From an uncultured Planctomycetales bacterium (GTDB taxonomy: Bacteria; Omnitrophota; Gorgyraeia; Gygaellales; Profunditerraquicolaceae): a stretch of DNA of 64,000 nt. Positions 1 to 64,000 of the stretch are shown one piece after another. Positions within the stretch are counted from its first letter, which is position 1. Each line of letters starts with the position of its first letter. The position numbers and the translations under genes are program-made. The notes under the pieces are model-generated. The model did not search any database. It was not told where the DNA came from and saw only the letters and a program-made list of their open reading frames with translations. Location of the stretch: contig CAZJFL010000001.1 in assembly GCA_964545575.1 (NCBI GenBank), forward strand, positions 69,878-133,877, given 5' to 3'.

Positions 1-1272
1 CAGCCTGATGGGGCTGGCTTCATGCATAAAGGTGGCCAGCGACATTTTAACCCTGCCTACAGCGGTAATAATATCCTGCCAGGAATCTTTTATGTTCTCC
101 AAAGACACTCCCGGATTATTCTCTACCGGCTCTACCTTGTTTTCCTGAGGCTGTTTTTGGAGAATATTCTGCGCAGGGGGATCTTTTTTGATATGGGTTA
201 ATTTAACCAGCGCTATCTCCAGCGGTATGCGCAAAGAATCCAGCCGCCTGGACATTTCATGCGTGTTGACCAATATGTTGAAAACGCTGAATATCTCTCC
301 CAGGCTAAAGGACCCCGATTGCTCCAGCAATCTATCGCAAATATCCTGCGGTAAATCTATTAATTTGGCGTCTGCCTGCGTGATTTTGGCGATCATCAGG
401 TTGCGGAAATGCTCAATCAGATTCGTCAGAAATACGCTGGTATCCTTGCCTTCTTCGATAACGGTGTTTAATAAATTGAGGGCTTTTTCTGTATCTTTTA
501 CTATTATGGTATCGGCTATGGCAAATAATGCCTCCTGCTCCACGAGGCCAAAAAGCGATACGATATCCTCTAGAGACACCTCGTTTTTAGCAAAGGCGAC
601 CAGCTGGTCTAAAACCGATTCCGCATCCCGAAGAGACCCGTCGCTGCTCTTGGCTATGGCAAATAATACTTCCTTGCTTACCTTGGCCTTTTCCTGCCCG
701 GCTATTTTTTCAAGCTGCGCAATTATCTCTAATACCGGGATGCGCCGGAAATCAAAACGCTGGCACCTGGAAAGCACCGTCGGGATAACCTTGTGGGGCT
801 GGGTGGTCGCGAAGATGAACTTAACAAACTCCGGAGGCTCTTCCAGGGTTTTCAGCAGCGCGTTAAAAGCATCCGTAGTCAGCATATGCACTTCGTCGAT
901 AATATAGATTTTGAATCTTGCGCTGACCGCGGCGAACTTTACGTTTTCCCGAAGCGTGCGGATTTCGTCGATACCCCTGTTAGAGGCGCCGTCTATCTCG
1001 ATGACGTCGAGGCTGCGCCCTTGCGTTATCTGGAGGCAGGAAGTGCATTTCCCGCAAGGATTAGCGGTTAGGCCCTCTTTACAATTTAAGGCCTTAGCTA
1101 AAATCCGGGCGGTAGAAGTTTTACCGACTCCGCGCGGGCCGGTAAAAAGATAGGCGTTGGCGACCCTCTCCTTCTCCAGGGCAGCTTTTAATTTGGTAAC
1201 TATATGGGCCTGCCCCACAATCTCATTAAAGCTCTGCGGCCGCCACTTCAAAGCAAAAACCACATATCCCAT
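1..1272 (-). CDS. dnaX: DNA polymerase III subunit gamma/tau, C-terminal part runs off the window start
   Basis: Minus-strand translation from ATG (complement of 1270-1272) gives MGYVVFALKWRPQSFNEIVGQAHIV...FTGPRGVGKTSTARILAKALNC...IIDEVHMLT...SRCQRFDF, i.e. Walker A, DEAD-like box and clamp-loader motifs. There is no stop before position 1. It is absent from the ORF track only because it is truncated by the window edge; the plus-strand ORFs 188..907, 793..1071 and 911..1153 are its shadows. Confidence 0.9.
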   Translation of the reverse strand, partial: MGYVVFALKWRPQSFNEIVGQAHIVTKLKAALEKERVANAYLFTGPRGVGKTSTARILAKALNCKEGLTANPCGKCTSCLQITQGRSLDVIEIDGASNRGIDEIRTLRENVKFAAVSARFKIYIIDEVHMLTTDAFNALLKTLEEPPEFVKFIFATTQPHKVIPTVLSRCQRFDFRRIPVLEIIAQLEKIAGQEKAKVSKEVLFAIAKSSDGSLRDAESVLDQLVAFAKNEVSLEDIVSLFGLVEQEALFAIADTIIVKDTEKALNLLNTVIEEGKDTSVFLTNLIEHFRNLMIAKITQADAKLIDLPQDICDRLLEQSGSFSLGEIFSVFNILVNTHEMSRRLDSLRIPLEIALVKLTHIKKDPPAQNILQKQPQENKVEPVENNPGVSLENIKDSWQDIITAVGRVKMSLATFMHEASPIRL

Positions 1273-1273
1273 C

Positions 1274-2608
1274 TTATAAATCCTTACTCTTTAAACCCAG
1301 CTCTGCGATTGCCTGCTCAGGGCTACTGGTATATTTACGGCAGAACCTGGTGACCTGCTGTATGTCGGTAATGCCCTTTTCTGAAAGCGCATCCACCAAT
1401 CTCACCCTTCTCTTTAATTCCTCGACCAGCTCTCTGGAAGATCTGCCGCTTATCTGGGAGAGCCTGTCCCTGTAGGTGCCGCCCCCTCCCGGCTCAAGGA
1501 ATTCGTGCTTGGGCAAATCATAAGACCAGAGAGAGCCCAATAAAACCGTGTTTTTTTCCATCCCGCCGGTCTCAGCCAGCTCTCCTACCACGCGCTTGAT
1601 CTGGCCGTCTACTTTAAACCGGCGCATAACCACAAAGACATCGATTAAGTTTATCAGCGCGTTGGGTATATTCATCGGTTCGTTTTCCAGGCGCATTACC
1701 GTCTCTCTGGGTGTGGATGCGTGCAGGGTCCCCATGCAATACTTGCCGATATTCATGGCGGTCATCAAATCCTGGGCTTCTCTGCCCCTGACCTCTCCCA
1801 CAATCACTCTATCCGGGCGCATGCGTAAAGAGTTCTTGACTAAATCCGCCAGCGTCGTTTCCTCATCACTCTCCAGGCGCGAACAATTCTCTTCCAAATC
1901 GGTATTTAACTCTAAGGTGTCCTCAATAACCACTATCCGTTCTTTTGCGGGGATAAAACTAAAAAGCGCGTTTAATAAAGTGGTCTTGCCCGAACCCGGG
2001 CCTCCGGAGATGATAATATTTGCCGGCTTGACATTAAGGCCTTCTACGTAAAGCCAAAGCTGCGCGGCTAATTCAGGGTTAAGCGCGCCGTTATTCACCA
2101 GCTCGATGATGCTTAAGGGTTTTTCTTTGGCGCGGGTGATGGTAATCTGCGGCCCGAAGGGGGAATACACGATGTTGGCTCTTCCCTTTACTTCGGCAAG
2201 CTCGACGTTATTTATCTTTTTGATATCTTTCCTCCCCGAGAAAAAAACCAGCTTTTTGATAAAGAGGTCCAACTCTTCGCGGGAAGAAAACTTTTTATCC
2301 GTAGTGATCATGCCTACCCTGGTCTTGTGCACATAGATAGGAGAAAGATAGTTGATCATAATATCTTCCACTTCCGGGTCGGAAAGAAACTCCTCGATGA
2401 TCCCGTAGGAAAGAAACTCGTTAAAAAACTGCTCTAACTCCAGCCCCTTGCATTTATGGATAAACCTCTGGCAGACGGGAGAATTATAGTATTCCAAAAA
2501 AACCTGAAAGATGACCTCACGTTTGCAGGTCAGGTCTTGCAGCAGAAAAAGCTTACCCAATAGCTTATCCAGTATATCGTTTTCAATAGCGATTCTTTCT
2601 TTATCCAT
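1274..2608 (-). CDS. Type II/IV secretion system ATPase (TadA/CpaF/FlaI-like)
   Basis: 444 aa with Walker A GGPGSGKTTLLNALFSF, Asp box VIEDTLEL and His box GTLHAS, the architecture of the GspE/VirB11/FlaI family. Its stop lies 2 nt upstream of the dnaX start, consistent with co-transcription. Confidence 0.8.
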   Translation of the reverse strand: MDKERIAIENDILDKLLGKLFLLQDLTCKREVIFQVFLEYYNSPVCQRFIHKCKGLELEQFFNEFLSYGIIEEFLSDPEVEDIMINYLSPIYVHKTRVGMITTDKKFSSREELDLFIKKLVFFSGRKDIKKINNVELAEVKGRANIVYSPFGPQITITRAKEKPLSIIELVNNGALNPELAAQLWLYVEGLNVKPANIIISGGPGSGKTTLLNALFSFIPAKERIVVIEDTLELNTDLEENCSRLESDEETTLADLVKNSLRMRPDRVIVGEVRGREAQDLMTAMNIGKYCMGTLHASTPRETVMRLENEPMNIPNALINLIDVFVVMRRFKVDGQIKRVVGELAETGGMEKNTVLLGSLWSYDLPKHEFLEPGGGGTYRDRLSQISGRSSRELVEELKRRVRLVDALSEKGITDIQQVTRFCRKYTSSPEQAIAELGLKSKDL

Positions 2609-2622
2609 ATTTTCTCCTTATT

Positions 2623-2686
2623 GGGCATGCACTCCGCTCGCTAAACCGCTTGTCGCGGTTTGCCCTTCGGGCCGCTCGCTTGAGTG
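2623..2686 (-). ncRNA. Candidate structured RNA element, copy A, next to tRNA-Ser(GCT)
   Basis: GCACTC-CGCTCGCT-[hairpin AAACCGC/GCGGTTT]-[GCCC-UUCG-GGGC]-CGCTCGCT-GAGTGC. It shares its architecture with the copy at 6590-6646 but shows compensatory changes in the stems. Strand of function is uncertain. Confidence 0.4.
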
Positions 2687-2721
2687 CCGAAAAAATTTTG
2701 TTTGTCTCAAAATTTTTTCGG
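2687..2721 (-). terminator. Perfect AT-rich hairpin abutting and overlapping the tRNA-Ser(GCT) 3' end
   Basis: CCGAAAAAATTTTG-tttgtctc-AAAATTTTTTCGG, a 13-bp stem. A similar hairpin lies downstream of tRNA-Ser(TGA). Confidence 0.4.
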
Positions 2722-2808
2722 AGAGGCAGGGATTCGAACCCTGGGGGCCAGTTACCCAGCCCAATTGCTTAGCAGGCAACTCCGTTAAGCCAGCTCCGGC
2801 ACCTCTCC
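2719..2808 (-). tRNA. tRNA-Ser(GCU), class II with long variable arm
   Basis: Manual fold of GGAGAGGTGCCGGAGCTGGCTTAACGGAGTTGCCTGCTAAGCAAT...GGTTCGAATCCCTGCCTCTCCG gives a 7-bp acceptor stem, 3-bp D stem, anticodon loop CUGCUAA and a T arm GGTTCGAATCC. CCA is not encoded. Confidence 0.85.
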
Positions 2809-2877
2809 AAATTCAATGAGCGCACAATTTACGGAACGAAGTGAATGTAAATTGTATGCGCGAATTAATCCCGCACG

Positions 2878-3333
2878 CTATTTATTACGTTTGCGGGAAA
2901 AAAATTCCGTTAATAAAGAGCTGCATTCCTTTTCTAAAATCCCGCCCTTTACTTTAATGCGATGATTTAATTTCTTATGATTTATAATATTCACTACAGA
3001 GCCGCATGCGCCTGTTTTGGGGTCCTTTGCGCCGTAATACAGGTTCTTAATGCGCGCCAGAACAGAAGCACCGGCGCACATACTGCACGGTTCAATTGTA
3101 ACATAAAGACAGCATCCGGACAACCATTTGCTCCCCAGGTAATTAGTCGCAGAAGTCAAAGTCAACATCTCGGCGTGTGCGGTAGGATCCTTCAGGGATT
3201 CAACTTGATTATATCCGCGGGCGATAATCCTATCTTTATAAACTACCACCGCTCCGACGGGAACTTCATCTTTTTCAAAGGCTTTACGGGCTTCCTTTAA
3301 AGCCTCCTGCATAAAACGGGTATGTTTTAGCAT
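2878..3333 (-). CDS. tadA: tRNA-specific adenosine(34) deaminase
   Basis: 151 aa with the CDA-fold zinc motifs HAEMLTL and IEPCSMCAGA. Its size matches TadA, and it sits immediately downstream of its substrate tRNA-Arg(ACG). Confidence 0.85.
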   Translation of the reverse strand: MLKHTRFMQEALKEARKAFEKDEVPVGAVVVYKDRIIARGYNQVESLKDPTAHAEMLTLTSATNYLGSKWLSGCCLYVTIEPCSMCAGASVLARIKNLYYGAKDPKTGACGSVVNIINHKKLNHRIKVKGGILEKECSSLLTEFFSRKRNK

Positions 3334-3345
3334 TGCCTAAATAAG

Positions 3346-3419
3346 TGCGCCTGGCTGGGATCGAACCAGCAACAACCAGCTCCGTAGGCTGATGCTCTAT
3401 CCAATTGAGCTACAGGCGC
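3346..3419 (-). tRNA. tRNA-Arg(ACG)
   Basis: GCGCCTGTAGCTCAATTGGATAGAGCATCAGCCTACGGAGCTGG...GGTTCGATCCCAGCCAGGCGCA, with anticodon loop CUACGGA. This is the A34-to-I editing substrate of TadA. Confidence 0.85.
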
Positions 3420-3465
3420 GTTAATCTTTTTGCCTCCTGTAGCGAATCCGCCAACGTTCTGTGGC

Positions 3466-3481
3466 AGAGAGCTACAGGCGC
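3466..3481 (-). repeat. 15-16 nt exact copy of the tRNA-Arg(ACG) 5' end (gagctacaggcgcgt), about 47 nt upstream of the tRNA
   Basis: An exact match to tRNA positions 1-14 plus one flanking base, sitting in an imperfect hairpin CCTGTAGC...GCTACAGG. Confidence 0.6.
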
Positions 3482-3486
3482 GTATC

Positions 3487-3798
3487 TTAAAGCTGAAGGA
3501 TAATTTCAAAGAGGAACTTCATATCCAGAATCGCAAGCAAGATCAAAATAGGTCCTGCTATCAGGTGGTAATTAAATAACAGGTTATCTAGCCAGGTTAT
3601 ATTGGCGTCCAAGGGGACAAGCGCAGGCGTATGAAACACCTCCAGTTTTAAGCGCTTGTCTATCTTATAATAAATCTCCAGCGAGAAAGTAAAAATCATG
3701 CTTATGATACAGATTAATCCGTAAGTAACGAAAACTAAGGCGCTTAAAAACCACCCCAATTCATCGACAGTCATGAAATTGATATTGGTATTAAACAT
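3487..3798 (-). CDS. Small hydrophobic membrane protein, hypothetical
   Basis: 103-aa ORF with two predicted TM stretches (LGWFLSALVFVTYGLICIISMIF; LIAGPILILLAILDM). No recognisable family. Confidence 0.35.
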   Translation of the reverse strand: MFNTNINFMTVDELGWFLSALVFVTYGLICIISMIFTFSLEIYYKIDKRLKLEVFHTPALVPLDANITWLDNLLFNYHLIAGPILILLAILDMKFLFEIILQL

Positions 3799-3856
3799 TT
3801 TTGCGTTCCTTTCTCGTCACTACGCCCATTGTCGGACAAATAATCCTAGTACTAAT

Positions 3857-3993
<137 letters not shown>

Positions 3994-4003
3994 CAGATAT
4001 GAA

Positions 4004-5005
4004 TTAGACTTTTGAATTCTTATAAGACCTAAATCTCTCTATATGTTTACTATTATGACTACCGATTATTTGCATATATTTGTTAACTTCTTTTCTATCA
4101 TAAATGAAAATATGCCTTCCTCCGGCAGTTTTGCAATTTAAACTAAACCTCAGAAACATTTTATACGCCGAATTCAAAAGAGCTTTTGAATGACTCGTAA
4201 AACACAAACCCATATGCCTGTATTTAATTCCCTTGGTAGTGTGATTATGGAAATAAATACCTCCATCGGTATCCATTAAGCCCCTCAGGCAACTTTTTAC
4301 AAACTCGTTATCCTTAAAAATCCATTGCGGCACATCTGTGCCATTTAACATCTTGTTCCCTTTCTTCATACCGCAATTTATCAGAAAAAGAACGAGGTTT
4401 TTACTCGATACTGTAACAACAATGGTATTTTTATCCCTGACTGTGACAGTAGAGGTTATCTTAAATAAATCAGTGACAATTTTTTTGATGAAATAGGCAT
4501 AATCCCTGTCAGTTTTATTATTATAGATTCTGACTTGATGTTCATTTATTGAGCCATCGCCTAAAAGAATCCCAATAAATTCTGCTAACAAAGAAGATCT
4601 TCGAGGATAAATAATATTTTTCCTTAACTTAAAACCTACCTTTTTAGCGAATTCCGGGTCATTCCGAAATTTCAAAGCAGAGACCATACCCCCTTTTCTT
4701 CTGCCTTCTACTGTACCAAGACGCCCGTATAATTCATTCCGCCTTAAAGCCCCCAACCTTGCCGCGCTCTTAATATTCCAATCATCCGGGAGAACTTCTA
4801 TTCTTGGAACAGAAATTCTTAGTTTCTTCTTTAATGATTGAAGAGAAACGTAATTCATTTGATATTTATCCCTTCGCCAGTCAAATAAAGTTCGCTTATC
4901 CACCTTGCAAATTCCGGCTAAATTATGCCAATCAAGATTATTTTCTTTCTTAATCTTCCCCAGAAAACTTCTCTGTTTATTTTCTAGAAATTTTACTCTT
5001 GGCAT
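4004..5005 (-). CDS. Double-motif LAGLIDADG homing endonuclease, free-standing
   Basis: Two LAGLIDADG motifs (LAEFIGILLGDGSI and LRGLMDTDGGIYF) about 100 aa apart, plus an N-terminal basic HTH-like region. The true start is MPRVKF (ATG at 5003-5005). The track ORF 4004..5191 is artificially extended by reading through tRNA-Ser(CGA) and the 59-bp repeat. Confidence 0.75.
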   Translation of the reverse strand: MPRVKFLENKQRSFLGKIKKENNLDWHNLAGICKVDKRTLFDWRRDKYQMNYVSLQSLKKKLRISVPRIEVLPDDWNIKSAARLGALRRNELYGRLGTVEGRRKGGMVSALKFRNDPEFAKKVGFKLRKNIIYPRRSSLLAEFIGILLGDGSINEHQVRIYNNKTDRDYAYFIKKIVTDLFKITSTVTVRDKNTIVVTVSSKNLVLFLINCGMKKGNKMLNGTDVPQWIFKDNEFVKSCLRGLMDTDGGIYFHNHTTKGIKYRHMGLCFTSHSKALLNSAYKMFLRFSLNCKTAGGRHIFIYDRKEVNKYMQIIGSHNSKHIERFRSYKNSKV

Positions 5006-5048
5006 AATATAATTCCAACCGCTCTGCCACCTCTCCAAGAATTTTATT

Positions 5049-5107
5049 GTATGGCGGCGCCGAAGCCAGAGGCTTCGGCATCCGCCATGTTTTTCAAGAG
5101 AAAAACA
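5049..5107 (-). repeat. 59-bp perfect direct repeat, copy 2
   Basis: Identical to 3857-3915 and positioned immediately 3' of tRNA-Ser(CGA). Confidence 0.85.
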
Positions 5108-5196
5108 TGGCGGAGAGTGGAGGATTTGAACCTCCGTACCTCTTACGAGGTAACGCGCTTTCGAGGCGCGCGCTTTCAACCACTCAGCCAACTCTC
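5107..5196 (-). tRNA. tRNA-Ser(CGA), class II
   Basis: GGAGAGTTGGCTGAGTGGTTGAAAGCGCGCGCCTCGAAAGCGCG-[variable arm]-GGAGGTTCAAATCCTCCACTCTCCGCCA, with anticodon loop CUCGAAA. CCA is encoded. Confidence 0.85.
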
Positions 5197-5381
5197 CAAA
5201 ATTTAAACGGACCCGTTTTGTTTACTTAAGCCGCTTCTCGAAGACCGCAAGCGCCGAATTCATATTGTCGGGGCTTCGATGAAATCCCCCATAGTCGGCA
5301 TTATCATCTTCAATCGCGCAGTCTGCAATACCAGCGTATTTACATATCCATTCGACCGCTTCACGCATGCCGTCGATACCA

Positions 5382-6461
5382 TCACCCTCCGGGTTCGGGT
5401 CCTGTTTTTACATAGGTTCTTTTGCCAAATGAATTACTACGGCCATCAAGACAAGTTCCGCAAACCGGTAAGCTTTTTCTATCCGCATGTATTTTTCTTC
5501 TAAGATTTTGGTATTTTCCATTTCTCCAGATATCCCGTAAATCGTCTCGGAAAATATTTCCCATTATATGAAAAGATGCTAGATCGCTACAGCAAGGAGT
5601 TACATCGCCGTTAGAATTGATGACCGTGTAATACTCGATAGAACTACAGGAATTCGGTACTGCGACCTCGTTTACAAAAAGTCCGTCTTTTTCAACGTAG
5701 TTTCTATTAAACGAGGTATCGCGGGGAAAAATCTCTTTTGCTACTTTCTGAAAGTCAGAGCCATCAAAACCGATACCGACCGCTTTTTCCCTATATACAT
5801 CAGCATGCAGTTTTCCGGACATCTCTAACATCATTTGGCGTTGATGTTCGTTATGTTTCATGACAATAAATTGTAATTCGACTATCGGCTTTCTAGATTT
5901 CAGCTCTTTTTTTGCTTGATAGATTAATTCAAATCCTTTTATAACTGCGCTAAAATCAGCTCCTTTTCGGTATTTGTTATAGGTTTCGTGATCCGCGCCA
6001 TCAAGGCAGATAATTAAGTAATATAGGCCGCTTTTAACAACATATTTACAATATTCGATATCCTTAAAAAAAGTACCGTTCGTACATATGCGGATTCTAA
6101 TTCCAGATTCAGTGGCGTATCTAACCATTTGTAGAATATCTTTATGAAGGAAAGGTTCGCCAAGATTCCATAAATCTATATGGGCAATATAAGATCTAAC
6201 TTCATCAACGATTTTTTTAAATTCCTGCAGGCTCATTGATCTTGCTAGCCGATTTAATTTATTCGTACCTGTGGGGCATGCGATACAGCGGAGGTTACAA
6301 AGATTTGTCGGCTCTATAACAAGATAAAAAGGCAGAGGGGAAAATAGCGACTTTCCCGTTAATCCTTTTAATAATTTATATAAAATAATGTCAAAACGTC
6401 TTTTCTTGATTATTAAACAAAGCGCTTCTATTTTTTCAGTGAGGTATTTCATGAAATTCAT
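5382..6461 (-). CDS. Radical SAM protein with C-terminal SPASM/twitch domain
   Basis: CNLRCIACP (CxxxCxxC) in the N-terminal part and a Cys-rich C-terminal region (TPCCSDLASFH...CGTCLDG). A 47-codon continuation in the +1 frame immediately after the stop suggests a possible frameshift or a small downstream ORF. Confidence 0.8.
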   Translation of the reverse strand: MNFMKYLTEKIEALCLIIKKRRFDIILYKLLKGLTGKSLFSPLPFYLVIEPTNLCNLRCIACPTGTNKLNRLARSMSLQEFKKIVDEVRSYIAHIDLWNLGEPFLHKDILQMVRYATESGIRIRICTNGTFFKDIEYCKYVVKSGLYYLIICLDGADHETYNKYRKGADFSAVIKGFELIYQAKKELKSRKPIVELQFIVMKHNEHQRQMMLEMSGKLHADVYREKAVGIGFDGSDFQKVAKEIFPRDTSFNRNYVEKDGLFVNEVAVPNSCSSIEYYTVINSNGDVTPCCSDLASFHIMGNIFRDDLRDIWRNGKYQNLRRKIHADRKSLPVCGTCLDGRSNSFGKRTYVKTGPEPGG

Positions 6462-6514
6462 TATTTTGTTTGAAAGTTTATTTCTATTATTTTACCATTA
6501 TTTCGGTAGCCCTA

Positions 6515-6556
6515 CGATTTCGAGGCGCGCGCTTTCAACCACTCAGCCAACTTTCC
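6515..6556 (-). repeat. Diverged copy (40/42) of the 5' half of tRNA-Ser(CGA), positions 1 to about 42, upstream of the radical-SAM gene
   Basis: ggaaagttggctgagtggttgaaagcgcgcgcctcgaaatcg versus tRNA ggagagttggctgagtggttgaaagcgcgcgcctcgaaagcg. Similarity ends after the anticodon loop. Confidence 0.75.
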
Positions 6557-6589
6557 AAAGCTATAAATTTTCCTTATCAGAATGTATTG

Positions 6590-6646
6590 TGGTGCTAGCA
6601 CCACGCTCGCTATTTTGCTTGTTGCAAAATTACGCTCGCTTTGGTG
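6590..6646 (-). ncRNA. Candidate structured RNA element, copy B, next to tRNA-Ser(TGA)
   Basis: GGTGC...CGCTCGCT-[hairpin ATTTTGC/GCAAAAT]-CGCTCGCT-TTGGTGCC. It has the same architecture as 2623-2686, with covarying stems. Confidence 0.4.
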
Positions 6647-6681
6647 CCGAAAATTTTTTCTTTATCAGAAAAAATTTTCGG
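6647..6681 (-). terminator. AT-rich perfect hairpin abutting the tRNA-Ser(TGA) 3' end
   Basis: CCGAAAATTTTTTC-tttatcag-AAAAAATTTTCGG. Confidence 0.4.
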
Positions 6682-6765
6682 AGGCGGAAGGATTCGAACC
6701 CTCGATGGGCGTAAACCCACAACGGTTTTCAAGACCGCCGCATTCAACCGCTCTGCCACGCCTCC
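6679..6765 (-). tRNA. tRNA-Ser(TGA), class II
   Basis: GGAGGCGTGGCAGAGCGGTTGAATGCGGCGGTCTTGAAAACCGT-[variable arm]-GAGGGTTCGAATCCTTCCGCCTCCG, with anticodon loop CUUGAAA. Confidence 0.85.
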
Positions 6766-6770
6766 CTCTC

Positions 6771-7448
6771 TTACCTTAAAAATAATTGCCTAAAGATAAG
6801 GTAAAATATATCGCTTGCCGCCCGGAAAGAACCCGAATAAAAATTGACCAACGAAAACTCTTTAAAAATAAAGCTCAGGCCCAGCCCAAGCAACGCAATA
6901 TTAACCAGGTACAGGAAAGAAAAACCAAAGAGATAGTTGGCCTTTAAAAAATCCCCCTGCTTCAGGCGCAGAGATTTTGCGCTGAATACAAGGTGCAGGG
7001 CGATGCTAAAGCCAAAAAAGAAAATAAAATAATTTATTAGATCCGCCGATTTAAAAATAGCCGCGGCCGGCGCATAGAGGACAAACAGGATGATGGTATA
7101 GACGGGTAATAGATAGGGCGCGAATTTTACCAAGGGATGAAAAAACTTAAATATTGCCTCTACCAGCTTCTGCCCCCTGGAATAAACTGTTACCGGCTCC
7201 CAAAGAAACAGATAAACCGCAAGAAACGCGATAACACCGCCCCAAAAATACCACTGAAGTTTAAAATCTATAAGATCAAGCTCCTTGATAAAGGCAACCG
7301 ACAGTGAATAAACAAAAGGCAGCAGGCAAAGCCCCAGAATGAACTTTACGATGCCGAAAACGCGGCCGGAGAAACCGGACATTCTAGGCACGGGAGCGCT
7401 GATTTCCACTTTGGGAATTTCTTTTTTAAGGGATTCTTTCTTTTTCAC
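6771..7448 (-). CDS. Polytopic integral membrane protein, hypothetical
   Basis: 225 aa with about 6 hydrophobic helices. No recognisable motif. Confidence 0.5.
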   Translation of the reverse strand: MKKKESLKKEIPKVEISAPVPRMSGFSGRVFGIVKFILGLCLLPFVYSLSVAFIKELDLIDFKLQWYFWGGVIAFLAVYLFLWEPVTVYSRGQKLVEAIFKFFHPLVKFAPYLLPVYTIILFVLYAPAAAIFKSADLINYFIFFFGFSIALHLVFSAKSLRLKQGDFLKANYLFGFSFLYLVNIALLGLGLSFIFKEFSLVNFYSGSFRAASDIFYLIFRQLFLR

Positions 7449-7457
7449 AATAAATTT

Positions 7458-8726
7458 CTATCCTATCCTCTCTTGGCCGTCAAGATATGCCTTTAAAACC
7501 TCAGGGACAATAACTGATCCGTCTTTCTGCTGATAATTTTCTAAGATAGCTACCAGGGTGCGCGCCAAAGCCACTCCGGAGCCGTTTAAAGTGTGCACAA
7601 AATCTAATTTTTTAGTATCTTTTCTTCTGAACTTTATATTTGCCCTGCGGGCCTGAAAACTTTCAAAATTACTGCAGCTGGAAACCTCCAGCCACTTATC
7701 TATTCCCGGGGCATAGGCCTCTAAATCATAACATTTGCTCGCGGCAAAACTTAAATCTTGCGTCGGCAAAACCGCTACCCTGTATGGAAGGCCAAGAAGT
7801 TGCAGTACCTCTTCGGCATCTGCGACCAGTTTTTCCAATTCGTCATATGAACTTTCCGGTTTCACAAACTTGACCAGTTCTACCTTATCAAACTGGTGCA
7901 CCCTGATCAGGCCTTTGGTGTCTTTGCCGTAGGAACCTGCTTCCCGGCGGAAGCAGGCGGTATAGGCGGTATAATAAACCGGCAACTTATCTTCATCCAG
8001 TATCTCATCGCGGAATATATTGGTTAGCGGGACTTCGGCGGTAGGAATAAGAAACAGATCATCATCTTTTAAGCGGTACATGTCTTCTTCCAGTTTCGGG
8101 AGCTGGCCGGTTCCGGTCATCGAGGCGCGGTTGACTAAAAACGGCGGGGATACCTCGGTGTAACCGTGTTTTTTGATATGTAAATCCAGCATAAAATTAA
8201 TCAGCGCCCGCTCCAGCCTGGCGCCCCAGCCTTTATAAAGTATGAAGTTTGAGCCGCTAATCTTTGCCGCCCGGTTAAAATCGATGATATCCAGATGCTG
8301 GCTGATTTCTATGTGGGTAGCCGGTTTAAAATCGATTCTTTTAGGTTCGCCCCAGGAACGCACTATTTCTTTCTTTGTCGGGTCTCCGACAGGAACAGAT
8401 GCGTGCGCTATATTCGGGATAACTAAAAGCAGCTCGGACAGCTGGATATCCAGCTTTTTGACTTCGTCTTCCAGCTTACCGATCTCCTGCGAAACCTTCT
8501 TCATGGAAAATATTTTATCCTTGGCGTCTTTCTTAGCCTTTAACAAAGCGCTGATCTCATCATTGGCTTTGTTTTGCCTGGCGCGGTAATCTTCTAATTC
8601 GGAAAGGCTCCTGCGGCGCAGATCGTCTAATTTAAGCAAGCTATCCAGGTCCAGCTTTAAATTGCGATTCTCCAAAGACTGCCTTACCAGATCCGCGTTT
8701 TCTCGGATAAACTTTAGGTCTAACAT
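7458..8726 (-). CDS. serS: Seryl-tRNA synthetase
   Basis: 422 aa with an N-terminal coiled-coil tRNA-binding arm and class II aaRS motifs (FRREAGS...[12 protein letters not shown]...[10 protein letters not shown]). It lies next to four tRNA-Ser genes. Confidence 0.95.
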
Positions 8727-8752
8727 AGTTACCTCTCTTTAGCTGTCTTCTG

Positions 8753-10213
8753 CTATCCCTTAATAACGCACAATGGCCGCATACGACAGACGCGTTTGGA
8801 GATTCCTGCGCGATGCACCACATCTACTACGTCGTTAACATCCTTGTAGGCCTGGGGTGCTTCTTCTACGAGTGTTCCTCTACCTGAGGCCTTAACCATT
8901 ATACCCTTGGATTCCAATTCTTTCAATAAGGTAGCTTCATTTATCGACCTGCTTGCGGCGGTGCGGGATTTTAACCTGCCTGCGCCATGGCAGGTCGAAC
9001 CGAAAGTTTCTTCCATGGCTTTTTGGGTACCCACTAAGAGATAAGAATTTCTCCCCATATCTCCGGGTATAATCACCGGCTGGCCTATTTTTTTATACCT
9101 TTCAGGCAACGCCGGATGCCCCGGGCCAAAAGCGCGGGTGGCGCCTTTACGGTGGACGCAGAGCATTTTTTCTTTTCCTTCAATAGTATATTTTTCGATC
9201 TTGGCGATATTGTGCGCGACGTCGTAAATCAAGAACATCCCTAATTTCTGCCAAGAGATAGCGAATATTTTTTCAAAAACCTTACGGGTAAGATGCATTA
9301 AACACTGCCGGTTTGCCCAGGCATAGTTTGCCGCGCACTTCATCGCTCCCAGATACGCCTTACCTTCGGCAGAATTAACCGGTGCGCAGGCCAGCTGCCT
9401 GTCCGGGACATTGATCTGGTATTTCTCGAGGCAATGTACCATATCTCTGGTATAGTCCTCGCAAATCTGATAGCCCAATCCCCGTGAGCCGGAATGAATC
9501 ATCAGCGTAATCTGCCCAAGATTTAAACCTAATTCATCAGTTATATCCCTATCGTATAATTGATCGATGGCCTGCACTTCCAGGAAGTGATTCCCTGAAC
9601 CTAAGGTGCCGGACTGGGCCTTACCTCTTTCGTAAGCCCGCTGGGAGACCGTATCCGGATCAGCCCCCTGGATGGCGCCGTTCTCTTCAGTGCATTCCAG
9701 GTCATCTTCCGTGCCGTAGCCTTTTTCTACCGCCCACTTTGAACCTTTAAGTAAAATCTCCTTTTCTTCTCTGGCGCTTACCCTGATATCGCCTTTAGAG
9801 CCAACTCCTGCAGGAATATCATTAAATAAAGCGTAAACCAGGTCTTTTATTTTATCTTTTATATCTTCAAATTGAAGGTTGGTTTTAAGCATGCGCACGC
9901 CGCAATTTATGTCAAAACCGACCCCTCCGGGAGAAATTACGCCTCCGTTTTCGATATCGGTCGCCGCCACCCCTCCAATGGGAAAACCATAGCCCCAGTG
10001 GATATCGGGCATAGCCATTGATGCATTTACTATGCCGGGCAAAAACGCCACGTTAGCTACCTGCTCCGCTGCCTTATCCTGCCTGATATCTTTCAATAAT
10101 TTTTCATCGGCATAGATAATCCCGGGCACGCGCATCCCCCTTTTATAGCTTTTAGGTATCCGCCAGCGGAAATCGTCAATTTTCTCTAAAGGTACGGCCG
10201 GGTTTTCAGACAT
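8753..10213 (-). CDS. rtcB: RNA-splicing ligase RtcB (3'-phosphate/5'-OH RNA ligase)
   Basis: 486 aa matching the RtcB signature regions (MPDIHWGYGFPIGG, GFDINCGVRML, SGSRGLG, HNIAK, HRKGATRA). Confidence 0.95.
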   Translation of the reverse strand: MSENPAVPLEKIDDFRWRIPKSYKRGMRVPGIIYADEKLLKDIRQDKAAEQVANVAFLPGIVNASMAMPDIHWGYGFPIGGVAATDIENGGVISPGGVGFDINCGVRMLKTNLQFEDIKDKIKDLVYALFNDIPAGVGSKGDIRVSAREEKEILLKGSKWAVEKGYGTEDDLECTEENGAIQGADPDTVSQRAYERGKAQSGTLGSGNHFLEVQAIDQLYDRDITDELGLNLGQITLMIHSGSRGLGYQICEDYTRDMVHCLEKYQINVPDRQLACAPVNSAEGKAYLGAMKCAANYAWANRQCLMHLTRKVFEKIFAISWQKLGMFLIYDVAHNIAKIEKYTIEGKEKMLCVHRKGATRAFGPGHPALPERYKKIGQPVIIPGDMGRNSYLLVGTQKAMEETFGSTCHGAGRLKSRTAASRSINEATLLKELESKGIMVKASGRGTLVEEAPQAYKDVNDVVDVVHRAGISKRVCRMRPLCVIKG

Positions 10214-10622
10214 CCAAAATCACCTCTGCCTGCCAGCCGCCTGCCTTCTTTGCGATTTTTAATTGATGGTAAGTGGCGGCTTTTATCTCGGTGTTGACTT
10301 TATAGTTATTGATATTGCTTGCCACGGCAACTGCCTCCAGGCGCTTCTGGTTTATTTTTTTTATGCGTAAATCCTCAAAAATCAGGCCCTTAGCCGAAGA
10401 TAAAGATATTAATTCATTCAGCCAGTTAATCAGGAGCTCCTCTAGATTATCCGCTTCCTGGACTATCGCCAAATTATGCGGCTTTGTATTTTTAATTTTC
10501 TTTTTCTCTGCGATGATCTGGAATATGGCGAGGCCGGCGTTCCTGAACAGGTCTTTTAAAGAACCGCCTTTTACCCTGATGCCTATATCTGCGGTATGGT
10601 CGATAAGTTCGTATTTAACCAC
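10206..10622 (-). CDS. Archease (RtcB activator)
   Basis: 138 aa beginning MVKYELIDHTADIGIRVKG, the conserved archease N-terminal HTAD motif. It overlaps rtcB by 8 nt, consistent with an operon. Confidence 0.85.
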   Translation of the reverse strand: MVKYELIDHTADIGIRVKGGSLKDLFRNAGLAIFQIIAEKKKIKNTKPHNLAIVQEADNLEELLINWLNELISLSSAKGLIFEDLRIKKINQKRLEAVAVASNINNYKVNTEIKAATYHQLKIAKKAGGWQAEVILDV

Positions 10623-10637
10623 GCAGTTATAATTTTA

Positions 10638-10713
10638 TGGTGGGCCATGCGGGAGTCGAACCTGCGACCTTGACATTAAGAGTGTCCTGCTCTACCAATT
10701 GAGCTAATGGCCC
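10638..10713 (-). tRNA. tRNA-Lys(CUU)
   Basis: GGGCCATTAGCTCAATTGGTAGAGCAGGACACTCTTAATGTC...GGTTCGACTCCCGCATGGCCCACCA, with anticodon loop CUCUUAA. CCA is encoded. Confidence 0.8.
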
Positions 10714-10776
10714 GGATTTGATTTTAGATTTATTATTTTACCCTAAAACAGGATGCTTTGCAAGATAAGGATTTAG

Positions 10777-10850
10777 TGCGCCTGGCAGGAATTGAACCTG
10801 CAACGCCTAGCTCCGAAGGCTAGCGCTCTATCCAATTGAGCTACAGGCGC
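10777..10850 (-). tRNA. tRNA-Arg(UCG)
   Basis: GCGCCTGTAGCTCAATTGGATAGAGCGCTAGCCTTCGGAGCTAG...GGTTCAATTCCTGCCAGGCGCA. It shares its 5' half with tRNA-Arg(ACG) at 3346. Confidence 0.85.
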
Positions 10851-10851
10851 A

Positions 10852-11571
10852 TTACAGAATCTCGCACTTATCTCCGATGATTTCCTTGATTTTTTGAAGT
10901 TTACTCTTACCTACCGGCAAGATACCGGGTTCGCTGGTAGCGCGTACGGGGGAGTTCAACTGTACTTTATCCGGGTTTATTTTATCTATGGCTTCTTTTA
11001 ATTTTCTGATCTCGGGCAGGACGTCATTTACGCCTTTTACCAGCATCACCTCCAGCCAAATCTGGCCTGCAAACTCTTTTCTTAAGGCTATCAGGCCGTC
11101 TATGATATTCTTTATTTTTATGCCGCTTAAAGGCCGGTCTATTTTTTCAAATACTTCTTGAGTTGCTGCATCCAAAGAGGGGACTATTAAACCTGCACCT
11201 GATAATTCCTGCCTGACCCCGGGCGCCCCCAACAATGAAGAGTTAGTCAATACCGCTACGGGAAGAGAAGTAATTTTTTTTATCTCCGTAATTAACCTGC
11301 CTATCTTATCATGTAAAAGCGGCTCGCCCGAACCGGATAGGGTAACATAATTTAACCTGCTTGCTTCCGAAGGGTTGTTTAGAAGCCATAGCTTAAATTC
11401 AGCCAGGATCTCCTCGGGCGGAATATACTCTTTACGTTCGCCGGTCTTATCGCTGGTCTTGCCCAGCTGACAGTAAATACAGTCGAAATTGCAGGCCTTT
11501 GAGGGAGTGAGGGTCATCCCTAAAGAAAACCCCAGCCTCCGTGAATTTACCGGACCGTACAGGTATAGCAT
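10852..11571 (-). CDS. Radical SAM domain protein (COG0731/PflX-like Fe-S oxidoreductase)
   Basis: YGPVNSRRLGFSLGMTL...CNFDCIYCQLG is a CxxxCxxC motif in a characteristic N-terminal context. Exact function unknown. Confidence 0.7.
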   Translation of the reverse strand: MLYLYGPVNSRRLGFSLGMTLTPSKACNFDCIYCQLGKTSDKTGERKEYIPPEEILAEFKLWLLNNPSEASRLNYVTLSGSGEPLLHDKIGRLITEIKKITSLPVAVLTNSSLLGAPGVRQELSGAGLIVPSLDAATQEVFEKIDRPLSGIKIKNIIDGLIALRKEFAGQIWLEVMLVKGVNDVLPEIRKLKEAIDKINPDKVQLNSPVRATSEPGILPVGKSKLQKIKEIIGDKCEIL

Positions 11572-11644
11572 AGCTTATGACATAATAAACCCCCACCCTT
11601 GTAAAATTAGATTTAAAATCAATTCACAAAAGTGGGGGCAATAT

Positions 11645-11920
11645 CTATTTTACTTCTATCACGCAGTTTTGCGAACCAAAGGCGTTGGAAACGTAGCCCG
11701 AACAACGGGGGTCGTTAACCCAGCTGCCGTCAACAAAGAACTTATACTCATGCCTGCCGGGCCTCAAGCTTGTTTTTACTATCCAATTCCCGCGGGAATC
11801 TTTCTTAGCGGATAGATTCCTGGTGTCCCAGTTATTGAAACTGCCTGCCAGATACACTCTTTTAGCCTGCGGAGCATAAAGTTTAAACTCCGTTGCTTTT
11901 GCCTTCATTATACCTGCCAT
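11645..11920 (-). CDS. Glycogen-binding (CBM48 / AMPK beta-like) domain protein
   Basis: 91 aa: FKLYAPQAKRVYLAGSFNNWD...HEYKFFVDGSWVNDP, an early-set carbohydrate-binding motif. Confidence 0.6.
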   Translation of the reverse strand: MAGIMKAKATEFKLYAPQAKRVYLAGSFNNWDTRNLSAKKDSRGNWIVKTSLRPGRHEYKFFVDGSWVNDPRCSGYVSNAFGSQNCVIEVK

Positions 11921-11975
11921 ACCGGCCTCCTTTGTTCTATTTTCCCCTCTAAAACTTTATCTAAAACAGGGCTGA

Positions 11976-12407
11976 TTACCTGGTGGTCACCGCAGCAGCT
12001 GGTGCGGCATTGAAATACTTGCTCAACAAGCTCCAGGTCTTACGGCCTACTTTCCCATCGGCTTTCAGGTCGCTGGCCTTCTGGAACTCTTCGATTGCCT
12101 TCTTGGTCTTAGGGCCCATTTTTCCGTCAAGCGAACCTTTATAATAACCGGCATTTTTTAAAGCGGTCTGTATCTCTTTAATCGTAGGGGTAATAGGCGC
12201 TACTTTTGGTTCGGCTACCACGGCCGGTTGCACTACCTGGGGCTTAACCGGTTCAGGAGTTGCCGCGGTCATATTAACATTCAGCGCATTCATCGCCTCA
12301 ATAGACATGGCTTCCTGGGCCTCTTGGGGCGTAACGTTCTTCTTGCCGCAACCTAACATATAAACGCTAAACAGAACCGCTAAAATTATAAATACATATT
12401 TTCTCAT
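11976..12407 (-). CDS. Lipoprotein with peptidoglycan-binding (PG_binding_1) domain
   Basis: The true start is MRKYVFIILAVLFSVYMLGC (lipobox LGC), with an SD AAGAGGAAG upstream. The C-terminal part carries GPKTKKAIEEFQKASDLKADGKVGRKTW. Confidence 0.65.
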   Translation of the reverse strand: MRKYVFIILAVLFSVYMLGCGKKNVTPQEAQEAMSIEAMNALNVNMTAATPEPVKPQVVQPAVVAEPKVAPITPTIKEIQTALKNAGYYKGSLDGKMGPKTKKAIEEFQKASDLKADGKVGRKTWSLLSKYFNAAPAAAVTTR

Positions 12408-12571
12408 CTTCCTCTTCCTTTCTTTTAAGTATAAAATAATTTTATTTTTTAGCCCGTCTCTTTTATTATCCTTATCTTCACCTCCTAAAAAGGCGCACAA
12501 AGAGAACCTTAACTATGGTAAAGCTTATTTTAATACTAATTTAGGAAAAAGCAACAAAACATTTAAACTGA

Positions 12572-13051
12572 TCATTTAGCATGCATAGAGATTATCTTTA
12601 AAACCTCTTTTCCGTCCTTTGCTTTCTTCAGTTTCTCGACGATAAACTTATCTTTTACCAGGCGGGATATCTCGGCCAATATCTTAAGGTGACCGCCCAC
12701 CTCCTCTTCCGGAGAGGCAAGGGCGAAAAATAGGTGCGTTTTTTCTCCGTCCAATGCCCCAAAGTCTATGCCGCCTTCGGCCCTGGCAAAAACCAGGATA
12801 AAACCGCCCACTGCTTTTGATTTGGCGTGAGGTATGGCGACACCCCCGCCGATACCGGTAGAACCGAGGCGCTCGCGTTCCATGACGGTTTTAAAAAAAG
12901 TCTTTTTATTTTTTAACTTTTTGGAGGTGGCGATAAGCTCGACTAAATTATAGATGATTTCATGCTTATCTTTCCCCTCTAACTCCAAATCAATAAACTT
13001 CTCTTTGAGTAAATCGGTTAACATTATATCTTTCTGTTTTCTGCCGCCCAT
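12572..13051 (-). CDS. ptsN: PTS EIIA(Ntr)-type protein (nitrogen regulatory IIA)
   Basis: 159 aa containing GIGGGVAIPHAKS with the phosphorylatable His, the PTS_EIIA_2 fold. Confidence 0.75.
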   Translation of the reverse strand: MGGRKQKDIMLTDLLKEKFIDLELEGKDKHEIIYNLVELIATSKKLKNKKTFFKTVMERERLGSTGIGGGVAIPHAKSKAVGGFILVFARAEGGIDFGALDGEKTHLFFALASPEEEVGGHLKILAEISRLVKDKFIVEKLKKAKDGKEVLKIISMHAK

Positions 13052-13066
13052 TTTATTAAATCCCTC

Positions 13067-14263
13067 CTAGATATTCCTTATCTCTGGATACAATATATTG
13101 ATTACCAAAAAAGAAACCGCGCAGATTGATCCGCTTAGAGTAACGGTGAAAGTTACTCCCCAGCCTTGCGATAAAACACCGGCGAGAAGATTGCCGAAAG
13201 GCATAGCTCCGGCAAAGGTAAACATATACGCGCTCATTACCCGGCCCCTGAAATTATCCGGTACCAGCTCCTGTAACGAAATATTAATCAGGCTGGTCGC
13301 CGTAACCGAAGACCAGCCTATTAACGCCAGGGCAAGAAGCGAAGAAAAATAAACTTTCGATAAAGCAAAAAGTACCAGCGAAATAGAAAATACGGCCAAA
13401 GAAAAAGCCAGGAATCTTCCTTTATTTTCAAGCTTACTGAAACGTGCCAGAGACAACGCTGCCACTAAAGCGCCTAATCCCGCCGCCGACATCAGCGCCC
13501 CCAGGCCCCTGGCTCCGACTCTAAGTATATCGTTAGCAAATATCGGCATCAGTATAACGTAGGAGATACCGAATAAACTGGTAATACCGACGGTAGTAAT
13601 CAATAAAAGGATGATGCGGTGATTCCTGATAAAGCGCAAACCCTCCAGCAGATCTTTGCTAAAGGCAGCTTTACTCTCTTTTTTAAATCCGGGAGTGATT
13701 TTAATAAAGGTAAGCGCTGCGATTACGGCGAGAAAACTTATTCCGTTTATATAGAAACAACCGCTCATACCGATAATAGCAATCAATACACCCGCCAGCG
13801 CCGGGCCGATGAGGCGGCTGGAATTAAAAGCTGCGGAGTTTAAGGCAACGGCATTAAGGAGATGCTCTCTACCGACCAATTCCGCCACTATCGCCTGCCT
13901 CGCCGGGCCATCAAAAGCCATCACTGTACCGTTTAATAACGCAATAAACATAACCTGCCAGGGGGTAATCAGCTTTAGTTGTGTCAGGACCGCTAAAATA
14001 AAAGCCAGCGCCATAAAAGCGTTTTGCGTAAATAAAAGGATGGACCTCTTATTAATCCTGTCGGCAGCCACTCCGCCGAATAAGGATAAAAGAAACATCG
14101 GTATCGAACCCAGGAATCCTGCCAGCCCCAGGAGAAATGCAGACTTGGTCAAATCGAACATCAGCCAGCTCTGGGCTACGATCTGGATCCAGCTACCGAC
14201 GAGCGAAACGAGCATCCCTACCCAGTAAATCCGGAAATTTCTTATTTTTAAAGAAGAGAACAT
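13067..14263 (-). CDS. MFS transporter
   Basis: 398 aa with about 12 TM helices and the MFS signature GxxADRxxKR (GGVAADRINKR). Confidence 0.8.
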   Translation of the reverse strand: MFSSLKIRNFRIYWVGMLVSLVGSWIQIVAQSWLMFDLTKSAFLLGLAGFLGSIPMFLLSLFGGVAADRINKRSILLFTQNAFMALAFILAVLTQLKLITPWQVMFIALLNGTVMAFDGPARQAIVAELVGREHLLNAVALNSAAFNSSRLIGPALAGVLIAIIGMSGCFYINGISFLAVIAALTFIKITPGFKKESKAAFSKDLLEGLRFIRNHRIILLLITTVGITSLFGISYVILMPIFANDILRVGARGLGALMSAAGLGALVAALSLARFSKLENKGRFLAFSLAVFSISLVLFALSKVYFSSLLALALIGWSSVTATSLINISLQELVPDNFRGRVMSAYMFTFAGAMPFGNLLAGVLSQGWGVTFTVTLSGSICAVSFLVINILYPEIRNI

Positions 14264-14264
14264 C

Positions 14265-14741
14265 TCAAATCGCGGTTGATAAAATATTTTTATCGATAAA
14301 TGCGCTGATTTTTCCGGCGATTTCTTCTTTCTTTTTTTCTAATGCCCCGCTTAAGCCCTCGCCAAAAGAAGTATCCCCGACCTGTATGCCGGCTACATAG
14401 ATCCTGGCCTTCAGGTTAAAATTTTTAGAAAACTCAAAAATATCTTTCAGGCTAAGCTCATGGGTGGACATGGCCGGGTTTTTAAGATTATACTCTGCAT
14501 CTTTTAATTCAAATATCTTAAGTTCGCCGGGGGATAAACCTGCGTTTACGCCGTCGATAAGAAGGACGCTATCATAATCCTGCATCCGATGCGCCAGATC
14601 AAAGCTGGCTATCCCGAAATCAAGATAAGCTACTCCTTCTCTCTGATAAAATTTAAGGAGAGATTCTAGAATTATTATTCCGATTCCGTCGTCTCTCCTT
14701 AAGGTATTACCTATGCCGATGATAGCTACTTTTTTAGACAA
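14265..14741 (-). CDS. Hydrogenase maturation endopeptidase (HycI/HyaD family)
   Basis: MSKKVAIIGIGNTLRRDDGIGI is the N-terminal signature of this family. It lies immediately downstream of the hydrogenase large subunit. Confidence 0.8.
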   Translation of the reverse strand: MSKKVAIIGIGNTLRRDDGIGIIILESLLKFYQREGVAYLDFGIASFDLAHRMQDYDSVLLIDGVNAGLSPGELKIFELKDAEYNLKNPAMSTHELSLKDIFEFSKNFNLKARIYVAGIQVGDTSFGEGLSGALEKKKEEIAGKISAFIDKNILSTAI

Positions 14742-16086
14742 ATTTTACATCCAATATGTGGGTGGCGCAGGATATGCAGGGGTCATAGGCCCTGGCAAGC
14801 ATCTCTAAATCGAGGGTAATCTCCTCTTTAGTCTTTTTACCGAGTAGTTCGGGAACGATTTTACGCATATCTGCCTCTAGATTCCCCATATTTTGATTTG
14901 TAGGTATCGCACAATTTGCCTTGGTAATATGCCCTGTCTCGTCTATGGAATACTCATGAAACAAGCTGCCCCGCGGGACTTCCACGCAACCGATCCCTGC
15001 GCCAGGCGCATATTTAATTTTATTCATTTCACTTCTTTTCGGCCAGGAGGAAACCACCACTTTGTCTGTATTGAGGCCGTCTTTTAGGATCTTCTCCATT
15101 ATTTTAATCGACTCCTCCAGGCAATGCACCCATTCTACCAGCTGGGCCACGGTATTAAGGTAAGGATTGTGGCACGGCGCATTAAGCCCCAGTTCCTTAG
15201 CCACTGACTTTGCTTGCTTATTGAGCTGGGCGGAATTATTATTAAACCTGGAAAGCGCGCCCACGGCATAAGGCTTGCCGTTGATAGCGGCTATTTTTGC
15301 CCGCGAATAATCTACCACTGTCTCGGTAAAAAGCTTTTTATAATCACTGACTTTTGTTTTTTGCCCGCCGCTTACTACCAGGTCTCCCTCATACATCGCA
15401 TATTCATCATCGCAAGACAACGACATATACTGCGTCGGCCTCTGGAACTCCGGGAACTTAAGTCTCTTAAATATTTTGACCGTTTCTTCCCCGTCTTTAC
15501 GCGCTGCCAGCATCAATTTATATAATTCTTCCAACCCGTCCTTCGACGGCAGCTGCGTCAGCCCTCCGATAACATAGCTGATAGGATGGATATGGCGTCC
15601 GGCAAGGACCTCTCCGGCATAATCGCTCATTTTTTTCATCCGTAAGGCCATCTCAATCACCGGACGGTGCGTTTTAACTAAGGGCATAATGCTTTTTACG
15701 CCTAGTAGATCGGGTGCGACCAGGATATAAATATGCAGGATGTGGCTATCCATCTGCTCGGTATACAAAAGCAGTTTGCGTAGCATCACCGTTTCGCTGG
15801 AAGGCGCTACACCCAGAGCATCTTCGCCGGCTTTGATGCTGGCTAAACTGTGTCCGCAGGCGCAGATGCCGCAGATACGGCTGGTCAGATGCTGGGCTTC
15901 CCAGATTGACCGGCCCACCAGCATAGATTCAAAGAAACGCGGGGATTCGATGACCTGAAATTCGCATTTAGTGAGCTTCCCTTCTTTTACATCCACCACT
16001 ATATTACCGTGCCCTTCCACCCTGGTCAGGTAACGGACGTCTACTTTGACATTCTTGGAATCTATTTTATTTGAACTCCTGGCCAT
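14734..16086 (-). CDS. hydA: [NiFe]-hydrogenase large subunit, group 3b (sulfhydrogenase alpha)
   Basis: N-terminal RICGICxxxH and C-terminal DPCISCATH Ni-Fe ligand motifs. About 450 aa. Confidence 0.9.
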   Translation of the reverse strand: MARSSNKIDSKNVKVDVRYLTRVEGHGNIVVDVKEGKLTKCEFQVIESPRFFESMLVGRSIWEAQHLTSRICGICACGHSLASIKAGEDALGVAPSSETVMLRKLLLYTEQMDSHILHIYILVAPDLLGVKSIMPLVKTHRPVIEMALRMKKMSDYAGEVLAGRHIHPISYVIGGLTQLPSKDGLEELYKLMLAARKDGEETVKIFKRLKFPEFQRPTQYMSLSCDDEYAMYEGDLVVSGGQKTKVSDYKKLFTETVVDYSRAKIAAINGKPYAVGALSRFNNNSAQLNKQAKSVAKELGLNAPCHNPYLNTVAQLVEWVHCLEESIKIMEKILKDGLNTDKVVVSSWPKRSEMNKIKYAPGAGIGCVEVPRGSLFHEYSIDETGHITKANCAIPTNQNMGNLEADMRKIVPELLGKKTKEEITLDLEMLARAYDPCISCATHILDVKFV

Positions 16087-16831
16087 ACTTTTCTCCCAGC
16101 GAATCGTTGTAGAGAGTAAAATTTTGCAGTATCTCTTCCAATTTCAGGCCGTATTTTACTAAAATATCCTTGGCTGCATCTACAGCCGGATTTTCCACCA
16201 ACCCCCGGCAGCCATAACACCTGTTCCCGTTATTCACGCACCAGGAATTACACCCGGCCCTGGTTACCGGGCCCATACATTCCTGGTCTTTTTCGTAGCG
16301 GCAGACATTTTCGTTCATCTTGCATTCCTGACAGACCGCATAATTAGGCACTACGTAAGGCTTGCCCATCAAAATACATTTAATCACAGTAATGACCTCC
16401 GGTATATATACCGGACAGCCGTGGATAAAATAATCTACTTTAACTATTCTGTGCACCGGCATCGCCACAATAGTATTTATTGTATCTTGCCTGGGGCCAT
16501 AGACTCTTTGTTTCGCCACATCTAAAGAGGTGCGATTTTTAACTCCGTTTACCCCGCCGATTGTAGCGCAAGAGCCAAGGGCAACCATTATCTTTGCCTT
16601 TTCCCTGATTTTCTTTATCCGCATTACGTCATGATCGGTAGTAATGGCCCCCTCGATAAAGGCTATATCATAGTCCTCGCCCGCTTCAGACATGATCTCT
16701 CGGAAACTTACGATATCTACGAGCTTGGCAATCTCAAGCAGGGTCAAACCCATATTCGCAAACTGCAGCTGGCAGCCCTCGCAATCCGTGAAATCAAAAA
16801 AAGCGACCTTTGGTTTAGGCTGCTTTTTCAT
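16067..16831 (-). CDS. hydD: [NiFe]-hydrogenase small subunit, group 3 (delta)
   Basis: VAFFDFTDCEGCQLQ proximal-cluster motif plus additional Cys clusters. Confidence 0.85.
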   Translation of the reverse strand: MKKQPKPKVAFFDFTDCEGCQLQFANMGLTLLEIAKLVDIVSFREIMSEAGEDYDIAFIEGAITTDHDVMRIKKIREKAKIMVALGSCATIGGVNGVKNRTSLDVAKQRVYGPRQDTINTIVAMPVHRIVKVDYFIHGCPVYIPEVITVIKCILMGKPYVVPNYAVCQECKMNENVCRYEKDQECMGPVTRAGCNSWCVNNGNRCYGCRGLVENPAVDAAKDILVKYGLKLEEILQNFTLYNDSLGEKYGQEFK

Positions 16832-17681
16832 GGCATTCTCCTTTAAAATTCTTTAACTGGCTGTAGTCAAATACCGGCCCGGACTGGCAAATATAAAGTC
16901 CTTCAACCTGACAATGGCCGCATTTACCTAAACCACAGCGCATCCTTCTTTCCAGCGACACAATGATCTGGTGCTCGGGAATATTTTTATTCAGTAACTC
17001 GCGAATAACAAATCTATACATTATCGGAGGGCCGACCACTACCCCGTAAGTCCTAGCCGGAAAAATATCTACGCCCGGGATTAAGGTGGTAATCAGCCCG
17101 ACGTTGCCCTTCCATTCAGGATCAGCCTTATCTACGGTGCAGTTTAATTTGATTTCCGCCCGTTTCATCCATTCCTTGGTTTCTTCCTGAAATAAAAATT
17201 CCTTAGGCGTTTTGCAACCGATGAGTATTTGCACGTGGCCAAAATCATTTTTATTATAGGTGACATATCTGATCAGCGAGCGTAGCGGCACTATCCCCAG
17301 GCCCCCGGCAACGATAACCAGATCATAGCCGAACATCCGGTCTACGGGGAAACCTTTGCCAAACGGCCCGCGGATGCCGACGATGTCGCCCCGGCCTAAC
17401 TTATGCAATTTATCGGTGAAAACTCCCACATTCCTTACCGTAAGGTCAAAATAACCTTTGTCCGTAGGCGAAGAACAGATAGATATCGGGGCTTCTGCGT
17501 AGCCGAATATGGAGACCATCACAAACTGCCCCGGCTCATGGCCAAGATTGATTTTTCCTTCCAGTTCAATGCGGAAGAACTTTTCTTTCTCGGTAAGCAT
17601 CCTTGACTCCATGATCTTGCCTCTCATCGGCTTATAAGGAGAGGTCTTCATTTTTTCCAGGAGTATTTCTCGGTCAATCAT
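16815..17681 (-). CDS. hydG: Hydrogenase gamma subunit (FAD/NAD(P)-binding oxidoreductase, 2Fe-2S)
   Basis: Ferredoxin-NADP reductase-like fold with a C-terminal CGxGxCGxC (CGLGKCGHCQ). Confidence 0.85.
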   Translation of the reverse strand: MIDREILLEKMKTSPYKPMRGKIMESRMLTEKEKFFRIELEGKINLGHEPGQFVMVSIFGYAEAPISICSSPTDKGYFDLTVRNVGVFTDKLHKLGRGDIVGIRGPFGKGFPVDRMFGYDLVIVAGGLGIVPLRSLIRYVTYNKNDFGHVQILIGCKTPKEFLFQEETKEWMKRAEIKLNCTVDKADPEWKGNVGLITTLIPGVDIFPARTYGVVVGPPIMYRFVIRELLNKNIPEHQIIVSLERRMRCGLGKCGHCQVEGLYICQSGPVFDYSQLKNFKGECHEKAA

Positions 17682-18718
17682 TTTTGCTCTCCCTTTTCAG
17701 CCAGCAGCGCATTCACTGTCTCCACCAAATTAATCTCAGCCATACAGGCCCTGGTGCATCTTCCGCAGCCGGTGCAAAAATAACGGTTGAACTTATCCAC
17801 CGGATATTTGAATTTCCGGTAATACCTGTGCCTTTGCCTGGTGTCGCGGCCTTTGCGGAAATCTTCGCCCCCGGCTACCTTGGCAAAATCATCCATCTGA
17901 CAGGAGTTCCAGATGCGGTAGCGCATCCCTTCATTAAAACTTAAACCCATTTCGTCCATGACGTCAAAGCAGTAACAGGTAGGACAAACGGTGGTGCAAT
18001 TGCCGCAGGCGACACAACGCCTGCCTACATCCTTCCAGACATCCGAATTAAAACGTTTATCGAATGCCTCGTAGACCACAGGTAAAGAAGCATTAAACTC
18101 TTCTTTAAATACTTTTTTCTTAGCCTCTCTAGCGCGTTCGAGGCTAAGCATATCTTTCTCATCCGCTTCCTTAATATAATCTAACCCATGGATGAGCTTT
18201 TCTCCTTTTTCCGAATTGATATGTAAAATAAACTTTTCGCCCAGATCCACCATCATCAAGTCATAGCCACCCCGGGGCACGTGGTTACCCATAGAAGTGC
18301 AATTAGCGAATTTATCGCAATACTCCAGGCACTCTATGCCGATGATGGTCATTTTATCTTTGCGATTCAGGTAATTCGGGTCTTCGGGGCTATCCCTGAA
18401 TACCACATCCATGCATTGGATGCCGGCGATATCGCAGGTATGCACCGCAAAAAGAATATACTCCTCGAACTCTTTGATGGCTTTAGCGGTCTTAAAAGGC
18501 TTAAGCGTAAATTTTAATAATTTTTCTTTTTGGGGAAAATAATATTTCTTGGGAGGCAGTATGGTAGGAATATATTTCAGGGTGATCTCATTTACATCTT
18601 TGACGGGCCTGAAGATAAAAAGGTTTTCTTTTTTCTTTGGCGCATAGAGCCTGGCTCTTTTCTGTAAATGCTGGAGCCATCTATTCAAGTCTTCTTTTTT
18701 TATAGTCGCATATTTCAC
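17678..18718 (-). CDS. hydB: Hydrogenase beta subunit (4Fe-4S protein, AsrA-like)
   Basis: Multiple Cys clusters (CVACGNCTTVCPTCYC; CTGCGRCTRAC). It is the first gene of the hydBGDA order. Confidence 0.8.
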   Translation of the reverse strand: MKYATIKKEDLNRWLQHLQKRARLYAPKKKENLFIFRPVKDVNEITLKYIPTILPPKKYYFPQKEKLLKFTLKPFKTAKAIKEFEEYILFAVHTCDIAGIQCMDVVFRDSPEDPNYLNRKDKMTIIGIECLEYCDKFANCTSMGNHVPRGGYDLMMVDLGEKFILHINSEKGEKLIHGLDYIKEADEKDMLSLERAREAKKKVFKEEFNASLPVVYEAFDKRFNSDVWKDVGRRCVACGNCTTVCPTCYCFDVMDEMGLSFNEGMRYRIWNSCQMDDFAKVAGGEDFRKGRDTRQRHRYYRKFKYPVDKFNRYFCTGCGRCTRACMAEINLVETVNALLAEKGEQK

Positions 18719-18733
18719 GCTGTTGCCCCCAAT

Positions 18734-18976
18734 CTATGCAAAATCCAATTTAGTAATCTCTAATTCCGGCCCGTAGGGGACCTTGGTGATTTGTATCTGG
18801 AGGCTCTCCCATTTTGTGCCGGCCGATTGTCTCCTGTAGTGCTCTTTAAAATGCTCCTGGCTGATGCCCCCGAATTCAGAAAGCGAGATATGAATCTTGC
18901 GGATTCTTCTGGAAGATAGTTTTTCTTCTTTATCCAGGTAGGCAAATATATTTTCTAAAAGGTGCGCTTCGTGCAT
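18734..18976 (-). CDS. HypA-like N-terminal domain protein, truncated and lacking the zinc finger
   Basis: It starts MHEAHLLENIF like HypA (MHELS...) but is only 80 aa and has no CxxC pairs. Confidence 0.4.
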   Translation of the reverse strand: MHEAHLLENIFAYLDKEEKLSSRRIRKIHISLSEFGGISQEHFKEHYRRQSAGTKWESLQIQITKVPYGPELEITKLDFA

Positions 18977-19056
18977 TGAGCCTTAATTAAATGGGGAATT
19001 GATATGGAATTATATGATACCATAATTCTTCAGGGGGTCAAGAAAAAAGACAGGGA

Positions 19057-19527
19057 TTAAGGAGAAGGGGGAGGCGGGGATAACCTCAACCTTACTAAAT
19101 CGCTGACTAATTTTCCGTCTGCCTGCCCGGACACCTTAGCCGTAACTTCCTTCATTACCTTACCCATATCCTTTAGGCCTTGGGCGCCCGTAGAAGCAAC
19201 CGCCTCCTCAATGATCTTCTTGATCTCTTCTTCCGGCATCTCGGGGGGTAAATAGGATTTTAAAATCGCCAGTTCCTTTGTTTCTTTATCCGCCAGATCC
19301 TGACGCCCCCCTTTGGTAAATTGCTCTATAGAATCCTGGCGCTGCTTAATCTGTTTTTTAATCACCGGGATGATTTCGGCATCATCGAGCTTTGCCTTCT
19401 TCTTAGCCGTGGCCGTATTGATCATCTCTGCGCGTAAAAAACTTAAAACCGAGCTCTTCAGCGTATCTTTTGCTTTCATCGCCTCTTTATAGTCGTTAAG
19501 GACTTTCTCTTCTAATGGCATGGCCAT
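19057..19527 (-). CDS. GatB/YqeY domain protein
   Basis: About 150 aa ending with the YqeY-type C-terminal region (LKSYLPPEMPEEEIKKIIEEAVASTGAQGLKDMGKVMK). Confidence 0.8.
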   Translation of the reverse strand: MAMPLEEKVLNDYKEAMKAKDTLKSSVLSFLRAEMINTATAKKKAKLDDAEIIPVIKKQIKQRQDSIEQFTKGGRQDLADKETKELAILKSYLPPEMPEEEIKKIIEEAVASTGAQGLKDMGKVMKEVTAKVSGQADGKLVSDLVRLRLSPPPPSP

Positions 19528-19550
19528 CTCCCTTCTCTCTGCCCAATCAA

Positions 19551-19680
19551 GGGACAGTTCTACTACTAATCGGGGGACGTTTCTCGTTCCAATCGAAGAA
19601 CTGTCCCCTTTTCCTTAACCTTGGGGACACTTCTAGCTTTGACAGAAGAAACGTCCCTGCTTCAGTAGGAGAAGCGTCCC
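19551..19680. repeat. Cluster of six GGGAC-N(3-5)-TTCT / AGAA-N-GTCCC palindromic motifs
   Basis: gggacagttct, gggggacgtttct, agaactgtcccc, ggggacacttct, agaagaaacgtccc, agaagcgtccc. The same family occurs at 49812-49885. Confidence 0.7.
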
Positions 19681-20573
19681 TAAAAATAGCTTTGGAATTT
19701 TTTAAGCCTTTGTTTTAAATCTTTCATCGTCAGGCGGGCCGTCCGTTCTAGCCCGAAGCCCTCGACATTGAATGAAGCGGCAACCGTACCGTAGGCAAGC
19801 GCCCTTTTAATAGCCGCCGCATTAATTTTTTTGCTTTTGCTTAAATACCCCATAAAACCTCCGGCAAAAGTATCCCCTGCTCCGGTAGGATCGACTACTT
19901 TTTCCACCGGATAAGCCGGCAGCGAAAAAAGTACATTATTAGCGTAAAATAAAACTCCGTGCTCTCCCTTTTTTACCAGGACCATTTTCGGCCCGAGGTT
20001 ACAGAGACAACGCGCAGCCACTACTAAATTACGCTCCCCTGACAATAATCTTGCTTCCTGGTCATTGGCCACATAGATATCCACTTTTTTAAGCAATTGT
20101 AAAAGCGAGCGGCGTTTATGCTTAATCCAGTAATTCATACTATCCAAGCCCACCAGCTCCGGGGAGCGCATTCCGGACAATAAATGCCTTTGTATATCGG
20201 GATCGACGTTAGCTAAAAATATATGCTTGATCAAGCGCTCGCCTTCAGAAATAAACGGCCGGAAGCTGGAAAGCACGCCTAATTCGGTATTTAAAGTAAT
20301 TGCCGTGTTTAAATCGCCGCTATACCGGCCCTGCCAACGGAAAGTCCTGCCTCCGGCCTTAACCAGCGAATCCAAAACTAATCCTTTTCTGCGCAGTAAA
20401 CCTGTGTGTTCGGCGGGAAAATCTTCCCCGATAACCGCCACTAGATGGACGCTCGTAAACAGGCGAGCGGACATGGCAAAATGCGCGGCTGAACCTCCGA
20501 GCATCTCTCTTCTTTTGCCGGAAGGAGTCGTCACATCATCCAGGGCTACCGTACCTAATACTACTATACTCAT
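19680..20573 (-). CDS. PfkB-family carbohydrate kinase
   Basis: C-terminal DPTGAGDTFAGGF motif of the ribokinase superfamily. Confidence 0.8.
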   Translation of the reverse strand: MSIVVLGTVALDDVTTPSGKRREMLGGSAAHFAMSARLFTSVHLVAVIGEDFPAEHTGLLRRKGLVLDSLVKAGGRTFRWQGRYSGDLNTAITLNTELGVLSSFRPFISEGERLIKHIFLANVDPDIQRHLLSGMRSPELVGLDSMNYWIKHKRRSLLQLLKKVDIYVANDQEARLLSGERNLVVAARCLCNLGPKMVLVKKGEHGVLFYANNVLFSLPAYPVEKVVDPTGAGDTFAGGFMGYLSKSKKINAAAIKRALAYGTVAASFNVEGFGLERTARLTMKDLKQRLKKFQSYF

Positions 20574-21313
20574 CTGATAAATATTAAGCTAAGCGCTGCT
20601 ACCAATACGCAATAATAGCCGAAATAATCGAGCCGGGATTTACGCAAAACTAATTTTAATAGCCAAAGCGAAAAAAGCCCAGTAATAAAACTAAAGACGA
20701 AACCCAAAGCGTAATCGCCGAATTTTCCCTGTATAGCAAAATCAATTTTTTTTGCCTCCAGGAGAGTAGCCCCGAGAATCGCCGGGATAGAAGCAAGAAA
20801 GGAAAATTTAAAACTAACTTCCCAGGTCAACCTGCGAAATAATAGCGTAGAGATAGTTATCCCTGAACGCGAAATCCCCGGGATGATAGCCAGCCCTTGA
20901 GCAAACCCTAAAAATAAAGCGTCGCTTAAACCCAACATTTCTCTGTTCGGGCGCCGGAACCTGCGTGTCAATATCAATATTACACCTGTGACCAAAAGTG
21001 CTGCAGCCGCTAGCTTAACCGAAGCAAACAGGCCTTCAAAAAAATCCTTTCCCGCTATTCCGATGACGCCGGTAATAGCTGTGACTATCAAAATAAGCAA
21101 TAGCCATTTAATATTGCGCAATAATCCTAATATATCTTTAAAAAAGAATACCGTCAGGGCAAGGACCGTCCCCAGATGAAGGACTATAGAAACAACTAAT
21201 TCTTCTCCGCTGAGGCCGAGGATTTTTTGCAGGATAACTAAGTGGGCGGAACTGCTTACCGGCAAAAACTCGGTTAACCCCTGGACTACCCCTAAAAGCG
21301 CATATTTAAGCAT
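20570..21313 (-). CDS. uppP: Undecaprenyl-diphosphatase
   Basis: GVVQGLTEFLPVSSSAHL and PGISRSG motifs. Confidence 0.9.
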   Translation of the reverse strand: MLKYALLGVVQGLTEFLPVSSSAHLVILQKILGLSGEELVVSIVLHLGTVLALTVFFFKDILGLLRNIKWLLLILIVTAITGVIGIAGKDFFEGLFASVKLAAAALLVTGVILILTRRFRRPNREMLGLSDALFLGFAQGLAIIPGISRSGITISTLLFRRLTWEVSFKFSFLASIPAILGATLLEAKKIDFAIQGKFGDYALGFVFSFITGLFSLWLLKLVLRKSRLDYFGYYCVLVAALSLIFIR

Positions 21314-21932
21314 ATTTTTCCAGCAACCCCTTCATATCCGGCGGTAAATCCGCATGTAGCCTTATAAGCCTTTTAGTAACCGGGTGCGTCAACTCCAGCT
21401 CTTCGGCGTGGAGACAGAGCCTTTTGGCCTTAACCGTAAAATCCCTCCGGAAAGCATATTTGGTCTCGCCTAATATCGGGTGGCCGATCGCTTTAAAATG
21501 TATCCTTATCTGATTGGTGCGGCCGGTAGAGGGATAGGCTTTCACCAGGCAAAAACCGCCCATTTTTTTTACCAGCCGGTATTTTGTCAAGGCGTTCATT
21601 CCCTCAATAGGAAACTTTATTTCCGCGCAGACTTCTCTTAATATGCCGCGCACAAAAGCCAGATAAGTCTTTTTTATCTCTTTGCCTTTAAAAAGCGCCA
21701 TCATTTTTTTCTGGACGGATTTCCCCTTGGCATAAATGATTAACCCCGAAGTCTCCCGGTCAAGGCGATGGCAGGGATGCAGGCGGTAGGAAACTCCTTT
21801 ACTCTGGAGCTCATCATTGAGTATACTTGTTAATGTGCGTCTTTCGTTTTTTGGTGTGGGTATCGTCAATAATCCCGAAGGCTTGTCTACTACTAACAAC
21901 CAGTCATCTTCGTAAATAACAGGTATGTTCAT
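21306..21932 (-). CDS. RluA-family pseudouridine synthase
   Basis: Catalytic HRLDRETSGL motif. Confidence 0.85.
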   Translation of the reverse strand: MNIPVIYEDDWLLVVDKPSGLLTIPTPKNERRTLTSILNDELQSKGVSYRLHPCHRLDRETSGLIIYAKGKSVQKKMMALFKGKEIKKTYLAFVRGILREVCAEIKFPIEGMNALTKYRLVKKMGGFCLVKAYPSTGRTNQIRIHFKAIGHPILGETKYAFRRDFTVKAKRLCLHAEELELTHPVTKRLIRLHADLPPDMKGLLEKYA

Positions 21933-22906
21933 TATATAATTTCCAACATCCTGTCTATTGCTTTTCTGGCGCGCTGGCGTATCTGGTCAGAAATCCTCAC
22001 TTCCTCTTTAAGTTCTTCCAGCGCCCAAAGAATCTTCTCCTGGGTGGTGCGTTTCATATTCGGGCAAATCGCCCGTTCCGAAGCCGGATAAAACTCTTTG
22101 GCGGAATTGTCCTCTTTAAGCCGGTAAAGCAAACCCACTTCTGTGCCGACAATAAACTCTTTAGCCTCGGTTTCTTTGGCGAATTTACCCATCTGGCTGG
22201 TGGATAACGCCGCATCCGCCATCGCCACCACCTGCGGCAGGCATTCAGGGTGCACCATCACCTTGGCAAAGGGATGAAATTTCTTTTCTCTTTTAATGTC
22301 TTCGGGAAGAATCTTGATGTGGGTAGGGCAAAAACCGTTCCAGGAGATAAGCTTCCTGCCGGTCTTTTTAGAGACATAATCGGCAAGGTATTTATCCGGC
22401 ACAAAAATAATCTCTTCTCTTCCGCCAAAGACGGATCCCTGCCCGTCCGGCAGGCGGGCGCCTACGGCGGAATCTTTTATTATTGCATTCACCACTGCGA
22501 CCGCATTTGTCGAGGTGCAGCAGACATCCAGCTCCGCCTTTACCTCTGCCGAAGTATTCACGTAACCTACTGCTACGGCCTGGGGATGTTCTTTTTTTAG
22601 ATTCCTTAAGTCCTGGGCTGTAATCATATCGGCCATCGGACAACCAGCATTGACGTCGGGCATCAGTACTAATTTATCCGGACAAAGTATGGAAGCGGTC
22701 TCAGCCATAAAATGCACTCCGCAAAAGACGATCACCCGGGCCGTGGTTTTAGCGGCAATACGGCTTAATTCCAGGGAATCGCCCCGGTAGTCCGCGACAT
22801 CCTGAACCTCCGGCAGCTGATAGTTGTGCGCCAGGATTACGGCATTGCGTTTTTTCTTTAATTCGGAGATCTTTTTCTCTAAGCTATCCTTGACTTTCTT
22901 ATCCAT
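21932..22906 (-). CDS. nadA: Quinolinate synthase
   Basis: NAVILAHNYQ, three conserved Cys and the overall NadA pattern. Confidence 0.9.
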   Translation of the reverse strand: MDKKVKDSLEKKISELKKKRNAVILAHNYQLPEVQDVADYRGDSLELSRIAAKTTARVIVFCGVHFMAETASILCPDKLVLMPDVNAGCPMADMITAQDLRNLKKEHPQAVAVGYVNTSAEVKAELDVCCTSTNAVAVVNAIIKDSAVGARLPDGQGSVFGGREEIIFVPDKYLADYVSKKTGRKLISWNGFCPTHIKILPEDIKREKKFHPFAKVMVHPECLPQVVAMADAALSTSQMGKFAKETEAKEFIVGTEVGLLYRLKEDNSAKEFYPASERAICPNMKRTTQEKILWALEELKEEVRISDQIRQRARKAIDRMLEII

Positions 22907-22918
22907 TATCTTGCTCCT

Positions 22919-24001
22919 TTAAGCTATTATCCTGTCAATGATTCCTCCGCCTATCGCCGTATCCCGGGAATAGAATACCGCGGATTGGCCCGGAGTAACC
23001 GCAAACTGCGGTTTTTTAAAGTTGACCTTTATTTTTCCTCTGCAAGGCATCAGTTCTGCTTGCGCTTCCCTGTGATTATATCGTATTCTCACCCTAAGGA
23101 CAACTTTCTTTTTTGGGGGGCAAGCGGTAAAATGCACCTTCTTTACCAGAAACCGGCGCGCAAATACGTCTTCTTTTTTACCCAGGATTATCTGGATTTT
23201 ACGGGGATCGATTCGCAAGACATATAGGGGATACCCCATAGCCACGCCTAAACCTTGGCGCTGGCCGATAGTATAAAATGCAACCCCTTTATGCTCGCCT
23301 AAAACATTACCCTGCCTATCGGTAATTAAACCCGGCTTTATTTTGCCGATGCGCCCTTTTAAGAACTTCCGATAACCTGTTTCCGGTAAAAAGCAGATCT
23401 CCTGGCTGGCTACTTTATCCGCTACCGGCAGAGCAAAGTCTCTAGCCAGGCGGCGCACCTGGTCTTTGGTATAATCTCCCAAAGGAAAAAGAATATGCCT
23501 AAGCTGATGCTGATTTAGGCGGTATAAGAAATACGACTGATCTTTATTTTTGTCTTTGGCTTTCTTCAGTAAATATCTCTGAACTCTGAACCCTGAACCC
23601 TGAACTTTAACCACGCGCGCATAATGTCCGGTAGCAAGATACTGCGCACCTAACGATAGAGCCTTCTTTAATAAAATATCAAACTTGAGAAACTGATTGC
23701 ATCTGACGCAAGGATTAGGAGTCCTGCCGCTGGCATATTCCCGGCAAAAATCTTTAATTACTTTCTCTTCCAGGGATTTCTGCATATTTATTACATAGTG
23801 TTTAATTCCTAACTTGTGCGCTACTCGCCTGGCATCCTCTATACCCTGTATGCCGCAGCAGCGCGGTTTTTTGCTGGCAACATCAGGCAGATTAAAACAC
23901 ATGGTGATACCGATAACCTCATAGCCGCGTTTTTTTAACAAGGCGGCGGCTACCGAGGAATCGACCCCCCCGCTCATCGCGACAACTACCCGTTTTTTCA
24001 T
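22919..24001 (-). CDS. mnmA: tRNA 2-thiouridine(34) synthase
   Basis: PP-loop VVVAMSGGVDSS, catalytic Cys and the KDQSYFLY motif. It contains a 4x heptamer repeat at 23578-23605. Confidence 0.9.
   Translation of the reverse strand: MKKRVVVAMSGGVDSSVAAALLKKRGYEVIGITMCFNLPDVASKKPRCCGIQGIEDARRVAHKLGIKHYVINMQKSLEEKVIKDFCREYASGRTPNPCVRCNQFLKFDILLKKALSLGAQYLATGHYARVVKVQGSGFRVQRYLLKKAKDKNKDQSYFLYRLNQHQLRHILFPLGDYTKDQVRRLARDFALPVADKVASQEICFLPETGYRKFLKGRIGKIKPGLITDRQGNVLGEHKGVAFYTIGQRQGLGVAMGYPLYVLRIDPRKIQIILGKKEDVFARRFLVKKVHFTACPPKKKVVLRVRIRYNHREAQAELMPCRGKIKVNFKKPQFAVTPGQSAVFYSRDTAIGGGIIDRIIA
23578..23605. repeat. Heptanucleotide tandem repeat (YCTGAAC)x4 inside mnmA
   Basis: tctgaac tctgaac cctgaac cctgaac, encoding VQGSGFRVQ. 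Confidence 0.8.
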
Positions 24002-25836
24002 CTTTCAATCTTTACTTCGGTTAACCCACGCACGGAATTACACAAGAATATCTTGTCGGCTTTTAATAAATCTTTCCGGAATATCATTTTTTCTTGCGCT
24101 CTATGTTTCTTGATAAAATATTGGCGGAAGATCCCCGGCAAGATCCCGCTCGATACCGGCGGAGTATAATATTTTTTATTTTTTTCGATGATTATATTCG
24201 AAATTGCCCCTTCCGCCACTTCGCCTCTGGTGTTCAGGAAAATTACGTCGAAATAACCCTTCTCTAGATAACAGAGGTGTTGCGAGTCGTAGAGGTTGCG
24301 GTTAGTTGTTTTATGATAACAGAACGGGTTTTGCGGGTCAATTTTATAATCAGAGATAGCGGCGTATTTTATGCCGGCCTCCCGGGGAAGTCGGGAGTAT
24401 TCCGCTTTTAAAGTGCCCTTTCTATCTAACAACAAACGCAGCTTATAGCGGCTGCCGCTTTGAAATTTGTTTTTTAAAGCCCCCAGCGCTTGTTTTATTC
24501 TTGCGCGGTCAAAACAAAAACCAAAGTATTGGGCCGAACGCTCCATTCTTTTTAAATGCTCCTCTAGGAATTTATATTCCCCGTCCCAGAGAATAGTTTC
24601 TAATAAACAAAAGTCCTCGTATCTATCGGTAAGAAACTTGGCTTTGAGGATACACTCTCTAAACTCGCGATGAGCCTCTGAATCATAAACTATACCGCTG
24701 CCTATGCCCATCTCTCCTTTATTTTTAACCAGAGAGATAGTCCTGATCGGCAAATTAAATATTGCTTTTCCCTTAGGAAAAATGATCCCCAATGCCCCGC
24801 AGTAGATATTGCGCGGCCCCTTCTCTAATTCTTTGATGATCTGCATGCTTTTTATTTTAGGCGCGCCCGTGACCGAGCCGCCGGGAAACATGCTTTTAAA
24901 TATATCAAAATAACTCGTCCCTCTTCTTAAAGTAGCCCGCACTTCGGAAGTCATCTGAAACAAGGTATTGTATTTCTCGATATTAAACAAAGCGGTTGCC
25001 TTTACGCTATCCGCCCGGGCAATACGGCCTAGATCATTGCGGATCAAATCTACGATCATGATGTTCTCTGCTAAATCCTTACTGCTGTTTTTTAATTTCA
25101 GCGCCTGCTCTTTATCTTCTTTGATATCCCGGCCCCTGCCGATGGTGCCTTTCATCGGACAAGAATATATGCTGCGGCCGTTTCTTTTAAAGAACAATTC
25201 CGGAGAAAAAGACAATACGTATTCGTCTTTAAACTTACAGAATGCGCTGTAAGGGACGTTTTGCCGGTTTTTTAGACTCTCGTAAAAAGAGAATGCCGAG
25301 CCAGAGAAACGAAAGCGGTATTTTCCGGTAAAGTTTATCTGGTAGGTATCGCCGCGCCTGATATATTCCTTTATGCGCCGGATTCTCCCCGTATATTCCT
25401 TTTCATTAAAATCGAACTTTAAGCTTCCTGCCGAGAAATCTTCCTGCTTGCTTTTCGTTGCAAAAATACCCGGGAGATGCCCGCTTAGTTTTCCGGTTTT
25501 ATGATTAAAAGAAGCGGCCTGATCAAAAACAGCGATCTGTATCAGGGGAAAAGGCGCGGATTCCTTAAAGCCGAATTGCTTATTCTCAAAATAATACCCC
25601 AGTTCATAAGAAAAATATCCGGCCAAAAAATATTTTTGTGCGTAATATTCTATCCGGCTAAAAGCTTTTTCTATATCGGCGTAACGGTTTATTTTAATTA
25701 TTTTAAGCGGATGGGTAAAAATATAACTGGAGGAATTATCTTTATCAAAGAGGGTGGTTTCAAAAAGAAAAAAATAATCCTGCTGCTTAATATATCCGGG
25801 GTCCAGGGACGGTAGGGAAAAATATTTTCTCGTCAT
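23998..25836 (-). CDS. Aminodeoxychorismate synthase component I fused to aminodeoxychorismate lyase (PabB-PabC)
   Basis: The N-terminal 400 aa form a chorismate-binding enzyme (GAPKIKSMQII, SGIVYDS). The C-terminal 200 aa form a class IV aminotransferase/ADC-lyase fold. Confidence 0.75.
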   Translation of the reverse strand: MTRKYFSLPSLDPGYIKQQDYFFLFETTLFDKDNSSSYIFTHPLKIIKINRYADIEKAFSRIEYYAQKYFLAGYFSYELGYYFENKQFGFKESAPFPLIQIAVFDQAASFNHKTGKLSGHLPGIFATKSKQEDFSAGSLKFDFNEKEYTGRIRRIKEYIRRGDTYQINFTGKYRFRFSGSAFSFYESLKNRQNVPYSAFCKFKDEYVLSFSPELFFKRNGRSIYSCPMKGTIGRGRDIKEDKEQALKLKNSSKDLAENIMIVDLIRNDLGRIARADSVKATALFNIEKYNTLFQMTSEVRATLRRGTSYFDIFKSMFPGGSVTGAPKIKSMQIIKELEKGPRNIYCGALGIIFPKGKAIFNLPIRTISLVKNKGEMGIGSGIVYDSEAHREFRECILKAKFLTDRYEDFCLLETILWDGEYKFLEEHLKRMERSAQYFGFCFDRARIKQALGALKNKFQSGSRYKLRLLLDRKGTLKAEYSRLPREAGIKYAAISDYKIDPQNPFCYHKTTNRNLYDSQHLCYLEKGYFDVIFLNTRGEVAEGAISNIIIEKNKKYYTPPVSSGILPGIFRQYFIKKHRAQEKMIFRKDLLKADKIFLCNSVRGLTEVKIER

Positions 25837-25844
25837 GCTTTAGG

Positions 25845-27629
25845 TTACCACTGGCATCTGATACCCCCCTCGATGGCCCTTCCCGGCTGAGGGATGCCTG
25901 CTATTTCTTCATATTTTACACCGAGGAGGTTGGTAATGTCCAAGAAAATCTGGCCATTCCGATGGATTTTATAAGCGAAATGGCTGTTTAAAATAAACCA
26001 CCCGCCGCGGCCGGGCCTCTCTTTGTAGGTTAATGTCAAACCTTGAATCCCGCAGGGCAGATTAAAGTCTACCATAGCATTGGCCAGGTGGCGAGAATAA
26101 TTCCGTCCATATTTGTATAGGTAGCCGCGGGTATCAGCCTGCTTATTAATATAGGTATAGTTGCAAGACATCTTGATATATTTATTAAATTGCCAGCTAA
26201 AATAGTTTTCTAAACCCAGGACCCCGGTATCGCTTATGTTTTCAGCCTGCCATTTTGCTTGCAGGGGGCTACGCTTTATCCAGTCAATTACATCTATTGC
26301 TTCCCGGAAGAAAAAAGCTGTGCCTAAGGAAAAACCGTCTTTCTTATAGTCATAGCCTAACTGATAATTAACCGATTCCTCTACGCTAAGATTACGGTTT
26401 CCTGCGGTAGTAGGGTCGTTATAATAGAGTTCGGTAAAGGTAGGGATGCGGATACTTCTGGCTATACCCAAAGTTAAACCACTGGCTCCCCCGACTTTAT
26501 ATTTTAAATTTAGTGCGCCGGTATAAGCGGTGTTGAAACCCTCAAAATTATCCATCCGCAAGGACCCGGCCAGAGAAAACCTCTGATTGATATCTTTGTT
26601 GTCGTCAAAAAAGATGCTTTCGTGATTACGATAGTGCTTGCCTAAGTTAGTGGAATGGATCTCTTCCCTGCCGTACTCAAAGCCCAGGCCCGCTCTCCCC
26701 AGAAAGCCGGTTTGTTTCTGGAAATAAATATTAGGGGTATAGATATCGGTGCGGTGCTGATTAAGATAACGGCTGCGCACTTCTGTTTTATCGAGCATAA
26801 ACTTATCGTAATGCCGGCGCCATAAAAAATTCGGCTTGATGATTAACCCTTCATTTTCAGAAAGCAAGCCCGCCTCCAAAAGATAAGTCTTGGTCCATTC
26901 TTCTGAAGGGTATCCTAAGCCCGGGGTATAAAAATCAAATGCCCCGAACTCCTTATCCTGATAGCCAAAGTCTAAATTAACTGCGCCGCATGGCACATCC
27001 AGCGAAGAGCTGAAAGTGGCGGTATATTTTTTAAAATCCGTATCGTAATGAAACCCGTCTGATTGCGCATATTCGGAGGAAACACGGAAACTTAAGTCTT
27101 TTATTTTCTCCGTAAAGCTGAATAGCCCGGCCTTGGTATCAAAAGAGCCGTAGCTACCTTCTAAAATTAGCTCTTTCTGTTGCGGTTTTTTAGTCAGGAA
27201 ATTGATTGCTCCGCCGATGGCGTCAGGCCCGAATAGTGAAGAACTAATGCCGGGGATCAAATCAATTCTTGCAATATCCGCTTTGGTTAAGGGAATGTCT
27301 GAATTATGATGCCCTGTCTGGGGGTCGTTGATACGCTGGCCATCGATAAGGACTAAAACTCCCTGAAAGGTTGAACCCCTCAGGGAAAAATCTGTCTGGA
27401 TGCCTTCGCGGAGAGAACGGCTCTGTAGGTCTAGCGGCAGGAGAGACAAAGATTCTATTGGCGAGGCATAAAAATCTTCTACTTTCAGGGTAAAGGTATG
27501 CGAAAAATAAGCCTTTTCCTTTGCCACCACTATGCGCTCTAAATCCCGGGGCGGAATTTGGGCGCCATAGGCAAGGCCGGGCAAGATAAGAAAAATAAAA
27601 AATAAACCGCACCAATTTATCTTTGCCAT
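25845..27629 (-). CDS. TonB-dependent outer-membrane receptor
   Basis: Signal peptide, plug domain (LDGQRINDPQTGHHN) and a Tyr/Gly-rich beta-barrel ending in an aromatic residue. Confidence 0.8.
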   Translation of the reverse strand: MAKINWCGLFFIFLILPGLAYGAQIPPRDLERIVVAKEKAYFSHTFTLKVEDFYASPIESLSLLPLDLQSRSLREGIQTDFSLRGSTFQGVLVLIDGQRINDPQTGHHNSDIPLTKADIARIDLIPGISSSLFGPDAIGGAINFLTKKPQQKELILEGSYGSFDTKAGLFSFTEKIKDLSFRVSSEYAQSDGFHYDTDFKKYTATFSSSLDVPCGAVNLDFGYQDKEFGAFDFYTPGLGYPSEEWTKTYLLEAGLLSENEGLIIKPNFLWRRHYDKFMLDKTEVRSRYLNQHRTDIYTPNIYFQKQTGFLGRAGLGFEYGREEIHSTNLGKHYRNHESIFFDDNKDINQRFSLAGSLRMDNFEGFNTAYTGALNLKYKVGGASGLTLGIARSIRIPTFTELYYNDPTTAGNRNLSVEESVNYQLGYDYKKDGFSLGTAFFFREAIDVIDWIKRSPLQAKWQAENISDTGVLGLENYFSWQFNKYIKMSCNYTYINKQADTRGYLYKYGRNYSRHLANAMVDFNLPCGIQGLTLTYKERPGRGGWFILNSHFAYKIHRNGQIFLDITNLLGVKYEEIAGIPQPGRAIEGGIRCQW

Positions 27630-27688
27630 AAAGGCATTATAGCGGGTGCGGCATAACTGTCAACTTGAAAATTATATTTGGTTTACGA

Positions 27689-28648
27689 TTACCGACAGTG
27701 CACTACGTCCCCGGCCATCACCTTCTGGGTTAATCCGGAATCCCTCCTTAAGAGCAGGCCTCCGTCGGTATCAATACCCACTGCCTCCCCCTCCATGTGT
27801 GCCTCATGGGAAATAACCTTTATCCTCCTGCCGAGAGTCAGATTAAAAATATGCCATTTATCAATGATCACCTTGGCTGTTTTTTTCTGAAAAAGCAGGT
27901 AATTAAATTCTATGCGGCGCAATATCTCCTGAAGCAAAACAATGCGGTTTACTTCTTCCCTCTTTTGCTCCTTTAATGAGGTAGCGCCTTCTACCAGTGC
28001 TTTCTTATCGTTGTTGACGTTTAAGCCTATGCCGATAACGATAAAACGGATTTCGTCGGTCTCGGCACTCAATTCAGTCAGTATTCCGCCGACTTTTTTA
28101 TTATGGATCAGGACGTCGTTAGGCCATTTAATCTTGGCCTCTAATCCGCAGGTTTCCTTTATTGCCTCGCAGATACTTACCGCAGCCATAAGCGTCAGGA
28201 TCGGCGATTGCGCCGGCATAATCTTAGGCCTTAAGACCAAAGATAAATATATACCCTGATATTTAGGCGAAATCCATGCCCTGCCGAGCCTGCCCTTGCC
28301 TCTGGTTTGCGCTTCGGCTACCACCACCGCCCCTTCCGGGCAGCCGCTAATCCCCATCTGGGCTGCGATGCCCATAGTCGAGGGCACCGTTTCCAGATAA
28401 CAGATTTTTCTACCGATGAACTTTGTGTTCAGGCCGTGGCTTATCTCACCCGCCAGGAGCCTGTCCGGCGAAGAAAGTAACTGATAACCTAAGTGCGGGA
28501 CAGCCACAATGTCATAGCCAGTATCCCTTAATTCCTGGATATGCTTCCATAATGCCTGGCGGCTTATCCCTAAACGTTCGCTTATTTCTTCTCCGGAGGC
28601 GTATTCCGATTTTTTCTTCAGGAATTCAAGGATTTTATCCCGTATCAT
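27689..28648 (-). CDS. birA: Bifunctional biotin-protein ligase / biotin operon repressor
   Basis: N-terminal HTH (GEEISERLGISRQALWKHIQEL) plus a BPL catalytic domain with GRGRLGRAW. Confidence 0.9.
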   Translation of the reverse strand: MIRDKILEFLKKKSEYASGEEISERLGISRQALWKHIQELRDTGYDIVAVPHLGYQLLSSPDRLLAGEISHGLNTKFIGRKICYLETVPSTMGIAAQMGISGCPEGAVVVAEAQTRGKGRLGRAWISPKYQGIYLSLVLRPKIMPAQSPILTLMAAVSICEAIKETCGLEAKIKWPNDVLIHNKKVGGILTELSAETDEIRFIVIGIGLNVNNDKKALVEGATSLKEQKREEVNRIVLLQEILRRIEFNYLLFQKKTAKVIIDKWHIFNLTLGRRIKVISHEAHMEGEAVGIDTDGGLLLRRDSGLTQKVMAGDVVHCR

Positions 28649-28653
28649 TTTTT

Positions 28654-29031
28654 TCAGGAAGGATTTTTCTTGCGGTAATCTTCGATAGCTGACTTTAGAG
28701 CTTCTTCCGCTAAAACCGAGCAGTGCATCTTAACCGGTGGCAGCCCCCCTAAAGCCTCTGCTACTGCCTTATTGGAAATCTCTAATGCCTCTTTGATGTT
28801 TTTGCCCTTGATCATTTCCGTAACCATGGAGCTGGTAGCTATGGCTGCGCCGCAGCCGAAGGTTTTAAATTTAGCGTCGGTAATTATCCCATCTTTAACT
28901 TTTATATAGAGCTCCATGATGTCTCCGCAGATAGGATTGCCGACCTTGCCCCTGCCGTCGGGATTTTCGATTTCTCCGACATTGCGCGGATGCAGAAAGT
29001 GATCCATTACTTTTTCGCTATAATTCTCCAT
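28654..29031 (-). CDS. Fe-S cluster scaffold NifU/IscU
   Basis: GNPICGD...FKTFGCGAAIA...HC conserved Cys triad. Confidence 0.85.
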   Translation of the reverse strand: MENYSEKVMDHFLHPRNVGEIENPDGRGKVGNPICGDIMELYIKVKDGIITDAKFKTFGCGAAIATSSMVTEMIKGKNIKEALEISNKAVAEALGGLPPVKMHCSVLAEEALKSAIEDYRKKNPS

Positions 29032-29032
29032 T

Positions 29033-30193
29033 TTATCCTTTATAAAGCGGCGACATCTTGCGCAGTTTTTCTACCACCGACGGCAATTGCTCTAATAAAT
29101 AATCAACATCTTCTTTGCTAGTCCATCTGCCTAAAGTAATACGCAATGAACCATGAGCAATCTCATGGGGCAGGCCGATGGCTAATAATACGTGCGAAGG
29201 CTCTAAGGAACTAGAAGTGCAGGCAGAGCCGGTAGAAGCGGCAATTCCCAGCATATCCAGGCTAAGCAGTATCGACTCTCCTTCAATATACTTTATGGAA
29301 AAGTTTACGTTATTAGGCAGCCTTTTTGTGGCGTGGCCGTTTAGATAAACCTCAGGAATCCTCTTGGGGATTTCTGCAATCAGCCTATCGCGCAAACTGC
29401 TCTGTGCCTTCGCTTCCTCTTCCATCTTGTCGCTACAAAGTTCTATCGCCTTTGCTAACCCCACTATCCCCGGTGTATTATGCGTCGAGGCCCGCCTGTC
29501 TCTTTCCTGGTCTCCGCCGTGTAAAAACCTTTCAATGCGCGTGCCTCGTCTGATGTATAAAGCGCCAACGCCTTTCGGACCGTAAAATTTATGGGCAGAG
29601 AGGGATAACAAATCTACGCCCAGAGTATTTACGTTAACCGGTATATGTCCTACGGTCTGCACTGCGTCGCTATGAAAATAAATCCCTTTTTCCCGGGCGA
29701 TTTTGCCGATATCCGCTATCGGCTGGATAGTGCCGATTTCATTATTGGCGTGCATCACTGAAATAAGAATGGTTTTATCGGTAATTGCCTTTTTAATCTT
29801 GGCGGGATCAACCAGGCCGTATTTATCCACCCCCACAACCGAAATTTCAAAGCCCCTCTTCTCTAAAAACTTGGCCGGCTCACCAACCGCATGGTGCTCA
29901 ATAGCCGAGATAATGATGTGATTTCCTTTTTTCTCGTTTGCATAAGCAACACCTTCGAGAGCAAAATTATTTGCTTCGGTTCCCCCGGAGGTAAAAACGA
30001 TCTCCTCGGGTTTTGCGCCGAGGAAGGAAGCGACTTTTTCGCGGGCATCCTCGATTGCCTTTTTAGCTTCCTGTCCGTAAGTATGGATACTGGAGGGATT
30101 GCCGAACAGCTCAAAGAAATAAGGCTCCATCGCCTTGATCACTTCGGGGTCGGTGGGGGTAGTGGCAGCGTAATCTAAATATACTCTTTTCAT
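29033..30193 (-). CDS. Cysteine desulfurase (NifS/IscS)
   Basis: PLP-Lys motif SAHKFYGPKG and active-site SGSAC. Confidence 0.9.
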   Translation of the reverse strand: MKRVYLDYAATTPTDPEVIKAMEPYFFELFGNPSSIHTYGQEAKKAIEDAREKVASFLGAKPEEIVFTSGGTEANNFALEGVAYANEKKGNHIIISAIEHHAVGEPAKFLEKRGFEISVVGVDKYGLVDPAKIKKAITDKTILISVMHANNEIGTIQPIADIGKIAREKGIYFHSDAVQTVGHIPVNVNTLGVDLLSLSAHKFYGPKGVGALYIRRGTRIERFLHGGDQERDRRASTHNTPGIVGLAKAIELCSDKMEEEAKAQSSLRDRLIAEIPKRIPEVYLNGHATKRLPNNVNFSIKYIEGESILLSLDMLGIAASTGSACTSSSLEPSHVLLAIGLPHEIAHGSLRITLGRWTSKEDVDYLLEQLPSVVEKLRKMSPLYKG

Positions 30194-30984
30194 TTCTTAA
30201 ATACCTCATTCATGCTTCCGGTACGATAACCTTCCAAATCAACAGTGATGTAATTATATCCTAAACTCTTCAGCCTATCCAGTATAAAATCCCTTTTCTT
30301 TATCAGCCCCGGTATATCATATTTAGGCACTTCTATACGGCAGAGGCCGTGGTAATGCCTTAATCTCACCTGAGCAAAACCTTGTTTTCTTAAAAAATTT
30401 TCCGCGCGGTTAATCCGGGATAATAAAAGAGGCGATATTTTTATACCGTAGGGAATCCTTGAAGCCAGGCAGGCCAACGACGGCTTATCTGCCGTAGGCA
30501 GCCCTAAGGCTTTGCTTTGTTTGCGGATATCCTGCTTGGTAAAACCGGCCTCTTGTAAAGGAGAACGGACTTTTAATTCAATTCCTGCGATATTGCCCGG
30601 ACGGAAATCTCCTAAGTCAGAAACATTGCTGGCGTCAGCGATAAAGTTTAATTTATTTTTTTGGGCAAGGCCTTTTAAGCGGCTAAAAAGTTCCCTTTTA
30701 CAAAAATAACAGCGGTTAACCGGATTAGAAACGAACTTTTCGTTTTTTAATTCGCGGGTGTGGATGATTTTATGCCGCATCCTAAGTTTACGCGCCATCT
30801 TTTTCGCAAAAACCAGCTCTTCGGCGGGGTAAGTCGCGGAATCCGCCGTAACCGCCAAAACCTTATCTCCCAAAGCTTCTTGCGCCACCTTAAGAAGAAA
30901 AGTACTATCCAGGCCTCCGGAATAAGCGACCAGAACCGAACCCATATTTTTTAAGATTTTCTTTAGCTTCTCTAACTTATTCAT
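30190..30984 (-). CDS. PP-loop ATP pyrophosphatase, LarE-like sulfur transferase family
   Basis: The true start is MNKLEKL (ATG at 30982-30984). It carries the SGGLDS PP-loop and a CYFCK Cys motif. The track ORF start at 31119 reads through the upstream intergenic region. Confidence 0.7.
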   Translation of the reverse strand: MNKLEKLKKILKNMGSVLVAYSGGLDSTFLLKVAQEALGDKVLAVTADSATYPAEELVFAKKMARKLRMRHKIIHTRELKNEKFVSNPVNRCYFCKRELFSRLKGLAQKNKLNFIADASNVSDLGDFRPGNIAGIELKVRSPLQEAGFTKQDIRKQSKALGLPTADKPSLACLASRIPYGIKISPLLLSRINRAENFLRKQGFAQVRLRHYHGLCRIEVPKYDIPGLIKKRDFILDRLKSLGYNYITVDLEGYRTGSMNEVFKK

Positions 30985-31096
30985 AAATAAGGAGTGTCTG
31001 TAATTGAAGTGAGTTTGTGTGAGTTTTGCGGGTGGCGCGAAGTGTTTTAAAGGAGCATGATGCGACGAGAAACACGAAGCGACAGGACCCGCAAAA

Positions 31097-31504
31097 CTAA
31101 AAACGAACCTCCATTGCACGGGTAGGACACACCTTCACGCACAACTCGCAGGCGATACATTTATTATCATAAAAATGGACTTTGCGCGTAATCGGATCTA
31201 TCGCTAAAGCCCCGGTAGGGCAAATGGGCACGCAGACTCCGCAGTCAGTGCATTTGACTTCGTTACGGATGACATCCTGACTTAAAGGCTGGATCCGCAC
31301 GCCACAGGACTCTAAATATTTCATACCTTGATTAAAGTTTTTATCCTCACCGGCGAGCTCCAAAACCATCAACCCTTCTTCCTGCGGCGTAACATAAGCC
31401 TTGAGGATATTAAACTGCAGGTCATACTCCTTGACTAGCTTATAAATAATCGGCTGGTCCACCAGCCGGTGCGGAAAATGCAGAACTACGCGTTTGGAAA
31501 TCAT
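31097..31504 (-). CDS. NIL-domain / 2x[4Fe-4S] ferredoxin protein (MA1822-like)
   Basis: The start MISKRV overlaps the nfu stop (ATGA). It has [12 protein letters not shown] and [12 protein letters not shown] motifs. It is the partner of the COG1900 protein in homocysteine biosynthesis. Confidence 0.7.
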
Positions 31505-31734
31505 ACTGCAATCACCTCTTTTACTTGCGGGACTTCCTGCTTTATAATCCGCTCGATACCCATCTTTAAAGTTATCTGGCTCATCGGGCAACACCCGCAG
31601 GCCCCGGTAAGTTTTACTTTGACTATACCATCATCGCTAACATCTACTAATTCCACATCTCCGCCATCAGCAGCAAGCATCTGTTTTACTTTCTCTAAGA
31701 CCTTCTCTACTTGTTCGCGCATGTTATCCTCCAC
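31501..31734 (-). CDS. NifU-like C-terminal (Nfu) Fe-S carrier domain protein
   Basis: 77 aa with [10 protein letters not shown], probably using a GTG start. Confidence 0.7.
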
Positions 31735-31853
31735 TAATGATCATGTGAATTAATGCACACGATGATTAGCAAAGCTAATCATCGTGTGTAAATTCAGGCA
31801 GAGACTTGCGTTCGCTCACGCTCCGCAAGTCTCGCCTTCATTTAATTATATCA

Positions 31854-33053
31854 CTAAATAGCCCTCTCTTTCAAGGGCTTAAAGGCATAGCCTGAATCTG
31901 CCCCGGGTAAAGCTGCCACGGGTTCGGTGAGCATAAAATCACGCTTTTCAATCCAGGCTTTCAATTCCTGCGCGATCTCCCGCGCCTTGGAATAACTGGA
32001 GAGGTTTCCGGTAGGGATCTCCTTGCCCTGCACCTTGATTTTACCGGATTTTAACTGGCTGTAACTAACCTCGGCTAAACTACCCGGAATCATCTGGGGA
32101 TAACTCTGGCTGTAATCTACTACCTGAGCATAAATCTCCTCGTCTTTGGCTGCTGCGTATTTAACCGTCTCTTCATCTAATATAGGTATGGGAACGCCAA
32201 TACCCACGGTCAGGGTTACGCCGTAACCTAACATACTCGTCCCCACCAGCCATTCGGGTTTCATCTGCTTTAAGTCTCCGATTACTGCCAGTGTCCCGGC
32301 AGGGGCTTGGGGGATACCGTTATCCGTCCTCTTTACTCCCGGATTATGCTGGGTGCCGTGCCAGGCGACATACCCGATACCTCCGCCTAACCAGATCTTG
32401 GTACCCACTCCGATAGTCTTGTAATTTGGGTCCTTTAACAAAGGGGAAAGCTGGCCGGCAGAGCAATAATTAGCATTACCCAGATGCGGCTTTAATACGC
32501 CCATATAAGTATAAATTATTTTATCCGAAAGATTCACCGCCACATTATAGTTCTGATAGCAGTTACGGATATTAAAAAGTACGGCCTCATTCAAATCCTT
32601 GATATTGATCAGCGTTTCCAGTTTCTTGCGCGGATAACAGTCTGTGCCGTAAGCACTCGCCTCCAGGCGGATATCCTTGCCGGCAACCAACTCCTGAATT
32701 ACGTGCCCGCCGCCGTATTTGAATTCTCCCGGGAAGACTTTATTGCGCGGGTCATCGTCGGGCATGGCAGTTGCGCCCAGATAAAAATCCATGGCCGCAA
32801 AACCGGTATAAACCGGCACATCGTTTAGTTTACATATTCCGCCGCCTAATTTTATTCGAGGGCGAGAGTGGCCGATATTAAAATAAGCGCCGGATGAACA
32901 CATCGGCCCGAAAGTTCCGGTAGTGACCACGTCTACTTCCTCTGCCGCCTTAGCCGAGCCTTTTTTAGCCACTAGGTCAATGATTTCTTCCGCCGTAACT
33001 ATCACGGCTTGGCCTTTTTTAATCTTCTCATTAATCTCTTTAATCGTCCTCAT
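31854..33053 (-). CDS. COG1900/DUF39 homocysteine-biosynthesis protein (MA1821-like)
   Basis: 399 aa with an N-terminal VDVVTTGTFGPMCSSGA region, characteristic of DUF39 sulfide-incorporating enzymes. Confidence 0.8.
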   Translation of the reverse strand: MRTIKEINEKIKKGQAVIVTAEEIIDLVAKKGSAKAAEEVDVVTTGTFGPMCSSGAYFNIGHSRPRIKLGGGICKLNDVPVYTGFAAMDFYLGATAMPDDDPRNKVFPGEFKYGGGHVIQELVAGKDIRLEASAYGTDCYPRKKLETLINIKDLNEAVLFNIRNCYQNYNVAVNLSDKIIYTYMGVLKPHLGNANYCSAGQLSPLLKDPNYKTIGVGTKIWLGGGIGYVAWHGTQHNPGVKRTDNGIPQAPAGTLAVIGDLKQMKPEWLVGTSMLGYGVTLTVGIGVPIPILDEETVKYAAAKDEEIYAQVVDYSQSYPQMIPGSLAEVSYSQLKSGKIKVQGKEIPTGNLSSYSKAREIAQELKAWIEKRDFMLTEPVAALPGADSGYAFKPLKERAI

Positions 33054-33077
33054 TATTCTTTCCTCCTTACCACCTAT

Positions 33078-33998
33078 TTAAACAAATAAATCGGTAGAAA
33101 GATACCTCTCTCCGGTATCCGGTAAAATTACCACGATAAGTTTGCCTTTATTCTCCAGCCGTTTTCCCACCTGGACTGCTGCCCAGGCCGCGGCACCCGA
33201 AGAAACTCCGGCCAATATCCCCTCTTCTTTGCTCAACCGCTGCGCCGTGGCTTTGGCATCGTCGTAACTGACCTGAATAATCTCATCGATAATTTTACGG
33301 TTCAGCACCTCCGGCACAAAGCCGGCGCCGATACCCTGAATTTTATGCGCTCCCGCCTTACCCCCGGATAATACCGGGGAATCCTTCGGCTCTACGGCCA
33401 CTGCCTTAAAAGAAAGCTTCTTCTGTTTGATTACCTCTGAAATACCGGTAATGGTACCGCCGGTGCCTACGCCGGACACTAAAATATCTATTTTACCTCG
33501 CGTATCCTCCCAGATCTCTATTGCCGTGGTGCGGCGGTGAACCTCCGGGTTTGCCAGATTCTGAAACTGCTGCAGCAGAAGATAACGCTTATCTGTCTTG
33601 GCTAAATCTTGCGCCCTTCTGACGGAGCCCGACATACCCTCGGCTCCCGGAGTAAGAATAATTTCCGCTCCGAAGGCAGAAAGAAGCTGGCGGCGTTCGA
33701 TACTCATCGTCTCCGGCATGGTCAGGACTAACTTATAACCCTTGACTGCACAGACGAAAGCCAAGGCAATCCCGGTGTTACCCGAAGTCGGTTCAATAAG
33801 AATAGTATCTTTTTTAATCTTACCTTCAATCTCGGCCTTCTCAATCATGCTCAAGCCGATCCTGTCCTTGACCGAAGAGCAGGGATTAAAGGACTCTAAT
33901 TTGGCAACCACCTCTGCGTTGCACTCTTTGGTAATCCGGTTTAAACGCACCAGAGGAGTATTTCCTATGAGTTTAGTGATATCTTTGGCAATCTGCAT
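33078..33998 (-). CDS. cysK: Cysteine synthase A (O-acetylserine sulfhydrylase)
   Basis: PLP-Lys SVKDR and GNTG/GTGGT glycine loops. Confidence 0.9.
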
Positions 33999-34012
33999 AC
34001 TCTCTCCTTGAA

Positions 34013-34453
34013 TTAAATCTGATAAATAAAAGCGGGGTCCTGCCTCTTTATTTTCTTTGCCAAATCTTCAAAGGTAACGCTGTCGATAATTCCAGAGGTG
34101 GACTCAGCAACCTTAGTCCAGATATCCCTAAAGGCGCATTTATAGATATCGCTGCAGCCCCGGTATTTCTTATCCACGCAAGCAATGGGTTCAATGGGCC
34201 CATCAATAAACCTGATCACCTCACCCAGTCTTATCTCTGACGGTGCCTTAGCTAAAAGATAACCCCCTATTTTGCCGCGCCGGCTTTCGACAAAGCTGCC
34301 TCTTTTTAAATCCAGAAGTATCTGCTCCAAAAATTTAACCGGGATATCCGCCCGCTTAGCCAGCTCATGAATAGCCACCGGGCTCTCCCCGTAATGCAAG
34401 GCTAAATCCAGAATCGTCTTTAAGGCGTAATCCCCTTTATAAGTAATACGCAT
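34013..34453 (-). CDS. Rrf2-family transcriptional regulator (IscR/CymR-like)
   Basis: N-terminal wHTH ([11 protein letters not shown]...[19 protein letters not shown]) and a C-terminal Cys cluster. Confidence 0.85.
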
Positions 34454-34510
34454 AGTTATATCCTATAATCTCTATCAACATAGTAGAGTATACTGAGAAA
34501 ACGTATTTTG

Positions 34511-35287
34511 TCAAGTATTTTTTTTAATTAACTCCTTGGCTACCTTTTCTCCGGCAAGAAGCATTCCGCCGAAAATCGGCCCCATGCGCGGGCCCCCGAA
34601 TACCGCGTTTGCGCACATGCCGCAGGCATATAACCCGGGGCAGATTTCTTTTGAGTTCTTTACAATCGTATCCTCTCCTACCTCTGCCCACATAGACTGT
34701 TCACCCATGATTTTTCCGGTTTTTGTCTTCAGCCGGATGCCGGATTTCTTCTCAATAATCCGGGCTATCTCCGCAGGATGGCCGGTGGCATCCACCACGA
34801 ATTTAGCGCGCATACTAATGGGGTCAACATGCAGATCGGCTATTTCAACCGCTGTCCAGTTTAATACCAGCCCCACTACTTTCTTATTGCGCACCATCAC
34901 GTCTTCGGCGCTGATAAGATTAAAAATTTTCAAACCCGCCTTTACCGCCTTAGAGCAAATAGTTGAAACTGATTCGATGGAATCCGCTAAATAATAGCCT
35001 CGGGCGTAGCGTCTGCTTTTAATGCCAAACTCATCCAGTATCCTTCTGGCTTTCTCCTGGACCACAATTTCATTAAACATCATACCCCCGCCCCACATGC
35101 CGCCGCCGACGGAAAGCTTTCTTTCAAAAAGCACTACTTTTTTTCCTGCCTTGGCTAAATAATAACCGCAAACCATACCTGCCGGGCCGGCGCCGACAAT
35201 AGCCACCTCAACATCAAGTGCTGCAACCAGCTTATCTTTATAAGATTCTATGATTGCATTGGAAATCACTATTTCATCTAACTTCAT
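34511..35287 (-). CDS. thi4: Thiazole synthase Thi4 (archaeal/sulfide-dependent type)
   Basis: FAD motif [10 protein letters not shown] and the GMWGGGMMF region. It lies downstream of a TPP riboswitch. Confidence 0.85.
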
Positions 35288-35359
35288 TTTAGTCTCCTCC
35301 CTTAACCCTTAATAAATAGGAAACCCTTATGCCAAATACATAAGGGTTATACACATTCA

Positions 35360-35455
35360 CTCCTCCTTTTCCTACGCTGGTATTATCCAGATCAGGTTAT
35401 CAGGGTCACCCCGCTTAAGCGGGGACTCTCAGGCCGTTATCACGACCTCCCCATA
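35360..35455 (-). promoter_or_regulatory. TPP (THI-box) riboswitch in the thi4 leader
   Basis: On the minus strand: GGGGUGACCCUGAUAACCUGAUCUGGAUAAUACCAGCGUAGGAA plus an upstream CUGAGAG, the two conserved THI-element blocks. Confidence 0.75.
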
Positions 35456-35467
35456 ATCTTATTTATT

Positions 35468-36196
35468 TTAATGCCCCAGCCTTTTTTGCAGGAAGGCGCG
35501 GAATTCAGGCGGAAACTCAATCTTAGCCCTGCCGGCAGAACACTTATCCAGGCTATCGATAATCTTAGGTAACATTTTGTAAGGAAAAGTAAGAATCAAT
35601 TTATCTTTTTCTACGTTGCACATTTTTCTGGCAGTATAGTCGTAAAAGGAGAGGTTAATTTCTCCGCTGAGCAATGGATAAATGATGCTTAAGCGGCAGG
35701 TCGGCCCGCCCATCTTGATTTTCGGCATCACCCCATCAAAAAAAGTAGCAAAAGTAAGCAAGCGGCAGGCCTGTTCGGCATTAACAATAAAAATCACCAA
35801 TTGCGGCTCTGCTTCGCACTTCTCTAGAGGAGAGAGTAAAAAGCGCTTTCCGGAATTATCCGGAACATCTTCGATCTGCGACAAGAGCTTATCCAAGGCC
35901 TCATAAGAACAAAAAAGCTTCTCCCCTTCTACTACAAATTTACGGATCATCCCCAAAACCTCGGGGTCTTTAACCCGGTGAAAACCTAAATGCCAGGAAG
36001 CGCCGAAACAGGCGTTATTCGCTTTATCTAATTCAATTACCTCGCCCTTTCCTGCTTCAAGGATTGCCCGGCAGATACGTATTTTTTTCTCTGCCGGCTT
36101 AGCACTTGCACCCTCAAGCAGGCTTACCCCCAGCGGGCTGTATTCTAAACCTAAGAGTTCTTTTAAAGTTTGCGCGTAGCCTTGCCAGTCTTTCAT
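35468..36196 (-). CDS. DUF169 family protein
   Basis: MKDWQGYAQTLKELLGLEYSPLGVSLLEG is the typical DUF169 N-terminus. 242 aa. Confidence 0.6.
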   Translation of the reverse strand: MKDWQGYAQTLKELLGLEYSPLGVSLLEGASAKPAEKKIRICRAILEAGKGEVIELDKANNACFGASWHLGFHRVKDPEVLGMIRKFVVEGEKLFCSYEALDKLLSQIEDVPDNSGKRFLLSPLEKCEAEPQLVIFIVNAEQACRLLTFATFFDGVMPKIKMGGPTCRLSIIYPLLSGEINLSFYDYTARKMCNVEKDKLILTFPYKMLPKIIDSLDKCSAGRAKIEFPPEFRAFLQKRLGH

Positions 36197-36198
36197 CG

Positions 36199-36867
36199 CT
36201 ATTTAGATTTAATCGCCAAAATCTTAATTAAGTCAGCTGCGTCTTCTATCTTATCCGTCACTCCTTCAAGGTACTCTGCCAGCTGGTAGCAAAGAAGCAA
36301 ACTGGTTGGCTCAAGTTTTTCGTGAATAATCGCTTCGATCAGGGTTTTCTTCTGGTCATCGGCTTGATGCTCCAGCCGGTCTACCTCTTCGCAATCTGTC
36401 AATGCTTTTTTAAGGTCGTTTTTGGAAAGCGACTGGATCCCCTCTTTTAGTTTAGAGATAGAGTTAACGATTAATTCCGTTGCCGATGAGATATTCTTTA
36501 AAATGCTCTCCGGAAGCTTCTGCTCGATAAACCCTAAGATGCGCGCAGCACCATTAGTCCAATCGGCAATCTTATCCAGGGTCTTGACAAAATGCATCAG
36601 GTCTTCCCGGTCCGGAGGAAGAAGCAGGCTCTCGGCAAGCTCGCTGACCATTTTCGACCTTAAAGTATCTGCCTCATGCTCGCTAACTCTGACGTTTTCA
36701 ATCGCCACGGTCTTGGCATTTAAATCCCCCTGAATAAACGCGCGCACTGCCTCGGAAAAATGGGTCACGGTTTTATAAGTCTCCTCCACGTGCTTCTGGG
36801 CATCCTTTAAAATAGAGAGCTCCTCAGCCATTCCTAACCAACCTAAGATATTCCTCGTTTCTTTCAT
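36199..36867 (-). CDS. DUF47 / PhoU-like phosphate-transport regulator
   Basis: 222-aa helical protein of the type that accompanies PiT transporters (COG1392). Confidence 0.7.
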   Translation of the reverse strand: MKETRNILGWLGMAEELSILKDAQKHVEETYKTVTHFSEAVRAFIQGDLNAKTVAIENVRVSEHEADTLRSKMVSELAESLLLPPDREDLMHFVKTLDKIADWTNGAARILGFIEQKLPESILKNISSATELIVNSISKLKEGIQSLSKNDLKKALTDCEEVDRLEHQADDQKKTLIEAIIHEKLEPTSLLLCYQLAEYLEGVTDKIEDAADLIKILAIKSK

Positions 36868-37031
36868 CTTTTACCTCCTTAAATGAGCAGAAAACTTACG
36901 GAGCGAATGAAATGAGCGACGTAAGTTTTAGCGTCCGTTATTTACTTGCCTATCAGCGTCTGCGAATTTACTCCGCTGCAGCAATCGTATTAATAACCAG
37001 CGGAGCAACAATCCATAGCTAATGCCCTTAC

Positions 37032-38012
37032 TTATATTTTAACAAATATCATAATTCCCTTTAAAACCAAAAAACTGATTATGCCTGAGACAAAAGGCGT
37101 AGCCAGCCAGCAGAAAATTATCTCGCGTATAATCCTTATATTTAAAACCCGTACTCCCCTTACCAGGCCCACGCCAAAAATTGCTCCGACAATAGAATGA
37201 CTGGTGGAAACCGGTATGCCAAAAACAGTGTATATATGGACATTAATGGCGCTGGCAAGCTGGGCAGAAAATGCCATAATTGGCAAAAGATTGGTGATCT
37301 CCGAACCGATCGTCTCTATAACCTTATAACCCCAGGTCATAATGCCTAAGACGATTGCCAGGCCGCCCAGTATCACGCTCGTTTTTGCAGAAAGAATATT
37401 TGCCCCCACAATCACGCCGGTAGCATTGGCCACGTCATTGGCGCCCCAGGTATAAGCCACGTAACAGCCGCTTAAGATGATCAGCACGGCCAGGCTCCAC
37501 CTTAAATGTTTGCGCGGGATAATCCTGTAAAGCACATTTTTAAAAATCCGGTAAAATATATACCCTAAAACCGCCGCACCCACCGGAGTAAAAATCCAGC
37601 AGATAAAAATATCTCCCAGCACTTTCCATCTTACGGGAGCGCCCACCGCAAGGCCGGCGCCGGCAACCGCGCCGACAATAGAATGACTCGTAGAAATAGG
37701 CATCTTCCAGTAGGTAGCCAGCACTACCCAAGCGCAGGCGGCAAAAGCAGCTACTAAAGCTAAATAAAGAGCTATGTTTTTATCCAGCTCATTTATCGGC
37801 ACAATGCCTTTGCCGATAGTCTTAGCTACATGCCCCCCCTGTAAAAATGCGCCCAGGAAACCGAAGGCGACAATTAAAATAATCGCCTGTTTTAAATTGA
37901 GTACCCGCGAGCCGACAGCGGTGCCTAAAGAGTTGGCGGCATCGTTGGCCCCGATTGACCAGCCGACGCCAATGCTCATTAACAAAACTAAACCGACTAA
38001 TAAGACATACAT
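37032..38012 (-). CDS. Inorganic phosphate transporter, PiT family
   Basis: GANDAANSLGTAVGS and a repeated GANDVANATG signature. Confidence 0.9.
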   Translation of the reverse strand: MYVLLVGLVLLMSIGVGWSIGANDAANSLGTAVGSRVLNLKQAIILIVAFGFLGAFLQGGHVAKTIGKGIVPINELDKNIALYLALVAAFAACAWVVLATYWKMPISTSHSIVGAVAGAGLAVGAPVRWKVLGDIFICWIFTPVGAAVLGYIFYRIFKNVLYRIIPRKHLRWSLAVLIILSGCYVAYTWGANDVANATGVIVGANILSAKTSVILGGLAIVLGIMTWGYKVIETIGSEITNLLPIMAFSAQLASAINVHIYTVFGIPVSTSHSIVGAIFGVGLVRGVRVLNIRIIREIIFCWLATPFVSGIISFLVLKGIMIFVKI

Positions 38013-38079
38013 TTAATTTTATGGGGGTGGTAGGACGCCTAAATTATATCATCCAAATACAAGAAGTAAAGAAAATAGA

Positions 38080-38736
38080 TTAAAATAAGGCCTTTAACTT
38101 AGCGCCTAATACGTTAACGTCCGCCCATTTTATTGAGCCTTTGCTACTCTGCAGCATATAATAAATTTCCGCCTTCAGATTCTTAGTTAGTTTCATACTG
38201 AGCCCGGAAGAAAACCTGTTTTGATTTAAATCACTCGGCAGGCCGTCAAAAACGATAAATATTTCATCTGAAATATATGGCTGGATTTCTATCCTGGTAA
38301 ATTTCCAGGGTAATTTTAAGGTGAACTTATTGCGGTACCTCCAAAAATCAACTTTATAGTCAAACTCATTATATTCCATCCGGCTGCGGTCTTCCAAATT
38401 AAAACCCTTGAACGCGCTGGATAGCGTTAAGGTCAAATAAGGCTCTTCGCAGGGGAGAAATTTTCCTTTGACTAAATCATAGATCTGGCGGTACCCGCCG
38501 CCGATATTTAGATATTCTTTGAGATTATAGAAAAATCCTACATCGTAGTGTTGGTAATAAAACTCGCCGGCATTGTTTCCCCAGCGGAACTCCTGCTCAA
38601 AGGCTATTTTGGAATCTTTATTGATCTTGAATTCCTCTACGTCAGTATTCCAGACCTGAAAGTCTCCGTCATCAAAAGCATAAACATAACTTGTAAAAAT
38701 TAAAAACAGGCCTGCGACTAAAAACTTTAGCTTCAT
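38080..38736 (-). CDS. DUF2490-like outer-membrane beta-barrel protein, secreted
   Basis: Signal peptide MKLKFLVAGLFLIFTSYVYA followed by alternating aromatic and hydrophilic strands. Confidence 0.45.
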   Translation of the reverse strand: MKLKFLVAGLFLIFTSYVYAFDDGDFQVWNTDVEEFKINKDSKIAFEQEFRWGNNAGEFYYQHYDVGFFYNLKEYLNIGGGYRQIYDLVKGKFLPCEEPYLTLTLSSAFKGFNLEDRSRMEYNEFDYKVDFWRYRNKFTLKLPWKFTRIEIQPYISDEIFIVFDGLPSDLNQNRFSSGLSMKLTKNLKAEIYYMLQSSKGSIKWADVNVLGAKLKALF

Positions 38737-39413
38737 AGTCGGCGTTCTTTTCCCTTGCAAACCTTAACGCATACCCCGCAGATATACTGGTCGACTAATT
38801 TTTGTTTTTGAAAATCTTTAAGCTTTTCAAAACATTTAAAGTGGTCGAAATCGGACGGGCTATCCTTTATTGCCTGCGCAGGGCAGGCCGGGATACATAG
38901 CCTGCAATCCCGGCAAGAGCCCTTAAGAGGCTTATCTAGCTTTAAAGGCATATCGGTAAGAATAGAAACTATGCGGAATTGAGAACCGGCTGTTTTGTTA
39001 ACCAATAAATTATTCCTGCCTATCCAGCCTAAACCGGCAAGTTGTCCGATTTGCTTATGCGAAAGATGCGCCTTCTGGTTTTCCCAGTCTAGAATTACCG
39101 ACGCCGGTATAGGTAGGGCCAGAAAACCTTTGTCCTGTATAAAATTAGTCAGGCGCAGTGCAGCCTGATCCAGGGCGGCGTTCAGGGCGCGGTAATGATG
39201 GAAATAAAGCTTGGTGGGCTGCTCCTCTATTTCTTCTAAGACAGCTGCTGAGATGCGCAGGCCCAGACAAATAGCTTTATCGAACTTTTTTATCGATCCG
39301 GCAGACAACAAAAAATCATTTTTAACTCTACTTATATCCGCAACGCCGAATATATCTATGCCTAAACTCTTACAGAACCTCTTCAGGCTAAGATAGTTTT
39401 TATTTTTATCCAT
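38733..39413 (-). CDS. QueG-like 4Fe-4S protein (epoxyqueuosine reductase family, short form)
   Basis: GWIGRNNLLVN...TDMPL...CRDCRLCIPACPAQAI resembles the QueG core. Confidence 0.5.
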   Translation of the reverse strand: MDKNKNYLSLKRFCKSLGIDIFGVADISRVKNDFLLSAGSIKKFDKAICLGLRISAAVLEEIEEQPTKLYFHHYRALNAALDQAALRLTNFIQDKGFLALPIPASVILDWENQKAHLSHKQIGQLAGLGWIGRNNLLVNKTAGSQFRIVSILTDMPLKLDKPLKGSCRDCRLCIPACPAQAIKDSPSDFDHFKCFEKLKDFQKQKLVDQYICGVCVKVCKGKERRL

Positions 39414-41262
39414 TTAGTTTCCTTAAAGACACCATTAAAATTGAGATTGCTGCCGGGGTAACGCCGGAAATCCGCGAGGCCTGGCCTAAATTAACCGGTT
39501 TAAATCTGGCGAGCTTCTCCTTTATTTCGCGCGAGAGGCCGGCGATAACGGCATAATCTAAATCTTGGGGAAGCCTGATCTTTTCCAAGTTCTTGAACCG
39601 CTCTACCTCGGCAAGCTGCCGCTTGATGAACCCGGAATATTTTACTTCAATTTCGACCTCGCGCAAAGCAAAATCCGGGATATCTAAAGCAAGGTGGTCC
39701 AAGCTTTCCAAATCCGCGATACTTATTTCCGGCCGTTTAAGCATTTCTTCTAAGGCCACGGATTTTTTTATCGGCGAAGATTTAAAGCCCTCTAAACGCG
39801 CATTTAATTCCGGCGAAGGCTTAAGCTGTTTTTCCTTTAAGAAAGTTATCCCTTGCTTAATTGCCCGTTCTTTTTCCTGTAGCCGCTGGTAATCTTGCGG
39901 GCTTACTAAACCTAAATCATAACCTATCTTTCTTAAACGCAGGTCAGCGTTATCTTCGCGTAAAATCAGGCGGTATTCTACGCGCGAGGTAAACATGCGA
40001 TAGGGCTCATTTGTGCCTTTAGTGGTCAAATCATCTATTAATACGCCGATATAACTAGTGGCGCGGTCTAAAATCAGCGGTTCTTTGGACTGGGCGCGTA
40101 AAGAAGCGTTTATTCCAGCAATTAAACCTTGGGCTGCTGCTTCTTCATAACCGGTAGTGCCGTTAATCTGTCCGGCCAAATACAGGTTCTTAATTAATTT
40201 AGTCTCTAATGTCGGATAAGTTTGAGTCGGCTCAACTATGCTATGCTCTATCCCGTAGCCAAAACGTATCACTTCGGCTTTTTCCAGCCCTTCAATAGAG
40301 CGTATCATTTCTGTTTGCACGTCTTCCGGAAGGCTGGTGGAAAGTCCGTTAGGATAGACTTCGTCGGTCTGGTAACCCTGCGGCTCTAAAAATATCTGGT
40401 GGCGTTCTTTATCGGCAAATTTGACTATCTTATCCTCGATTGAGGGGCAATAGCGCACGCCGGTTGCTTTAATTGTCCCCGCATACAATGGCGATCTGTC
40501 AAGGTTATCCCGGATAATCTTATGCGTATTTTTATTGGTATAGGTAATATGGCAGGATACTTGCTTCTGCTCTAACTCTAAGGTGGAAAATGAAAACGGT
40601 TTTGGCGGGCTATCGCCCTTTTGTTCAATAAGGCAGGCGCAATCTATCGTTTTTTTATCCAGGCGCGGGCAGGTGCCGGTCTTAAATCTTAAAATATTGA
40701 ATCCAAGGTTTTTTAAATCCTGCGCCAAAGCAACTGATGCCGGTTCATTGATGCGGCCTCCGCTGGTATGGTTTAAACCGCGGTGGATTAACCCCTCTAA
40801 AAAGGTACCGGGGGAGATGACTACGCAGGTAGCGCTGATTTCTTCTTTATCCGTGATTACCCCTATTGCAATATTGTCTTTAACTAATAATTTCTTTACC
40901 TCTGCCTCTTTGAGAGAAAGGTTTTTCTGCTCCGAAACCATCCGGCGCATATACTCTTTATACATCTCCATATCAATCTGCGCGCGCGATGATTGTACTG
41001 CCGGGCCCTTGGAGGCATTGAGTATCCTGAATTGAATCCCGCAGGTATCGGCAGCTTTGGCCATTTCGCCGCCCAAGGCATCTACTTCTTTGACCAGCTG
41101 GCCTTTGCCTACCCCGCCGATAGCCGGGTTGCAGCTCATCAGGCCGATGGTCTTAGCGCTTAGCGTCAGCAAAAGAGTCTTACAGCCCATGCGCGCCGAA
41201 GCTAATGCCGCCTCAACGCCAGCATGTCCTGCGCCGATAACTATAACCTCATAACTAGTCAT
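39406..41262 (-). CDS. mnmG: tRNA uridine-5-carboxymethylaminomethyl synthesis enzyme
   Basis: FAD motif VIVIGAGHAGVEAA, the GidA family signature and a C-terminal tRNA-binding domain. Confidence 0.95.
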   Translation of the reverse strand: MTSYEVIVIGAGHAGVEAALASARMGCKTLLLTLSAKTIGLMSCNPAIGGVGKGQLVKEVDALGGEMAKAADTCGIQFRILNASKGPAVQSSRAQIDMEMYKEYMRRMVSEQKNLSLKEAEVKKLLVKDNIAIGVITDKEEISATCVVISPGTFLEGLIHRGLNHTSGGRINEPASVALAQDLKNLGFNILRFKTGTCPRLDKKTIDCACLIEQKGDSPPKPFSFSTLELEQKQVSCHITYTNKNTHKIIRDNLDRSPLYAGTIKATGVRYCPSIEDKIVKFADKERHQIFLEPQGYQTDEVYPNGLSTSLPEDVQTEMIRSIEGLEKAEVIRFGYGIEHSIVEPTQTYPTLETKLIKNLYLAGQINGTTGYEEAAAQGLIAGINASLRAQSKEPLILDRATSYIGVLIDDLTTKGTNEPYRMFTSRVEYRLILREDNADLRLRKIGYDLGLVSPQDYQRLQEKERAIKQGITFLKEKQLKPSPELNARLEGFKSSPIKKSVALEEMLKRPEISIADLESLDHLALDIPDFALREVEIEVKYSGFIKRQLAEVERFKNLEKIRLPQDLDYAVIAGLSREIKEKLARFKPVNLGQASRISGVTPAAISILMVSLRKLNG

Positions 41263-41272
41263 ATTATTCTAG

Positions 41273-42565
41273 CTACTCTTGTGCAGCCTTTACAAGGAGG
41301 GGCATGATGTCGCGGCCGAGAATTTCACCGATAGAGCCGAGTTTCGCCGCTTTTTCGGAAAAACTTAAAGAGCCATCGGGCTTAATATTGCCGCCGCAAA
41401 CCAAAAGCGGCACCGGGTCAGCGGAATGCGCCTTCATCGCACAGACCGTAGAGTGATCCGCAGTCACAGCGATAATAGTATCAGTCATATCTAATTTAGG
41501 CAAAAGACTGGAAAAGAAAAATTTGTCAATCGCTTCGATCACTTCTTTTTTCTTCTGGAAATCTCCGTCATGCGCCGGCTCATCCGGGCCTTTAATATGC
41601 ACGTAAATCCCGTCATACTTCTTAATCGACTCCAAAGCAACCTTCGCCCAGATGGGGTAATCCACATCTAAATGTCCGCTTGCATCCGGCACAGCAATAA
41701 TTTCCATCCCGGTCAAAAGCGCAATCCCTCTTTCTACCGGCATTTGCACAAAAGAGCCGAATTTCAGATTATGCAGGCTCTGGATATCGGGAAATTTAGG
41801 CAGGCAGTCGCCGGCATCCCGGGATAAAATCAGATTACCCGGCATTTTGCCGTCAGCAACCCGCTTTTTATTTACTGCCGCTTCATTTAAGGCCTGATGA
41901 GATTTTTGGGTGAATTCATTCAAAAGCATGGCCGCCTCTTTCGCCTCAGAATAATTCTCGTATCCAGGCATAGGCATAGATTCGGCCACGGTATTTTCGA
42001 ATTTTTCCTTGGCCACGCCAAAAACTCCCTCTCTGTCATATGCCGGATCGGTATTGGTGACCCAGCCGGATAATTTCGAATGCATTCCGCGGATCACTAA
42101 AACGCCGCGGTGGCCGATGGTATTTTTAAATTCAAAAGTGGCGCAGGATAAAGTGACTTTTGAATTTATCTCCTTGGATAATGCCGTAGCTTCTTCGGTA
42201 GTCAGGTTTCTCCCCACCCGCCGGTCTTTAATCGTTTTTCCGTCTGCCTCTACGGTAGCGAAGTTAACGCGCAGGGCAAGATTTCCCTCACTTATCGCTA
42301 ACCCCTCTGCGAAAGCCTCCAGCGGCCCCCGGCCGGTATAATATTTATGGGCATCGTAACCTAAGAGGCTGATTACCGCGATATCGGATTCCGGGGCAAT
42401 ACCGCGGCCCACCGGATACACTAAACCCGTCCTGCCGTTTTGCGCCAGGCGGTCCATATTCGGGGTGAGCGCCGCCTCTAAGGGAGTCTTATTACCCAGC
42501 TCCTCTAGCGGTAAATCTCCCAAACCGTCCAGGACTATATATAAAATTTTCTTCATGATTAGCAC
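41273..42565 (-). CDS. apgM: 2,3-bisphosphoglycerate-independent phosphoglycerate mutase, archaeal type
   Basis: LYIVLDGLGD, DSGHLD-like metal sites and a TADHST motif. Confidence 0.85.
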   Translation of the reverse strand: MLIMKKILYIVLDGLGDLPLEELGNKTPLEAALTPNMDRLAQNGRTGLVYPVGRGIAPESDIAVISLLGYDAHKYYTGRGPLEAFAEGLAISEGNLALRVNFATVEADGKTIKDRRVGRNLTTEEATALSKEINSKVTLSCATFEFKNTIGHRGVLVIRGMHSKLSGWVTNTDPAYDREGVFGVAKEKFENTVAESMPMPGYENYSEAKEAAMLLNEFTQKSHQALNEAAVNKKRVADGKMPGNLILSRDAGDCLPKFPDIQSLHNLKFGSFVQMPVERGIALLTGMEIIAVPDASGHLDVDYPIWAKVALESIKKYDGIYVHIKGPDEPAHDGDFQKKKEVIEAIDKFFFSSLLPKLDMTDTIIAVTADHSTVCAMKAHSADPVPLLVCGGNIKPDGSLSFSEKAAKLGSIGEILGRDIMPLLVKAAQE

Positions 42566-44865
42566 TTAGAAAAACCGCAGGCCTGGCACTTGACGCAGCC
42601 TTCTTCGTGGCGTAGGGCGCCGCCGCAATCAGGGCAGACCCCCACGATATCTCCGTGCAGCTGGAAATCGTCGGCATCGGTGGTGCTAGGCGTTTCATCG
42701 CCGTGGGAATGCTTCATGGCTACCTGCGGGATCTGGAGGGATATATTAGCCGCTTCGTCGCTGACTAATCTTTGTTCAATCACGCGGGCGATGGCGTCGG
42801 CGCAGGAAAAAATGCGCTGGCCCTTCTCCCAGGAAGGCGAAGGGCAACGGATATTGCGCAATTGTTCAATAATCGCTTTTACTTCTATGCCGGTCCTGAA
42901 AGCCAGGGAAACCAGGCGCCCGACTGCTTCCAGCTGCGAAGCAGCGCAACCGCCGGCCTTGCCCATCTGGGTAAATAATTCAAAGGGCCTGCCTTCTTCG
43001 TCGCGGTTTATGGTCACATAAAGATTGCCGCAACCGGTAGCCACTTTAGTGGTGGTCCCGTTGATCACTTCCGGCCGGGGCCGGGGGGCGATATTATACG
43101 GCTCGGCCGCGGCTGCCTGCGCCAGGGCGGGGCTGCTCTTACCTATATTTAAGACCTGTTCTTCGCGGCTCTTGTCGCGGTAAATGGTAATACCTTTACA
43201 GCCTAATTCGTAGGCTAAGAGATAGGCTTTTCTGACCTCTTCGAGGCTCGCGTCATGCGGAAAATTAATGGTCTTAGAAGTGGCGTTATGCACGTATTTC
43301 TGAAATGCCGCCTGCATGCGCACGTGCCATTCGGGAGAGATATCATGCGCGGTGACAAAAATCTTTTTTACATCCGGGGGAATACCTTCCATATCTTGAA
43401 TTGAGGCGCTCTCGGCGATTTTCTCCATTAATTCCCGGCGGTAAAATCCCCGCTCGCGGGCGATCTCCTCGAATAAAGGATCCACCTCCACCAGTTTATC
43501 GTTATCCATGACATTACGGTAATAAACAATGGCGAAGAGCGGCTCAACACCCGAAGAGCACGGCCCGGCGATAATGCTGATGGTGCCGGTAGGGGCGATA
43601 GTAGTGAGGGTGGCGTTACGGATTTTTAAACCCCCATCTTTTTTATCGTAAATACTGCCCTTAAAAGCCGGGAATGTCCCGCGCTCGGCTGCCATTTCTC
43701 TGGATTTGGCAGTTGCTTCGCTTAAGATAAAAGACATTAGCTTCTCGGCTAAGGCCACTGCCTCGTCGCTATTATAGGGCGTGCCTAAGCGGGCGAGGAG
43801 TGTCGCCCAACCCATCACCCCGAGGCCGATCTTACGCGTCAGTTTTGTCGCCCTTTCTATCTGGGGAAGCGGGAACTTATTTACGTCGATAATATTATCT
43901 AGAAAATGCACCGCTAAACGGGTTACTCTTTTTAATTTATCCCAGTCGATTTCATAGCGGTCGCCGGCTGCGCGTTTATACATGCGCGCCAGATTTATCG
44001 AGCCTAGGTCGCAGCTTTCGTAAGGCAGGAGCGGCTGTTCCCCGCAAGGGTTGGTGCTTTCAATTTTACCTAATTTAGGGGTCGGGTTATACTGGTTAAG
44101 CCGGTCAATAAAAATCACCCCCGGCTCGCCGTTCTTATGTGCCTGCCTGACGATCAGGTCGAAGACCTCTTTGCTATTCAGCCGTTTTACTACTTTTTGC
44201 GTATGCGGGTCTATTAAATCGTAGTCCTCGTTATTTTTTAGTTTTGCCATAAACTCATCGCTGATGCCGACTGAAATATTAAAATTAGAAATATCGTTAT
44301 TGTTTTCTTTGCAGGTAATGAACTCTAAGATATCCGGATGGTCAACCCTTAAGATCCCCATATTCGCGCCGCGGCGGGTGCCTCCCTGTTTTACCGCTTC
44401 CGTCGCCGCATCGTAAACCTTCATAAAAGATACCGGGCCGGAAGCAATGCCGCCGGTAGTCTTGACCATCGAACATTTTGCGCGCAGGCGCGAGAAAGAA
44501 AACCCAGTTCCTCCGCCAGACTTGTGAATCATCGCGGTGGCCTTAAGAGTCTCAAAAATAGAATCCATGGAATCGTCTATCGGCAAAGTAAAACAGGCGC
44601 TTAGCTGGCCTAATTCCCTGCCGGCATTCATCAGGCACGGCGAATTAGGCACAAACTCCAAATCCGTCATTATCCGGTAAAATGATTCCTTCAGGCCTAC
44701 AATTTCTTTTTCGCTCCTACCGTAAAGCTTATCCGCATCGGCAATGGCAGCGGCAACCCTTAAGAACATCTCTTCGGGAGTCTCGACCACTTTACCCTCT
44801 TCATTCTTCTTCAGGTATCTTCTTTCCAATACCTTCAAAGCATTGTCTGATAGTTTTAAATGCAT
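42559..44865 (-). CDS. nrdJ: Adenosylcobalamin-dependent (class II) ribonucleotide reductase
   Basis: 768 aa with catalytic NPCGEQ and the B12-binding region, plus a C-terminal Zn ribbon CPDCGG...CVKCQACG. Confidence 0.9.
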   Translation of the reverse strand: MHLKLSDNALKVLERRYLKKNEEGKVVETPEEMFLRVAAAIADADKLYGRSEKEIVGLKESFYRIMTDLEFVPNSPCLMNAGRELGQLSACFTLPIDDSMDSIFETLKATAMIHKSGGGTGFSFSRLRAKCSMVKTTGGIASGPVSFMKVYDAATEAVKQGGTRRGANMGILRVDHPDILEFITCKENNNDISNFNISVGISDEFMAKLKNNEDYDLIDPHTQKVVKRLNSKEVFDLIVRQAHKNGEPGVIFIDRLNQYNPTPKLGKIESTNPCGEQPLLPYESCDLGSINLARMYKRAAGDRYEIDWDKLKRVTRLAVHFLDNIIDVNKFPLPQIERATKLTRKIGLGVMGWATLLARLGTPYNSDEAVALAEKLMSFILSEATAKSREMAAERGTFPAFKGSIYDKKDGGLKIRNATLTTIAPTGTISIIAGPCSSGVEPLFAIVYYRNVMDNDKLVEVDPLFEEIARERGFYRRELMEKIAESASIQDMEGIPPDVKKIFVTAHDISPEWHVRMQAAFQKYVHNATSKTINFPHDASLEEVRKAYLLAYELGCKGITIYRDKSREEQVLNIGKSSPALAQAAAAEPYNIAPRPRPEVINGTTTKVATGCGNLYVTINRDEEGRPFELFTQMGKAGGCAASQLEAVGRLVSLAFRTGIEVKAIIEQLRNIRCPSPSWEKGQRIFSCADAIARVIEQRLVSDEAANISLQIPQVAMKHSHGDETPSTTDADDFQLHGDIVGVCPDCGGALRHEEGCVKCQACGFSKC

Positions 44866-44899
44866 CTGGCACCCCGGACTAAAAACTTTAGAGTTTATT

Positions 44900-44990
44900 T
44901 ACTTAGAAAGCATAACACCGATTAAAATGCTTGTCAACAAAAAAATACAATATATGGTAGAGCTTAAACTAAAATATACAATAAATTGTA
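44900..44990 (-). promoter_or_regulatory. Putative nrdJ promoter with NrdR-box-like palindromes
   Basis: Minus strand: TTGACA-N17-TATGCT preceded by atacaatttattgtat (perfect 16-bp palindrome) and ccatatattgtat. Confidence 0.4.
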
Positions 44991-44995
44991 TTATC

Positions 44996-46018
44996 TTAAG
45001 GAGCGACCGGCCGGCAGGATTCTCGGATTACCAATTCTGTCGGGAGAACGACTTTTTCTATTTTCTTCTTTTTCCCGGACATCAAAAGGTTCAATTCTTT
45101 AACGCTTTCCTCCGCCATTTTGACCAAAGGCTGCTTTACCGTAGTTAGGGATACCGGCCCGTAAAGCCCGGAAGGATTATCATCAAAGCCGATAATGGAT
45201 AAATCCTGCGGTATTTGTTTGCCCGACTCTTTTACCACGGCCATCACTTCCAGGGCCATCGAATCGGAAGCTACAAACACGGCGGTAGGCGCATCTTTCA
45301 TATTCAGGATTTTTTCCGCAGCCTGGCGCGCCTGCCCGCGCGAGTAATCGGTTTTTAAAATATAATCCTCGCGCAGGGCGATGTTATTTTTCTTTAAACC
45401 CGCCTTATACCCTTCCAGGCGCTGCATCGAGGCCTGAGTAACTAAATCTCCAGTAATGTGCGCGATCTTCTTATGCCCTAAGCTGACTAAATAACTTACC
45501 GCGCCCTCCGCTCCTCCGGCATTATCCACGGCGATACAGCTGACCTCTAATTCTTTCACGTAATTATTAATCACCACGCAGGGTATGCCCTGCTGGAGCA
45601 TTTCTTTAAGCTGGTGCCAGTTGCCGATAATATCGGCAAAGATGATCCCTCCCACCCCTTTTAAGTTAAGGGGAGAGCGCGTATCGGTCAGACGCAGCAA
45701 TAAATCTAATTTTAACCTGTCGCAAAGCGTGCCGATGCCGCGCAGTAATTCCAGGGCGTAAAAAGAATAGAATACGTCGGTGTAGCGCGGGATGACTAAT
45801 GCCACCACATTACTTTTTCCGGTAGCCAGACGCTGGGCGAATACGGAAGGCTCAAACTTCAGTTCTTTTATCGCATCTAAGATTTTGAGGCGGTTTTTCT
45901 CCTTTACCGAAGGCATCTTGTTGATCACGCGCGATACCGTAGTAATGGATACACCTGCCAGGCGGGCAACATCTTCTATGGAAATGGTCTTGGAGGGGCC
46001 TTTTCTGACTCGCACCAT
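44996..46018 (-). CDS. LacI-family transcriptional regulator
   Basis: N-terminal HTH ISIEDVARLAGVSITTVSRVIN and a periplasmic-binding-protein-like core. Confidence 0.85.
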   Translation of the reverse strand: MVRVRKGPSKTISIEDVARLAGVSITTVSRVINKMPSVKEKNRLKILDAIKELKFEPSVFAQRLATGKSNVVALVIPRYTDVFYSFYALELLRGIGTLCDRLKLDLLLRLTDTRSPLNLKGVGGIIFADIIGNWHQLKEMLQQGIPCVVINNYVKELEVSCIAVDNAGGAEGAVSYLVSLGHKKIAHITGDLVTQASMQRLEGYKAGLKKNNIALREDYILKTDYSRGQARQAAEKILNMKDAPTAVFVASDSMALEVMAVVKESGKQIPQDLSIIGFDDNPSGLYGPVSLTTVKQPLVKMAEESVKELNLLMSGKKKKIEKVVLPTELVIRESCRPVAP

Positions 46019-46034
46019 TTAAATAAAGCGACGA

Positions 46035-47195
46035 TTATCTAACGTTATCTCCGATCTGTATCGGAGTAGCTTCTCTTTTTATATCGCAAGCTGCGATATT
46101 CGGGCGCACCTGGATCACTTCGATGTCGGCAATCAGCTGGGATTGCCGGTAGACCTGCAAACTATCGCCTACTTTTATGCCTGTGCCCTGGCCTAAATCA
46201 ATGATCACAAAATTATTATCGCGCTTGACGGCTAAGACTTTGCCGTCGAGCGTCGTCGCTACCCCGGCACCGGCCCCTATCGCCGGCTCTCCCTGCGGGC
46301 GCACGAAGATGGGCGGCAACTCCACAGACTCCTCTGTTTTTGGCGCAGGCACATAACCGGCTGCTCCAGCCGGCTCTAGTTGTCTTCTTAAATTCTCTAT
46401 CTGCGCCATTCTATCTTTTAAAAGTTGCTCCATTTCGCCGAAACTGTTTTCTAGGCTCGTATTTGTCCCCTGCAATTCCGCCAGTTTTTTCTCCAAAACG
46501 ATCTTACGGTTACCCAGGCTCTTTAATTGCCGCCTTAAAATATAATTATCGTTCTTAATGGACTTAATACTGTCTTGGATCTGGAACTTATCATTCCTCT
46601 CCCTGACCAGTTCCTGAGCCACGCTATCCATCATCTTCTGGTTATAGTCCATCTGCCTTTTTAAGTCCTGCTTATCGCGCATCTGGTTTTTCAATTCTAA
46701 CTCTAGCGACGCCTTGCCCCTCTGCAGTTCCTCATTCTTTATCTGCATCTCCTTAAAATCCTTGCGTATATTCTCCAGCCGGATTTCTAAGTCCGTTTTT
46801 TCTTTCAGTATCGCCGCCCAGTAGGCATCATCAGTCTCCGCAGAAAGCGCCGTAAGCACTTGTGGCCGGGCAGCCTCTTCGCTGGCTTTGGCTTTCAGCT
46901 CTGCCGTAAGCTCATCTTTTTCCTTTAACAACAGCTCATATTTCTTCTCTAGTTCACTGCGATCCTGCGCCGACCTCTCCACGTCTTTGTTCAAATTATT
47001 GAACTTCTCTTGCAGCCTCCGGTTATCCTGAAGGCCGGCGTTGATTTTTGCGGCTAAAGATTCATTTTCTCTCTTAAGACTATCCCTTTCCCGCCCTATC
47101 GTCTGTTTTGCGTTAAAAACCTGAAAAGTAATAAAAAAGCTAATCAATAAAAGGCCGACCAGCCCGATCAGAATAAATTTTATCTTATCCCCCAT
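46035..47195 (-). CDS. Membrane-anchored coiled-coil protein, hypothetical
   Basis: N-terminal TM helix, about 250 aa of heptad-rich coiled coil and a beta-rich C-terminal domain. No family assigned. Confidence 0.4.
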   Translation of the reverse strand: MGDKIKFILIGLVGLLLISFFITFQVFNAKQTIGRERDSLKRENESLAAKINAGLQDNRRLQEKFNNLNKDVERSAQDRSELEKKYELLLKEKDELTAELKAKASEEAARPQVLTALSAETDDAYWAAILKEKTDLEIRLENIRKDFKEMQIKNEELQRGKASLELELKNQMRDKQDLKRQMDYNQKMMDSVAQELVRERNDKFQIQDSIKSIKNDNYILRRQLKSLGNRKIVLEKKLAELQGTNTSLENSFGEMEQLLKDRMAQIENLRRQLEPAGAAGYVPAPKTEESVELPPIFVRPQGEPAIGAGAGVATTLDGKVLAVKRDNNFVIIDLGQGTGIKVGDSLQVYRQSQLIADIEVIQVRPNIAACDIKREATPIQIGDNVR

Positions 47196-47206
47196 CTATC
47201 CTCCAT

Positions 47207-48442
47207 CTACCTTAGCTGAGCGAACATCTTCTGCATCACCAAGCTTGCTGCGCCCAAGGCTACCGCGTTCTCTCTCAACTGGGAATAAACTATTTTTAGT
47301 TCTTCCGTAGTCTCCCGGAAAGCCCACTCCCTGACCGTAGAGCTTACCTTATTTAAAAATCCTTCTCCTGCTTCCTCTATACCTCCGCCGATAACCACTA
47401 CCTGCGGGTTAAGCAGATTCACCAGGGAAGCAATCTTAATCCCTAATTTTTTAGCAGCGCGCTCGAGCGCGCTAAGAGCAACCGGATCCTTGGCGCGCGC
47501 GGCAATGAAAACGCTCTTTAAATCTAAATTATTAATACTGGCTGCGGTAAGTTTCAAAAAACTTGCTGCGCTATCTTTATCACCGGCTAACACCGCTTTC
47601 ACGTCGCTGGTAATCCCCAAATCCGTCTCCCAGCGCTTAAGAAAACAACCGTTACCCGCATCGCAACTAAATTGGTCCTGTTCCTTATAATTATAAATAG
47701 CGACTTCTCCGGCATAACCGTTTGCGCCGGTATAGACCTCCCCGTTAATCATGATGCCGCAGCCGACGCCGGAGAACATATAGATTACGTTTTTAATCCC
47801 GCGCTCAAGGTCCAGCCAGTGTTCGCCAAAACAGGCGCAGGTGGCGTCATTGTCCACCATCGTCGGTAAATTGAACTCTTTTTCGATCAGCCCCTTAAGC
47901 GGCAAATCTACGGAGGCGTAAGTATAATAGTGGTCCATCTTCTGCGGCCAGTGCACCGAACCGTCTTTTTTATTTACCAGGCCGGCAATGCCTACGCCCA
48001 CACCTTTAATGTTTTCGGCGTAATCTTTGGAGCGGCGCAGGATTTCGCGGATAATTTCCAGCAGGCATTCGGTGATTTCCTTGACTGAGGCCTGGGGGCG
48101 GGCGATCTGGGTCTTGGTGATGATGTTGCCTTTTAAGTCCACTAAAAGGCCGACCATATTCGTCAGGTTTAAACCTACTCCGATGATATAGCCGCCTTTT
48201 GAATTAATGTCCAGTAACAGCGGCCTCCTGCCGCCTTCCGAGATATCAAATTCTTTCTCATAGACCAGATTATTTTTTATAAAATCATCGATGTAATTAG
48301 AGATGGTCACCACATTGATTCCCATTTCTTTGGCGATATCCGGCCGGCTGATCGGGCCATCTCTCCTTAAGATCCCTAAAATCTCAACGCTGCGCTTTTC
48401 TTTGTCCGAGAGTTCCTCTTTTTTAAAATTAACCTGCCACAT
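47207..48442 (-). CDS. ROK-family transcriptional regulator / sugar kinase (NagC/XylR-like)
   Basis: N-terminal wHTH plus the ROK signature (CxCGxxGCLE-like: CDAGNGCFLKRWE). Confidence 0.85.
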   Translation of the reverse strand: MWQVNFKKEELSDKEKRSVEILGILRRDGPISRPDIAKEMGINVVTISNYIDDFIKNNLVYEKEFDISEGGRRPLLLDINSKGGYIIGVGLNLTNMVGLLVDLKGNIITKTQIARPQASVKEITECLLEIIREILRRSKDYAENIKGVGVGIAGLVNKKDGSVHWPQKMDHYYTYASVDLPLKGLIEKEFNLPTMVDNDATCACFGEHWLDLERGIKNVIYMFSGVGCGIMINGEVYTGANGYAGEVAIYNYKEQDQFSCDAGNGCFLKRWETDLGITSDVKAVLAGDKDSAASFLKLTAASINNLDLKSVFIAARAKDPVALSALERAAKKLGIKIASLVNLLNPQVVVIGGGIEEAGEGFLNKVSSTVREWAFRETTEELKIVYSQLRENAVALGAASLVMQKMFAQLR

Positions 48443-48552
48443 ACGCGTTATCTGGGTTTCTCCGCGGCTTAAAGATTAAAAAAAGACTTTATTTAACTTT
48501 TATTTATACTACTAACTATTGCTTAAGTCAAGCATTTTTAATGCTTTGTGCT

Positions 48553-49830
48553 TTAAGATTCGGGTGTAACCGCCTTTATCTTGGTTTCTTTGCGCTCGGG
48601 GTTCTTCCAGAAGTCCCTGACCGTATAATAAGCTTTTCTAGGCAGCCGCTTATTCAAACCGTCAACTAAATCTGGCGATAAAGCCACGATGCCAAACCAC
48701 TCTTCGTTCATATTCATATTTCCGGGCACCTGAATATCAAAATAATAACTGCCGTTGGACCAGTTGGACTCGGTATCATGCGCCTTCCAGGACTCGGCGT
48801 CATTTTCGTTATGTTTCCACCATTCGTCTGTCCATTCGAACATCACGCCCCCTAAGCAATTACCCGCGCCTGCCTTGCTCTCGGCTAGATTATTATAAAT
48901 CTGCCTCCACTGCGATTCCAGAAAAAAAGCCTGCATATCCTGGTTTTCTTTTTTTAAGTATGCGTCGTATGCATCCGCGCCGAGCTCAGCAATCAGGAGG
49001 GGCTTATTAAAGGTGGCCTTTAAAGAATTGAAAAGGTTGCCGAAGGTTTTGCCGCGGTAGATAATGCAGCTGACTAAATCCACGTCGGGGGCAAACTGAT
49101 TAGCCACGTCCAAAGCAATAAGCTCTCCGCTACCTAAGCCTACCGGATGATCGGGGTCTATTTTATGTATCTGGCGGGCTAATTCATTCACAAAAGAATA
49201 ATAGGTTTTAGCCCGCAGGAACCTTTGCTTGGCAGGGTCGGGCTCTTTATCTATCTCCTCGGATGACCAGGGGTTGACCCGCCCGGAAAAGGAATAATTA
49301 TTTTCGTTGCCTAAAGACCACAATAAAACCCCGGGTTCATCTTTATAGAGATTGACCATTTCTAAAACTTCCTTTTTTATTTTCTCCTGAAAGCATTTAT
49401 CGCCGTAAAGCGGGCAGGGATACTCCCAGAACCCCAGCCAGTGGCCGATAATGGTGCGGATGCCGAACTTTTGGTATAAATCCCTGATCACCAATTTTAC
49501 TTTTTTGGGATTATCGGATACCTGATAAAGCCGGATAGTATTGATTCCCATCTCCTGCATTAGTTTTCCGTCTACAAGCCAGGGCTTATGGGGGTCAGAC
49601 CACCAGTCATAGGCATAATTGCTGCCGATGGGGATAGGATTATAACAGACGCCTTTTACAATATAAGGCTTACCGTCTACGATTAACTGGTAACGGCTGT
49701 TTTGGATTGCCTTGATGTAGACTTTGGGCTGGGGCTTAGGAAAGGCTTCGCCCAAAATAAAACAAGAAAAGATAAGCGTTGCGATAAAAAGCTTCTTGCT
49801 CATTTTAAAGAGGGACAGGTCCCAACCCAA
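48553..49830 (-). CDS. Secreted clan GH-A (TIM-barrel) glycoside hydrolase
   Basis: Signal peptide, acid/base LGNENNY and nucleophile LIAELG motifs. Paralogous to the C-terminal domain of 51157..53442. Confidence 0.6.
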   Translation of the reverse strand: MGWDLSLFKMSKKLFIATLIFSCFILGEAFPKPQPKVYIKAIQNSRYQLIVDGKPYIVKGVCYNPIPIGSNYAYDWWSDPHKPWLVDGKLMQEMGINTIRLYQVSDNPKKVKLVIRDLYQKFGIRTIIGHWLGFWEYPCPLYGDKCFQEKIKKEVLEMVNLYKDEPGVLLWSLGNENNYSFSGRVNPWSSEEIDKEPDPAKQRFLRAKTYYSFVNELARQIHKIDPDHPVGLGSGELIALDVANQFAPDVDLVSCIIYRGKTFGNLFNSLKATFNKPLLIAELGADAYDAYLKKENQDMQAFFLESQWRQIYNNLAESKAGAGNCLGGVMFEWTDEWWKHNENDAESWKAHDTESNWSNGSYYFDIQVPGNMNMNEEWFGIVALSPDLVDGLNKRLPRKAYYTVRDFWKNPERKETKIKAVTPES

Positions 49831-49885
49831 AGCAAGAAGTGTCCCTTGCAGGGGACACTTCTTTGATCAGGTCAAGAACTGTCCC
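49812..49885. repeat. GGGAC/GTCCC palindromic repeat cluster, including the perfect hairpin agaagtgtccc-ttgca-ggggacacttct
   Basis: Same motif family as 19551-19680. Confidence 0.7.
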
Positions 49886-49891
49886 TAGATT

Positions 49892-51052
49892 TTATTCGAA
49901 CTTAATTTCGTCCAGATAGAAGGTTGCGCCTTCCGGATTCACGTCGATGTTGGTCGCCCAGCAGAAACCGCCGATGATAAAAGACATATCTTTGCCCATC
50001 AGGTCAATGGTATACTGGGTCCAATCCTTATTCAGGATGACCGGGCCGATACCCGCGGTATCGGAATCGGAAAACTCACCCATAATCCCGCCTACCCTAA
50101 ACTCCTCTATCCTTTCGCCGCCTTTTTCTCCCCGCGCCCAAAAGGTGAGCTTGGTGGCTTTGGATAAATCATAACCGGCATCAACCATGCCCCAGTTATT
50201 CGGCGGATTCTGCCATTGTACGCCTGCCCAGCGCGCACCCTGAGAAGCTTTACCGGTGTAAACCATCTTAATACAGGTATCCCCTAAATAAGGGTCTTGT
50301 TTACATGCGCCGTCATATTTTATGTCGCCGTAATCGCCCATCCATCCGGAGGGGATGAAATGATTGCTGACTGAGCTTCTGTCGGCATAAATATAAAAGG
50401 GTACGTTCTCTTTCTTCTTTCCCTCCGGCTTCATATTAGGGTCGGCCTCGTACTTAATGTCATCGATGTAAAAAGTTACTCCGTCAGGATTCAAATCCGC
50501 GGTAGTCGCCCAACCGAACCCGCCGCTGATATAGGATAAATCTTTCCCGGCTAGATTTACGGTGTATTCCTTCCAGGTATCGGTTAATTCTACCGGGCCC
50601 ATCTCGATGGCCGCCGAATCCGGATACGCGCCTTTGATCCCGCCGATGACGAACTTCTGAATCACCTCGCCGCCTTTTTCTCCCCGCGCCCAAAAGGTGA
50701 GCTTTGTCATACCGGAAAGATCAAATCCGCCTTTTTTAGAACCCCAGTTATTCGGCGGGTTCTGCCATTGTACGCCTGCCCAGCCTTCGCCTCTTCCTGT
50801 TTTCTTAGCCGAATAAACAAATTGAATGGAACTGGAACCTGTATGAGGATTACTAAGAGACTGGTCATTTATCTTAATATCTCCGTAATCACCCATCCAT
50901 CCCGAAGGAGCATAGTGATTTTCCCTTGCGCCCTTGTCTTTGTAGACGATGAATTCCTTCGAGCTTTCCGCAACGGGCTTGGCTTCTTCTGCCCCTGCGC
51001 AAACAGGCAGAAATAACATCGCTACTGCCATTACTGCTAATAATTTCTTCAT
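49892..51052 (-). CDS. Secreted protein with two tandem about 180-aa beta-rich (CBM-like) domains
   Basis: The true start is MKKLLAVMAVAMLF (good SD). It has two repeats sharing GWAGVQWQNPPNNWG and SGWMGDYGDIK. Confidence 0.5.
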   Translation of the reverse strand: MKKLLAVMAVAMLFLPVCAGAEEAKPVAESSKEFIVYKDKGARENHYAPSGWMGDYGDIKINDQSLSNPHTGSSSIQFVYSAKKTGRGEGWAGVQWQNPPNNWGSKKGGFDLSGMTKLTFWARGEKGGEVIQKFVIGGIKGAYPDSAAIEMGPVELTDTWKEYTVNLAGKDLSYISGGFGWATTADLNPDGVTFYIDDIKYEADPNMKPEGKKKENVPFYIYADRSSVSNHFIPSGWMGDYGDIKYDGACKQDPYLGDTCIKMVYTGKASQGARWAGVQWQNPPNNWGMVDAGYDLSKATKLTFWARGEKGGERIEEFRVGGIMGEFSDSDTAGIGPVILNKDWTQYTIDLMGKDMSFIIGGFCWATNIDVNPEGATFYLDEIKFE

Positions 51053-51156
51053 CTCTAACACCTCCCCTTTCGTTTGCTTATCACTTATCGCACTATATGC
51101 CATATGCAGATTTCCTATTTTTATTTTGTATTTTTGATGCGCCTCCTTTCCCCTCC

Positions 51157-53442
51157 CTATTGACTCCATAATTTCTTATAGGTGTAATATGATTTACGTA
51201 GCTGCCTTAAATACGGACTCAACTTTCCGTCTCCCTGCCCGGCAATCCCGAGCCACTCCTCATGCATATAACCGTCGGGGAACGGGCCGGTGAATAAACC
51301 TTTGGTGTCGTGCCGGGAAGGCTCATAGGCCTTCCACCACTCATCCAGCCATTCAAAGATCACCCCGCCGATAGAATTGCCTTCGCCGCTGCCAAAGGCA
51401 GTATTGCTTTCTATATCCTCCCAGGCTCCGCTGTGGTAGGCTGCCTGAAGAACTTCCGCCTCATCAGGAGTCTTACCTTGCGCATAGGAGGGGCAGCCAA
51501 ACTCGGTGATGAACACTGGCTTATCCGCCTCCTGTTTTACCTGCCGCCACAAGAAACCGAAACCGTAATCACCGCGGTAAGCATTGGTGCCGAAAATATC
51601 AATGTCGGGCGCATCTTTGCCGAACTTATCCAGAAATAAAGTATCACCGCTACAGATAGCCACGGGGTGACCGGGGTCTATTGCCTTAATCTGCCTAGCC
51701 ACTTCATTGGCAAACTTAAAAAACGCGTCCGGATCGGTATTGGCATTACAGGCAAAACCGTAAACATTTTCATTACCCAGCAGCCAGAAAAGGATATACG
51801 GCTCGTCCTTAAACTCTAAAACCATATTGATCACCGATTCCATCATCTTCTTTTTCTGCTCTTCGTTGGTGTAATCCGTGCCCGGGTACCATTTAGCGCC
51901 GGAGCCGATAGCATATTTGCCCAGGAAATCCCCCATAATCACCCTTATGCCGTAAGTCTTATATAAATCGCGCAGCAACTCTTTGTTTGGCCAGTTATAA
52001 TCGGGGCGATGGTACATCCGTATAGTATTGACACCCATCTCTTTCATTAATGCAAAATCCCCTACTGCCGGCTCATCCGGATCTTGAAGGTTATTTTTAT
52101 TTTTATCTACGAACGAATCATAAGGCGCATCGATTTTGCCGTTTTTATTATCATCCTCAAGCTGCCAATTTTTCATTGTCCCTTCGTCGGGAGATTGGCC
52201 CACTTTCGTCGGGGAATAAGTAATGCCTTTAATAATATAGGGCTTGCCATCCGCTATCAGCTGCCAGTCGCCGGTTTCATACTGCACCAAATGCACTTTC
52301 CCCGTGCCTAAATATTTATTTACGCTTAATTCCGCCGGCGAGGATTTGGATTTCAAGTTTTCCAAGAGGCCGGACTTTTGGAACCTTCCGGGGTTAGTTA
52401 CGGCGGTATCGTTGGAGACGTTATTATCGTAGCCGTTAATAATTTTAATATCCGCATCTACTAATTTATATCCTAAATTAGGGTTGCGGCGCAGGAGAAA
52501 GTTGATCTTGGCGATCGCTGCCTGTCCGATATACCAGGGCGTATGCCAGTAAGTCCAGCTGTAGGCGCCGGGAAAATGCACCACAATAGCATAATAGCAT
52601 TTGATGGCATGTTTAATCAGCCCGGACTTTTCCAGAATCAGGCCGGTATAAAATAATTTTACTCCCTGCGGCTCGGGGGCAATGGCCCATTTTAAAAATG
52701 CCGCCTCCAAATCCGGGGAATGCAGGAAATCCCAAAGGCTCCCCTCCAGCCTTTTCGCCTCTTTGGCTTTTTTGAATTCCGGGTCCCATCTAATGGAGGT
52801 GCTATTAGGATAGACGCCTTCGCCGACTGCCGCGCTTAAACCCTCCTGATCGCTGACTACATAGCGGTAATCCTTGGTGCCGATATTCTTAAACTCGCCG
52901 TATTGCTCGTAATCTACGAAATCTTCTTTACCCGGATCGTAAAGGACTATTCTTGTCGGTAGCTGGCTGATCTTTGCCTTTTTTTCTATCTCAATGGAGC
53001 CGGTCTCTATTTTTTTCACGCTCTGCTTTGCGGTTTCGGCAAGCTGCCAGTACCAGCCGCGCTGGTCCCAGGCCTGGGCGTAATAATATTTTTCGATTAT
53101 CAATTTAAAGATCTTCTTCGCTTCCTCCGGTTTTTCCTGGCGCATATAGCTTTCGGCCTGGATAAAATATGCGGTAGCTACGTTATTTAAGTCCTGGACA
53201 TTCTCGATCGCTTCCTTATTCTTGGGAAGTTCTTTTAAAGAAGCCTGTTCTTTGTCCGCCTCATTCTTGTATAAATCAATGCACGCTTTAGTATATTTAA
53301 AAACCGCCTCAATGTCGCGCCTGCCGTGCGCCTCCCAGGCCTTGACGATCAAATCGCCGGAGGAAGGCTTATCCTGGCATATCGCATATCGCATATCGCA
53401 TATCGCAAAAAATAATGCTAAAATAATCAAGGTGCGTTTCAT
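51157..53442 (-). CDS. Secreted multidomain glycoside hydrolase (N-terminal TPR-like region plus clan GH-A TIM barrel)
   Basis: Signal peptide, LLGNENVYGF (acid/base) and FITEFGC (nucleophile). The N-terminus contains an (ATATCGC)x4 heptamer array. Confidence 0.6.
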   Translation of the reverse strand: MKRTLIILALFFAICDMRYAICQDKPSSGDLIVKAWEAHGRRDIEAVFKYTKACIDLYKNEADKEQASLKELPKNKEAIENVQDLNNVATAYFIQAESYMRQEKPEEAKKIFKLIIEKYYYAQAWDQRGWYWQLAETAKQSVKKIETGSIEIEKKAKISQLPTRIVLYDPGKEDFVDYEQYGEFKNIGTKDYRYVVSDQEGLSAAVGEGVYPNSTSIRWDPEFKKAKEAKRLEGSLWDFLHSPDLEAAFLKWAIAPEPQGVKLFYTGLILEKSGLIKHAIKCYYAIVVHFPGAYSWTYWHTPWYIGQAAIAKINFLLRRNPNLGYKLVDADIKIINGYDNNVSNDTAVTNPGRFQKSGLLENLKSKSSPAELSVNKYLGTGKVHLVQYETGDWQLIADGKPYIIKGITYSPTKVGQSPDEGTMKNWQLEDDNKNGKIDAPYDSFVDKNKNNLQDPDEPAVGDFALMKEMGVNTIRMYHRPDYNWPNKELLRDLYKTYGIRVIMGDFLGKYAIGSGAKWYPGTDYTNEEQKKKMMESVINMVLEFKDEPYILFWLLGNENVYGFACNANTDPDAFFKFANEVARQIKAIDPGHPVAICSGDTLFLDKFGKDAPDIDIFGTNAYRGDYGFGFLWRQVKQEADKPVFITEFGCPSYAQGKTPDEAEVLQAAYHSGAWEDIESNTAFGSGEGNSIGGVIFEWLDEWWKAYEPSRHDTKGLFTGPFPDGYMHEEWLGIAGQGDGKLSPYLRQLRKSYYTYKKLWSQ
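53378..53406. repeat. Heptanucleotide tandem repeat (GCATATC)x4 in the signal-peptide codons of the GH gene
   Basis: gcatatcgcatatcgcatatcgcatatcgca, encoding AICDMRYAI. Confidence 0.85.
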
Positions 53443-53789
53443 TTTAAACCCTTCTTAAATGCCCTTATTTTCCTTATGATTTTCTCTGCCTCTTCATACA
53501 ATTCTTTTTGTTTTAACTCGGTAATATATTTCCTTAACAGGGCAAAATATAGAATATTTACTGTTTCTAAAGCCGACTTTATGCTTGTATCAAGGAAACA
53601 GCTAAAATCTCTAGTAGTACTTGCTCCTGAACCCTCAGCAATATTATTCGAAATAGAAACTGCTGCTCTTCTTAATTGAGAACATAATCCATACATTTCT
53701 TTTTGTGGAAAAGAATCGGCTATCTCGTATAATTTACTTGCGTATTCCAAAGACAATTTCCAAATCTCTAAACTTTCAAATCTAAACAT
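53439..53789 (-). CDS. Four-helix-bundle protein (23S rRNA intervening-sequence protein / Avd-like family)
   Basis: 116 aa with FESLEIWKLSLEYASKLYEIADSFPQKEMYGLCSQLRRAAVSISNNIAEGSG, the TIGR02436-type signature. Confidence 0.8.
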   Translation of the reverse strand: MFRFESLEIWKLSLEYASKLYEIADSFPQKEMYGLCSQLRRAAVSISNNIAEGSGASTTRDFSCFLDTSIKSALETVNILYFALLRKYITELKQKELYEEAEKIIRKIRAFKKGLK

Positions 53790-53798
53790 TCGAATTAC

Positions 53799-53904
53799 GA
53801 TAAGCGATTAGCGATAAGCGATAAGCCCTTTTCGCATATCGCATATGGCATATCGCATGTCGTCTTTAAGATTTTACGATAAGCGATTAGCGATAAGCGA
53901 TAAG
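53799..53904. repeat. Composite heptamer array: (GATAAGC)x4 - (GCATATC)x4 - (GATAAGC)x4
   Basis: Two identical 28-bp GATAAGC/GATTAGC arrays flank a GCATATC array. The GCATATC unit is the same one found at 53378-53406. Confidence 0.85.
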
Positions 53905-53910
53905 CTAATA

Positions 53911-54759
53911 TCATCCTGCTATCGCTCCGGCTGTTACTCCCTTGACAATATACTTCTGCATCAAAAGATAAATTATAATTATCGGCAACGCAGTTATGGT
54001 TAAGCCGGCCATCAAAAGCGGGTAATTAGTGACGAACTCGCCCTGGAAAGACTTAAGAGCGACCTGAAGGGGCATGAGCTTACGCGAATCAAAGATAATC
54101 AAAGCCAGGATATATTCGTTCCAGATATTGAGCGCGTTGAACACGACCACGACCGCCAAGACCGGTTTTGCCAGCGGCAGCGCAATGTGCCACCAGAGCC
54201 CGATCTTGGAGCAACCGTCAATACGGGCGGTATCCTCGAGTTCCTGGGGCATCTTATCAAAGAATGTCTTAAGGAGGTAGATACTAGTGGAAAGCCCGAC
54301 ACTAATCATGCATAGAATATAGCCGACCGGGGTATTGCGTAGATGCAACTTATTCAAAAGTACGTAAAGGGCGACAAAACTGCCAGGAATGGGGATCATC
54401 ATCGCCGCCATAAAAATATAAAAGAGAAGATTCCTACCGGGGAACTTAAGGCGCGAAAAAGCATAAGCCGCCAGAGACGAAACGATGACTATGCCCAAAA
54501 CCACCGTCACCGTATAGAAAATGCTGTTTAAGAAATACCTGCCAAAACCGCCTTCTTTCCAGGCTAAATAATAATTCTCAAAGTGGAACTCATGGGGGAA
54601 AACCGACATGTCTTTAAAAATAGTTTCCTGGGTTTTGAGGCTGGAGGAAACCATCCAGAATAAAGGAAATAGGCAGGTGATTGCCACGAGAATAAGAAAT
54701 AAATGGATGAGCATATTCAGGGTTACTCTTTTAGTTTTATAATAAATTACTGATTTCAT
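53911..54759 (-). CDS. ABC sugar transporter permease (MalG-like)
   Basis: EAA loop region (DGCSKIGLWWHIALPLAKP). Confidence 0.85.
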   Translation of the reverse strand: MKSVIYYKTKRVTLNMLIHLFLILVAITCLFPLFWMVSSSLKTQETIFKDMSVFPHEFHFENYYLAWKEGGFGRYFLNSIFYTVTVVLGIVIVSSLAAYAFSRLKFPGRNLLFYIFMAAMMIPIPGSFVALYVLLNKLHLRNTPVGYILCMISVGLSTSIYLLKTFFDKMPQELEDTARIDGCSKIGLWWHIALPLAKPVLAVVVVFNALNIWNEYILALIIFDSRKLMPLQVALKSFQGEFVTNYPLLMAGLTITALPIIIIYLLMQKYIVKGVTAGAIAG

Positions 54760-54765
54760 CGCGCC

Positions 54766-55644
54766 TTAAGCCTGCCTTGCTTTTTTAGAAAAACGGTATT
54801 GAATAAAAGAAATTATAACCAGAATTGCGCCAAAGGTAATCCCCTGCGCGCAGGCATAACCGAAACGCGAAGAGCCGCGCATGGAAGCCAGAATCCTTAA
54901 TACCGGGACCTGGGTGTGGTATGCCGGGCCTCCGTCGGTCATGGCAATAATCAAAACAAAGGCCTGCATTGTGCCTAAAACCGTCAGTATCGCCACCAAT
55001 ACCGCCACCGGTATCATCAAAGGCGCGGTGATATTTTTAAAGGAATGCCAGGCATTTGCCCCATCCACGCGCGCGGCTTCATAAAGTTCGCGCGGTATAG
55101 TCTGCAGCCCGGCTAAAAATATCAGGAAACCCCAGCCAAAACCTTTCCAGGAGTGCACCAGTGCCACCGCCGTTAACGCGGTCTGCGGATCGGATAGCCA
55201 GTTTCTCGCCAGGTTTTGAAAACCGAAATGCGCCAGCCAGCTGTTTAAAATACCGTAATTGCCGTCTAAAATCCACTGCCAGACAAGGCCTACTACTACT
55301 TCCGACAAAACCGGGGGGATAAAAAATATCAGGCGGTAGAAATTTTTCATCCGGATTTCCCGGTCGCAGGCCCAAGCCAGCAAAAACGCCAAAGCATTCT
55401 GAAAAGTCAGGGCGATGAGCGTAATGTATCCGGCATTGAGCATCGAATGCCACCAGATTTTATCAAGGGTAAAGATCTCCTTGAAATTGTCAAAGCCGAC
55501 AAAGATCTTGGTCGGAAGGATGCCGTCCCAATCAAACATCCCGAGCCAAAACACCCATAAAAACGGAATGATATAGAAAATCGTAAAGATAGTTAACGCC
55601 GGTAATACGAACGCGTAATTTTCGAGCGTATCTTTGATCTTCAT
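54766..55644 (-). CDS. ABC sugar transporter permease (MalF/UgpA-like)
   Basis: EAARVDGANAWHSFKNITAPL EAA motif. Confidence 0.85.
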   Translation of the reverse strand: MKIKDTLENYAFVLPALTIFTIFYIIPFLWVFWLGMFDWDGILPTKIFVGFDNFKEIFTLDKIWWHSMLNAGYITLIALTFQNALAFLLAWACDREIRMKNFYRLIFFIPPVLSEVVVGLVWQWILDGNYGILNSWLAHFGFQNLARNWLSDPQTALTAVALVHSWKGFGWGFLIFLAGLQTIPRELYEAARVDGANAWHSFKNITAPLMIPVAVLVAILTVLGTMQAFVLIIAMTDGGPAYHTQVPVLRILASMRGSSRFGYACAQGITFGAILVIISFIQYRFSKKARQA

Positions 55645-55649
55645 TCTAG

Positions 55650-57146
55650 CTATTCTTCTCTTCTTTCTCCTCTTCGCCTTTCTTCCTCTACGCGTATTTC
55701 TTCTTTTCTTCTTTCTTCTCTTCGCCGCTCTACCTGCGTACGAATTTCACATGCCTTAGCTTCTGAGATTTCAAAAGTCATAATAATGAAAATAGCGACT
55801 AAAGAGGTCACAATCGGAATTCCGATATCACATATCCTCATCCAGAATAAAGCGCTGATCGTCTGGTTGGCGCCTAATGCAACATTGAAGCCGGTTACAT
55901 TCAGGAGGATTCCGGAGATAAGCGATGAAATTGCTAATCCTAGTTTTACCATCCACCAGTAAATAGCGCCAAACATGCCTTCTCTGCGTGTGCCGGTTAG
56001 AAGTTCGTCAAAGTCACAAACATCGGCTACCATGGAACTTACCAATGTGAAGAGCGATCCCAGGCCAAACGCAATGAACGGAGCAGCAATCAGTAGTAAA
56101 TATGGATGATGAGGATTATAGCCTATCCATTTCAAAGCGTAACCGATGATTGAAATGGAAACGGTGATTAAAAAGGTGTTCCGCTTCCCAATCTTTGTGG
56201 AGAGCCATGTGGCTATGAAAATGACGCAGAAAGTACAAACGGCACTAAGCGAACCAAACCAACCAAGCAATGTGCCGCCTTTTGCGTAATCGCCGCCATA
56301 AACATAGAAGAAAATAACATAGGCCGTGAAAGCGGAAGCAAGCATAAATCCGTTGAAGATCAAGAATGTTGCTGCACAAAGTTTAACAAACGGGCGGCAT
56401 TTGAAAGCAATCGCAAAACCGCGGAAGAAGTCTTTCGTAATATTCCAAGGGCCCACTCCTCTTTGAGGTCTCGCTATATTACCGAAACGCTCTTTAATAA
56501 AAATTGCCGGAAGTATGCCGCCAAACACGATAAAGGCGCCGAGGACTATTGAGAGGATCCGCGCTCCATGGACAATATCTGTAAACATGCTCTTGTTGTC
56601 CATGATTTTGAAGAACCAGGGAGCGATCACCCAGGCAAATTGACCGATAAAATTGCTGGCCGCCTGCAGCCGTGTTCGCTCATGATAATCGGGTGTCATT
56701 TCATACCCTAGCGCGATCCAGGGGATGGAAAAAAGGGTAAATCCAAGAAAATAGAGGCTCTGGAACGCCGCGAAATACCAGAAATAGAAACTTTCACTAT
56801 GCCCCTTATATAGTTGGAACATCAATGCGTATAAAATTCCCCCGATAATCGCTCCAAAGAATATAATAGGCCTACGGCGCCCCCATCGGGTTCGGATATT
56901 ATCTGAAATGTAACCGGTAAGGGGATCTGATATGGCATCGATAATACGGGGAATGGCTCCTACCAGACCCACTAAAGCGGGATTCACGCCTAATCCGATG
57001 TTTAAAATAATGACCATCGCTCCAATAGCGGCGGCCTGAATGCTATTAACTAACCCCCCTATGCTGTATACGGCTTTTTGAAAAATAGGAATGCGGTCTT
57101 CGCGGGCTGTTACGTGGTGTTTTGGTTGGCTAACTGCTTGTTCCAC
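55650..57146 (-). CDS. MFS/GPH-family transporter with a highly charged RE-rich C-terminal tail
   Basis: 12 TM helices. The C-terminus RRREERRKEEIRVEEERRRGERREE is encoded by a CT-rich tract. Confidence 0.7.
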   Translation of the reverse strand: MEQAVSQPKHHVTAREDRIPIFQKAVYSIGGLVNSIQAAAIGAMVIILNIGLGVNPALVGLVGAIPRIIDAISDPLTGYISDNIRTRWGRRRPIIFFGAIIGGILYALMFQLYKGHSESFYFWYFAAFQSLYFLGFTLFSIPWIALGYEMTPDYHERTRLQAASNFIGQFAWVIAPWFFKIMDNKSMFTDIVHGARILSIVLGAFIVFGGILPAIFIKERFGNIARPQRGVGPWNITKDFFRGFAIAFKCRPFVKLCAATFLIFNGFMLASAFTAYVIFFYVYGGDYAKGGTLLGWFGSLSAVCTFCVIFIATWLSTKIGKRNTFLITVSISIIGYALKWIGYNPHHPYLLLIAAPFIAFGLGSLFTLVSSMVADVCDFDELLTGTRREGMFGAIYWWMVKLGLAISSLISGILLNVTGFNVALGANQTISALFWMRICDIGIPIVTSLVAIFIIMTFEISEAKACEIRTQVERRREERRKEEIRVEEERRRGERREE

Positions 57147-57149
57147 TAA

Positions 57150-58487
57150 TTACTCCTTTCTTATTGACATCTGTTTCCGCTTGCGCGCCAATTCCCGCTC
57201 TTTAACCGCTTGAGTTTCGGCCGCTACCTGAACAGGCGTTTTCTCACCCAAGATGATCGACTGGATCCCCTTACTCCAAGTCTCGATCACCATTGAAAAC
57301 TCCGATACGTCCCAGGCATTAGGATGGGTCACGTAATCCATTCCTCGAGCGAACAGCGCATTGATCTTGAGGCTGCTTGCCGCGCTCTGCTTGTTCGCCG
57401 GCAGGTTGTTAGTAGCACTAGACAGATAGGACTGCTGTTCCTCATCGCTAAACCAGCGCAAGAATTTTACCGCCTCTTCTTTAAATTTTCCGCGGGCATT
57501 GACCATAAAAGACGAGCCAGCCCCGCCCCAGATACTCATCGGATAGACTTCGGACGCCTTTGGCGGCAGCATGGCCGCGTAATTCAACTGCGGGTTCATC
57601 CCTTTATACACGTTCACGCACCAAGAACCATTAAAAGCAAAGACTGCCTTACCATTGGCAAATAACTGCTCGGCGGTCTTATTGATCATCGTCACGACAC
57701 CGTTGGCTAAAACTCCCGCATCCTGCATTTCTTTAAAAAGGTTCAAAACCTTTATCCAGTCCGGGTCGGTATAAGGCACCTCGCCCCTGATCGTGGCTAA
57801 AACTTTGTCTTTACCCATAATATTAAAGGCGTAATTATTCGCAAGGCAATCTATCATCCAGGCTTCGCCCCACCCGGAAACCAAGCCCTGCTTATGGGCG
57901 GCTTTGATTTTTTTGCCTATTTCTAAAAACTCCTGAAAAGTTTGCGGCGGGCGGTCAGGGTCAAGCCCTAATTCCTTAAATAAATCCTTATTATAAAGCA
58001 TCTGGATAGTCATCACATCGATGGGCACGCCGTAAATTCCCGGCTTGACGCCATAGGTATTGCTGTCGGCGAATTCATTGACTGCCAGGGCTTTGCTGAA
58101 AAGCTCGTTTTTCCATTCACCCTGCGCTTCTTCCATATAGGGCGTTAAATCTAAAATATGGCCGGCTTTCACAAAAGAAGCGAAATCCCGTTTTTCGCCT
58201 AATATGCCAAAAATATCCGGCAGGTTTTCGCCTTGCGCCGCAGCGCGCACTTTCTGGGAATAGACATCTGAAGGCGCGTAGAGCTCAAAATTAACTTTTA
58301 TTGCGGTTTGGGCTTCATATTTTTTGGCCAGCTCCTGAAAGGCCGGGTCTCTGTCGGTCATCCAGTGCCAGACTGTAAGGGTGGCGGCTTTAGTCTGCGG
58401 TTTAGGGGCACAGCCAGAGACAATGAACAATGAACAATGAACAATGAACAATAACGAAAACATGAAAGCTATTTTACGGCTGGGCAT
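57150..58487 (-). CDS. ABC transporter extracellular solute-binding protein (family 1), lipoprotein
   Basis: The signal peptide with a lipobox (VSGC) is encoded partly by a (CAATGAA)x4 heptamer array. A mature SBP fold follows. Confidence 0.8.
   Translation of the reverse strand: MPSRKIAFMFSLLFIVHCSLFIVSGCAPKPQTKAATLTVWHWMTDRDPAFQELAKKYEAQTAIKVNFELYAPSDVYSQKVRAAAQGENLPDIFGILGEKRDFASFVKAGHILDLTPYMEEAQGEWKNELFSKALAVNEFADSNTYGVKPGIYGVPIDVMTIQMLYNKDLFKELGLDPDRPPQTFQEFLEIGKKIKAAHKQGLVSGWGEAWMIDCLANNYAFNIMGKDKVLATIRGEVPYTDPDWIKVLNLFKEMQDAGVLANGVVTMINKTAEQLFANGKAVFAFNGSWCVNVYKGMNPQLNYAAMLPPKASEVYPMSIWGGAGSSFMVNARGKFKEEAVKFLRWFSDEEQQSYLSSATNNLPANKQSAASSLKINALFARGMDYVTHPNAWDVSEFSMVIETWSKGIQSIILGEKTPVQVAAETQAVKERELARKRKQMSIRKE
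58414..58447. repeat. Heptanucleotide tandem repeat (CAATGAA)x4.5 in SBP signal-peptide codons
   Basis: caatgaacaatgaacaatgaacaatgaacaataa, encoding FIVHCSLFIVHCSLFIV. Confidence 0.85.
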
Positions 58488-58593
58488 AAACCTTTTGCTC
58501 CCTTCCAGACATATTTATCTAGCGCTCCTTACCTATATATAATAGAGGTAAACACTAAAATTTAACATAATTTTAGATGCTGGTCAAGAAATT

Positions 58594-59289
58594 TTATCTT
58601 AAAGCCCTTGACAAGCCCAATAAATCCGCCCTTTCCAGATTAATTCCGCTGCGGTATTCATTGGCGCCTTGGGGCTTTGACCAGACTACCTCCCCCCGGG
58701 TGTAAAGCGGCTCATCCCTATCCGCTACTTTAAGCCATATCTCCAGACGAGCATTGGCTTTCAGTTCAGAGCTGCTCACTAAACCGATGCCCTTGGCGCT
58801 GATATCGGAAGTCTCTGCTTCTCCTTCGCGGCCGGTCTGCGCGTCCAGATACTTTACGGATAGCTTCGCCGTCATCCTCTGGAAAATCCTCCTGTCTTCC
58901 ATGGTTTCACCTCCTTCCTTTTCATCCATACCGTTCCACCACTGCCGGTGCATTTCTTTAGGGTAATGGTGGCGCATAAAGCGGTATATCTTCTCTTTAT
59001 CCTGATCGGATATCCTGGTAAAGTAAATGCCATAAATGTTATGGCCGTCTACTGGTTTGTGCCAGCCGATCCAGGCCTCCACGTGGATGATAAACGACTC
59101 GGATAAAATAATGCTTAACTTGAAAAAGGTATCCGCTGCCAGCCGCTGTGCCAGAGAAATCCTGGCGCCTTTAAAGTTTAAGTCATGGAGGGTACAGGGT
59201 ATCGCTGCTAAGGCTCCCTCCAGCTTTATTTGCGCGCGGTTATCAATTTTCCAACGGGGACATTTTCTTTTCTCGTCCATCGGTTTCAC
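58594..59289 (-). CDS. Tandem PilZ-domain protein
   Basis: Two RxxxR...D/NxSxxG-like PilZ signatures (RKCPRWKIDNRAQ...NFKGARIS and RRIFQRMTAKLS...DISAKGIGL). Confidence 0.6.
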   Translation of the reverse strand: MKPMDEKRKCPRWKIDNRAQIKLEGALAAIPCTLHDLNFKGARISLAQRLAADTFFKLSIILSESFIIHVEAWIGWHKPVDGHNIYGIYFTRISDQDKEKIYRFMRHHYPKEMHRQWWNGMDEKEGGETMEDRRIFQRMTAKLSVKYLDAQTGREGEAETSDISAKGIGLVSSSELKANARLEIWLKVADRDEPLYTRGEVVWSKPQGANEYRSGINLERADLLGLSRALR

Positions 59290-59340
59290 CTTGGCCCTTT
59301 CTTTTGATTTTAGAAACCGTTTTTATAATCTATCCGTCAT

Positions 59341-62300
59341 TTATCTGCCATATGTAAATCCCGCAATCTCTATTAATATTTGGCGCAAAATCCCTTCCCA
59401 AGGAATTAATGCAGCTACTCTAAATGGATTTTTTCCTTTATGCAAAGCGTCTTCTAGATTCCGTATAAAATTTTCCCTTTTTTGCGAATCGTCGATTCTT
59501 TCCCTTGCCACGCCTTTTATAATCCTTAAATACCGCTTCTTTTTCTGGGAGTTATAAGTTAGCCAATCGCTGATGATTCTTAATCCTATGCCCCATAGTT
59601 CCTCCCGGTATTTATGAATACTATCCGGATTTTCTCTTATCTCGGCAATAATTTTTTCTAATTTCTTATGTTGTAATTTTATAATGACCCCCGAAGCCAA
59701 TGCCCGCAGCTCATGATTAGTATGCCCTAAATAATAACTATTGAGTATATGGGAAAGGTAAGAAATATCGTCTACCTCATCAACGATTCCCGCTAAAATA
59801 TCGATTATTACCATATCTTTCTTAAATTTTTCAAAATCTACCGGCCGCAGAAAGCTTTCTAACTTACTGATAATATTTTTATCCGCCTTTCTTTGTACTA
59901 ACACCTTCTTTGCTTCCTGCCAAAGCGCCTCATTAGATCTGCTAAATGCCTCTTCCACATAGCGCAGATAATCTCCCGCTGTAAACAATAATCCTACTGT
60001 ATCACTTTCGATCTGATAAAAGAGGGGATGTAGCTGACATAATTTCTTATGCATTCTTCTTAAAGCAAGGCTGATCAGGGGTATCGTCTTATCTTGCTGC
60101 TGAGTTGTGAAAGAAGATATCTGCTTCATCATCTCTTCAATAATTCTTATCGCCTCTGTAATATTGGTTGTGATCACGGATATATTTCTGCCTTGGCCTA
60201 GATATATCTGGGGCCCTGCCTGTTTTCTTATCTCTTTAATCTTCTCTGATAATCTCTTTATTGCGATGAGGAATTCGTTCCTTTCCTCTTCATCCAACAT
60301 ATTTACTTTCTTTAACATGTTCCTTATTGAAGACTCTAAAATAATCTGTAATTTTCTTCTTGCCGAATTGCATTCGGTAATTATTTTTTTACCTAAGTCA
60401 GAGCTTTTTAAAGGCTGCTCAGCGGCAGCAAGCTCTAATAATTCAAGAAAACAATTTATCATTTCCGAAGTATGGAATAGCCTTAATGGGTGTTTTGCTA
60501 TTCTTGCCTTTAGCATGCGCGCCACAAAAACCCCTATTCTTCTTTCTTCATAATGTAATAAACCTAAACTTTTTCCGTAACCCCTTAAGCGCAGAAAACT
60601 GCCTACATAGTCAGCTAATTCTACCCGTTCCATCCCCCGTAAGATCTCTAATCCTTTCTGTGCCAGTCCAGCCATTCGGTCTGCGATAATGCCCAATTCT
60701 TCTTTAAGTCTTACCAGTGCCCGTGTTTTATGTTTTCTCTGATAACTCTTCAAAAGGGCTCTTAGGGAATGGCCGCCGAAGAACTCTATTTTTTCATCAA
60801 AATCCAGTATGGTTAAGGCGAAAGAATTTTTGCCTAACGCCTCAGTCAAGCATTCCAAAAACTTTTTCTTTACTGCCGCAGGTACTTCTGCCCATGATCT
60901 CATTTCGTCTCTTCGTACCCGCCCCAGCCAGAAGTTAAAATTATCCTCGGAAAATTTAAAGCCCAATTGCTTTTTTAACCGACTCAGGCCGTCGTTTTGG
61001 GTATCGTGTCTTTTTTGATAAGTCTCTAAAAGACGGATCAATGTTTTCCCGAGGCGGGGGATTTTTATCTTAAAATCTTTTAAAATTAGATCTTCCGGTT
61101 TCTTACCTACCTCTTCGGCTAACAGTTCCACGCAGAATATCTTTACGATGTCGGGAATCCTATCCCAAACAGTTCTTTCAGTCCTTATGTAGTATGCCCA
61201 AGCATCGAGATCCATTTCTTGGGTGAAGGTTTCGGGAAAAACTGAATGTAATAATGCCGGAAAAGAATAATCGAACAGCCGCCAAATCCCCAAAAGCCCT
61301 TCTTTCTCCAGCATCGCTCTGTTTACCTCCCTTAAAAGCGATTCTCTGTTTGTAATATCTAAATGCAGATGCTCAACGGCAACGTGCAATAACGCGGTCT
61401 TTGCTAATTCTTTATCCCAGCCTATGACGCGCGGCCCAAAATAACTAATGAACTCCCAAATATGCAGGTGCCCGCCTTCATCGGTTTTTAAATTAAATAG
61501 CCAGTAGTAATGTTCTTTCAGCATTTTATACAGCCCGCCCTTAAACGATAAAAGCATGCCGCTTAAATTCTGCTGCTGGAATAATTCCTCCCAGCCGCCT
61601 TTTTCTATGCCTTCTCTTTTAAATAGCTCTTGGAATTTTTGCGGATGCAGTAAGTCGCTAAAAGTATTCTTGGCCGGATCGTCAGGGTCGATGTTAATCA
61701 ATTTCAGATGCTTTTCAAAGAAATGCCTGACCGCCTTTTCTATCATCTGTTCATCCTGCCATATCCCTTTCTGCAAAATAAAATCCCAAGGATGCAGGTG
61801 CCCGCCCTCCGCTGTTTCCAAATCAAACGCCCATGGATAACAGGCGCGAAACGCTCCATAGAAACTCCCCCTGAATAAATTTCCCAACACGTCTCTGCCG
61901 ATTTCTTTTCTCAGAAGCTTTGACCAATCGCTGCTCTTAAGCTGTCCGGAAAACCGCTTCTGCGCCTCCCCTGTCATAAATTGGGAATTTCTGCCTTTTG
62001 CTAATTTAACTATATATTCGGGAAATAAGCGTAGGCCTATCTGTCTTAATCTTGCATCCATTTTTAAACCAAGGTGTCTTTCAAAGATATGCCTGAGATT
62101 TTTGATGGTTTTTTCTTCTTTTTCCTCGCTTTCTTTCAGGCGCACAAAATCTAAATAATGCAGGTGGAAGCCTTCCTTGGTGCTATAATCGAATGCCCAC
62201 GGATAGACCATTTCTACTGCCTCGGCGAAACTAAGGCGGTTTACCTTACCGTCGCTACGCCGCTCTCTGAATGCTAGCTTAAATTTAGCTAAAAGCTCAT

Positions 62301-64000
62301 CCAGATGCGCCACACCGGACCTGCGGCAAAGTAAATAGTGGTTTTGGTAAAAAAGGCGCCTATCTATCTTTTCACCCTGCTTCATCTCCAATTTCAGTTT
62401 TTCTTCAAAGAAATATTTTAACAATATAAGCCGATTTATCTTTCCTGCTTTGCCTACCAAGGTATTCATGGGAAACTTGGGGTTTTTGCTACGCAGCATT
62501 GTTTCATAATACTGACGAAGGGCAGGCCCGGCACATCTTATATACTCATCTGTCAATTTCTGTCTTTCTGCATCAGATTTACAAATACTCAATAAATATT
62601 CCAGCTCGGGGATTACTTCAAATAGATTACGGCCTCTGCCGCGCCAATGGACTATCTGCTTTTCCTTTTCTCTATCGATATATCGACGGTAAAATGGGCG
62701 GTACTCTGCCCCTACAAAAGTTTCCTTTATTTTTCTCTTTCCGAAAAACCTCATCACTAAATAAAATTCTATTTCATAAATATAAAAATAAACCCCGGCA
62801 GCGGTCAATAACCTGTCCCGGAAACCTTCATTTTTTAGGTAGCCAGCGATCTCCTTAGCCTGATATTTTCTGCTTAAAGCAACATCGAGAAACGGATCAA
62901 TGCCGTAATAAAGCCTGAACGCTATCATTTTTACAAATAACTCCGCATATTCTGTGGGGTTATCTTTCTTCATCTCTAACAACTCTTCCAATGCATCTAA
63001 AACCGATGCGGCATCTATGGAAAGCTCTTGCTTATTCCTTATCTGGAGGGACCCGATAAAATCTTCCCGTATCTTTTTTCGGCTGTTGCTTACCACTGAA
63101 TCCGTAACCAGCAGAAAACCAGCTAAAGCCAACTCACTTCCCGGGGGCCGCGGATGATGAAAGACAAATAATACTAAACTGAAGATAACCCAAACCGCCA
63201 GAATTACGATTAATAATCCAATCTGGGTGAAGCCTTTTGGCCCTTTCTTTAACTGTAATTTTGCGATTATCTCTAAAGCTAATTTCCTGATATCGGCATT
63301 CATATGCCCGATATAATATCTATTTAAGACATCTTTTAGTTTGGCGATATCTTGGGCATCGCTGCAAATCTCTGTCAGAATTTCAATAATCGCCATATCT
63401 TTAACGACGTATCTTTCTTCAAAAAACCCGGGGTCAAGTATGTGCATTAAACGCAGGATTAACTTCCTGTCCCCTTTTCTTAGCTTCAGTTCATTTTTAG
63501 CTGCTTCTATCAGTTTAATATTTCCCTGGCGTATAATCGAAAAGGGATCAAGACCGGCAAAACCCAATTTTACCTTAAGGTTATTTAACGCCTGCTTTAA
63601 ATTTTCATTCTTACCACGGTAACGCTGCAAAAGTCCAATCAAGCTCTGGTTTAAAGATAGTATCTGAGTTTTAAAATCCTCCGGATTTAAGCCCTCGGGT
63701 TTTTTCTTTAACTGCGTAGTTAACAATTCCACGCACCGGCGCTGCACAGAAAGAGGCACCTTGCTCCAGACAATATGCCGGCACCTCTTTAACTGCGGAA
63801 ACCAAACCGCCCAGTCCGCCTGGGAAAATAATTCATCGAATACGAAATTTAATAAAGCCGACGCAGAACAATCAAAGATTTCCCAGAGCTTAAAGACGCC
63901 TTCCTCTTTTAAGACCTCCCGGGTCATCCCTTCGGATAACGATTCTACGCTAAGCTCTAATTTCCGGTGTTTAAGCGCAATGTGCTTTACCGCCTCTTTT
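59341..64000 (-). CDS. Giant uncharacterised protein, more than 1550 aa and N-terminally truncated by the window end, with internal duplications
   Basis: The open frame continues without a stop to position 64000. It has one predicted TM helix and three roughly 110-aa repeats sharing YPWxFDxxTxEGGHLHxW(D/E)F. The N- and C-terminal regions are also homologous to each other. No family recognised. Confidence 0.6.
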   Translation of the reverse strand, partial: KEAVKHIALKHRKLELSVESLSEGMTREVLKEEGVFKLWEIFDCSASALLNFVFDELFSQADWAVWFPQLKRCRHIVWSKVPLSVQRRCVELLTTQLKKKPEGLNPEDFKTQILSLNQSLIGLLQRYRGKNENLKQALNNLKVKLGFAGLDPFSIIRQGNIKLIEAAKNELKLRKGDRKLILRLMHILDPGFFEERYVVKDMAIIEILTEICSDAQDIAKLKDVLNRYYIGHMNADIRKLALEIIAKLQLKKGPKGFTQIGLLIVILAVWVIFSLVLFVFHHPRPPGSELALAGFLLVTDSVVSNSRKKIREDFIGSLQIRNKQELSIDAASVLDALEELLEMKKDNPTEYAELFVKMIAFRLYYGIDPFLDVALSRKYQAKEIAGYLKNEGFRDRLLTAAGVYFYIYEIEFYLVMRFFGKRKIKETFVGAEYRPFYRRYIDREKEKQIVHWRGRGRNLFEVIPELEYLLSICKSDAERQKLTDEYIRCAGPALRQYYETMLRSKNPKFPMNTLVGKAGKINRLILLKYFFEEKLKLEMKQGEKIDRRLFYQNHYLLCRRSGVAHLDELLAKFKLAFRERRSDGKVNRLSFAEAVEMVYPWAFDYSTKEGFHLHYLDFVRLKESEEKEEKTIKNLRHIFERHLGLKMDARLRQIGLRLFPEYIVKLAKGRNSQFMTGEAQKRFSGQLKSSDWSKLLRKEIGRDVLGNLFRGSFYGAFRACYPWAFDLETAEGGHLHPWDFILQKGIWQDEQMIEKAVRHFFEKHLKLINIDPDDPAKNTFSDLLHPQKFQELFKREGIEKGGWEELFQQQNLSGMLLSFKGGLYKMLKEHYYWLFNLKTDEGGHLHIWEFISYFGPRVIGWDKELAKTALLHVAVEHLHLDITNRESLLREVNRAMLEKEGLLGIWRLFDYSFPALLHSVFPETFTQEMDLDAWAYYIRTERTVWDRIPDIVKIFCVELLAEEVGKKPEDLILKDFKIKIPRLGKTLIRLLETYQKRHDTQNDGLSRLKKQLGFKFSEDNFNFWLGRVRRDEMRSWAEVPAAVKKKFLECLTEALGKNSFALTILDFDEKIEFFGGHSLRALLKSYQRKHKTRALVRLKEELGIIADRMAGLAQKGLEILRGMERVELADYVGSFLRLRGYGKSLGLLHYEERRIGVFVARMLKARIAKHPLRLFHTSEMINCFLELLELAAAEQPLKSSDLGKKIITECNSARRKLQIILESSIRNMLKKVNMLDEEERNEFLIAIKRLSEKIKEIRKQAGPQIYLGQGRNISVITTNITEAIRIIEEMMKQISSFTTQQQDKTIPLISLALRRMHKKLCQLHPLFYQIESDTVGLLFTAGDYLRYVEEAFSRSNEALWQEAKKVLVQRKADKNIISKLESFLRPVDFEKFKKDMVIIDILAGIVDEVDDISYLSHILNSYYLGHTNHELRALASGVIIKLQHKKLEKIIAEIRENPDSIHKYREELWGIGLRIISDWLTYNSQKKKRYLRIIKGVARERIDDSQKRENFIRNLEDALHKGKNPFRVAALIPWEGILRQILIEIAGFTYGR

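Follow-up and report, generated by a model that had tools for sequence, protein, structure and literature searches.

A two-hairpin RNA element at tRNA and tmRNA 3′ ends forms a conserved family in Omnitrophota

At the 3′ end of the tRNA-Ser(TGA) gene in the window analysed here (the whole stretch of DNA, 64,000 nucleotides long) lies a structured element, copy B, a member of a conserved family of 3′-trailer modules that are probably transcribed, as their position and strand suggest. We confirmed two additions to the initial annotation of this locus, namely that hairpin 1 of the element begins at the discriminator base inside the tRNA, and that the element belongs to a phylum-wide family which accompanies other tRNA isotypes and tmRNA too. 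The two-hairpin RNA module is absent from Rfam (version compared, Rfam 15) and was previously uncatalogued: a scan of the window at Rfam gathering thresholds returned only tRNAs and one TPP riboswitch, a permissive Rfam scan of 6480-6800 gave only chance matches of ≤26 bits, far under the cut-offs, and a full-text literature search found no description of the element.

Copy B runs from 6681 to 6598 on the minus strand, with its 5′ start inside tRNA-Ser(TGA). Its parts, together with copy A elsewhere in the window, were assigned as follows.

6679..6765, minus strand: tRNA-Ser(TGA), called by ARAGORN and scoring 57.8 bits with the Rfam tRNA model; CCA not encoded
6647..6681, minus strand: hairpin 1, a 15-bp AT-rich stem CCGAAAAUUUUUUCU / AGAAAAAAUUUUCGG, based on folds and family covariation
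6598..6647, minus strand: GA-rod core of 50 nt, comprising P1, bulged A, octamer duplex, UA bulge and apical stem-loop, based on pattern and covariance-model matches and covariation
6642..6647, minus strand: P1 5′ strand GCACCA, pairing with UGGUGC at 6603..6598 in a 6-bp stem
6598..6603, minus strand: P1 3′ strand UGGUGC, based on fold and family covariation
6633..6640, minus strand: octamer 1, AGCGAGCG on the minus and CGCTCGCT on the plus strand
6604..6611, minus strand: octamer 2, AGCGAGCG on the minus strand
6632..6631, minus strand: UA bulge preceding the apical stem
6630..6624 with 6618..6612, minus strand: 7-bp apical stem AUUUUGC/GCAAAAU, with loop AACAA at 6623..6619
6565..6597, minus strand: tail consisting of UA, then GCACCAC, then a degenerate hairpin-1 remnant UUCUGAUAAGGAAAAUUU
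2629..2720, minus strand: copy A, 3′ of tRNA-Ser(GCT), with hairpin 1 at 2720..2688 and a 59-nt core at 2687..2629

In the fold of the tRNA with its trailer, hairpin 1 opens with pairs made by nucleotides C71, C72 and G73 of tRNA-Ser(TGA) (6681..6679) and passes into the GA rod with zero linker. The hairpin-1 pentaloop of copy B, GAUAA at 6666..6662, is GNRA-like, the family consensus being GACAA. Within the rod, a bulged A at 6641 separates P1 from the octamers, which face each other antiparallel as A.G, G-C, C-G, G.A, A.G, G-C, C-G and G.A (octamer 1 against octamer 2), giving a duplex of four Watson-Crick and four G.A pairs with a tandem GA at its centre. The copy B region folded with z = -5.5, and the folds of the two copies ranged from -39 to -43 kcal/mol and from z = -4 to -5.5; the octamer alone was not significant in the window (6 observed against 2.4 expected, with 4 of 100 shuffles reaching 6). 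The GCACCAC of the tail repeats the P1 5′ strand and thereby creates the palindrome GUGGUGCUAGCACCAC, an alternative hairpin that is present in the minimum-free-energy fold. We read this tail as a probable vestige of a second tandem unit; the same tail type recurs in loci L008 and L011, and complete tandem units occur in L009, L040, L054, L066 and L140.

Copy B had been annotated as the second copy of a structured element beside a tRNA-Ser gene, with an octamer pair and an AT-rich hairpin kept and a central hairpin of different sequence and the same loop type, and these observations held. The features lay where they had been placed, with CGCTCGCT on the plus strand at 6604-6611 and 6633-6640, the AT-rich hairpin at 6647-6681, the central hairpin at 6612-6630 with minus-strand loop AACAA, and tRNA-Ser(TGA) abutting at 6679-6765. 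The octamer pair and AT-rich hairpin are conserved. A covariance model gave copy A, outside the training alignment, 81.5 bits (E = 1e-19), and copy B, inside it, 97.8 bits. In copy A, CGCTCGCT stands on the plus strand at 2635-2642 and 2673-2680, P1 reads GCACUC/GAGUGC where copy B has GCACCA/UGGUGC, and the core carries an additional small hairpin GCCCGAAGGGC. The sequence difference in the central hairpin proved to be compensatory covariation, and the alignment with further homologues that had been proposed as a check yielded a family in which 20 of 31 pairs were doubly changed. Downstream of copy A, at a distance of 13 nt, is the Shine-Dalgarno sequence of an ATPase gene in the same orientation.

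The initial annotation erred in naming the element after CGCUCGCU, which is the wrong strand. In every adjacent case the element is co-oriented with the tRNA; the folded strand of copy B is the minus strand, that of the tRNA, where the octamer reads AGCGAGCG and the two octamers pair through G-C and G.A, whereas the opposite-strand reading of the duplex would yield C.U mismatches. Across the family, G.U pairs outnumbered A.C pairs 29 to 6 (p = 1e-4) and G.A outnumbered C.U 12 to 1, and the excess of G.U over A.C points to folding as RNA on the tRNA strand.

Searching with the pattern GCACNNAAGCGAGCG-N15-45-AGCGAGCGNNGTGC, which has 25 fixed bases and an estimated chance yield of about 0.03 matches in 596 Gb, we recovered 67 genome loci, almost all from Omnitrophota, and at least 119 metagenome loci, that is, more than 180 loci against the roughly 0.03 expected. 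Copies lay 28-33 nt 3′ of an ARAGORN tRNA or tmRNA end in sense orientation in 49 of 74 genome and 83 of 130 metagenome cases, and the remainder were mostly later units of tandem arrays, copies after intron-containing tRNAs or tmRNAs, or copies at contig edges. The element was co-oriented with the upstream tRNA or tmRNA, and arrays ran head-to-tail. Many tRNA isotypes carry it, as do tmRNA and a few other small stable-RNA genes; confinement to class II (long-arm) tRNAs was rejected because Ala, Val, Asp, Ile, Cys, His and Lys tRNAs carry it too. Some copies occupy 16S-tRNA-[element]-23S spacers (L046, L037, L019 and L062), and others stand between co-oriented tRNAs 12-20 nt apart (L041, L026, L018 and L053). 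One copy, L022 in a Gemmatimonadaceae metagenome-assembled genome, has no tRNA next to it.

The core is common to dozens of Omnitrophota metagenome-assembled genomes, and its presence at orthologous tRNAs is patchy: tRNA-Ser(TGA) has no element in L009, L011 and L042, and in the Cys-Leu-Val cluster the element sits behind a different tRNA in different genomes, and it therefore cannot be essential to the maturation of any one tRNA. Within single genomes, the five VGKG01 copies (L035, L037, L040, L060 and L066) keep the core and differ in hairpin 1 and apical stem, and the four JBEKHW01 copies likewise all differ in both; divergent hairpins around a kept core in one genome point to selection on structure, not to a recent burst of repeats. 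In the 64-kb window, hairpins of at least 8 bp with a GNNAA loop comprised copy B hairpin 1 and one chance site, and a genome-wide dispersed REP-like hairpin was rejected on this ground. A pattern scan of viral contigs gave zero matches, and a phage origin was likewise set aside.

The family alignment had 96.8% paired cells, with double changes in 20 of its 31 pairs and a covariation score of 0.498, as against 0.143 when shuffled and ≤0.10 with partners slid; covariation was strong in all stems, the octamer duplex included. Hairpin 1 showed double compensatory changes at 12 of 14 stem pairs and a stem of 15 bp in 124 of 155 copies, and the discriminator covaried with its opposite base (A-U in 39 copies, G-C in 13, C-G in 3) while the bases 3′ of it varied (CCA, UUG, CUU, UUU). 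P1 took forms such as AUUCUU/AAGAAU, CAUCG/CGAUG and UGCCG/CGGCA in divergent copies, and the bulged A was kept in 167 of 187. In the octamer duplex, 13 unique divergent copies carried compensatory replacements of G-C by A-U or C-G at both R-Y pairs around an invariant CGA / GAG core, and these changes fix the octamer register. The bulge after octamer 1, on the 5′ strand, measured 2-4 nt (UA or UUAA), six of the seven apical pairs covaried, and core length ranged over 50, 52 and 59 up to 74 nt. Both loops followed the pattern G-N-N-A-A, GACAA being present in 49 of 59 apical and 114 of 155 hairpin-1 loops. RNAalifold independently recovered hairpin 1, P1 and the apical stem; its octamer register, shifted by one nucleotide, conflicts with the compensatory changes, which link position 2 to 7′ and 6 to 3′, and was rejected.

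The element is not an intrinsic terminator. No terminator-like site was called at copy A or copy B, whose hairpins are followed by no U tract: hairpin 1 is AT-rich and followed by GCAC, and the core by UAGCAC or AUGCCC. Copies within rRNA operon spacers and between co-transcribed tRNAs further speak against termination. Several other candidates also failed. A processing stem joining the tRNA 5′ leader to the post-core tail in a four-way junction found no support in duplex energies (-5.08 kcal/mol for true and -5.19 kcal/mol for mismatched partners, p = 0.72). A link to CCA-less tRNAs and RNase Z failed as well: 47% of the tRNAs that carry the element and 41% of the others encode CCA, an indifference that argues against a simple tie to one 3′-processing pathway. 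A kink-turn, a bulge-helix-bulge splicing motif and the hammerhead-like CUGAUAA...GAAA of copy B hairpin 1 were unconserved or had the wrong geometry. As to a possible self-cleaving ribozyme that frees the tRNA 3′ end, known ribozyme models had no match in the gathering or permissive Rfam scans, and the placement of the tRNA-trailer junction nucleotides inside a perfect helix would probably make in-line attack unfavourable. For a functional tie to the neighbouring RtcB, archease and SerRS genes or to tRNA 5′ fragments we found nothing beyond proximity. An att-type duplication of the tRNA 3′ end was rejected since the repeated segments are the complement of that end and do not copy it directly; the GIY-YIG insert in L011, where a genuine direct repeat is present, does not look like the element.

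Considering known systems, the GACAA loop is identical in sequence to that of P22 nut boxB bound by the N peptide (PDB 1A4T), and the P22 boxB pentaloop adopts a GNRA-like fold with its C looped out (PMC12550061). A GNRA-like fold whose third base is looped out tolerates just the G-N-N-A-A variation that the element shows. P22 boxB has a 5-bp stem in a phage-encoded nut site beside boxA, whereas the element has stems of 15 and 7 bp, is chromosomal and is fused to tRNA 3′ ends. Compared with the lambdoid nut and rrn antiterminators, it has a GNRA-like pentaloop, no stem of about 5 bp, and nothing similar to boxA (consensus about GCUCUUUAACAA) anywhere in the aligned unit. We know of no N-like protein for the element.

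The paired octamers have the self-complementary GCGAGC core in common with the tandem sheared G.A duplex r(GGCGAGCC)2, with 5′-GA-3′/3′-AG-5′ between C-G pairs; this duplex and related 5′-CGAG-3′ motifs were reportedly characterised by SantaLucia and Turner by NMR and thermodynamics. That duplex is a model oligonucleotide and a general motif, whereas in the element the motif is built into a hairpin, where further G.A pairs stand at its ends and a bulged A and a 2-4-nt bulge accompany it. Kink-turns bound by L7Ae also place tandem G.A/A.G pairs beside Watson-Crick stems with a bulge nearby; here, however, the G.A pairs have no 3-nt bulge immediately 5′ of them on the bulged strand, Watson-Crick pairs (C-G and R-Y) enclose the tandem GA on both sides, and the only two bulges, one of a single A preceding the duplex and one of UA or UUAA following it, both in the 5′ strand, have the wrong size or lie on the wrong side. 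The E. coli sRNA sponge 3′ETS-leuZ and the RNase III stems of rRNA operons resemble the element, as proposed here, in being co-transcribed with stable RNAs and excised in maturation, with their own function or as nuclease substrates, but 3′ETS-leuZ is a single locus that pairs single-stranded with sRNAs, and rRNA processing stems pair sequences on both flanks of the mature RNA, whereas the element is a self-contained double hairpin without leader-tail pairing.

We tentatively favour, with a confidence somewhat short of even, a role for the element in Candidatus Omnitrophota trailers as a cis-acting, protein-recognised platform for processing or handling stable-RNA precursors. In the predicted fold, the acceptor stem, hairpin 1 and GA rod of the precursor would form three helices without an unpaired linker, the rod consisting of a 6-bp stem, the bulged A, a pseudo-twofold octamer duplex with central tandem sheared-type GA, the bulge, a variable 7-bp stem and the GACAA pentaloop. 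Because hairpin 1 starts at tRNA positions 71-73, the discriminator and the bases after it, CCA or not, would be sequestered. This rigid, length-constrained double hairpin could be read by a putative protein, plausibly a homodimeric dsRNA-binding protein or RNase III-type nuclease, and the fixed 15-bp hairpin 1 and the shared G-N-N-A-A loops are signs of such a trans-acting reader. By marking the 3′ boundary of the tRNA-like domain, the platform would allow the stable RNA to be cut from downstream tRNA, 23S rRNA or mRNA, and the trailer would be freed as a by-product. The analysis shows the family, the fold and its strand, the placement relative to tRNAs and that the element is no terminator; transcription, protein binding and a part in processing are what we infer from these features.

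The patchy presence at orthologous tRNAs and the position of L022 count against a processing role, as do tandem arrays, collapsed units and inverted loops, which resemble repeat-element dynamics. The main rival, which we consider rather unlikely, is a non-autonomous repeat of selfish nature (REP- or MITE-like, or RNA-mediated) that would spread specifically to genes with tRNA-like acceptor ends, at their 3′ boundary; the hairpins would be there for a mobilising enzyme, and any effect on the tRNA would be incidental. Such a repeat would fit the gain and loss at orthologous tRNAs, tandem arrays that mix subtypes (L009 and unit 3 of L054 and L066 are examples), units that have collapsed or been deleted (such as L040 unit 2), remnants of the start of a next unit (such as AUACCA or GCACCAC), identical apical-stem subtypes at separate loci and genomes, and hairpin-1 loops that are inverted in 10 of 155 copies (about 6%). 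tRNA and tmRNA 3′ ends are classic targets for integrating elements, and the loci are rich in other selfish genes (LAGLIDADG, GIY-YIG, group I introns). REP, BIME and REPIN sequences mobilised by RAYT are likewise short structured intergenic repeats, several per genome and sometimes tandem, gained and lost among relatives, and can influence RNA processing and stability. However, REPs are species-specific, near-identical within a genome, found in both orientations and without a tie to tRNA ends, whereas the element is phylum-wide, keeps a fixed orientation and varies within a genome with its structure kept; neither near-identical species- or genus-specific copies nor inverted pairs were found. 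Its hairpin 1 is locus-specific and complementary to the discriminator and trailer of its own tRNA, unlike a transposon end, and its strict sense orientation together with the G.U over A.C bias indicates selection on the transcript. No linked transposase was seen, nothing similar to RAYT (a Y1 transposase) occurred among the scanned window ORFs, and viral contigs were without matches. IS200/IS605-type PATEs or MITEs, whose hairpins exclude target nucleotides and which have a fixed tetra- or pentanucleotide 5′ of the insertion, do not match either, since hairpin 1 includes and covaries with the discriminator and the following bases vary.

It is quite unlikely, in our view, that RNase Z or RNase P releases the trailer as a small stable RNA, about 85-95 nt long, which then acts in trans much as functional tRNA 3′ external transcribed spacers do, perhaps by sponging or scaffolding a protein that binds GACAA loops or G.A duplexes. 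The highly stable fold, the two identical conserved loops and pseudo-symmetric duplex suited to a dimeric binder, the extra dose to be expected from tandem arrays and from having several copies in a genome, and the high expression that strong tRNA, rRNA and tmRNA promoters would probably give are all compatible with it, but such an RNA needs neither hairpin-1 pairing with its own discriminator nor a fixed 15-bp length. Even less do we expect a processive antitermination or anti-Rho signal in untranslated stable-RNA operons, in which GACAA hairpins modify RNA polymerase like P22 boxB or HK022 put RNA. The loop is that of P22 boxB, the layout of two hairpins without a linker recalls put RNA, and the site between spacer tRNAs and 23S rRNA, as in L046, L037, L019 and L062, mirrors the spacer antiterminator that E. 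coli rrn operons have; the position of copy A upstream of the ATPase gene would also fit. Against it, sequence inspection found nothing similar to boxA in the unit, the stems are 15 bp instead of 5, many copies follow tmRNA or terminal tRNAs with no obvious need for read-through, and most tRNA operons are without the element. A DNA-level feature in the form of a cruciform or of a protein site with two direct octamers is scarcely credible, as is an intrinsic terminator or a palindrome arisen by chance, and this reading is already largely refuted by the results here. The octamers are indeed direct repeats in DNA, the hairpin palindromes could extrude, and tandem sheared G.A pairs can form in DNA as well, in a Y-GA-R context; however, octamer spacing varies with core length and the hairpin juxtaposes the octamers whatever that spacing, which argues against a phased DNA site, the wobble and G.A pairs are strand-asymmetric, the sites have no U tract or terminator-like call and stand inside rRNA operons, and the number of loci is far beyond chance.

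Omnitrophota are uncultured, mostly ultra-small bacteria, and to our knowledge nothing is known of their RNA processing. With more than 180 sequenced examples, clear covariation, a precise tRNA/tmRNA junction and an architecture of tandem G.A pairs and boxB-like loops, the family offers a ready candidate for a novel system of RNA-protein recognition, or else for a tRNA-targeted repeat of a new kind. Since it is absent from Rfam, a model of the family would improve annotation of Omnitrophota genomes and would prevent its hairpins from being taken for terminators or spurious ORFs, and the element, being compact (about 85 nt) and modular, is directly testable in vitro. On a bolder reading, to which we give only a small probability, the module would signal in cis to a new pathway of 3′-end maturation or quality control that serves tRNA and tmRNA in Omnitrophota, and a dedicated protein or nuclease would read its two boxB-like GACAA loops and its pseudo-symmetric tandem-G.A duplex, set at a constant distance from the acceptor end. 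The other form of this reading is a parasite borne on RNA, which would copy itself to the 3′ ends of tRNAs. If true, either the maturation signal or the parasite would represent a new class of tRNA-linked RNA element.

Copy B lies directly 3' of tRNA-Ser(TGA) on the minus strand, which carries all seven tRNA genes of the first 11 kb of the window. The window features that enter the analysis are as follows.

6765..6679, minus strand: tRNA-Ser(TGA), with no CCA encoded
6604-6611 and 6633-6640: octamers of copy B, CGCTCGCT on the plus strand and AGCGAGCG on the minus strand
6589-6604: perfect 16-nt palindrome GUGGUGCUAGCACCAC, overlapping the P1 3' strand of copy B
2720..2629, minus strand: copy A, at the equivalent position after tRNA-Ser(GCT)
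6556..6518, minus strand: 39-nt pseudo-copy of the tRNA-Ser(CGA) 5' half through the anticodon loop
5036..5012, minus strand: tRNA-Ser 5' fragment GGAGAGGUGGCAGAGCGGUUGGAAU, immediately followed by a LAGLIDADG endonuclease ORF (5005..4004)
3911..3855 and 5113..5059, minus strand: trailers of tRNA-Ser(GGA) and tRNA-Ser(CGA), a second family distinct from that of copies A and B
35352-35463, minus strand: TPP riboswitch, scoring 60.6 bits in Rfam (gathering score 54.3)

From the end of tRNA-Ser(TGA), the minus strand reads ...CCUCCG AAAAUUUUUUCU GAUAA AGAAAAAAUUUUCGG CACCA A AGCGAGCG UA AUUUUGC AACAA GCAAAAU AGCGAGCG UGGUGC UAGCACCAC..., that is, hairpin 1 followed by a core ("GA rod") of stem P1, a bulged A, an octamer duplex, a bulge and an apical stem-loop. 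The octamer pair of the initial annotation was present, but had been named by its plus-strand sequence; since the element lies on the tRNA strand, the CGCTCGCT octamers read AGCGAGCG there. Both copies folded far better than shuffled sequence (z = -5.5 for copy B and -4.0 for copy A), and a joint fold of tRNA and trailer placed the acceptor stem, hairpin 1 and core helix against one another without linkers. The tail of copy B (UAGCACCAC, then UUCUGAUAAGGAAAAUUU), also present in L008 and L011 (L-numbers denote fetched genome or metagenome loci), looks like a vestigial second unit. In the minimum-free-energy fold, the palindrome GUGGUGCUAGCACCAC adopts a hairpin in competition with P1; it may be a next-unit remnant or a switch.

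The octamer count in the window (6, with 2.4 expected) was not significant alone; unlike this count, the whole architecture of the element was beyond chance. Searching with the pattern GCACNNAAGCGAGCG-N(15-45)-AGCGAGCGNNGTGC, whose 25 fixed bases give an estimated 0.03 or so chance matches in 596 Gb, we found 67 matches in the species-representative genome set and at least 119 matching metagenome contigs, and none in viral contigs. Nearly all genome matches fell in Candidatus Omnitrophota metagenome-assembled genomes, with a few under other labels and one in a GC-rich Gemmatimonadaceae genome. The window was syntenic with several pattern-carrying Omnitrophota genomes (SerRS identity 74-78%) in the order SerRS, 225-aa ORF, tRNA-Ser(TGA) ... 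tRNA-Ser(GCT), element, ATPase. Because the pattern had preset the octamers and most of P1, a covariance model (R1) was built and run on all fetched loci, yielding 187 unique matches. Copy B, which the initial annotation had taken for a structured element beside tRNA-Ser(TGA), is real and a member of a large family. Rfam 15 contained no matching family and literature searches returned no description of the element, so that the family is undescribed as far as these searches show.

The alignment with homologues, proposed together with copy B, comprised 59 non-redundant copies (A1), and covariation upheld the structure read from the two window copies. Standard pairs were formed in 96.8% of cells, compared with 77.5% in the shuffled control and 34-44% in the slid-partner control, and the covariation score was 0.498 (shuffled, 0.143; slid-partner, at most 0.10). 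Changes on both sides occurred in 20 of 31 pairs, with compensatory changes in 12 of the 14 pairs of hairpin 1 and 6 of 7 in the apical stem; both free positions of P1 covaried, and RNAalifold independently recovered all three stems. In divergent copies P1 covaried completely (AUUCUU/AAGAAU, CAUCG/CGAUG or UGCCG/CGGCA, for example).

Across the 187 unique matches, AGCGAGCG was kept in both octamers in 155, and their CGA / GAG core was invariant. Position 2 of octamer 1 and position 7 of octamer 2 changed jointly from G-C to A-U in five sequences, and positions 6 and 3, respectively, changed jointly in eight (A-U in six, C-G in two). The antiparallel register is therefore A.G, R-Y, C-G, G.A, A.G, R-Y, C-G, G.A, and these compensatory changes ruled out the one-nucleotide-shifted register of RNAalifold. 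At its centre stands a 5'-GA-3'/3'-AG-5' tandem flanked by C-G pairs, the classic sheared-GA context. A bulged A preceded the duplex in 167 of the 187 copies and a 5'-strand bulge (UA or UUAA/UAAA) followed it, while many apical stems contained a further tandem G.A (AGCGAGGC/GCCGAGCA and the strand-swapped AGCCGAGC/GCGAGGCA).

Hairpin 1 and apical loops shared a single consensus, G-N-N-A-A. GACAA closed 114 of 155 hairpins 1 (others being GAUAA, GGCAA and GCCAA) and 49 of 59 apical stems (others including GGCAA and GAUAA), and in 10 of the 155 copies the hairpin 1 loop was inverted (UUGUC or UUAUC). This consensus is the variation tolerated by a pentaloop of GNRA-like fold whose third base is looped out, a fold solved for the phage P22 boxB loop, which is exactly GACAA (PMC12550061; PDB 1A4T).

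The core started 28-33 nt 3' of an ARAGORN tRNA or tmRNA end on the same strand in 49 of 74 genome copies and, among the matches listed, 83 of 130 metagenome copies; the others were mostly later tandem units, copies after group I intron-interrupted tRNAs/tmRNAs or copies cut by contig ends. Element-bearing isotypes were Ala, Ser, Val, Leu, Tyr, Asp, Ile, Cys, His and Lys, and the encoding of CCA was unrelated to the element (47% of tRNAs with it, 41% of those lacking it). Hairpin 1 began within the tRNA, at nucleotides 71-73 in copy B, and the base opposite the discriminator (nucleotide 73) covaried with it (A-U 39, G-C 13, C-G 3). Its stem length was tightly constrained: 15 bp in 124 of 155 copies, with 17 copies at 14 bp and 6 at 16 bp. 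No pairing between tRNA leader and tail was found.

Group I introns in an Omnitrophota tRNA, probably tRNA-Tyr by its synteny between tRNA-Thr and tRNA-Gly, and in a tmRNA (L028:3210-3421, L047:4236-4427, L055:4208-4408, L014:2919-3552) hide the interrupted genes from ARAGORN. A few copies directly follow small conserved, apparently structured RNAs of two kinds, without Rfam or ARAGORN match: one of ~135 nt (L009:4150-4286, L069:~10-135), closed by a GGGU...ACCC terminal stem and folding at a minimum free energy of -40 kcal/mol, the other ending in ...GCGGUKCGAAUUGGUUGCAGACGSGUCCG, with a promoter-like TATAAT upstream (L033, L089:10800-10884, L173). The Gemmatimonadaceae genome carries a GC-rich core copy (L022:1327-1389, minus strand) with a GACGA-loop hairpin upstream and no adjoining tRNA, in an intergenic region rich in other GCGAGCG-containing repeats, so that a GA-rod motif in some other setting may be present beyond Omnitrophota.

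On the tRNA strand, hairpin 1 and the apical stem contained 29 G.U against 6 A.C (p = 1e-4) and 12 G.A against 1 C.U, and only this strand supplies the purine-purine pairs needed by the octamer duplex. The linear distance between octamers ranged from 29 to >50 nt (cores of 50, 52, 59 or up to 74 nt), yet the hairpin always juxtaposed them. With the sense orientation also fixed, these observations point to a fold of the transcript rather than a double-stranded DNA site.

The surrounding DNA (1..11000, minus strand) is a tRNA-function neighbourhood containing four tRNA-Ser isoacceptors, SerRS, RtcB, archease, tRNA-Lys, tRNA-Arg(TCG) and tRNA-Arg(ACG), the last adjoining a TadA-like deaminase. 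Omnitrophota genomes keep the tRNA-Ser cluster in synteny, with variable genes inserted between tRNAs. The second trailer family has the same two-hairpin layout, with hairpin 1 (CCGCCAUGUUUUUC-UCUU-GAAAAACAUGGCGG) from the acceptor end and then a plain hairpin (AUGCCGAAGCC-UCU-GGCUUCGGCAU) without GA octamers, and it has relatives in L035, L009, L050 and L184 (e.g. GGCACCGAAAC-AAUGU-GUUUCGGUGC). The pseudo-copy at 6556..6518, which has copy B on one side and a radical SAM/SPASM ORF (6461..5382) on the other, is identical to the intact tRNA-Ser(CGA) at 5197.. in 38 of 39 positions, and as a 5' duplication mirrors the usual integration scar, a 3' fragment. In L011:5000-5460, an ORF judged GIY-YIG-like by eye is flanked by 17-nt direct repeats of the tRNA-Ser(TGA) 3' end, and in L017 and L026 GC-rich hairpins come after 5' fragments of tRNA-Val. 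Such tRNA clusters look like insertion hot spots of selfish elements.

Several known classes were rejected. A terminator was dismissed on the lack of a U tract or terminator-like call and on copies inside rRNA operons, between spacer tRNA and 23S rRNA (L046, L037, L019, L062), and between tRNAs of like orientation a short distance apart (Leu-[element]-Val in L041, Cys-[element]-Leu in L026, Tyr-[element]-Gly in L018 and L047). A kink-turn was likewise rejected, as was an att-type duplication or IS200/IS605-type end, given that hairpin 1 contains the target nucleotides and covaries with them. Nor is the element a generally dispersed hairpin: besides hairpin 1 of copy B, the 64-kb window held one chance GNNAA-loop hairpin of at least 8 bp. 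Nor is it a nut site, as it has no boxA and its stems are too long. A boxB/put-like antitermination signal and a released small RNA acting in trans are further, improbable readings.

A selfish repeat targeting tRNA ends is a serious rival, if an unlikely one, consistent with patchy distribution and tandem arrays. The element has been gained and lost: the tRNA-Ser(TGA) orthologues of L009, L011 and L042 encode CCA and lack it, that of L035 has a different trailer, and in the Cys-Leu-Val cluster the tRNA preceding the element is Val, Leu or Cys in different genomes. Two or three units often followed one another head to tail (L009, L051, L054, L066, L116, L127, L140), the later units keeping the hairpin 1 3' strand, complementary to the locus's own tRNA end, with a degenerate 5' strand, and some units had collapsed between the two octamers (e.g. 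L040). Within one genome, hairpin 1 and the apical stem differed among copies with the core kept, which argues against a recent repeat burst.

Parts of the element resemble known things (the boxB loop, tandem sheared GA, REP-like dynamics, functional tRNA trailers), while the whole matches none. The fixed acceptor-end junction, the length-constrained hairpin sequestering the discriminator, the two identical GNRA-like loops and the pseudo-symmetric G.A duplex, invariant between freely covarying stems, point to a structure read by something in the precursor RNA. We infer transcription, a protein partner and a function, and tentatively favour a cis-acting processing or handling platform, which is not mutually exclusive with a selfish repeat. 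Such a platform, unlike a terminator, would delimit tRNA-like domains on their 3' side, and a protein would recognise it, plausibly a nuclease or dsRNA-binding protein in dimeric form.

Follow-up and report, generated by a model that had tools for sequence, protein, structure and literature searches.

Gene organization of the locus

A LarE homolog lies here among genes of sulfur assimilation and Fe-S cluster assembly, which raises the question of where this enzyme obtains its sulfur and on what substrate it acts. An earlier note on this DNA had taken it for a sacrificial sulfur transferase in an unexplained context, possibly feeding the COG1900 system or thiamine synthesis. The window (the whole stretch of DNA analyzed, 64,000 nucleotides) carries the following genes, all on the minus strand and listed in gene order.

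34013-34453 (-), Rrf2-family regulator (PF02082, 122.6 bits, E 1.6e-35)
33078-33998 (-), CysK, O-acetylserine sulfhydrylase (cysteine synthase A; TIGR01139, 467.6 bits, cutoff 351)
31854-33053 (-), COG1900/DUF39 protein, HcyBio (PF01837, 506.8 bits, profile positions 1-349 of 349)
31501-31734 (-), Nfu, Fe-S carrier of the NifU C-terminal-domain type (PF01106, 95 bits)
31097-31504 (-), NIL-domain plus 2x[4Fe-4S] ferredoxin (PF09383, 58.9 bits, and Fer4 families)
30190-30984 (-), LarE homolog, PP-loop ATP pyrophosphatase (TIGR00268, 319 bits, cutoff 150)
29033-30193 (-), NifS cysteine desulfurase (TIGR03402, 591.7 bits, cutoff 530.75)
28654-29031 (-), NifU/IscU-type Fe-S scaffold (TIGR03419, 215.1 bits, cutoff 187.9)
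27689-28648 (-), BirA, biotin ligase with an HTH domain

Cysteine synthesis, sulfide-based homocysteine synthesis, Fe-S assembly and LarE thus appear to be united within a single operon of an Omnitrophota bacterium. Profile matches and reading of the junctions confirmed the gene identities, coordinates and overlaps given earlier. The cysK start lies 14 nt from the rrf2 stop, an ATGA joins the nfu stop to the start of the NIL-ferredoxin gene, and a second ATGA forms a 4-nt overlap between the larE stop and the nifS start; the genes of the array are probably cotranscribed. The birA gene, an addition to the earlier description, is counted in the same array; only 5 nt separate its start from the nifU stop, and its synteny is kept in all close relatives (HTH_11, BPL_LplA_LipB and BPL_C domains). 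A few kilobases downstream, in the window as in relatives, lie mnmA and nadA.

The products retain the cysteines C46/C49 in the CxxC motif of Nfu, eight in two CxxCxxCxxxCP motifs of the NIL-ferredoxin, and C35, C60 and C104 in NifU. In the Rrf2 regulator, C92, C100 and C106 fall in the part that binds the cluster in IscR and NsrR, and the protein scores 116 bits against the TIGR00738 superfamily (cutoff 73.3). Known Fe-S arrays include the iscRSU-type operons and, in Firmicutes, the Rrf2-cysteine desulfurase-mnmA and nifS-nadA arrangements. As in these, an Rrf2 gene comes first here and the desulfurase and U-type scaffold come last, whereas five extra genes (cysK, COG1900, nfu, NIL-ferredoxin and larE) separate regulator from desulfurase, and the regulator stays below the equivalog cutoffs of IscR (95.9 bits, cutoff 207.55) and CymR (99.1 bits, cutoff 195).

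The pairing of COG1900 with a NIL-ferredoxin agrees, as had been proposed, with the published homocysteine system, which has genetic support in methanogens and Desulfovibrio (PMC12068725, PMC5764234). The COG1900 protein (399 amino acids) has Cys 52 in the motif GPMCSSG and Cys 139, and is predicted from its sequence to be a subunit of the L-aspartate-semialdehyde sulfurtransferase type (PMC12068725, PMC5764234). It shares with MA1821 (COG1900) and MA1822 (NIL-ferredoxin) of Methanosarcina acetivorans and with the Desulfovibrio DUF39 pathway (PMC12068725, PMC5764234) the full-length COG1900 domain, the adjacent small NIL plus 2x[4Fe-4S] ferredoxin and a cysteine near position 52-54. Unlike in those systems, the C-terminal CBS domain is missing, the cluster shows no COG2122 gene, and Nfu is embedded in the pair.

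The LarE homolog belongs to the iron-sulfur class

The LarE homolog carries the PP-loop motif SGGLDS at residues 22-27, the cysteines C92, C95 and C172, and a clade-specific C215. It matches, near full length, the LarE proteins of Lactiplantibacillus plantarum (5UDQ, E 4.5e-43; C176A variant 6B2O, 1.3e-43) and Methanococcus maripaludis (8CNZ, E 1.8e-22). An AF2 model (pLDDT 85.6) has the same fold, and the 50 PDB fold matches listed for it are all LarE, with TM scores of 0.74 to 0.84. With the L. plantarum enzyme, at ~35% identity, it shares this fold (TM 0.74-0.84), the PP-loop and the Ser/Arg/Arg site for the substrate phosphate. However, the L. plantarum enzyme relies on one active-site cysteine, Cys176, which is lost as dehydroalanine, has W and A in place of the CxxC motif, and is encoded in a larA-E operon, whereas the present homolog has an alanine (Ala171) aligned with Cys176 and a three-cysteine cluster site, and no lar genes are nearby. 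The motifs NRCYFCK and LACLASR align instead with the CxxC and third cysteine of M. maripaludis LarE (NRCYNCK/NRCYFCK, TCMATR/ACLASR), although that protein is archaeal and only ~29% identical.

A further counterpart is LarE of Thermotoga maritima, as judged from its published description (PMC9283937) and from 8CNZ. Both proteins have the PP-loop SGGxDS, the CxxC...C triad, the P2CMN phosphate ligands and the same one-residue shift of the third cysteine relative to L. plantarum Cys176 (PMC9283937); the fourth cysteine differs, being C215 in GLCRIEV here and not a motif-adjacent residue. The T. maritima enzyme holds a [4Fe-4S] cluster on the three cysteines, is catalytic with L-cysteine and IscS, and works through a non-core sulfide on the cluster that comes from a cysteine desulfurase (PMC9283937). 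Its motifs and alignments place the homolog, as a genuine LarE, in the [4Fe-4S]-dependent catalytic class, with a predicted cluster; it is not of the sacrificial kind proposed before, because the triad C92/C95/C172 is present and alanine replaces Cys176.

The neighborhood of this LarE then ceases to be puzzling. A LarE of this class was shown to receive sulfane sulfur from a cysteine desulfurase, and the mechanism therefore predicts a coupling with nifS, nifU and nfu; for a reusable iron-sulfur enzyme, a position beside its likely donor NifS is expected rather than mysterious. The 4-nt overlap of larE and nifS would be accounted for in the same way, because T. maritima LarE takes cysteine-desulfurase sulfur in vitro. 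The T. maritima larE gene lies far from both desulfurase genes (PMC9283937), so adjacency is no general rule; here, in contrast, the larE stop runs into the nifS start, and the array includes nifU and nfu.

Substrate of LarE and the other lar genes

The residues that bind the P2CMN phosphate in L. plantarum LarE (Ser180, Arg212 and Arg214) correspond to S175, R207 and R209. In an alignment of 14 sequences (A1), both arginines are invariant and S175 is nearly so (at least 90%). Comparison of the window's clade (17 sequences) with LarEs adjacent to LarB or LarC (27 sequences) gave 64 positions at which both groups conserve the same residue and no residue that discriminates between them. Identity to LarB/LarC-linked LarEs is 46 to 51%, versus 35% and 29% to the structurally solved LarEs.

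The earlier remark that lactate-racemase genes are absent held for the 64-kb window, where LarB and LarC were not found by tblastn (best E 0.79) and no LarA was seen on inspection of the open reading frames by eye. The flanks of larE, up to 10 kb per side, contain neither LarB nor LarC in L001, L002, L004, L021, L023, L027, L028, L105 and L106 (for L105 and L106 according to precomputed Pfam labels of called genes rather than tblastn), and in a neighbor-joining tree the larger clade holding the window LarE (~33 sequences) has no LarB/LarC-adjacent member. Nor was a nickel-pincer-using enzyme identified, which counts against a role in nickel-pincer synthesis. One lineage with the same kind of neighborhood (L047/L102/L103/L104) has a conserved array of LarC, two unknown genes, TilS, Rrf2, CysK, COG1900, NIL-ferredoxin, MnmA and LarE, the LarC lying ~9 kb upstream (TIGR00299, 209 bits, cutoff 90). 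A sulfur-type LarE neighborhood is therefore compatible with synthesis of the nickel-pincer cofactor from dispersed lar genes. The most likely substrate of LarE would be pyridinium-3,5-dicarboxylate mononucleotide of the nickel-pincer pathway, with larB and larC elsewhere in the genome.

Proposed function of the array

We consider the locus to be an expanded iscRSU-like operon of an anaerobic Omnitrophota bacterium, in which LarE is a genuine, non-sacrificial [4Fe-4S] enzyme fed by NifS and most likely acting on the nickel-pincer precursor (probability about 0.6). Its first gene would encode a cluster-type Rrf2 regulator, and the genes behind it would serve the production or use of reduced sulfur and rely on Fe-S clusters. 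The iscRSU frame is also seen in the orders LarE-Rrf2-NifS-NifU-MnmA-NadA (L040, L067) and Rrf2-COG1900-NILFd-LarE-NifS-NifU-MnmA-NadA (L059). CysK would turn sulfide into cysteine, and COG1900 with the NIL-ferredoxin would form homocysteine from aspartate semialdehyde and reduced sulfur. Cysteine sulfur would become a persulfide on NifS, and NifU and Nfu would build and deliver [4Fe-4S] clusters, one of which LarE would hold on C92, C95 and C172. The PP-loop of LarE would adenylate a substrate carboxylate, the NifS persulfide would yield a non-core sulfide on the open iron site of the cluster, and transfer of that sulfide would produce a thiocarboxylate, repeated turnover being possible. The sulfur donor of LarE in vivo would be NifS. 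Gene identities, motifs, fold, overlaps and synteny come from the present analysis, and the cluster-dependent mechanism and the desulfurase donor from the literature.

LarE neighborhoods and alternative explanations

The neighborhoods of 100 LarE loci, sampled from other genomes and from metagenomes, bear on how specific these associations are. In the window's clade NifS and Nfu are the constant partners of LarE. NifS, its most constant neighbor there, is directly downstream in 10 of 12 loci of that clade. Over all loci sampled, and leaving the window aside, NifS follows larE immediately in 10 and is no more than 3 kb away in 17 of the 100, and the 4-nt larE/nifS overlap recurs in L001 and L027. 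COG1900 is within 3 kb of LarE in 9 of the 100. It stands with the NIL-ferredoxin directly before LarE in the window, in nine further members of its clade (L001-L004, L022-L024, L105 and L106) and in a few other LarE groups (L059, L047/L087); in L027 and L028 one or both of the pair are separated from larE by other genes. Close Omnitrophota relatives retain the adjacency, which is also met with in a few further LarE lineages.

The order could reflect shared regulation and inherited gene order only, LarE lying in an Rrf2-controlled sulfur and Fe-S regulon island with NifS as a housekeeping desulfurase. The island does vary in composition among relatives: some have COG1900 and others lack it, nfu has moved, and nifU is not found in all of them. 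In L028 a DNA methylase gene separates larE from nifS, and L106 has siroheme and sulfite-reductase-like genes upstream. Further PP-loop sulfur enzymes are grouped with LarE as well, namely MnmA (14 loci) and, less often, ThiI and TilS (a few loci each), and the T. maritima larE gene is far from both desulfurases. The larE/nifS overlap kept in several relatives and the position of NifS immediately downstream in most of the clade nevertheless speak for a closer tie, as does the published biochemical ground for a direct LarE-desulfurase interaction (PMC9283937), and shared regulation as the whole explanation appears unlikely.

A different job for LarE, in a genome without larB and larC, is less probable still. 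The enzyme might thiolate another carboxylate or, together with NifS, relay activated sulfur to COG1900 and the NIL-ferredoxin, taking the part that the COG2122 protein plays in Desulfovibrio and Methanosarcina. In vivo, a conserved cysteine of COG1900 bears a persulfide whose sulfur donor is unsettled, and Desulfovibrio vulgaris requires COG2122 (PMC5764234), which is unseen in this cluster; the direct succession of the pair and LarE, and the want of LarB and LarC in the flanks and among members of the window's clade, fit such a job. However, the dedicated link of LarE to COG1900 suggested earlier is weak, because the close relatives L021, L025 and L026 keep Nfu-LarE-NifS although neither COG1900 nor the NIL-ferredoxin immediately precedes larE; in L021, which alone among them has a full 10-kb flank, neither occurs anywhere in that flank. 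Conversely, L004 keeps COG1900, NIL-ferredoxin and LarE but no NifS. The small share of LarE loci with COG1900 nearby, the conserved P2CMN ligands with no discriminating residue, and the LarC in an array of the same type also argue against another job.

A link to thiamine synthesis is unnecessary, because the thi4 product belongs with the sulfide-dependent enzymes (TIGR00292, 318 bits; DATGH with His) and a TPP riboswitch of its own controls thi4 separately from the sulfur/Fe-S array.

35352-35463, TPP riboswitch (60.6 bits)

That LarE donates its own cysteine sulfur and is consumed is very improbable: NCBIfam does name TIGR00268 "ATP-dependent sacrificial sulfur transferase LarE", and NCBI annotates relatives likewise, but the name stems from the first characterized member and not from this subclass, and Ala171 and the triad common to 8CNZ and T. 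maritima LarE contradict it.

Promoter-like sites and intergenic hairpins

Promoter-like sites in the region are not more numerous than expected from shuffles. The following sites and intergenic elements are of interest.

34487..34514 (-), promoter-like site TTGACA-16-TATACT, 11/12 hexamer matches, 33 nt upstream of the rrf2 ATG
31845-31874 (-), promoter-like site TTGAAA-18-TATAAT with TG, overlapping the upstream edge of the COG1900/nfu spacer and the last 21 nt of COG1900
31735..31853 (-), 119-nt COG1900/nfu spacer with two strong stem-loops
31087-31098 and 31022-31033 (-), perfect 12-bp inverted repeat AGTTTTGCGGGT / ACCCGCAAAACT, 53 nt between the arms

The site before rrf2 is, on consensus match alone, a candidate for the operon start.

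The inverted repeat reported before the LarE-like gene is present, in a gap of 112 nt rather than 113. It is real and non-random: allowing at most one mismatch, the 12-mer has three matches in the window (the two exact arms and one single-mismatch site) against 0.44 expected from shuffles. The NIL-ferredoxin/larE gap folds as RNA at -27.9 kcal/mol, versus -13.15 +/- 2.44 for shuffles (z -6.05). A canonical terminator was rejected, as no U-tract follows the hairpin. A conserved regulator was rejected as well: the gaps of relatives at this junction measure ~0-20 nt, and L003 and L023 have unrelated GC-rich hairpins there. The repeat is a lineage-specific intercistronic RNA hairpin, which may influence the stability or processing of the transcript, or may be what is left of an insertion.

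The COG1900/nfu spacer, which is missing from relatives, where nfu sits upstream of COG1900, contains a perfect 15-bp stem at 31756-31788, and its RNA fold of -57.1 kcal/mol (z -9.19) is far stronger than that of the hairpin in the NIL-ferredoxin/larE gap.

Organization of the gene array

The genes under study form a tightly packed array of 5.8 kb on the minus strand, all reading in the same direction. Pfam and NCBIfam scans bore out the gene content that an earlier note had read from the sequence and found its coordinates correct, as follows:

34013-34453, minus strand: Rrf2 regulator (PF02082, 122.6 bits)
33078-33998, minus strand: CysK (TIGR01139, 467.6 bits, cutoff 351)
31854-33053, minus strand: COG1900/HcyBio protein (PF01837, 506.8 bits, profile positions 1-349 of 349)
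31501-31734, minus strand: Nfu (PF01106, 95 bits)
31097-31504, minus strand: NIL plus 2x[4Fe-4S] ferredoxin (PF09383, 58.9 bits, plus Fer4 families)
30190-30984, minus strand: LarE homologue (TIGR00268, 319.2 bits, cutoff 150)
29033-30193, minus strand: NifS (TIGR03402, 591.7 bits, cutoff 530.75)
28654-29031, minus strand: NifU (TIGR03419, 215.1 bits, cutoff 187.9)

NifS and NifU both match at the equivalog level, as a minimal Fe-S assembly pair should. The gene overlaps were also seen: the larE stop and the nifS start share an ATGA, as do the nfu stop and the NIL-ferredoxin start. The 4-nt larE/nifS overlap is consistent with translational coupling in an arrangement that is kept across the clade. 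At the distal end, birA starts 5 nt past the nifU stop. A promoter-like TTGACA-16-TATACT lies 33 nt 5' of the rrf2 start.

The Rrf2 regulator contains the winged-helix domain (PF02082) and three cysteines, C92, C100, and C106, spaced C-x7-C-x5-C, to be compared with the ligand cysteines C92/C98/C104 of IscR. The protein scored 95.9 bits against the IscR equivalog TIGR02010 (cutoff 207.55) and 99.1 bits against the CymR model (cutoff 195), and since both cutoffs were missed, it is assigned here to the Rrf2 family only.

The gene that comes after birA encodes a TonB-dependent receptor (25845-27629) and keeps its place beside the cluster in every close relative. A sigma-70 promoter consensus matching at 12/12 positions (TTGACA-16-TATAAT, 27636-27663, minus strand) is situated just 5' of it.

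COG1900 and the NIL-ferredoxin

The full-length COG1900 gene and the gene of the NIL-ferredoxin, which contains two CxxCxxCxxxCP motifs, are split by nfu alone. The two proteins probably correspond to the published two-subunit system (PMC12068725, PMC5764234), in which aspartate semialdehyde and reduced sulfur are converted to homocysteine. Residue C52 of the COG1900 protein (GPMCSSG) is comparable, by residue number, to the essential Cys54 of MA1821, the COG1900 protein of Methanosarcina acetivorans. The window differs from the Methanosarcina system in that its COG1900 protein lacks a CBS domain, that the pair is interrupted by an Nfu gene, and that Pfam and NCBIfam scans of the cluster genes made no COG2122 gene evident, COG2122 being the accessory protein required in D. 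vulgaris.

Family, fold, and cysteines of the LarE homologue

Residues 3 to 259 of the LarE homologue span positions 2 to 259 of the 259 positions of the TIGR00268 profile, and almost the whole protein can be aligned with the LarE structures of L. plantarum (5UDQ, E value of 4.5e-43) and Methanococcus maripaludis (8CNZ, E value of 1.8e-22). Its nearest homologues, at 66 to 79% identity, include proteins that NCBI labels Candidatus Omnitrophica/Omnitrophota. The PP-loop motif SGGxDS is formed by S22-G23-G24-L25-D26-S27, of which S22, G23, G24, D26, and S27 are invariant in an alignment of 14 LarE sequences from mixed loci (A1). An AF2/AlphaFold model built from an alignment of the Omnitrophota LarE group (A2) reached a pLDDT of 85.6 and a pTM of 0.80, and a Foldseek search of this model against the PDB returned L. 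plantarum LarE throughout the matches listed (n = 50), with TM scores of 0.74 to 0.84.

The cysteines of this protein are arranged differently from those of L. plantarum LarE. The segments NRCYFCK (C92 and C95) and LACLASR (C172) match the CxxC motif and the third cysteine of 8CNZ in the alignment, whereas the sacrificial Cys176 of L. plantarum aligns to Ala171, one residue ahead of C172. All three cysteines are invariant in A1 and A2, and every member of a 23-sequence alignment keeps them save the L. plantarum reference. A CxxC motif with a distant third cysteine, one residue off L. plantarum Cys176, defines the [4Fe-4S]-dependent LarE subclass (PMC9283937). Chatterjee et al. found the same one-residue shift in the LarE of T. 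maritima, in which the three cysteines hold a [4Fe-4S] cluster; this enzyme gives up none of its own sulfur and turns catalytic once supplied with L-cysteine and a cysteine desulfurase, the persulfide sulfur of which is handed to the cluster (PMC9283937).

The triad C92/C95/C172 and the one-residue shift, both as in T. maritima LarE, place the window LarE in the non-sacrificial class, predicted to carry a [4Fe-4S] cluster and to be fed by a desulfurase. The earlier note had described a sacrificial sulfur transferase in an unexplained context. Its gene content and the conserved adjacency of the genes stand, but a sacrificial LarE is rejected, because that subclass has a cysteine at the Cys176 position and no CxxC, and here Ala171 and the CxxC...C triad are found. 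The context is likewise accounted for by known biochemistry, namely, that of a cluster-type LarE recharged by a cysteine desulfurase (PMC9283937): such a mechanism needs the desulfurase, U-type scaffold, and Nfu carrier that the neighboring nifS, nifU, and nfu encode. The word "sacrificial" in the name of the NCBIfam model is inherited from the first member characterized and is wrong for most LarE homologues, which gives the assignment its significance for annotation. If the window LarE is indeed recharged in this way, the array provides natural genomic support for a reaction that has so far been obtained only in vitro and with a heterologous E. coli enzyme.

A fourth cysteine, C215 (GLCRIEV), is kept almost without exception by the Omnitrophota LarE group (A2); L. 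plantarum LarE and the LarEs linked to LarB/LarC have alanine at its position. Fused LarE homologues were also encountered (P0125, P0128, P0137, P0139, P0150, P0174, P0200, P0209, and P0258), with LarB (AIRC), RNase H-like RVT_3 (four representatives), His_Phos_1, YjeF_N (NAD(P)HX epimerase), an EF-Tu-like GTPase, or a TFIIB-type zinc ribbon as the partner; some of these may be gene-calling artifacts.

Neighborhood of larE in other genomes

One hundred LarE loci from other genomes and metagenomes were fetched, comprising 19 one-genome-per-species contigs, 80 metagenome loci retrieved with a LarE alignment as the query, and two exact-protein look-ups (L001 and L021); two relatives from later look-ups (L105 and L106) stand outside the locus counts. 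The 100 loci were annotated by tblastn with the window proteins plus LarB and LarC queries drawn from the loci themselves, which were confirmed by PF00731 and NF033503 (281.7 bits) for LarB and by PF01969 for LarC. When 102 LarE sequences, window included, were classed by the genes within 3 kb of larE, 27 had LarB and/or LarC, 33 had sulfur or Fe-S genes, 15 had neither, and 27 lay on contigs too short to class. Within the same distance, NifS was found in 17/100 loci (immediately downstream of larE in 10), MnmA in 14/100, NIL-ferredoxin in 11/100, and COG1900 in 9/100, with Rrf2, CysK, Nfu, NifU, ThiI, ThiF, and Thi4 also near larE in some loci. This shows that many anaerobes put larE in general sulfur/Fe-S islands (nifS, nifU, nfu, mnmA, cysK, and COG1900) and not with larB and larC, a placement that matters for genome mining of new nickel-pincer enzymes by lar adjacency.

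The adjacency, on the conservation of which the earlier note had made its reading depend, holds in relatives of the window's clade, where (Rrf2)-CysK-Nfu-COG1900-NILFd-LarE-NifS-BirA-TonB receptor-MnmA-NadA is the usual order, as seen in L001, L002, L023, L024, L105, and L106. Three other relatives, L021, L025, and L026 (the latter two on short contigs), have only Nfu-LarE-NifS, without COG1900 and NIL-ferredoxin upstream of larE; L004 has no NifS, and in L028, a DNA methylase is inserted between larE and nifS. From these variations, NifS and Nfu are the most faithful partners of LarE, and COG1900 is a module that the island may or may not include. A dedicated COG1900-LarE module, which the pairing in the usual clade order would favor, is weakened by the Nfu-LarE-NifS loci and by the 91/100 loci that have no COG1900 within 3 kb of larE.

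The array is apparently an iscRSU-like operon into which additional sulfur-using genes are inserted, and its frame is visible in distant loci, as LarE-Rrf2-NifS-NifU-MnmA-NadA in L040 and L067 and as Rrf2-COG1900-NILFd-LarE-NifS-NifU-MnmA-NadA in L059. The window represents a variant in which nfu is relocated between COG1900 and NIL-ferredoxin, nifU is present, and hairpin-rich spacers lie on both sides of the moved segment. No description of a gene context of this type was found in the literature searched.

Several loci present further genes beside the island. In the Omnitrophota relative L106 (1062-6711), genes of siroheme/tetrapyrrole synthesis (GlutR, PBG deaminase, TP_methylase, ALAD, and GSA aminotransferase) are directly upstream of cysK-nfu-COG1900, together with a small NIR_SIR protein (238 amino acids), which suggests that a sulfite-to-sulfide module is joined to the same island. 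An AIRS/AIRS_C-family gene follows nifS in L021 (12084-13118, 344 amino acids) and in L026 and scored below the cutoff for HypE (90.9), ThiL (71.6), and SelD (49.4). Outside the Omnitrophota, an Rrf2 gene is divergent from larE, with cysK just beyond, in a Bacteroidota MAG (L007, 3492-3938) and a Bacillota MAG (L010, 1242-1688), and larE and a ThiI-NifS-ThiF operon converge in L005 and L010; these loci are an independent tie of larE to cysteine or sulfur regulation.

Substrate of LarE and the nickel-pincer genes

In L. plantarum LarE, the phosphate of the substrate is bound by Ser180, Arg212, and Arg214 (PMC9283937). The aligned residues in the window LarE are S175, R207, and R209; both arginines are invariant in A1, and S175 is kept in at least 90% of its sequences. 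When 17 sequences from the window's clade were set against 27 LarEs linked to LarB/LarC, 64 positions had the same conserved residue in the two groups and no position discriminated between them, so the sequence gives no evidence of an altered substrate. Neighbor-joining (NJ) trees are star-like, with the sulfur-context and LarB/LarC-linked groups partly interleaved, and the larger clade of the window in the NJ tree has no LarB/LarC-adjacent member. A separate paralogous subfamily for the sulfur-context LarEs is rejected on the star-like tree, the interleaving, and the lack of discriminating residues, and neofunctionalization is unsupported.

No LarB or LarC was found in the 64-kb window (tblastn with 12 queries, best E value of 0.79) or in the flanking DNA fetched for relatives in the clade (up to 10 kb per side), and no LarA was seen among the window's ORFs inspected by eye. 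In a lineage with the same neighborhood (L047, L102, L103, and L104), a LarC confirmed at the equivalog level is located about 9 kb from LarE. The array in this lineage is as follows:

ThrC, LarC, two small proteins with no Pfam or NCBIfam match, TilS, (EamA), Rrf2, CysK, COG1900, NIL-ferredoxin, MnmA, LarE, ThiI-like

The single array contains four PP-loop enzymes; its ThiI-like PP-loop protein carries an NFACT-R_2 domain and is followed in L047 and L102 by an FtrD-like protein and then, in L047, by Thi4. The presence of LarC here indicates that a larE of the sulfur island co-exists with nickel-pincer genes that are dispersed and not adjacent. As the lar genes may be dispersed in the same manner elsewhere, missing larB and larC in short flanks is uninformative. 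Many genomes are reported to carry larB, larC, and larE without larA, as are new users of the cofactor other than LarA (PMC11796402, PMC13524815); literature searches found no published work on lactate racemase in Omnitrophota or on COG1606.

A different role for LarE would be favored by the lack of LarB and LarC in these flanks and by the COG1900 chemistry, in which the cysteine persulfide needs a donor, leaving room for NifS, with or without LarE, to supply the sulfur. The [4Fe-4S] LarE homologue that lies between COG1900/NIL-ferredoxin and NifS in Omnitrophota and a few other anaerobic lineages would then have no nickel-pincer role, in genomes without LarB and LarC, and would serve either as an ATP-dependent sulfur insertase for another substrate or as a NifS-fed relay supplying COG1900 with sulfur in homocysteine synthesis, replacing the COG2122 of Desulfovibrio and methanogens. 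We consider this unlikely. If true, it would be the more important reading, as a new role for a widespread LarE clade would be defined and the missing sulfur donor of the COG1900 homocysteine pathway identified. The sole result that could raise the significance of the locus would be that larB and larC are consistently missing from these genomes.

Inspection by eye of the minus strand at 14265-18718 points to a cytoplasmic [NiFe]-hydrogenase that resembles the sulfhydrogenase-type group 3b, with four subunits (large, small, FAD/NAD, and Fe-S) and a maturation protease. This putative enzyme suggests that the organism uses nickel.

Inverted repeat and spacer hairpins

The 12-bp inverted repeat noticed earlier in the gap before larE is real, with arms at 31022-31033 and 31087-31098. 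The RNA hairpin has a z score of −6.05 against shuffled sequences, with a loop of 53 nt, and CACACAAACUCAC follows the stem. It does not have the short-loop GC-rich stem and U-tract of an intrinsic terminator, was not reported by the terminator scan, and matches no Rfam family. In relatives, the gap at the NIL-ferredoxin/larE junction is about 0 to 20 nt and the repeat is absent; L003 and L023 have longer gaps with unrelated GC-rich hairpins. A conserved regulatory element or terminator is ruled out by its absence from relatives and the lack of a U-tract and of an Rfam family, and a dispersed repeat is dismissed because, with up to one mismatch, an arm finds just its two copies and one further site in the window. 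The inverted repeat is non-random, yet lineage-specific. It is read as an intercistronic RNA stem-loop for stability or processing or as the remnant of an insertion, and it would set the homocysteine module apart from that of larE-nifS, both of these being functions that we infer.

The gap between COG1900 and nfu (31735-31856, minus strand) contains two very stable stem-loops (−57.1 kcal/mol, z score of −9.2), one of them with a perfect 15-bp stem, and at 31845-31874 lies a promoter-like TTGAAA-18-TATAAT that includes an extended TG. Relatives lack this spacer and have nfu upstream of COG1900; the hairpins therefore coincide with a rearrangement of the local gene order.

thi4 and other features of the window

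Upstream of the array starting with rrf2 lie the following features:

35352-35463, minus strand: TPP riboswitch aptamer (RF00059, 60.6 bits, gathering score of 54.3)
35322-35348: terminator-like hairpin between the aptamer and thi4, directly 5' of thi4
34511-35287, minus strand: thi4

With its own TPP riboswitch and terminator-like hairpin, thi4 is a regulatory unit separate from the Rrf2 operon. Its product is of the sulfide-dependent type (TIGR00292, 318 bits), with a DATGH motif whose histidine stands where yeast THI4 has its sacrificial cysteine. Thi4 and LarE are the two enzymes best known for giving up a cysteine of their own, and this organism appears to have the catalytic form of each.

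Elsewhere in the window, the stretch 2718-6765 holds five tRNA genes. A perfect 15-bp hairpin (TCCGCCATGTTTTTC / GAAAAACATGGCGGA) occurs in two identical copies, at 3879-3912 and 5081-5114, each at the end of a tRNA-Ser gene, and between the copies is a 395-amino-acid ORF (4004-5191) that by eye looks like a protein of the homing endonuclease type.

Follow-up and report, generated by a model that had tools for sequence, protein, structure and literature searches.

Small four-helix-bundle (4HB) proteins of the S23p type are encoded within intervening sequences (IVSs) in the 23S rRNA of Leptospira, Coxiella burnetii, Xanthomonas and Brucella. We know of no function assigned to this "23S IVS protein" family besides that of Avd in diversity-generating retroelements (DGRs). 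Heptameric repeats, for their part, are over-represented in bacterial genomes, an excess that has reportedly stood without explanation since the STRR work of 1990. In the Coxiella 23S IVS the S23p ORF, which appears to be decaying, is enclosed by a 28-bp terminal stem with 3–4 tandem heptamers on its 5' side, the first of these repeats being the site of RNase III cleavage (PMC4990558). Our literature searches for a described connection of 4HB genes with heptamer repeats returned this paper only. Heptameric simple-sequence repeats (SSRs) in Xanthomonas consist mostly of 4 units and form ~70 convergent pairs (PMC4692102), and a 28-nt, 4-unit GGGAATC array overlaps the annotated start of XCC0516, which encodes the 4HB protein of PDB 2GSC (PMC4692102 supplement).

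The locus described here lies in a 64-kb window, by which is meant the whole stretch of DNA analysed (64,000 nucleotides). A preliminary description had placed a four-helix-bundle gene of 116 aa at 53439-53789 on the minus strand, and it is indeed found there. By profile comparison the product (pI 9.1) is a member of the 23S rRNA-IVS protein family: it matches PF05635 with E 1.9e-30 (105.6 bits, the curated cut-off being 33.8), residues 5-109 aligning to profile positions 1-105 of 106, and TIGR02436 with E 1.8e-28 (98.9 bits against a cut-off of 24). The family is very large, with at least 921 relatives at E ≤ 1e-10 from this single query. Sequence matches in the PDB were confined to 2GSC, the better of the two (E 3.7e-15), and 2RLD (E 3.4e-4), each with five chains, so that the solved relatives are pentameric. 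Comparison with syntenic copies gives dN/dS values of 0.08-0.12 at dS 0.9-1.4, and the ORF is thus under strong purifying selection (dN/dS about 0.1), unlike the apparently decaying ORF of Coxiella.

PF05635 also covers Avd proteins, and a DGR context had been raised for this gene at the outset. Like Avd of DGRs (for example bAvd of a Bordetella phage), the protein encoded here is a small, basic member of the same four-helix-bundle Pfam family, and one of its homologs (P0054) additionally carries PF22296. That the locus is a remnant or component of a DGR, with the 4HB protein as its Avd, is nevertheless exceedingly improbable. The statement in the preliminary description that the window holds no reverse transcriptase (RT) stands for the ORFs scanned (all ≥ 200 aa, plus the operon genes); unlike in DGRs, the window has neither a TR/VR pair nor a target gene with a C-terminal variable region; and the 4HB protein matched no Avd-named PDB chain at E ≤ 0.01 and no PADLOC defence model. 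A repeat scan of the whole window returned a single candidate TR/VR pair, 50040-50232 and 50592-50784, which proved to be an internal protein duplication with mixed mismatches that are not adenine-specific.

The 4HB gene is co-oriented with a sugar operon whose order is solute-binding protein (SBP), MFS_2, permease, permease, 4HB cassette, glycoside hydrolase (GH). Immediately upstream, at 53911-54759 on the minus strand, is an ABC sugar-transporter permease gene (PF00528 BPD_transp_1, E 9.9e-18). Downstream, at 51157-53442 on the same strand, a gene specifies a secreted TPR + GH2-like TIM-barrel protein of 761 aa; its match to Glyco_hydro_2_C has E 5e-10, while that to TPR_6, at 22.1 bits, falls under the Pfam cut-off of 26.3. 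It has 1355 homologs at E ≤ 1e-30, those with a named source being labelled Omnitrophota/Omnitrophica or as an unclassified 'bacterium'. The operon itself is probably that of a member of the Omnitrophota. The 4HB stop codon had been said to lie inside the GH start, and the two do overlap by 4 nt (ATGA); the GH gene is translationally coupled to the 4HB gene. The GH start codon and the 32-nt T-rich spacer that follows it occupy 53408-53442 (minus strand), and in translation the spacer supplies, as MKRTLIILALFF, the n- and h-regions of the GH signal peptide. On the coding strand between 53300 and 54100 nothing resembling a promoter or a terminator was found, and an Rfam scan of 53200-54100 revealed no rRNA, its two matches being at chance level (E 0.36 and 0.86).

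Around the 4HB gene Tandem Repeats Finder (TRF) called four heptamer arrays, all on the minus strand, which in coding-strand order read A1-B1-A2-[4HB]-B2. A1 (53877-53905; 4.1 copies) is (GCTTATC)x4 with one GCTAATC variant; B1 (53832-53862; 4.4 copies) is made of GCGATAT-like units and is an imperfect reverse complement of A; A2 (53798-53826; 4.1 copies) is (GCTTATC)x4 and ends 8 nt before the 4HB ATG; B2 (53377-53407; 4.4 copies) is a perfect array of GCGATAT with 100% matches, and is translated inside the GH signal peptide as AICDMRYAIC. With its TTAC flank, A1 (53874-53905) is an exact copy of 53795-53826 at A2 (32/32), while 53834-53862 of B1 and 53377-53405 of B2 are 93% identical. All the arrays of the preliminary description are present. 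It had taken direct copies of GCATATC on the two sides of the gene as the boundaries of an insert, but the A and B units are near reverse complements with one mismatch per heptamer, which makes the arrays inverted pairs and not direct repeats only, and the functional brackets are instead the inverted arrays A2 and B2. Among periods 4-15, perfect arrays of at least 3 copies occur in the 64 kb with period 7 only, and 4 of the 6 period-7 arrays with at least 4 copies fall in this 530-nt stretch. The cluster around the 4HB gene is more than chance.

Complementary to each other, arrays A2 and B2 form by prediction a duplex of 24 bp with periodic 1x1 mismatches (-33.8 kcal/mol), within which the entire 4HB ORF is enclosed. 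Both the minimum free energy and the centroid structure of a 556-nt RNA show A1 paired with B1 and A2 with B2 around the ORF, at a z-score of -4.66 (0/100 shuffles fold as well); when the upstream part is folded alone, the partner of B1 is A2 and not A1. In the full fold A1 and B1 form a 'solo' hairpin with no ORF in its loop. We read the locus, with moderate confidence, as an IVS-type cassette in which the 4HB ORF occupies the loop of a long imperfect stem of inverted heptamer arrays. The suggested link to 23S IVS elements holds both in protein family (PF05635) and in architecture: an ORF of the same family lies inside terminal inverted repeats (~28 bp in the IVS, 24 bp predicted here), the 5' arm consists, as described for Coxiella, of 3-4 tandem heptamers ending just before the start codon, and the element lacks a promoter and is carried along on the host transcript (PMC4990558). 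There are also clear differences. The host transcript is not rRNA, in which IVSs sit in helix 25 or 45, but a protein-coding sugar operon with ABC permease and GH flanks; an extra, ORF-less A1-B1 hairpin lies upstream; and the 3' arm is translated in the downstream signal peptide. The locus is unusual in that the start codon and signal peptide of a host gene read through one arm of an IVS-type element.

Such an element would act at the RNA level. In operon transcripts that are not being translated the A2:B2 stem would form, occluding the 4HB start, which lacks a Shine-Dalgarno (SD) sequence and lies 8 nt from the stem, and the predicted duplex might, by analogy with rRNA IVSs, serve as substrate for a dsRNA nuclease such as RNase III. 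Cleavage would uncouple the transporter part of the mRNA from the GH part. Ribosomes terminating on the 4HB gene and re-initiating on GH would melt the B2 arm, and on this proposal the stem could not form while translation was under way. With A1-B1 as an extra pair, alternative pairings would be possible, either A1:B1 with A2:B2, or B1:A2. The arrays themselves would be ordinary heptameric SSRs, homogenised by slippage or conversion. Against this, an RNase III cut in B2 would fall inside GH codons 12-22, and, the 3' arm being part of the GH signal peptide, the message downstream would be destroyed by a simple, clean IVS-like excision. The periodic U.U mismatches in A2:B2 might be anti-determinants for RNase III cleavage. 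Transition mismatches in the arms show no G.U bias on the sense strand (43 against 41), so that nothing here favours RNA pairing over DNA-level complementarity. The sense duplex has a lower energy than the antisense one, but the G.U count does not back this difference, for which base composition is a possible cause.

The same arrangement recurs at the GH site of relatives. Six cassettes (the window and loci L006, L012, L014, L219 and L220) share the layout A-[4HB]-ATGA-31/32 nt-B, and for the permease the same synteny recurs in L012, L014, L219 and L220. An A2-type arm is present in all six, and A1-B1 is absent from the five others, which marks it as a lineage-specific duplication. The 31-32 nt between the 4HB stop and the 3' array are matched by ~30-35 nt in L013 and L009, where the spacer is non-coding; in a tree of 4HB sequences the GH-site copies fall together in one branch, separate from these two. 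In L014, position 7 of the unit has changed from C to G in both arms. The A arm of L014 is a poor pairing partner for the B arms of L219 and L220, though not for those of the window, L012 and L006, and window-type A arms pair poorly with the B arm of L014. The layout has thus been kept in six lineages that have diverged from one another, the changes in one arm being matched in the other.

Among the GH-site 4HB copies synonymous sites approach saturation, and the cassette is old at this site and has been deleted in some relatives. The unit had been described as an inserted cassette. That it is a discrete and dispensable insert is borne out, since it is missing from GH orthologs that are 88%, 85% and 92% identical to loci with the cassette, one of them (L098, 92% identical in GH to L012) keeping TCTTTAAGAAAGGTTTATCATGA, which resembles the 3' end of the 4HB gene; dS of about 0.9-1.4 speaks for an ancient insert and not for a recent one. 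L097 and L098 have no 4HB gene, yet retain a B-type array in the GH signal peptide; the arms may function, or have arisen, separately from the ORF. Despite the close relationship of their GH genes, L012 and L098 differ in units and copy numbers.

This patchy presence among close relatives could also be explained by a DNA-level mobile cassette, in which the inverted arrays are the terminal inverted repeats of a non-autonomous transposon with the 4HB gene as passenger, the transposase is elsewhere, and A1-B1 is an empty, MITE-like derivative. Like MITEs and REP/BIME elements, the locus has short inverted-repeat modules in the intergenic region of an operon, and ORF-less copies (A1-B1 and a hairpin in L096) coexist with the ORF-bearing form. 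Such solo hairpins and the TIR-like arms fit transposition, as do the same 4HB subfamily (75-80% identity) in unrelated contexts, the many close homologs on very short contigs, where repeated elements tend to be found, and the ATGA that the window, L014 and L219 have at each junction. We nevertheless consider a transposon quite improbable. The putative ATGA duplication is absent from L012, L220 and L006, whose permease genes end in TAA, and so occurs in 3/6 only; unlike in MITEs and REP/BIME, there are no consistent target-site duplications and no near-identical copies were found, and the arms consist of tandem heptamers whose length and unit vary and drift quickly, in contrast to fixed ends recognised by a transposase. 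A single 4HB copy was found in the 64-kb window, and no transposase was detected among its scanned ORFs (all ≥ 200 aa, plus the operon genes). Between copies from different contexts synonymous sites are saturated (pS 0.76-0.87), the grouping of GH-site copies in the tree points to vertical descent, and the one documented loss, in L098, was no clean excision but an internal deletion with a remnant of the gene left behind.

The position of arrays in 5' coding regions invites another explanation, a phase-variable switch in which slipped-strand mispairing turns secreted proteins on and off. Two secreted proteins of the one operon carry such arrays, at GH codons 12-22 and, as a TCATTGT x4.7 array, in the SBP signal peptide; these arrays, which are perfect, have a unit length (7 nt) that is no multiple of 3; related species differ in unit and copy number; and the GH 5' end is interrupted in L094. 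A strict test for 7-residue periodicity found it in the GH N-termini of 9/120 proteins against 0/1142 windows elsewhere in these proteins, a weaker count than the impression gained from reading the sequences. We attach little probability to such a switch, however. Five contigs of the same population, assembled independently from different metagenome samples, show identical arrays with no variation in copy number (at the level of assembly consensus only), and four copies are short for efficient slippage. Phase variation would moreover leave unexplained the inverted A arrays, the gene that they enclose, and the same layout in tRNA clusters.

Whether the pairing of heptamers with 4HB genes extends beyond this site was addressed in a survey of 77 related 4HB loci from many phyla, with 231 same-size segments as controls and an inverted-repeat score of at least 14. 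Flanking inverted repeats were present in 37/77 loci and in 1/231 controls (p = 5e-32); an earlier run had given 40/83 loci and 0 for shuffled flanks. Period-7 arrays occur at 1.04 per kb in 4HB flanks, 0.25 in the remaining intergenic DNA of these loci and 0.07 in coding sequence (p = 1.5e-5), and none of the other periods from 4 to 12 is enriched at these flanks. A cruder figure, with all control tiles as the reference (14.5% against 1.2%), was inflated by the preference of arrays for intergenic DNA; when they are compared with intergenic DNA alone, 4HB flanks are enriched about four-fold. Both neighbours are on the strand of the 4HB gene in 42 loci and both on the opposite strand in 1, and co-oriented tRNA genes adjoin 20/60 loci. 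Close relatives occur in unrelated places, among them rpsR/rplI, an ABC-ATPase/TonB-receptor junction and tRNA clusters. Heptamer arrays are thus associated preferentially with stand-alone 4HB genes in many phyla. Outside rRNA these genes retain the IVS architecture, an ORF in a stem of inverted heptamer arrays, and ride co-oriented on host transcripts, often of tRNA clusters and operons, under purifying selection.

The arrays have much in common with published heptameric SSRs. Cyanobacterial STRR, Xanthomonas GGGAATC, Nostoc GGGGAYT and Beggiatoaceae TAACTGA repeats likewise have 7-nt units, mostly in ~4 copies (28 nt), lie in intergenic DNA or beside start codons, often as convergent inverted pairs, and differ between close relatives in length and sequence but not in the type of site (PMC4692102, PMC4679880); the four arrays of the window, with 4.1-4.4 copies in inverted pairs, belong to this STRR-like class. 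The window units (GCTTATC/GCGATAT) differ in being AT-rich and unable to form G-quadruplexes. No link to 4HB genes was made for the published repeats, whereas here the arrays bracket a 4HB ORF. Since heptameric SSRs are an over-represented class (PMC4692102), it might be argued that they arose by slippage at hot spots in intergenic DNA and at 5' ends of genes, where the 4HB gene merely happens to sit. Unrelated period-7 arrays do occur in the window (58420-58452 and 23577-23606), and cassette-free GH orthologs have other arrays at the same 5' end. Moreover, an array-first scan of metagenomes found 80 loci with (ATCGCWW)x≥3.7, many of the arrays directly upstream of start codons or self-paired, and a 4HB gene within 300 nt in none of them (0/80), although the 4HB HMM used represented a close subfamily and could miss very distant 4HB genes. 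Together with the B-type array that persists without the 4HB gene, these results lead us to reject the idea that heptamers are cassette-specific ends. Coincidence remains rather unlikely all the same: it does not account for the four-fold density at 4HB flanks, the mutual complementarity of the flanks in nearly half of the loci surveyed, the arms of L014 that change together, the constant 30-35 nt between stop codon and 3' array even where this is non-coding, or the same pairing of heptamers and a 4HB ORF in the Coxiella IVS and at XCC0516.

On the preferred reading of an IVS-type cassette, the locus and the survey connect the 4HB genes with the bacterial excess of 7-base repeats, which has long gone unexplained, and provide testable leads in binding of the arrays by the 4HB protein and in dsRNA processing at the arms. 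It is tempting to go further and to see 4HB proteins as trans-acting partners of heptameric arrays, the pentamer recognising or maintaining stems with 7-nt units, with the ORF-bearing cassette as the 'autonomous' form and ORF-less arrays and hairpins as its non-autonomous targets. We regard this as distinctly speculative and on the whole unlikely; if true, it would explain the function of IVS ORFs, the orphan Avd-like genes, and the heptamer excess itself (STRR, GGGAATC, TAACTGA). The non-autonomous targets would then be those in 5' UTRs, signal-peptide regions, and tRNA and rRNA operons, and they are far more numerous.

The 116-residue four-helix-bundle (4HB) protein encoded on the minus strand at 53439-53789 is a member of the family of proteins associated with 23S rRNA intervening sequences (IVSs). 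It matches PF05635 (23S_rRNA_IVP; E = 1.9e-30) across the entire profile and TIGR02436 ('four helix bundle protein'; E = 1.8e-28), and among proteins of known structure the one most similar in sequence is XCC0516 of Xanthomonas campestris (PDB 2GSC; E = 3.7e-15). The gene is co-oriented with an operon that runs, in order, through a solute-binding protein, an MFS_2 transporter, two ABC permeases, the cassette (the 4HB ORF with its flanking heptamer arrays), a glycoside hydrolase (GH), two 425-aa ORFs and a ROK regulator. The 4HB stop codon overlaps the GH start codon in the sequence ATGA. The GH ORF (51157-53442, minus strand, 761 aa) matches the TIM-barrel family Glyco_hydro_2_C and, under the Pfam cut-off, TPR_6; its N-terminus resembles a signal peptide. 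A search of the coding strand across the cassette interval for promoter-like or terminator-like sites found none, and an Rfam scan of the cassette region gave no match. The placing of the gene and its arrays in the preliminary description is thus confirmed.

Tandem Repeats Finder locates period-7 arrays at 53377-53407, 53798-53826, 53832-53862 and 53877-53905. Among periods 4-15, period 7 is the only one to furnish perfect arrays of at least three copies in the 64 kb, and the grouping around the 4HB gene is not due to chance. On the coding strand, the permease stop codon is followed by A1 (GCTTATC x4), 14 nt, B1 (GCGATAT-like x4), 5 nt, A2 (GCTTATC x4), 8 nt and the 4HB ATG; beyond the overlapping TGA and GH ATG, a 32-nt T-rich spacer leads to B2 (GCGATAT x4.4), which lies within GH codons 12-22. 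A1 and its flank match A2 at 32 of 32 positions, and B1 shares 93% identity with B2. The B unit is the reverse complement of the A unit save for a single position in each heptamer, where RNA has a U.U mismatch; the arrays therefore constitute inverted pairs. The boundaries first proposed, the GCATATC copies on either side of the gene, are not upheld: A2 and B2 are instead predicted to close the ORF, through a 24-bp duplex of -33.8 kcal/mol. In both the minimum free energy and the centroid fold of the 556-nt sense RNA, an A1:B1 hairpin is accompanied by an A2:B2 stem that encloses the whole 4HB ORF (z-score -4.66; 0/100 shuffles fold as well). Alternative pairings are available, since the upstream part folded by itself can pair B1 with A2.

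The link between 4HB genes and inverted heptamer arrays extends across phyla, and is of more interest than the locus itself. An alignment of close 4HB homologs, run against a single genome for each species, gave 80 loci, labelled Omnitrophota, Patescibacteria, Planctomycetota, Chloroflexota, Actinomycetota, Nitrospirota, Kuenenia and others. A period-7 array was present in 24 of the 165 flanks (150 nt each), compared with 29 of the 2377 control tiles, and none of the other periods 4-12 was enriched in the flanks. Other intergenic DNA of the same loci is a fairer control than all tiles, and here the array density was 0.25/kb compared with 1.04/kb in the 4HB flanks (p = 1.5e-5); in coding DNA of these loci it was 0.07/kb. 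The heptamer unit varies by lineage. Where both flanks carry arrays, the downstream and upstream units are mostly reverse complements, as with AGAGCTT / GCTCTAA in locus L093 and ATGGCRT / GCCATAR in L069. In L059 and L090 the first array on the downstream side is in direct orientation, as part of a composite arrangement. Ungapped complementarity between upstream and downstream flanks scored 14 or more in 37/77 loci, but in only 1/231 same-size control segments, and an earlier run of the inverted-repeat test gave 40/83 loci versus 0 for shuffled flanks. Extra A-B hairpins lacking an ORF, in composite arrangements like that of the window, recur in L022, L059 and L069. In 42 loci the genes on both sides of the 4HB gene share its orientation; in 1 they are both opposed to it. 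Co-oriented tRNA genes adjoin it in 20 of 60 loci, often in the order tRNA-Pro(tgg), 4HB, tRNA-Arg(tct); this order continues into tRNA-His in several metagenome-assembled genomes labelled Omnitrophota or Planctomycetia (L016-L030, L050-L064; 4HB at about 3001-3345). A close homolog in L013 lies between rpsR and rplI. The gene for XCC0516 itself fits the association: in X. campestris ATCC 33913 a 28-nt, four-unit GGGAATC array at XCC0516/XCC0517, situated between accB (bccP) and XCC0516, overlaps the annotated XCC0516 start (PMC4692102 supplement), without comment in that paper.

Six cassettes, those of the window and of L219, L220, L014, L012 and L006, occupy the same position between permease and GH genes. 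Their elements come in the same order: an A array is followed after 4-22 nt (4-8 nt in four cases) by the 4HB gene, then by ATGA, a 31-32-nt spacer and finally a B array; the extra A1-B1 is found in the window alone. In a neighbour-joining tree their 4HB proteins form one branch, apart from copies in the rpsR/rplI and TonB contexts. Among the syntenic copies compared (window, L014, L006), synonymous sites are near saturation (dS 0.9-1.4) and dN/dS is 0.08-0.12, which together with the single branch indicates that the insert is old at this site and vertically inherited, and that the 4HB protein, being under purifying selection, is functional. These values speak against a recent insertion. Despite the divergence of the copies, the arms remain tidy tandem arrays, and the two arms change together. 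In L014, position 7 of the unit is G instead of C in both arms; A arms of the window type pair poorly with the L014 B arm; of the B arms compared with the L014 A arm, those of L219 and L220 pair poorly and those of the window, L012 and L006 do not. The 4HB gene is absent beside GH orthologs 88% (L094) and 85% (L095) identical to that of the window, and beside the L098 GH, which is 92% identical to that of cassette-bearing L012. L098 retains 'TCTTTAAGAAAGGTTTATCATGA' between its permease and GH genes, and because this resembles the final 4HB codons (…AFKKGL*), the gene was lost there by deletion. An active DNA transposon is disfavoured by the synonymous saturation, by inconsistent target duplications and by loss through internal deletion. 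What survives of the inserted-cassette proposal is a discrete, dispensable, IVS-like unit; its boundaries, its heptamer specificity and its recency do not.

The heptamers are not cassette-specific ends. In L097 and L098 the GH signal peptide still includes a B-type array although there is no 4HB gene. In L096 (3751-3900) a complete A-loop-B hairpin is translated as the GH N-terminus or signal peptide (SEVRRQKSEVRK…FSVFCFLFSVFCF), and L095 (2746-2790) has a period-8 array, CGYTATCT x4, at the equivalent GH 5' position. In the GH 5' end of L094 (1281-1400) the frame opened by the ATG meets a TAG at codon 7, and degenerate CATTTGY heptamers are present. N-termini of GH orthologs (P0121-P0240) are hypervariable and often show 7-residue periodicity (9/120 by a strict test, versus 0/1142 windows elsewhere in the proteins). 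The window also holds unrelated arrays of period 7. A perfect (TCATTGT)x4.7 at 58420-58452 (minus strand, ORF 57150-58487) encodes LLFIVHCSLFIV, within the lipoprotein signal peptide of the ABC solute-binding protein with which the operon begins; the L012 ortholog has no equivalent array. Another, of 4.3 copies at 23577-23606 (minus strand), encodes VQGSGFRVQR in a variable loop of the tRNA 2-thiouridylase MnmA (22919-24001), which is 4-5 residues longer there than PDB 9HLN, the nearest homolog of known structure. When metagenomes were searched for the arrays themselves, as (ATCGCWW)x>=3.7, 80 loci were obtained (L099-L178), none with a 4HB gene within 300 nt of the array. Many of these arrays immediately precede a start codon or are paired in inverted orientation (L100, L123, L125); the ORF downstream of that in L102 begins MSKFAVIETGGKQYKV. 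Arrays of (ATCGCAA)n and others like them occur widely, in contigs of 37-66% G+C.

The window arrays match the published class of heptameric simple-sequence repeats (SSRs), which are over-represented in many bacterial genomes and vary among close relatives (PMC4692102, PMC4679880); in Xanthomonas most have four units and about 70 are arranged in convergent pairs (PMC4692102). Coincidence of independent SSR hot spots with a 4HB gene is plausible for the origin of the arrays, but leaves unexplained the complementarity of the flanks, the co-variation of the arms and the constant spacer. Phase variation through slippage of the arrays is structurally possible but unsupported. They are identical in five assemblies of the population.

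Our literature search linked this class of repeats to 4HB genes only in the Coxiella burnetii 23S rRNA IVS. There, terminal inverted repeats forming a 28-bp stem enclose an ORF for the 4HB protein S23p, three to four tandem heptamers (GACAGAT), varying in number among strains, lie immediately upstream of its start codon, and RNase III cuts at the first repeat (PMC4990558). The four-heptamer arms of the window are likewise 28 nt long. The locus is an IVS-type 4HB element which, unlike an rRNA IVS, lies in an mRNA operon, with the signal peptide of the host GH read through one arm. By analogy with IVSs, the cassette may act at the RNA level. The stem would form on untranslated transcripts, where it could mask the 4HB start, which has no Shine-Dalgarno sequence and is 8 nt from the stem, and could present a target of double-stranded RNA; ribosomes coupled from 4HB to GH would melt B2. 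Transition mismatches in the arms do not favour RNA over DNA pairing, because G.U pairs on the sense strand show no bias (43 vs 41). Plain IVS-style excision would be costly here, since a cut in B2 would separate the GH mRNA from its start codon.

A diversity-generating retroelement (DGR) with the 4HB protein as its Avd component, the other context suggested initially, is effectively excluded for the window: no reverse transcriptase domain was found in the ORFs scanned (all those of at least 200 aa and the operon genes), there is no template/variable repeat pair, and the 4HB protein has no PADLOC match. One candidate pair, an internal duplication (50040-50232 and 50592-50784) in a secreted protein of 425 aa that matches nothing in Pfam (49892-51169, minus strand), was rejected because its substitutions are not adenine-specific. 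Its copies share a 43-nt block at 98% identity and an adjacent 138 nt at 70%; gene conversion, or strong constraint on a motif (WAGVQWQNPPNNWG), may explain this.

Elsewhere in the window, a 1528-aa ORF (59341-63927, minus strand) with no Pfam or NCBIfam match has internal 51-nt repeats at 61447, 61777 and 62143, and RtcB is encoded at 8753-10213. Four tRNA-Ser genes are clustered at 2718-6765, interleaved with ORFs for LAGLIDADG_3 (4004-5191) and radical-SAM/SPASM (5382-6461) proteins; near-identical repeats of a hairpin plus tRNA end occur at 3857-3938 and 5059-5140 (93%) and at 2673-2742 and 6633-6702 (80%).
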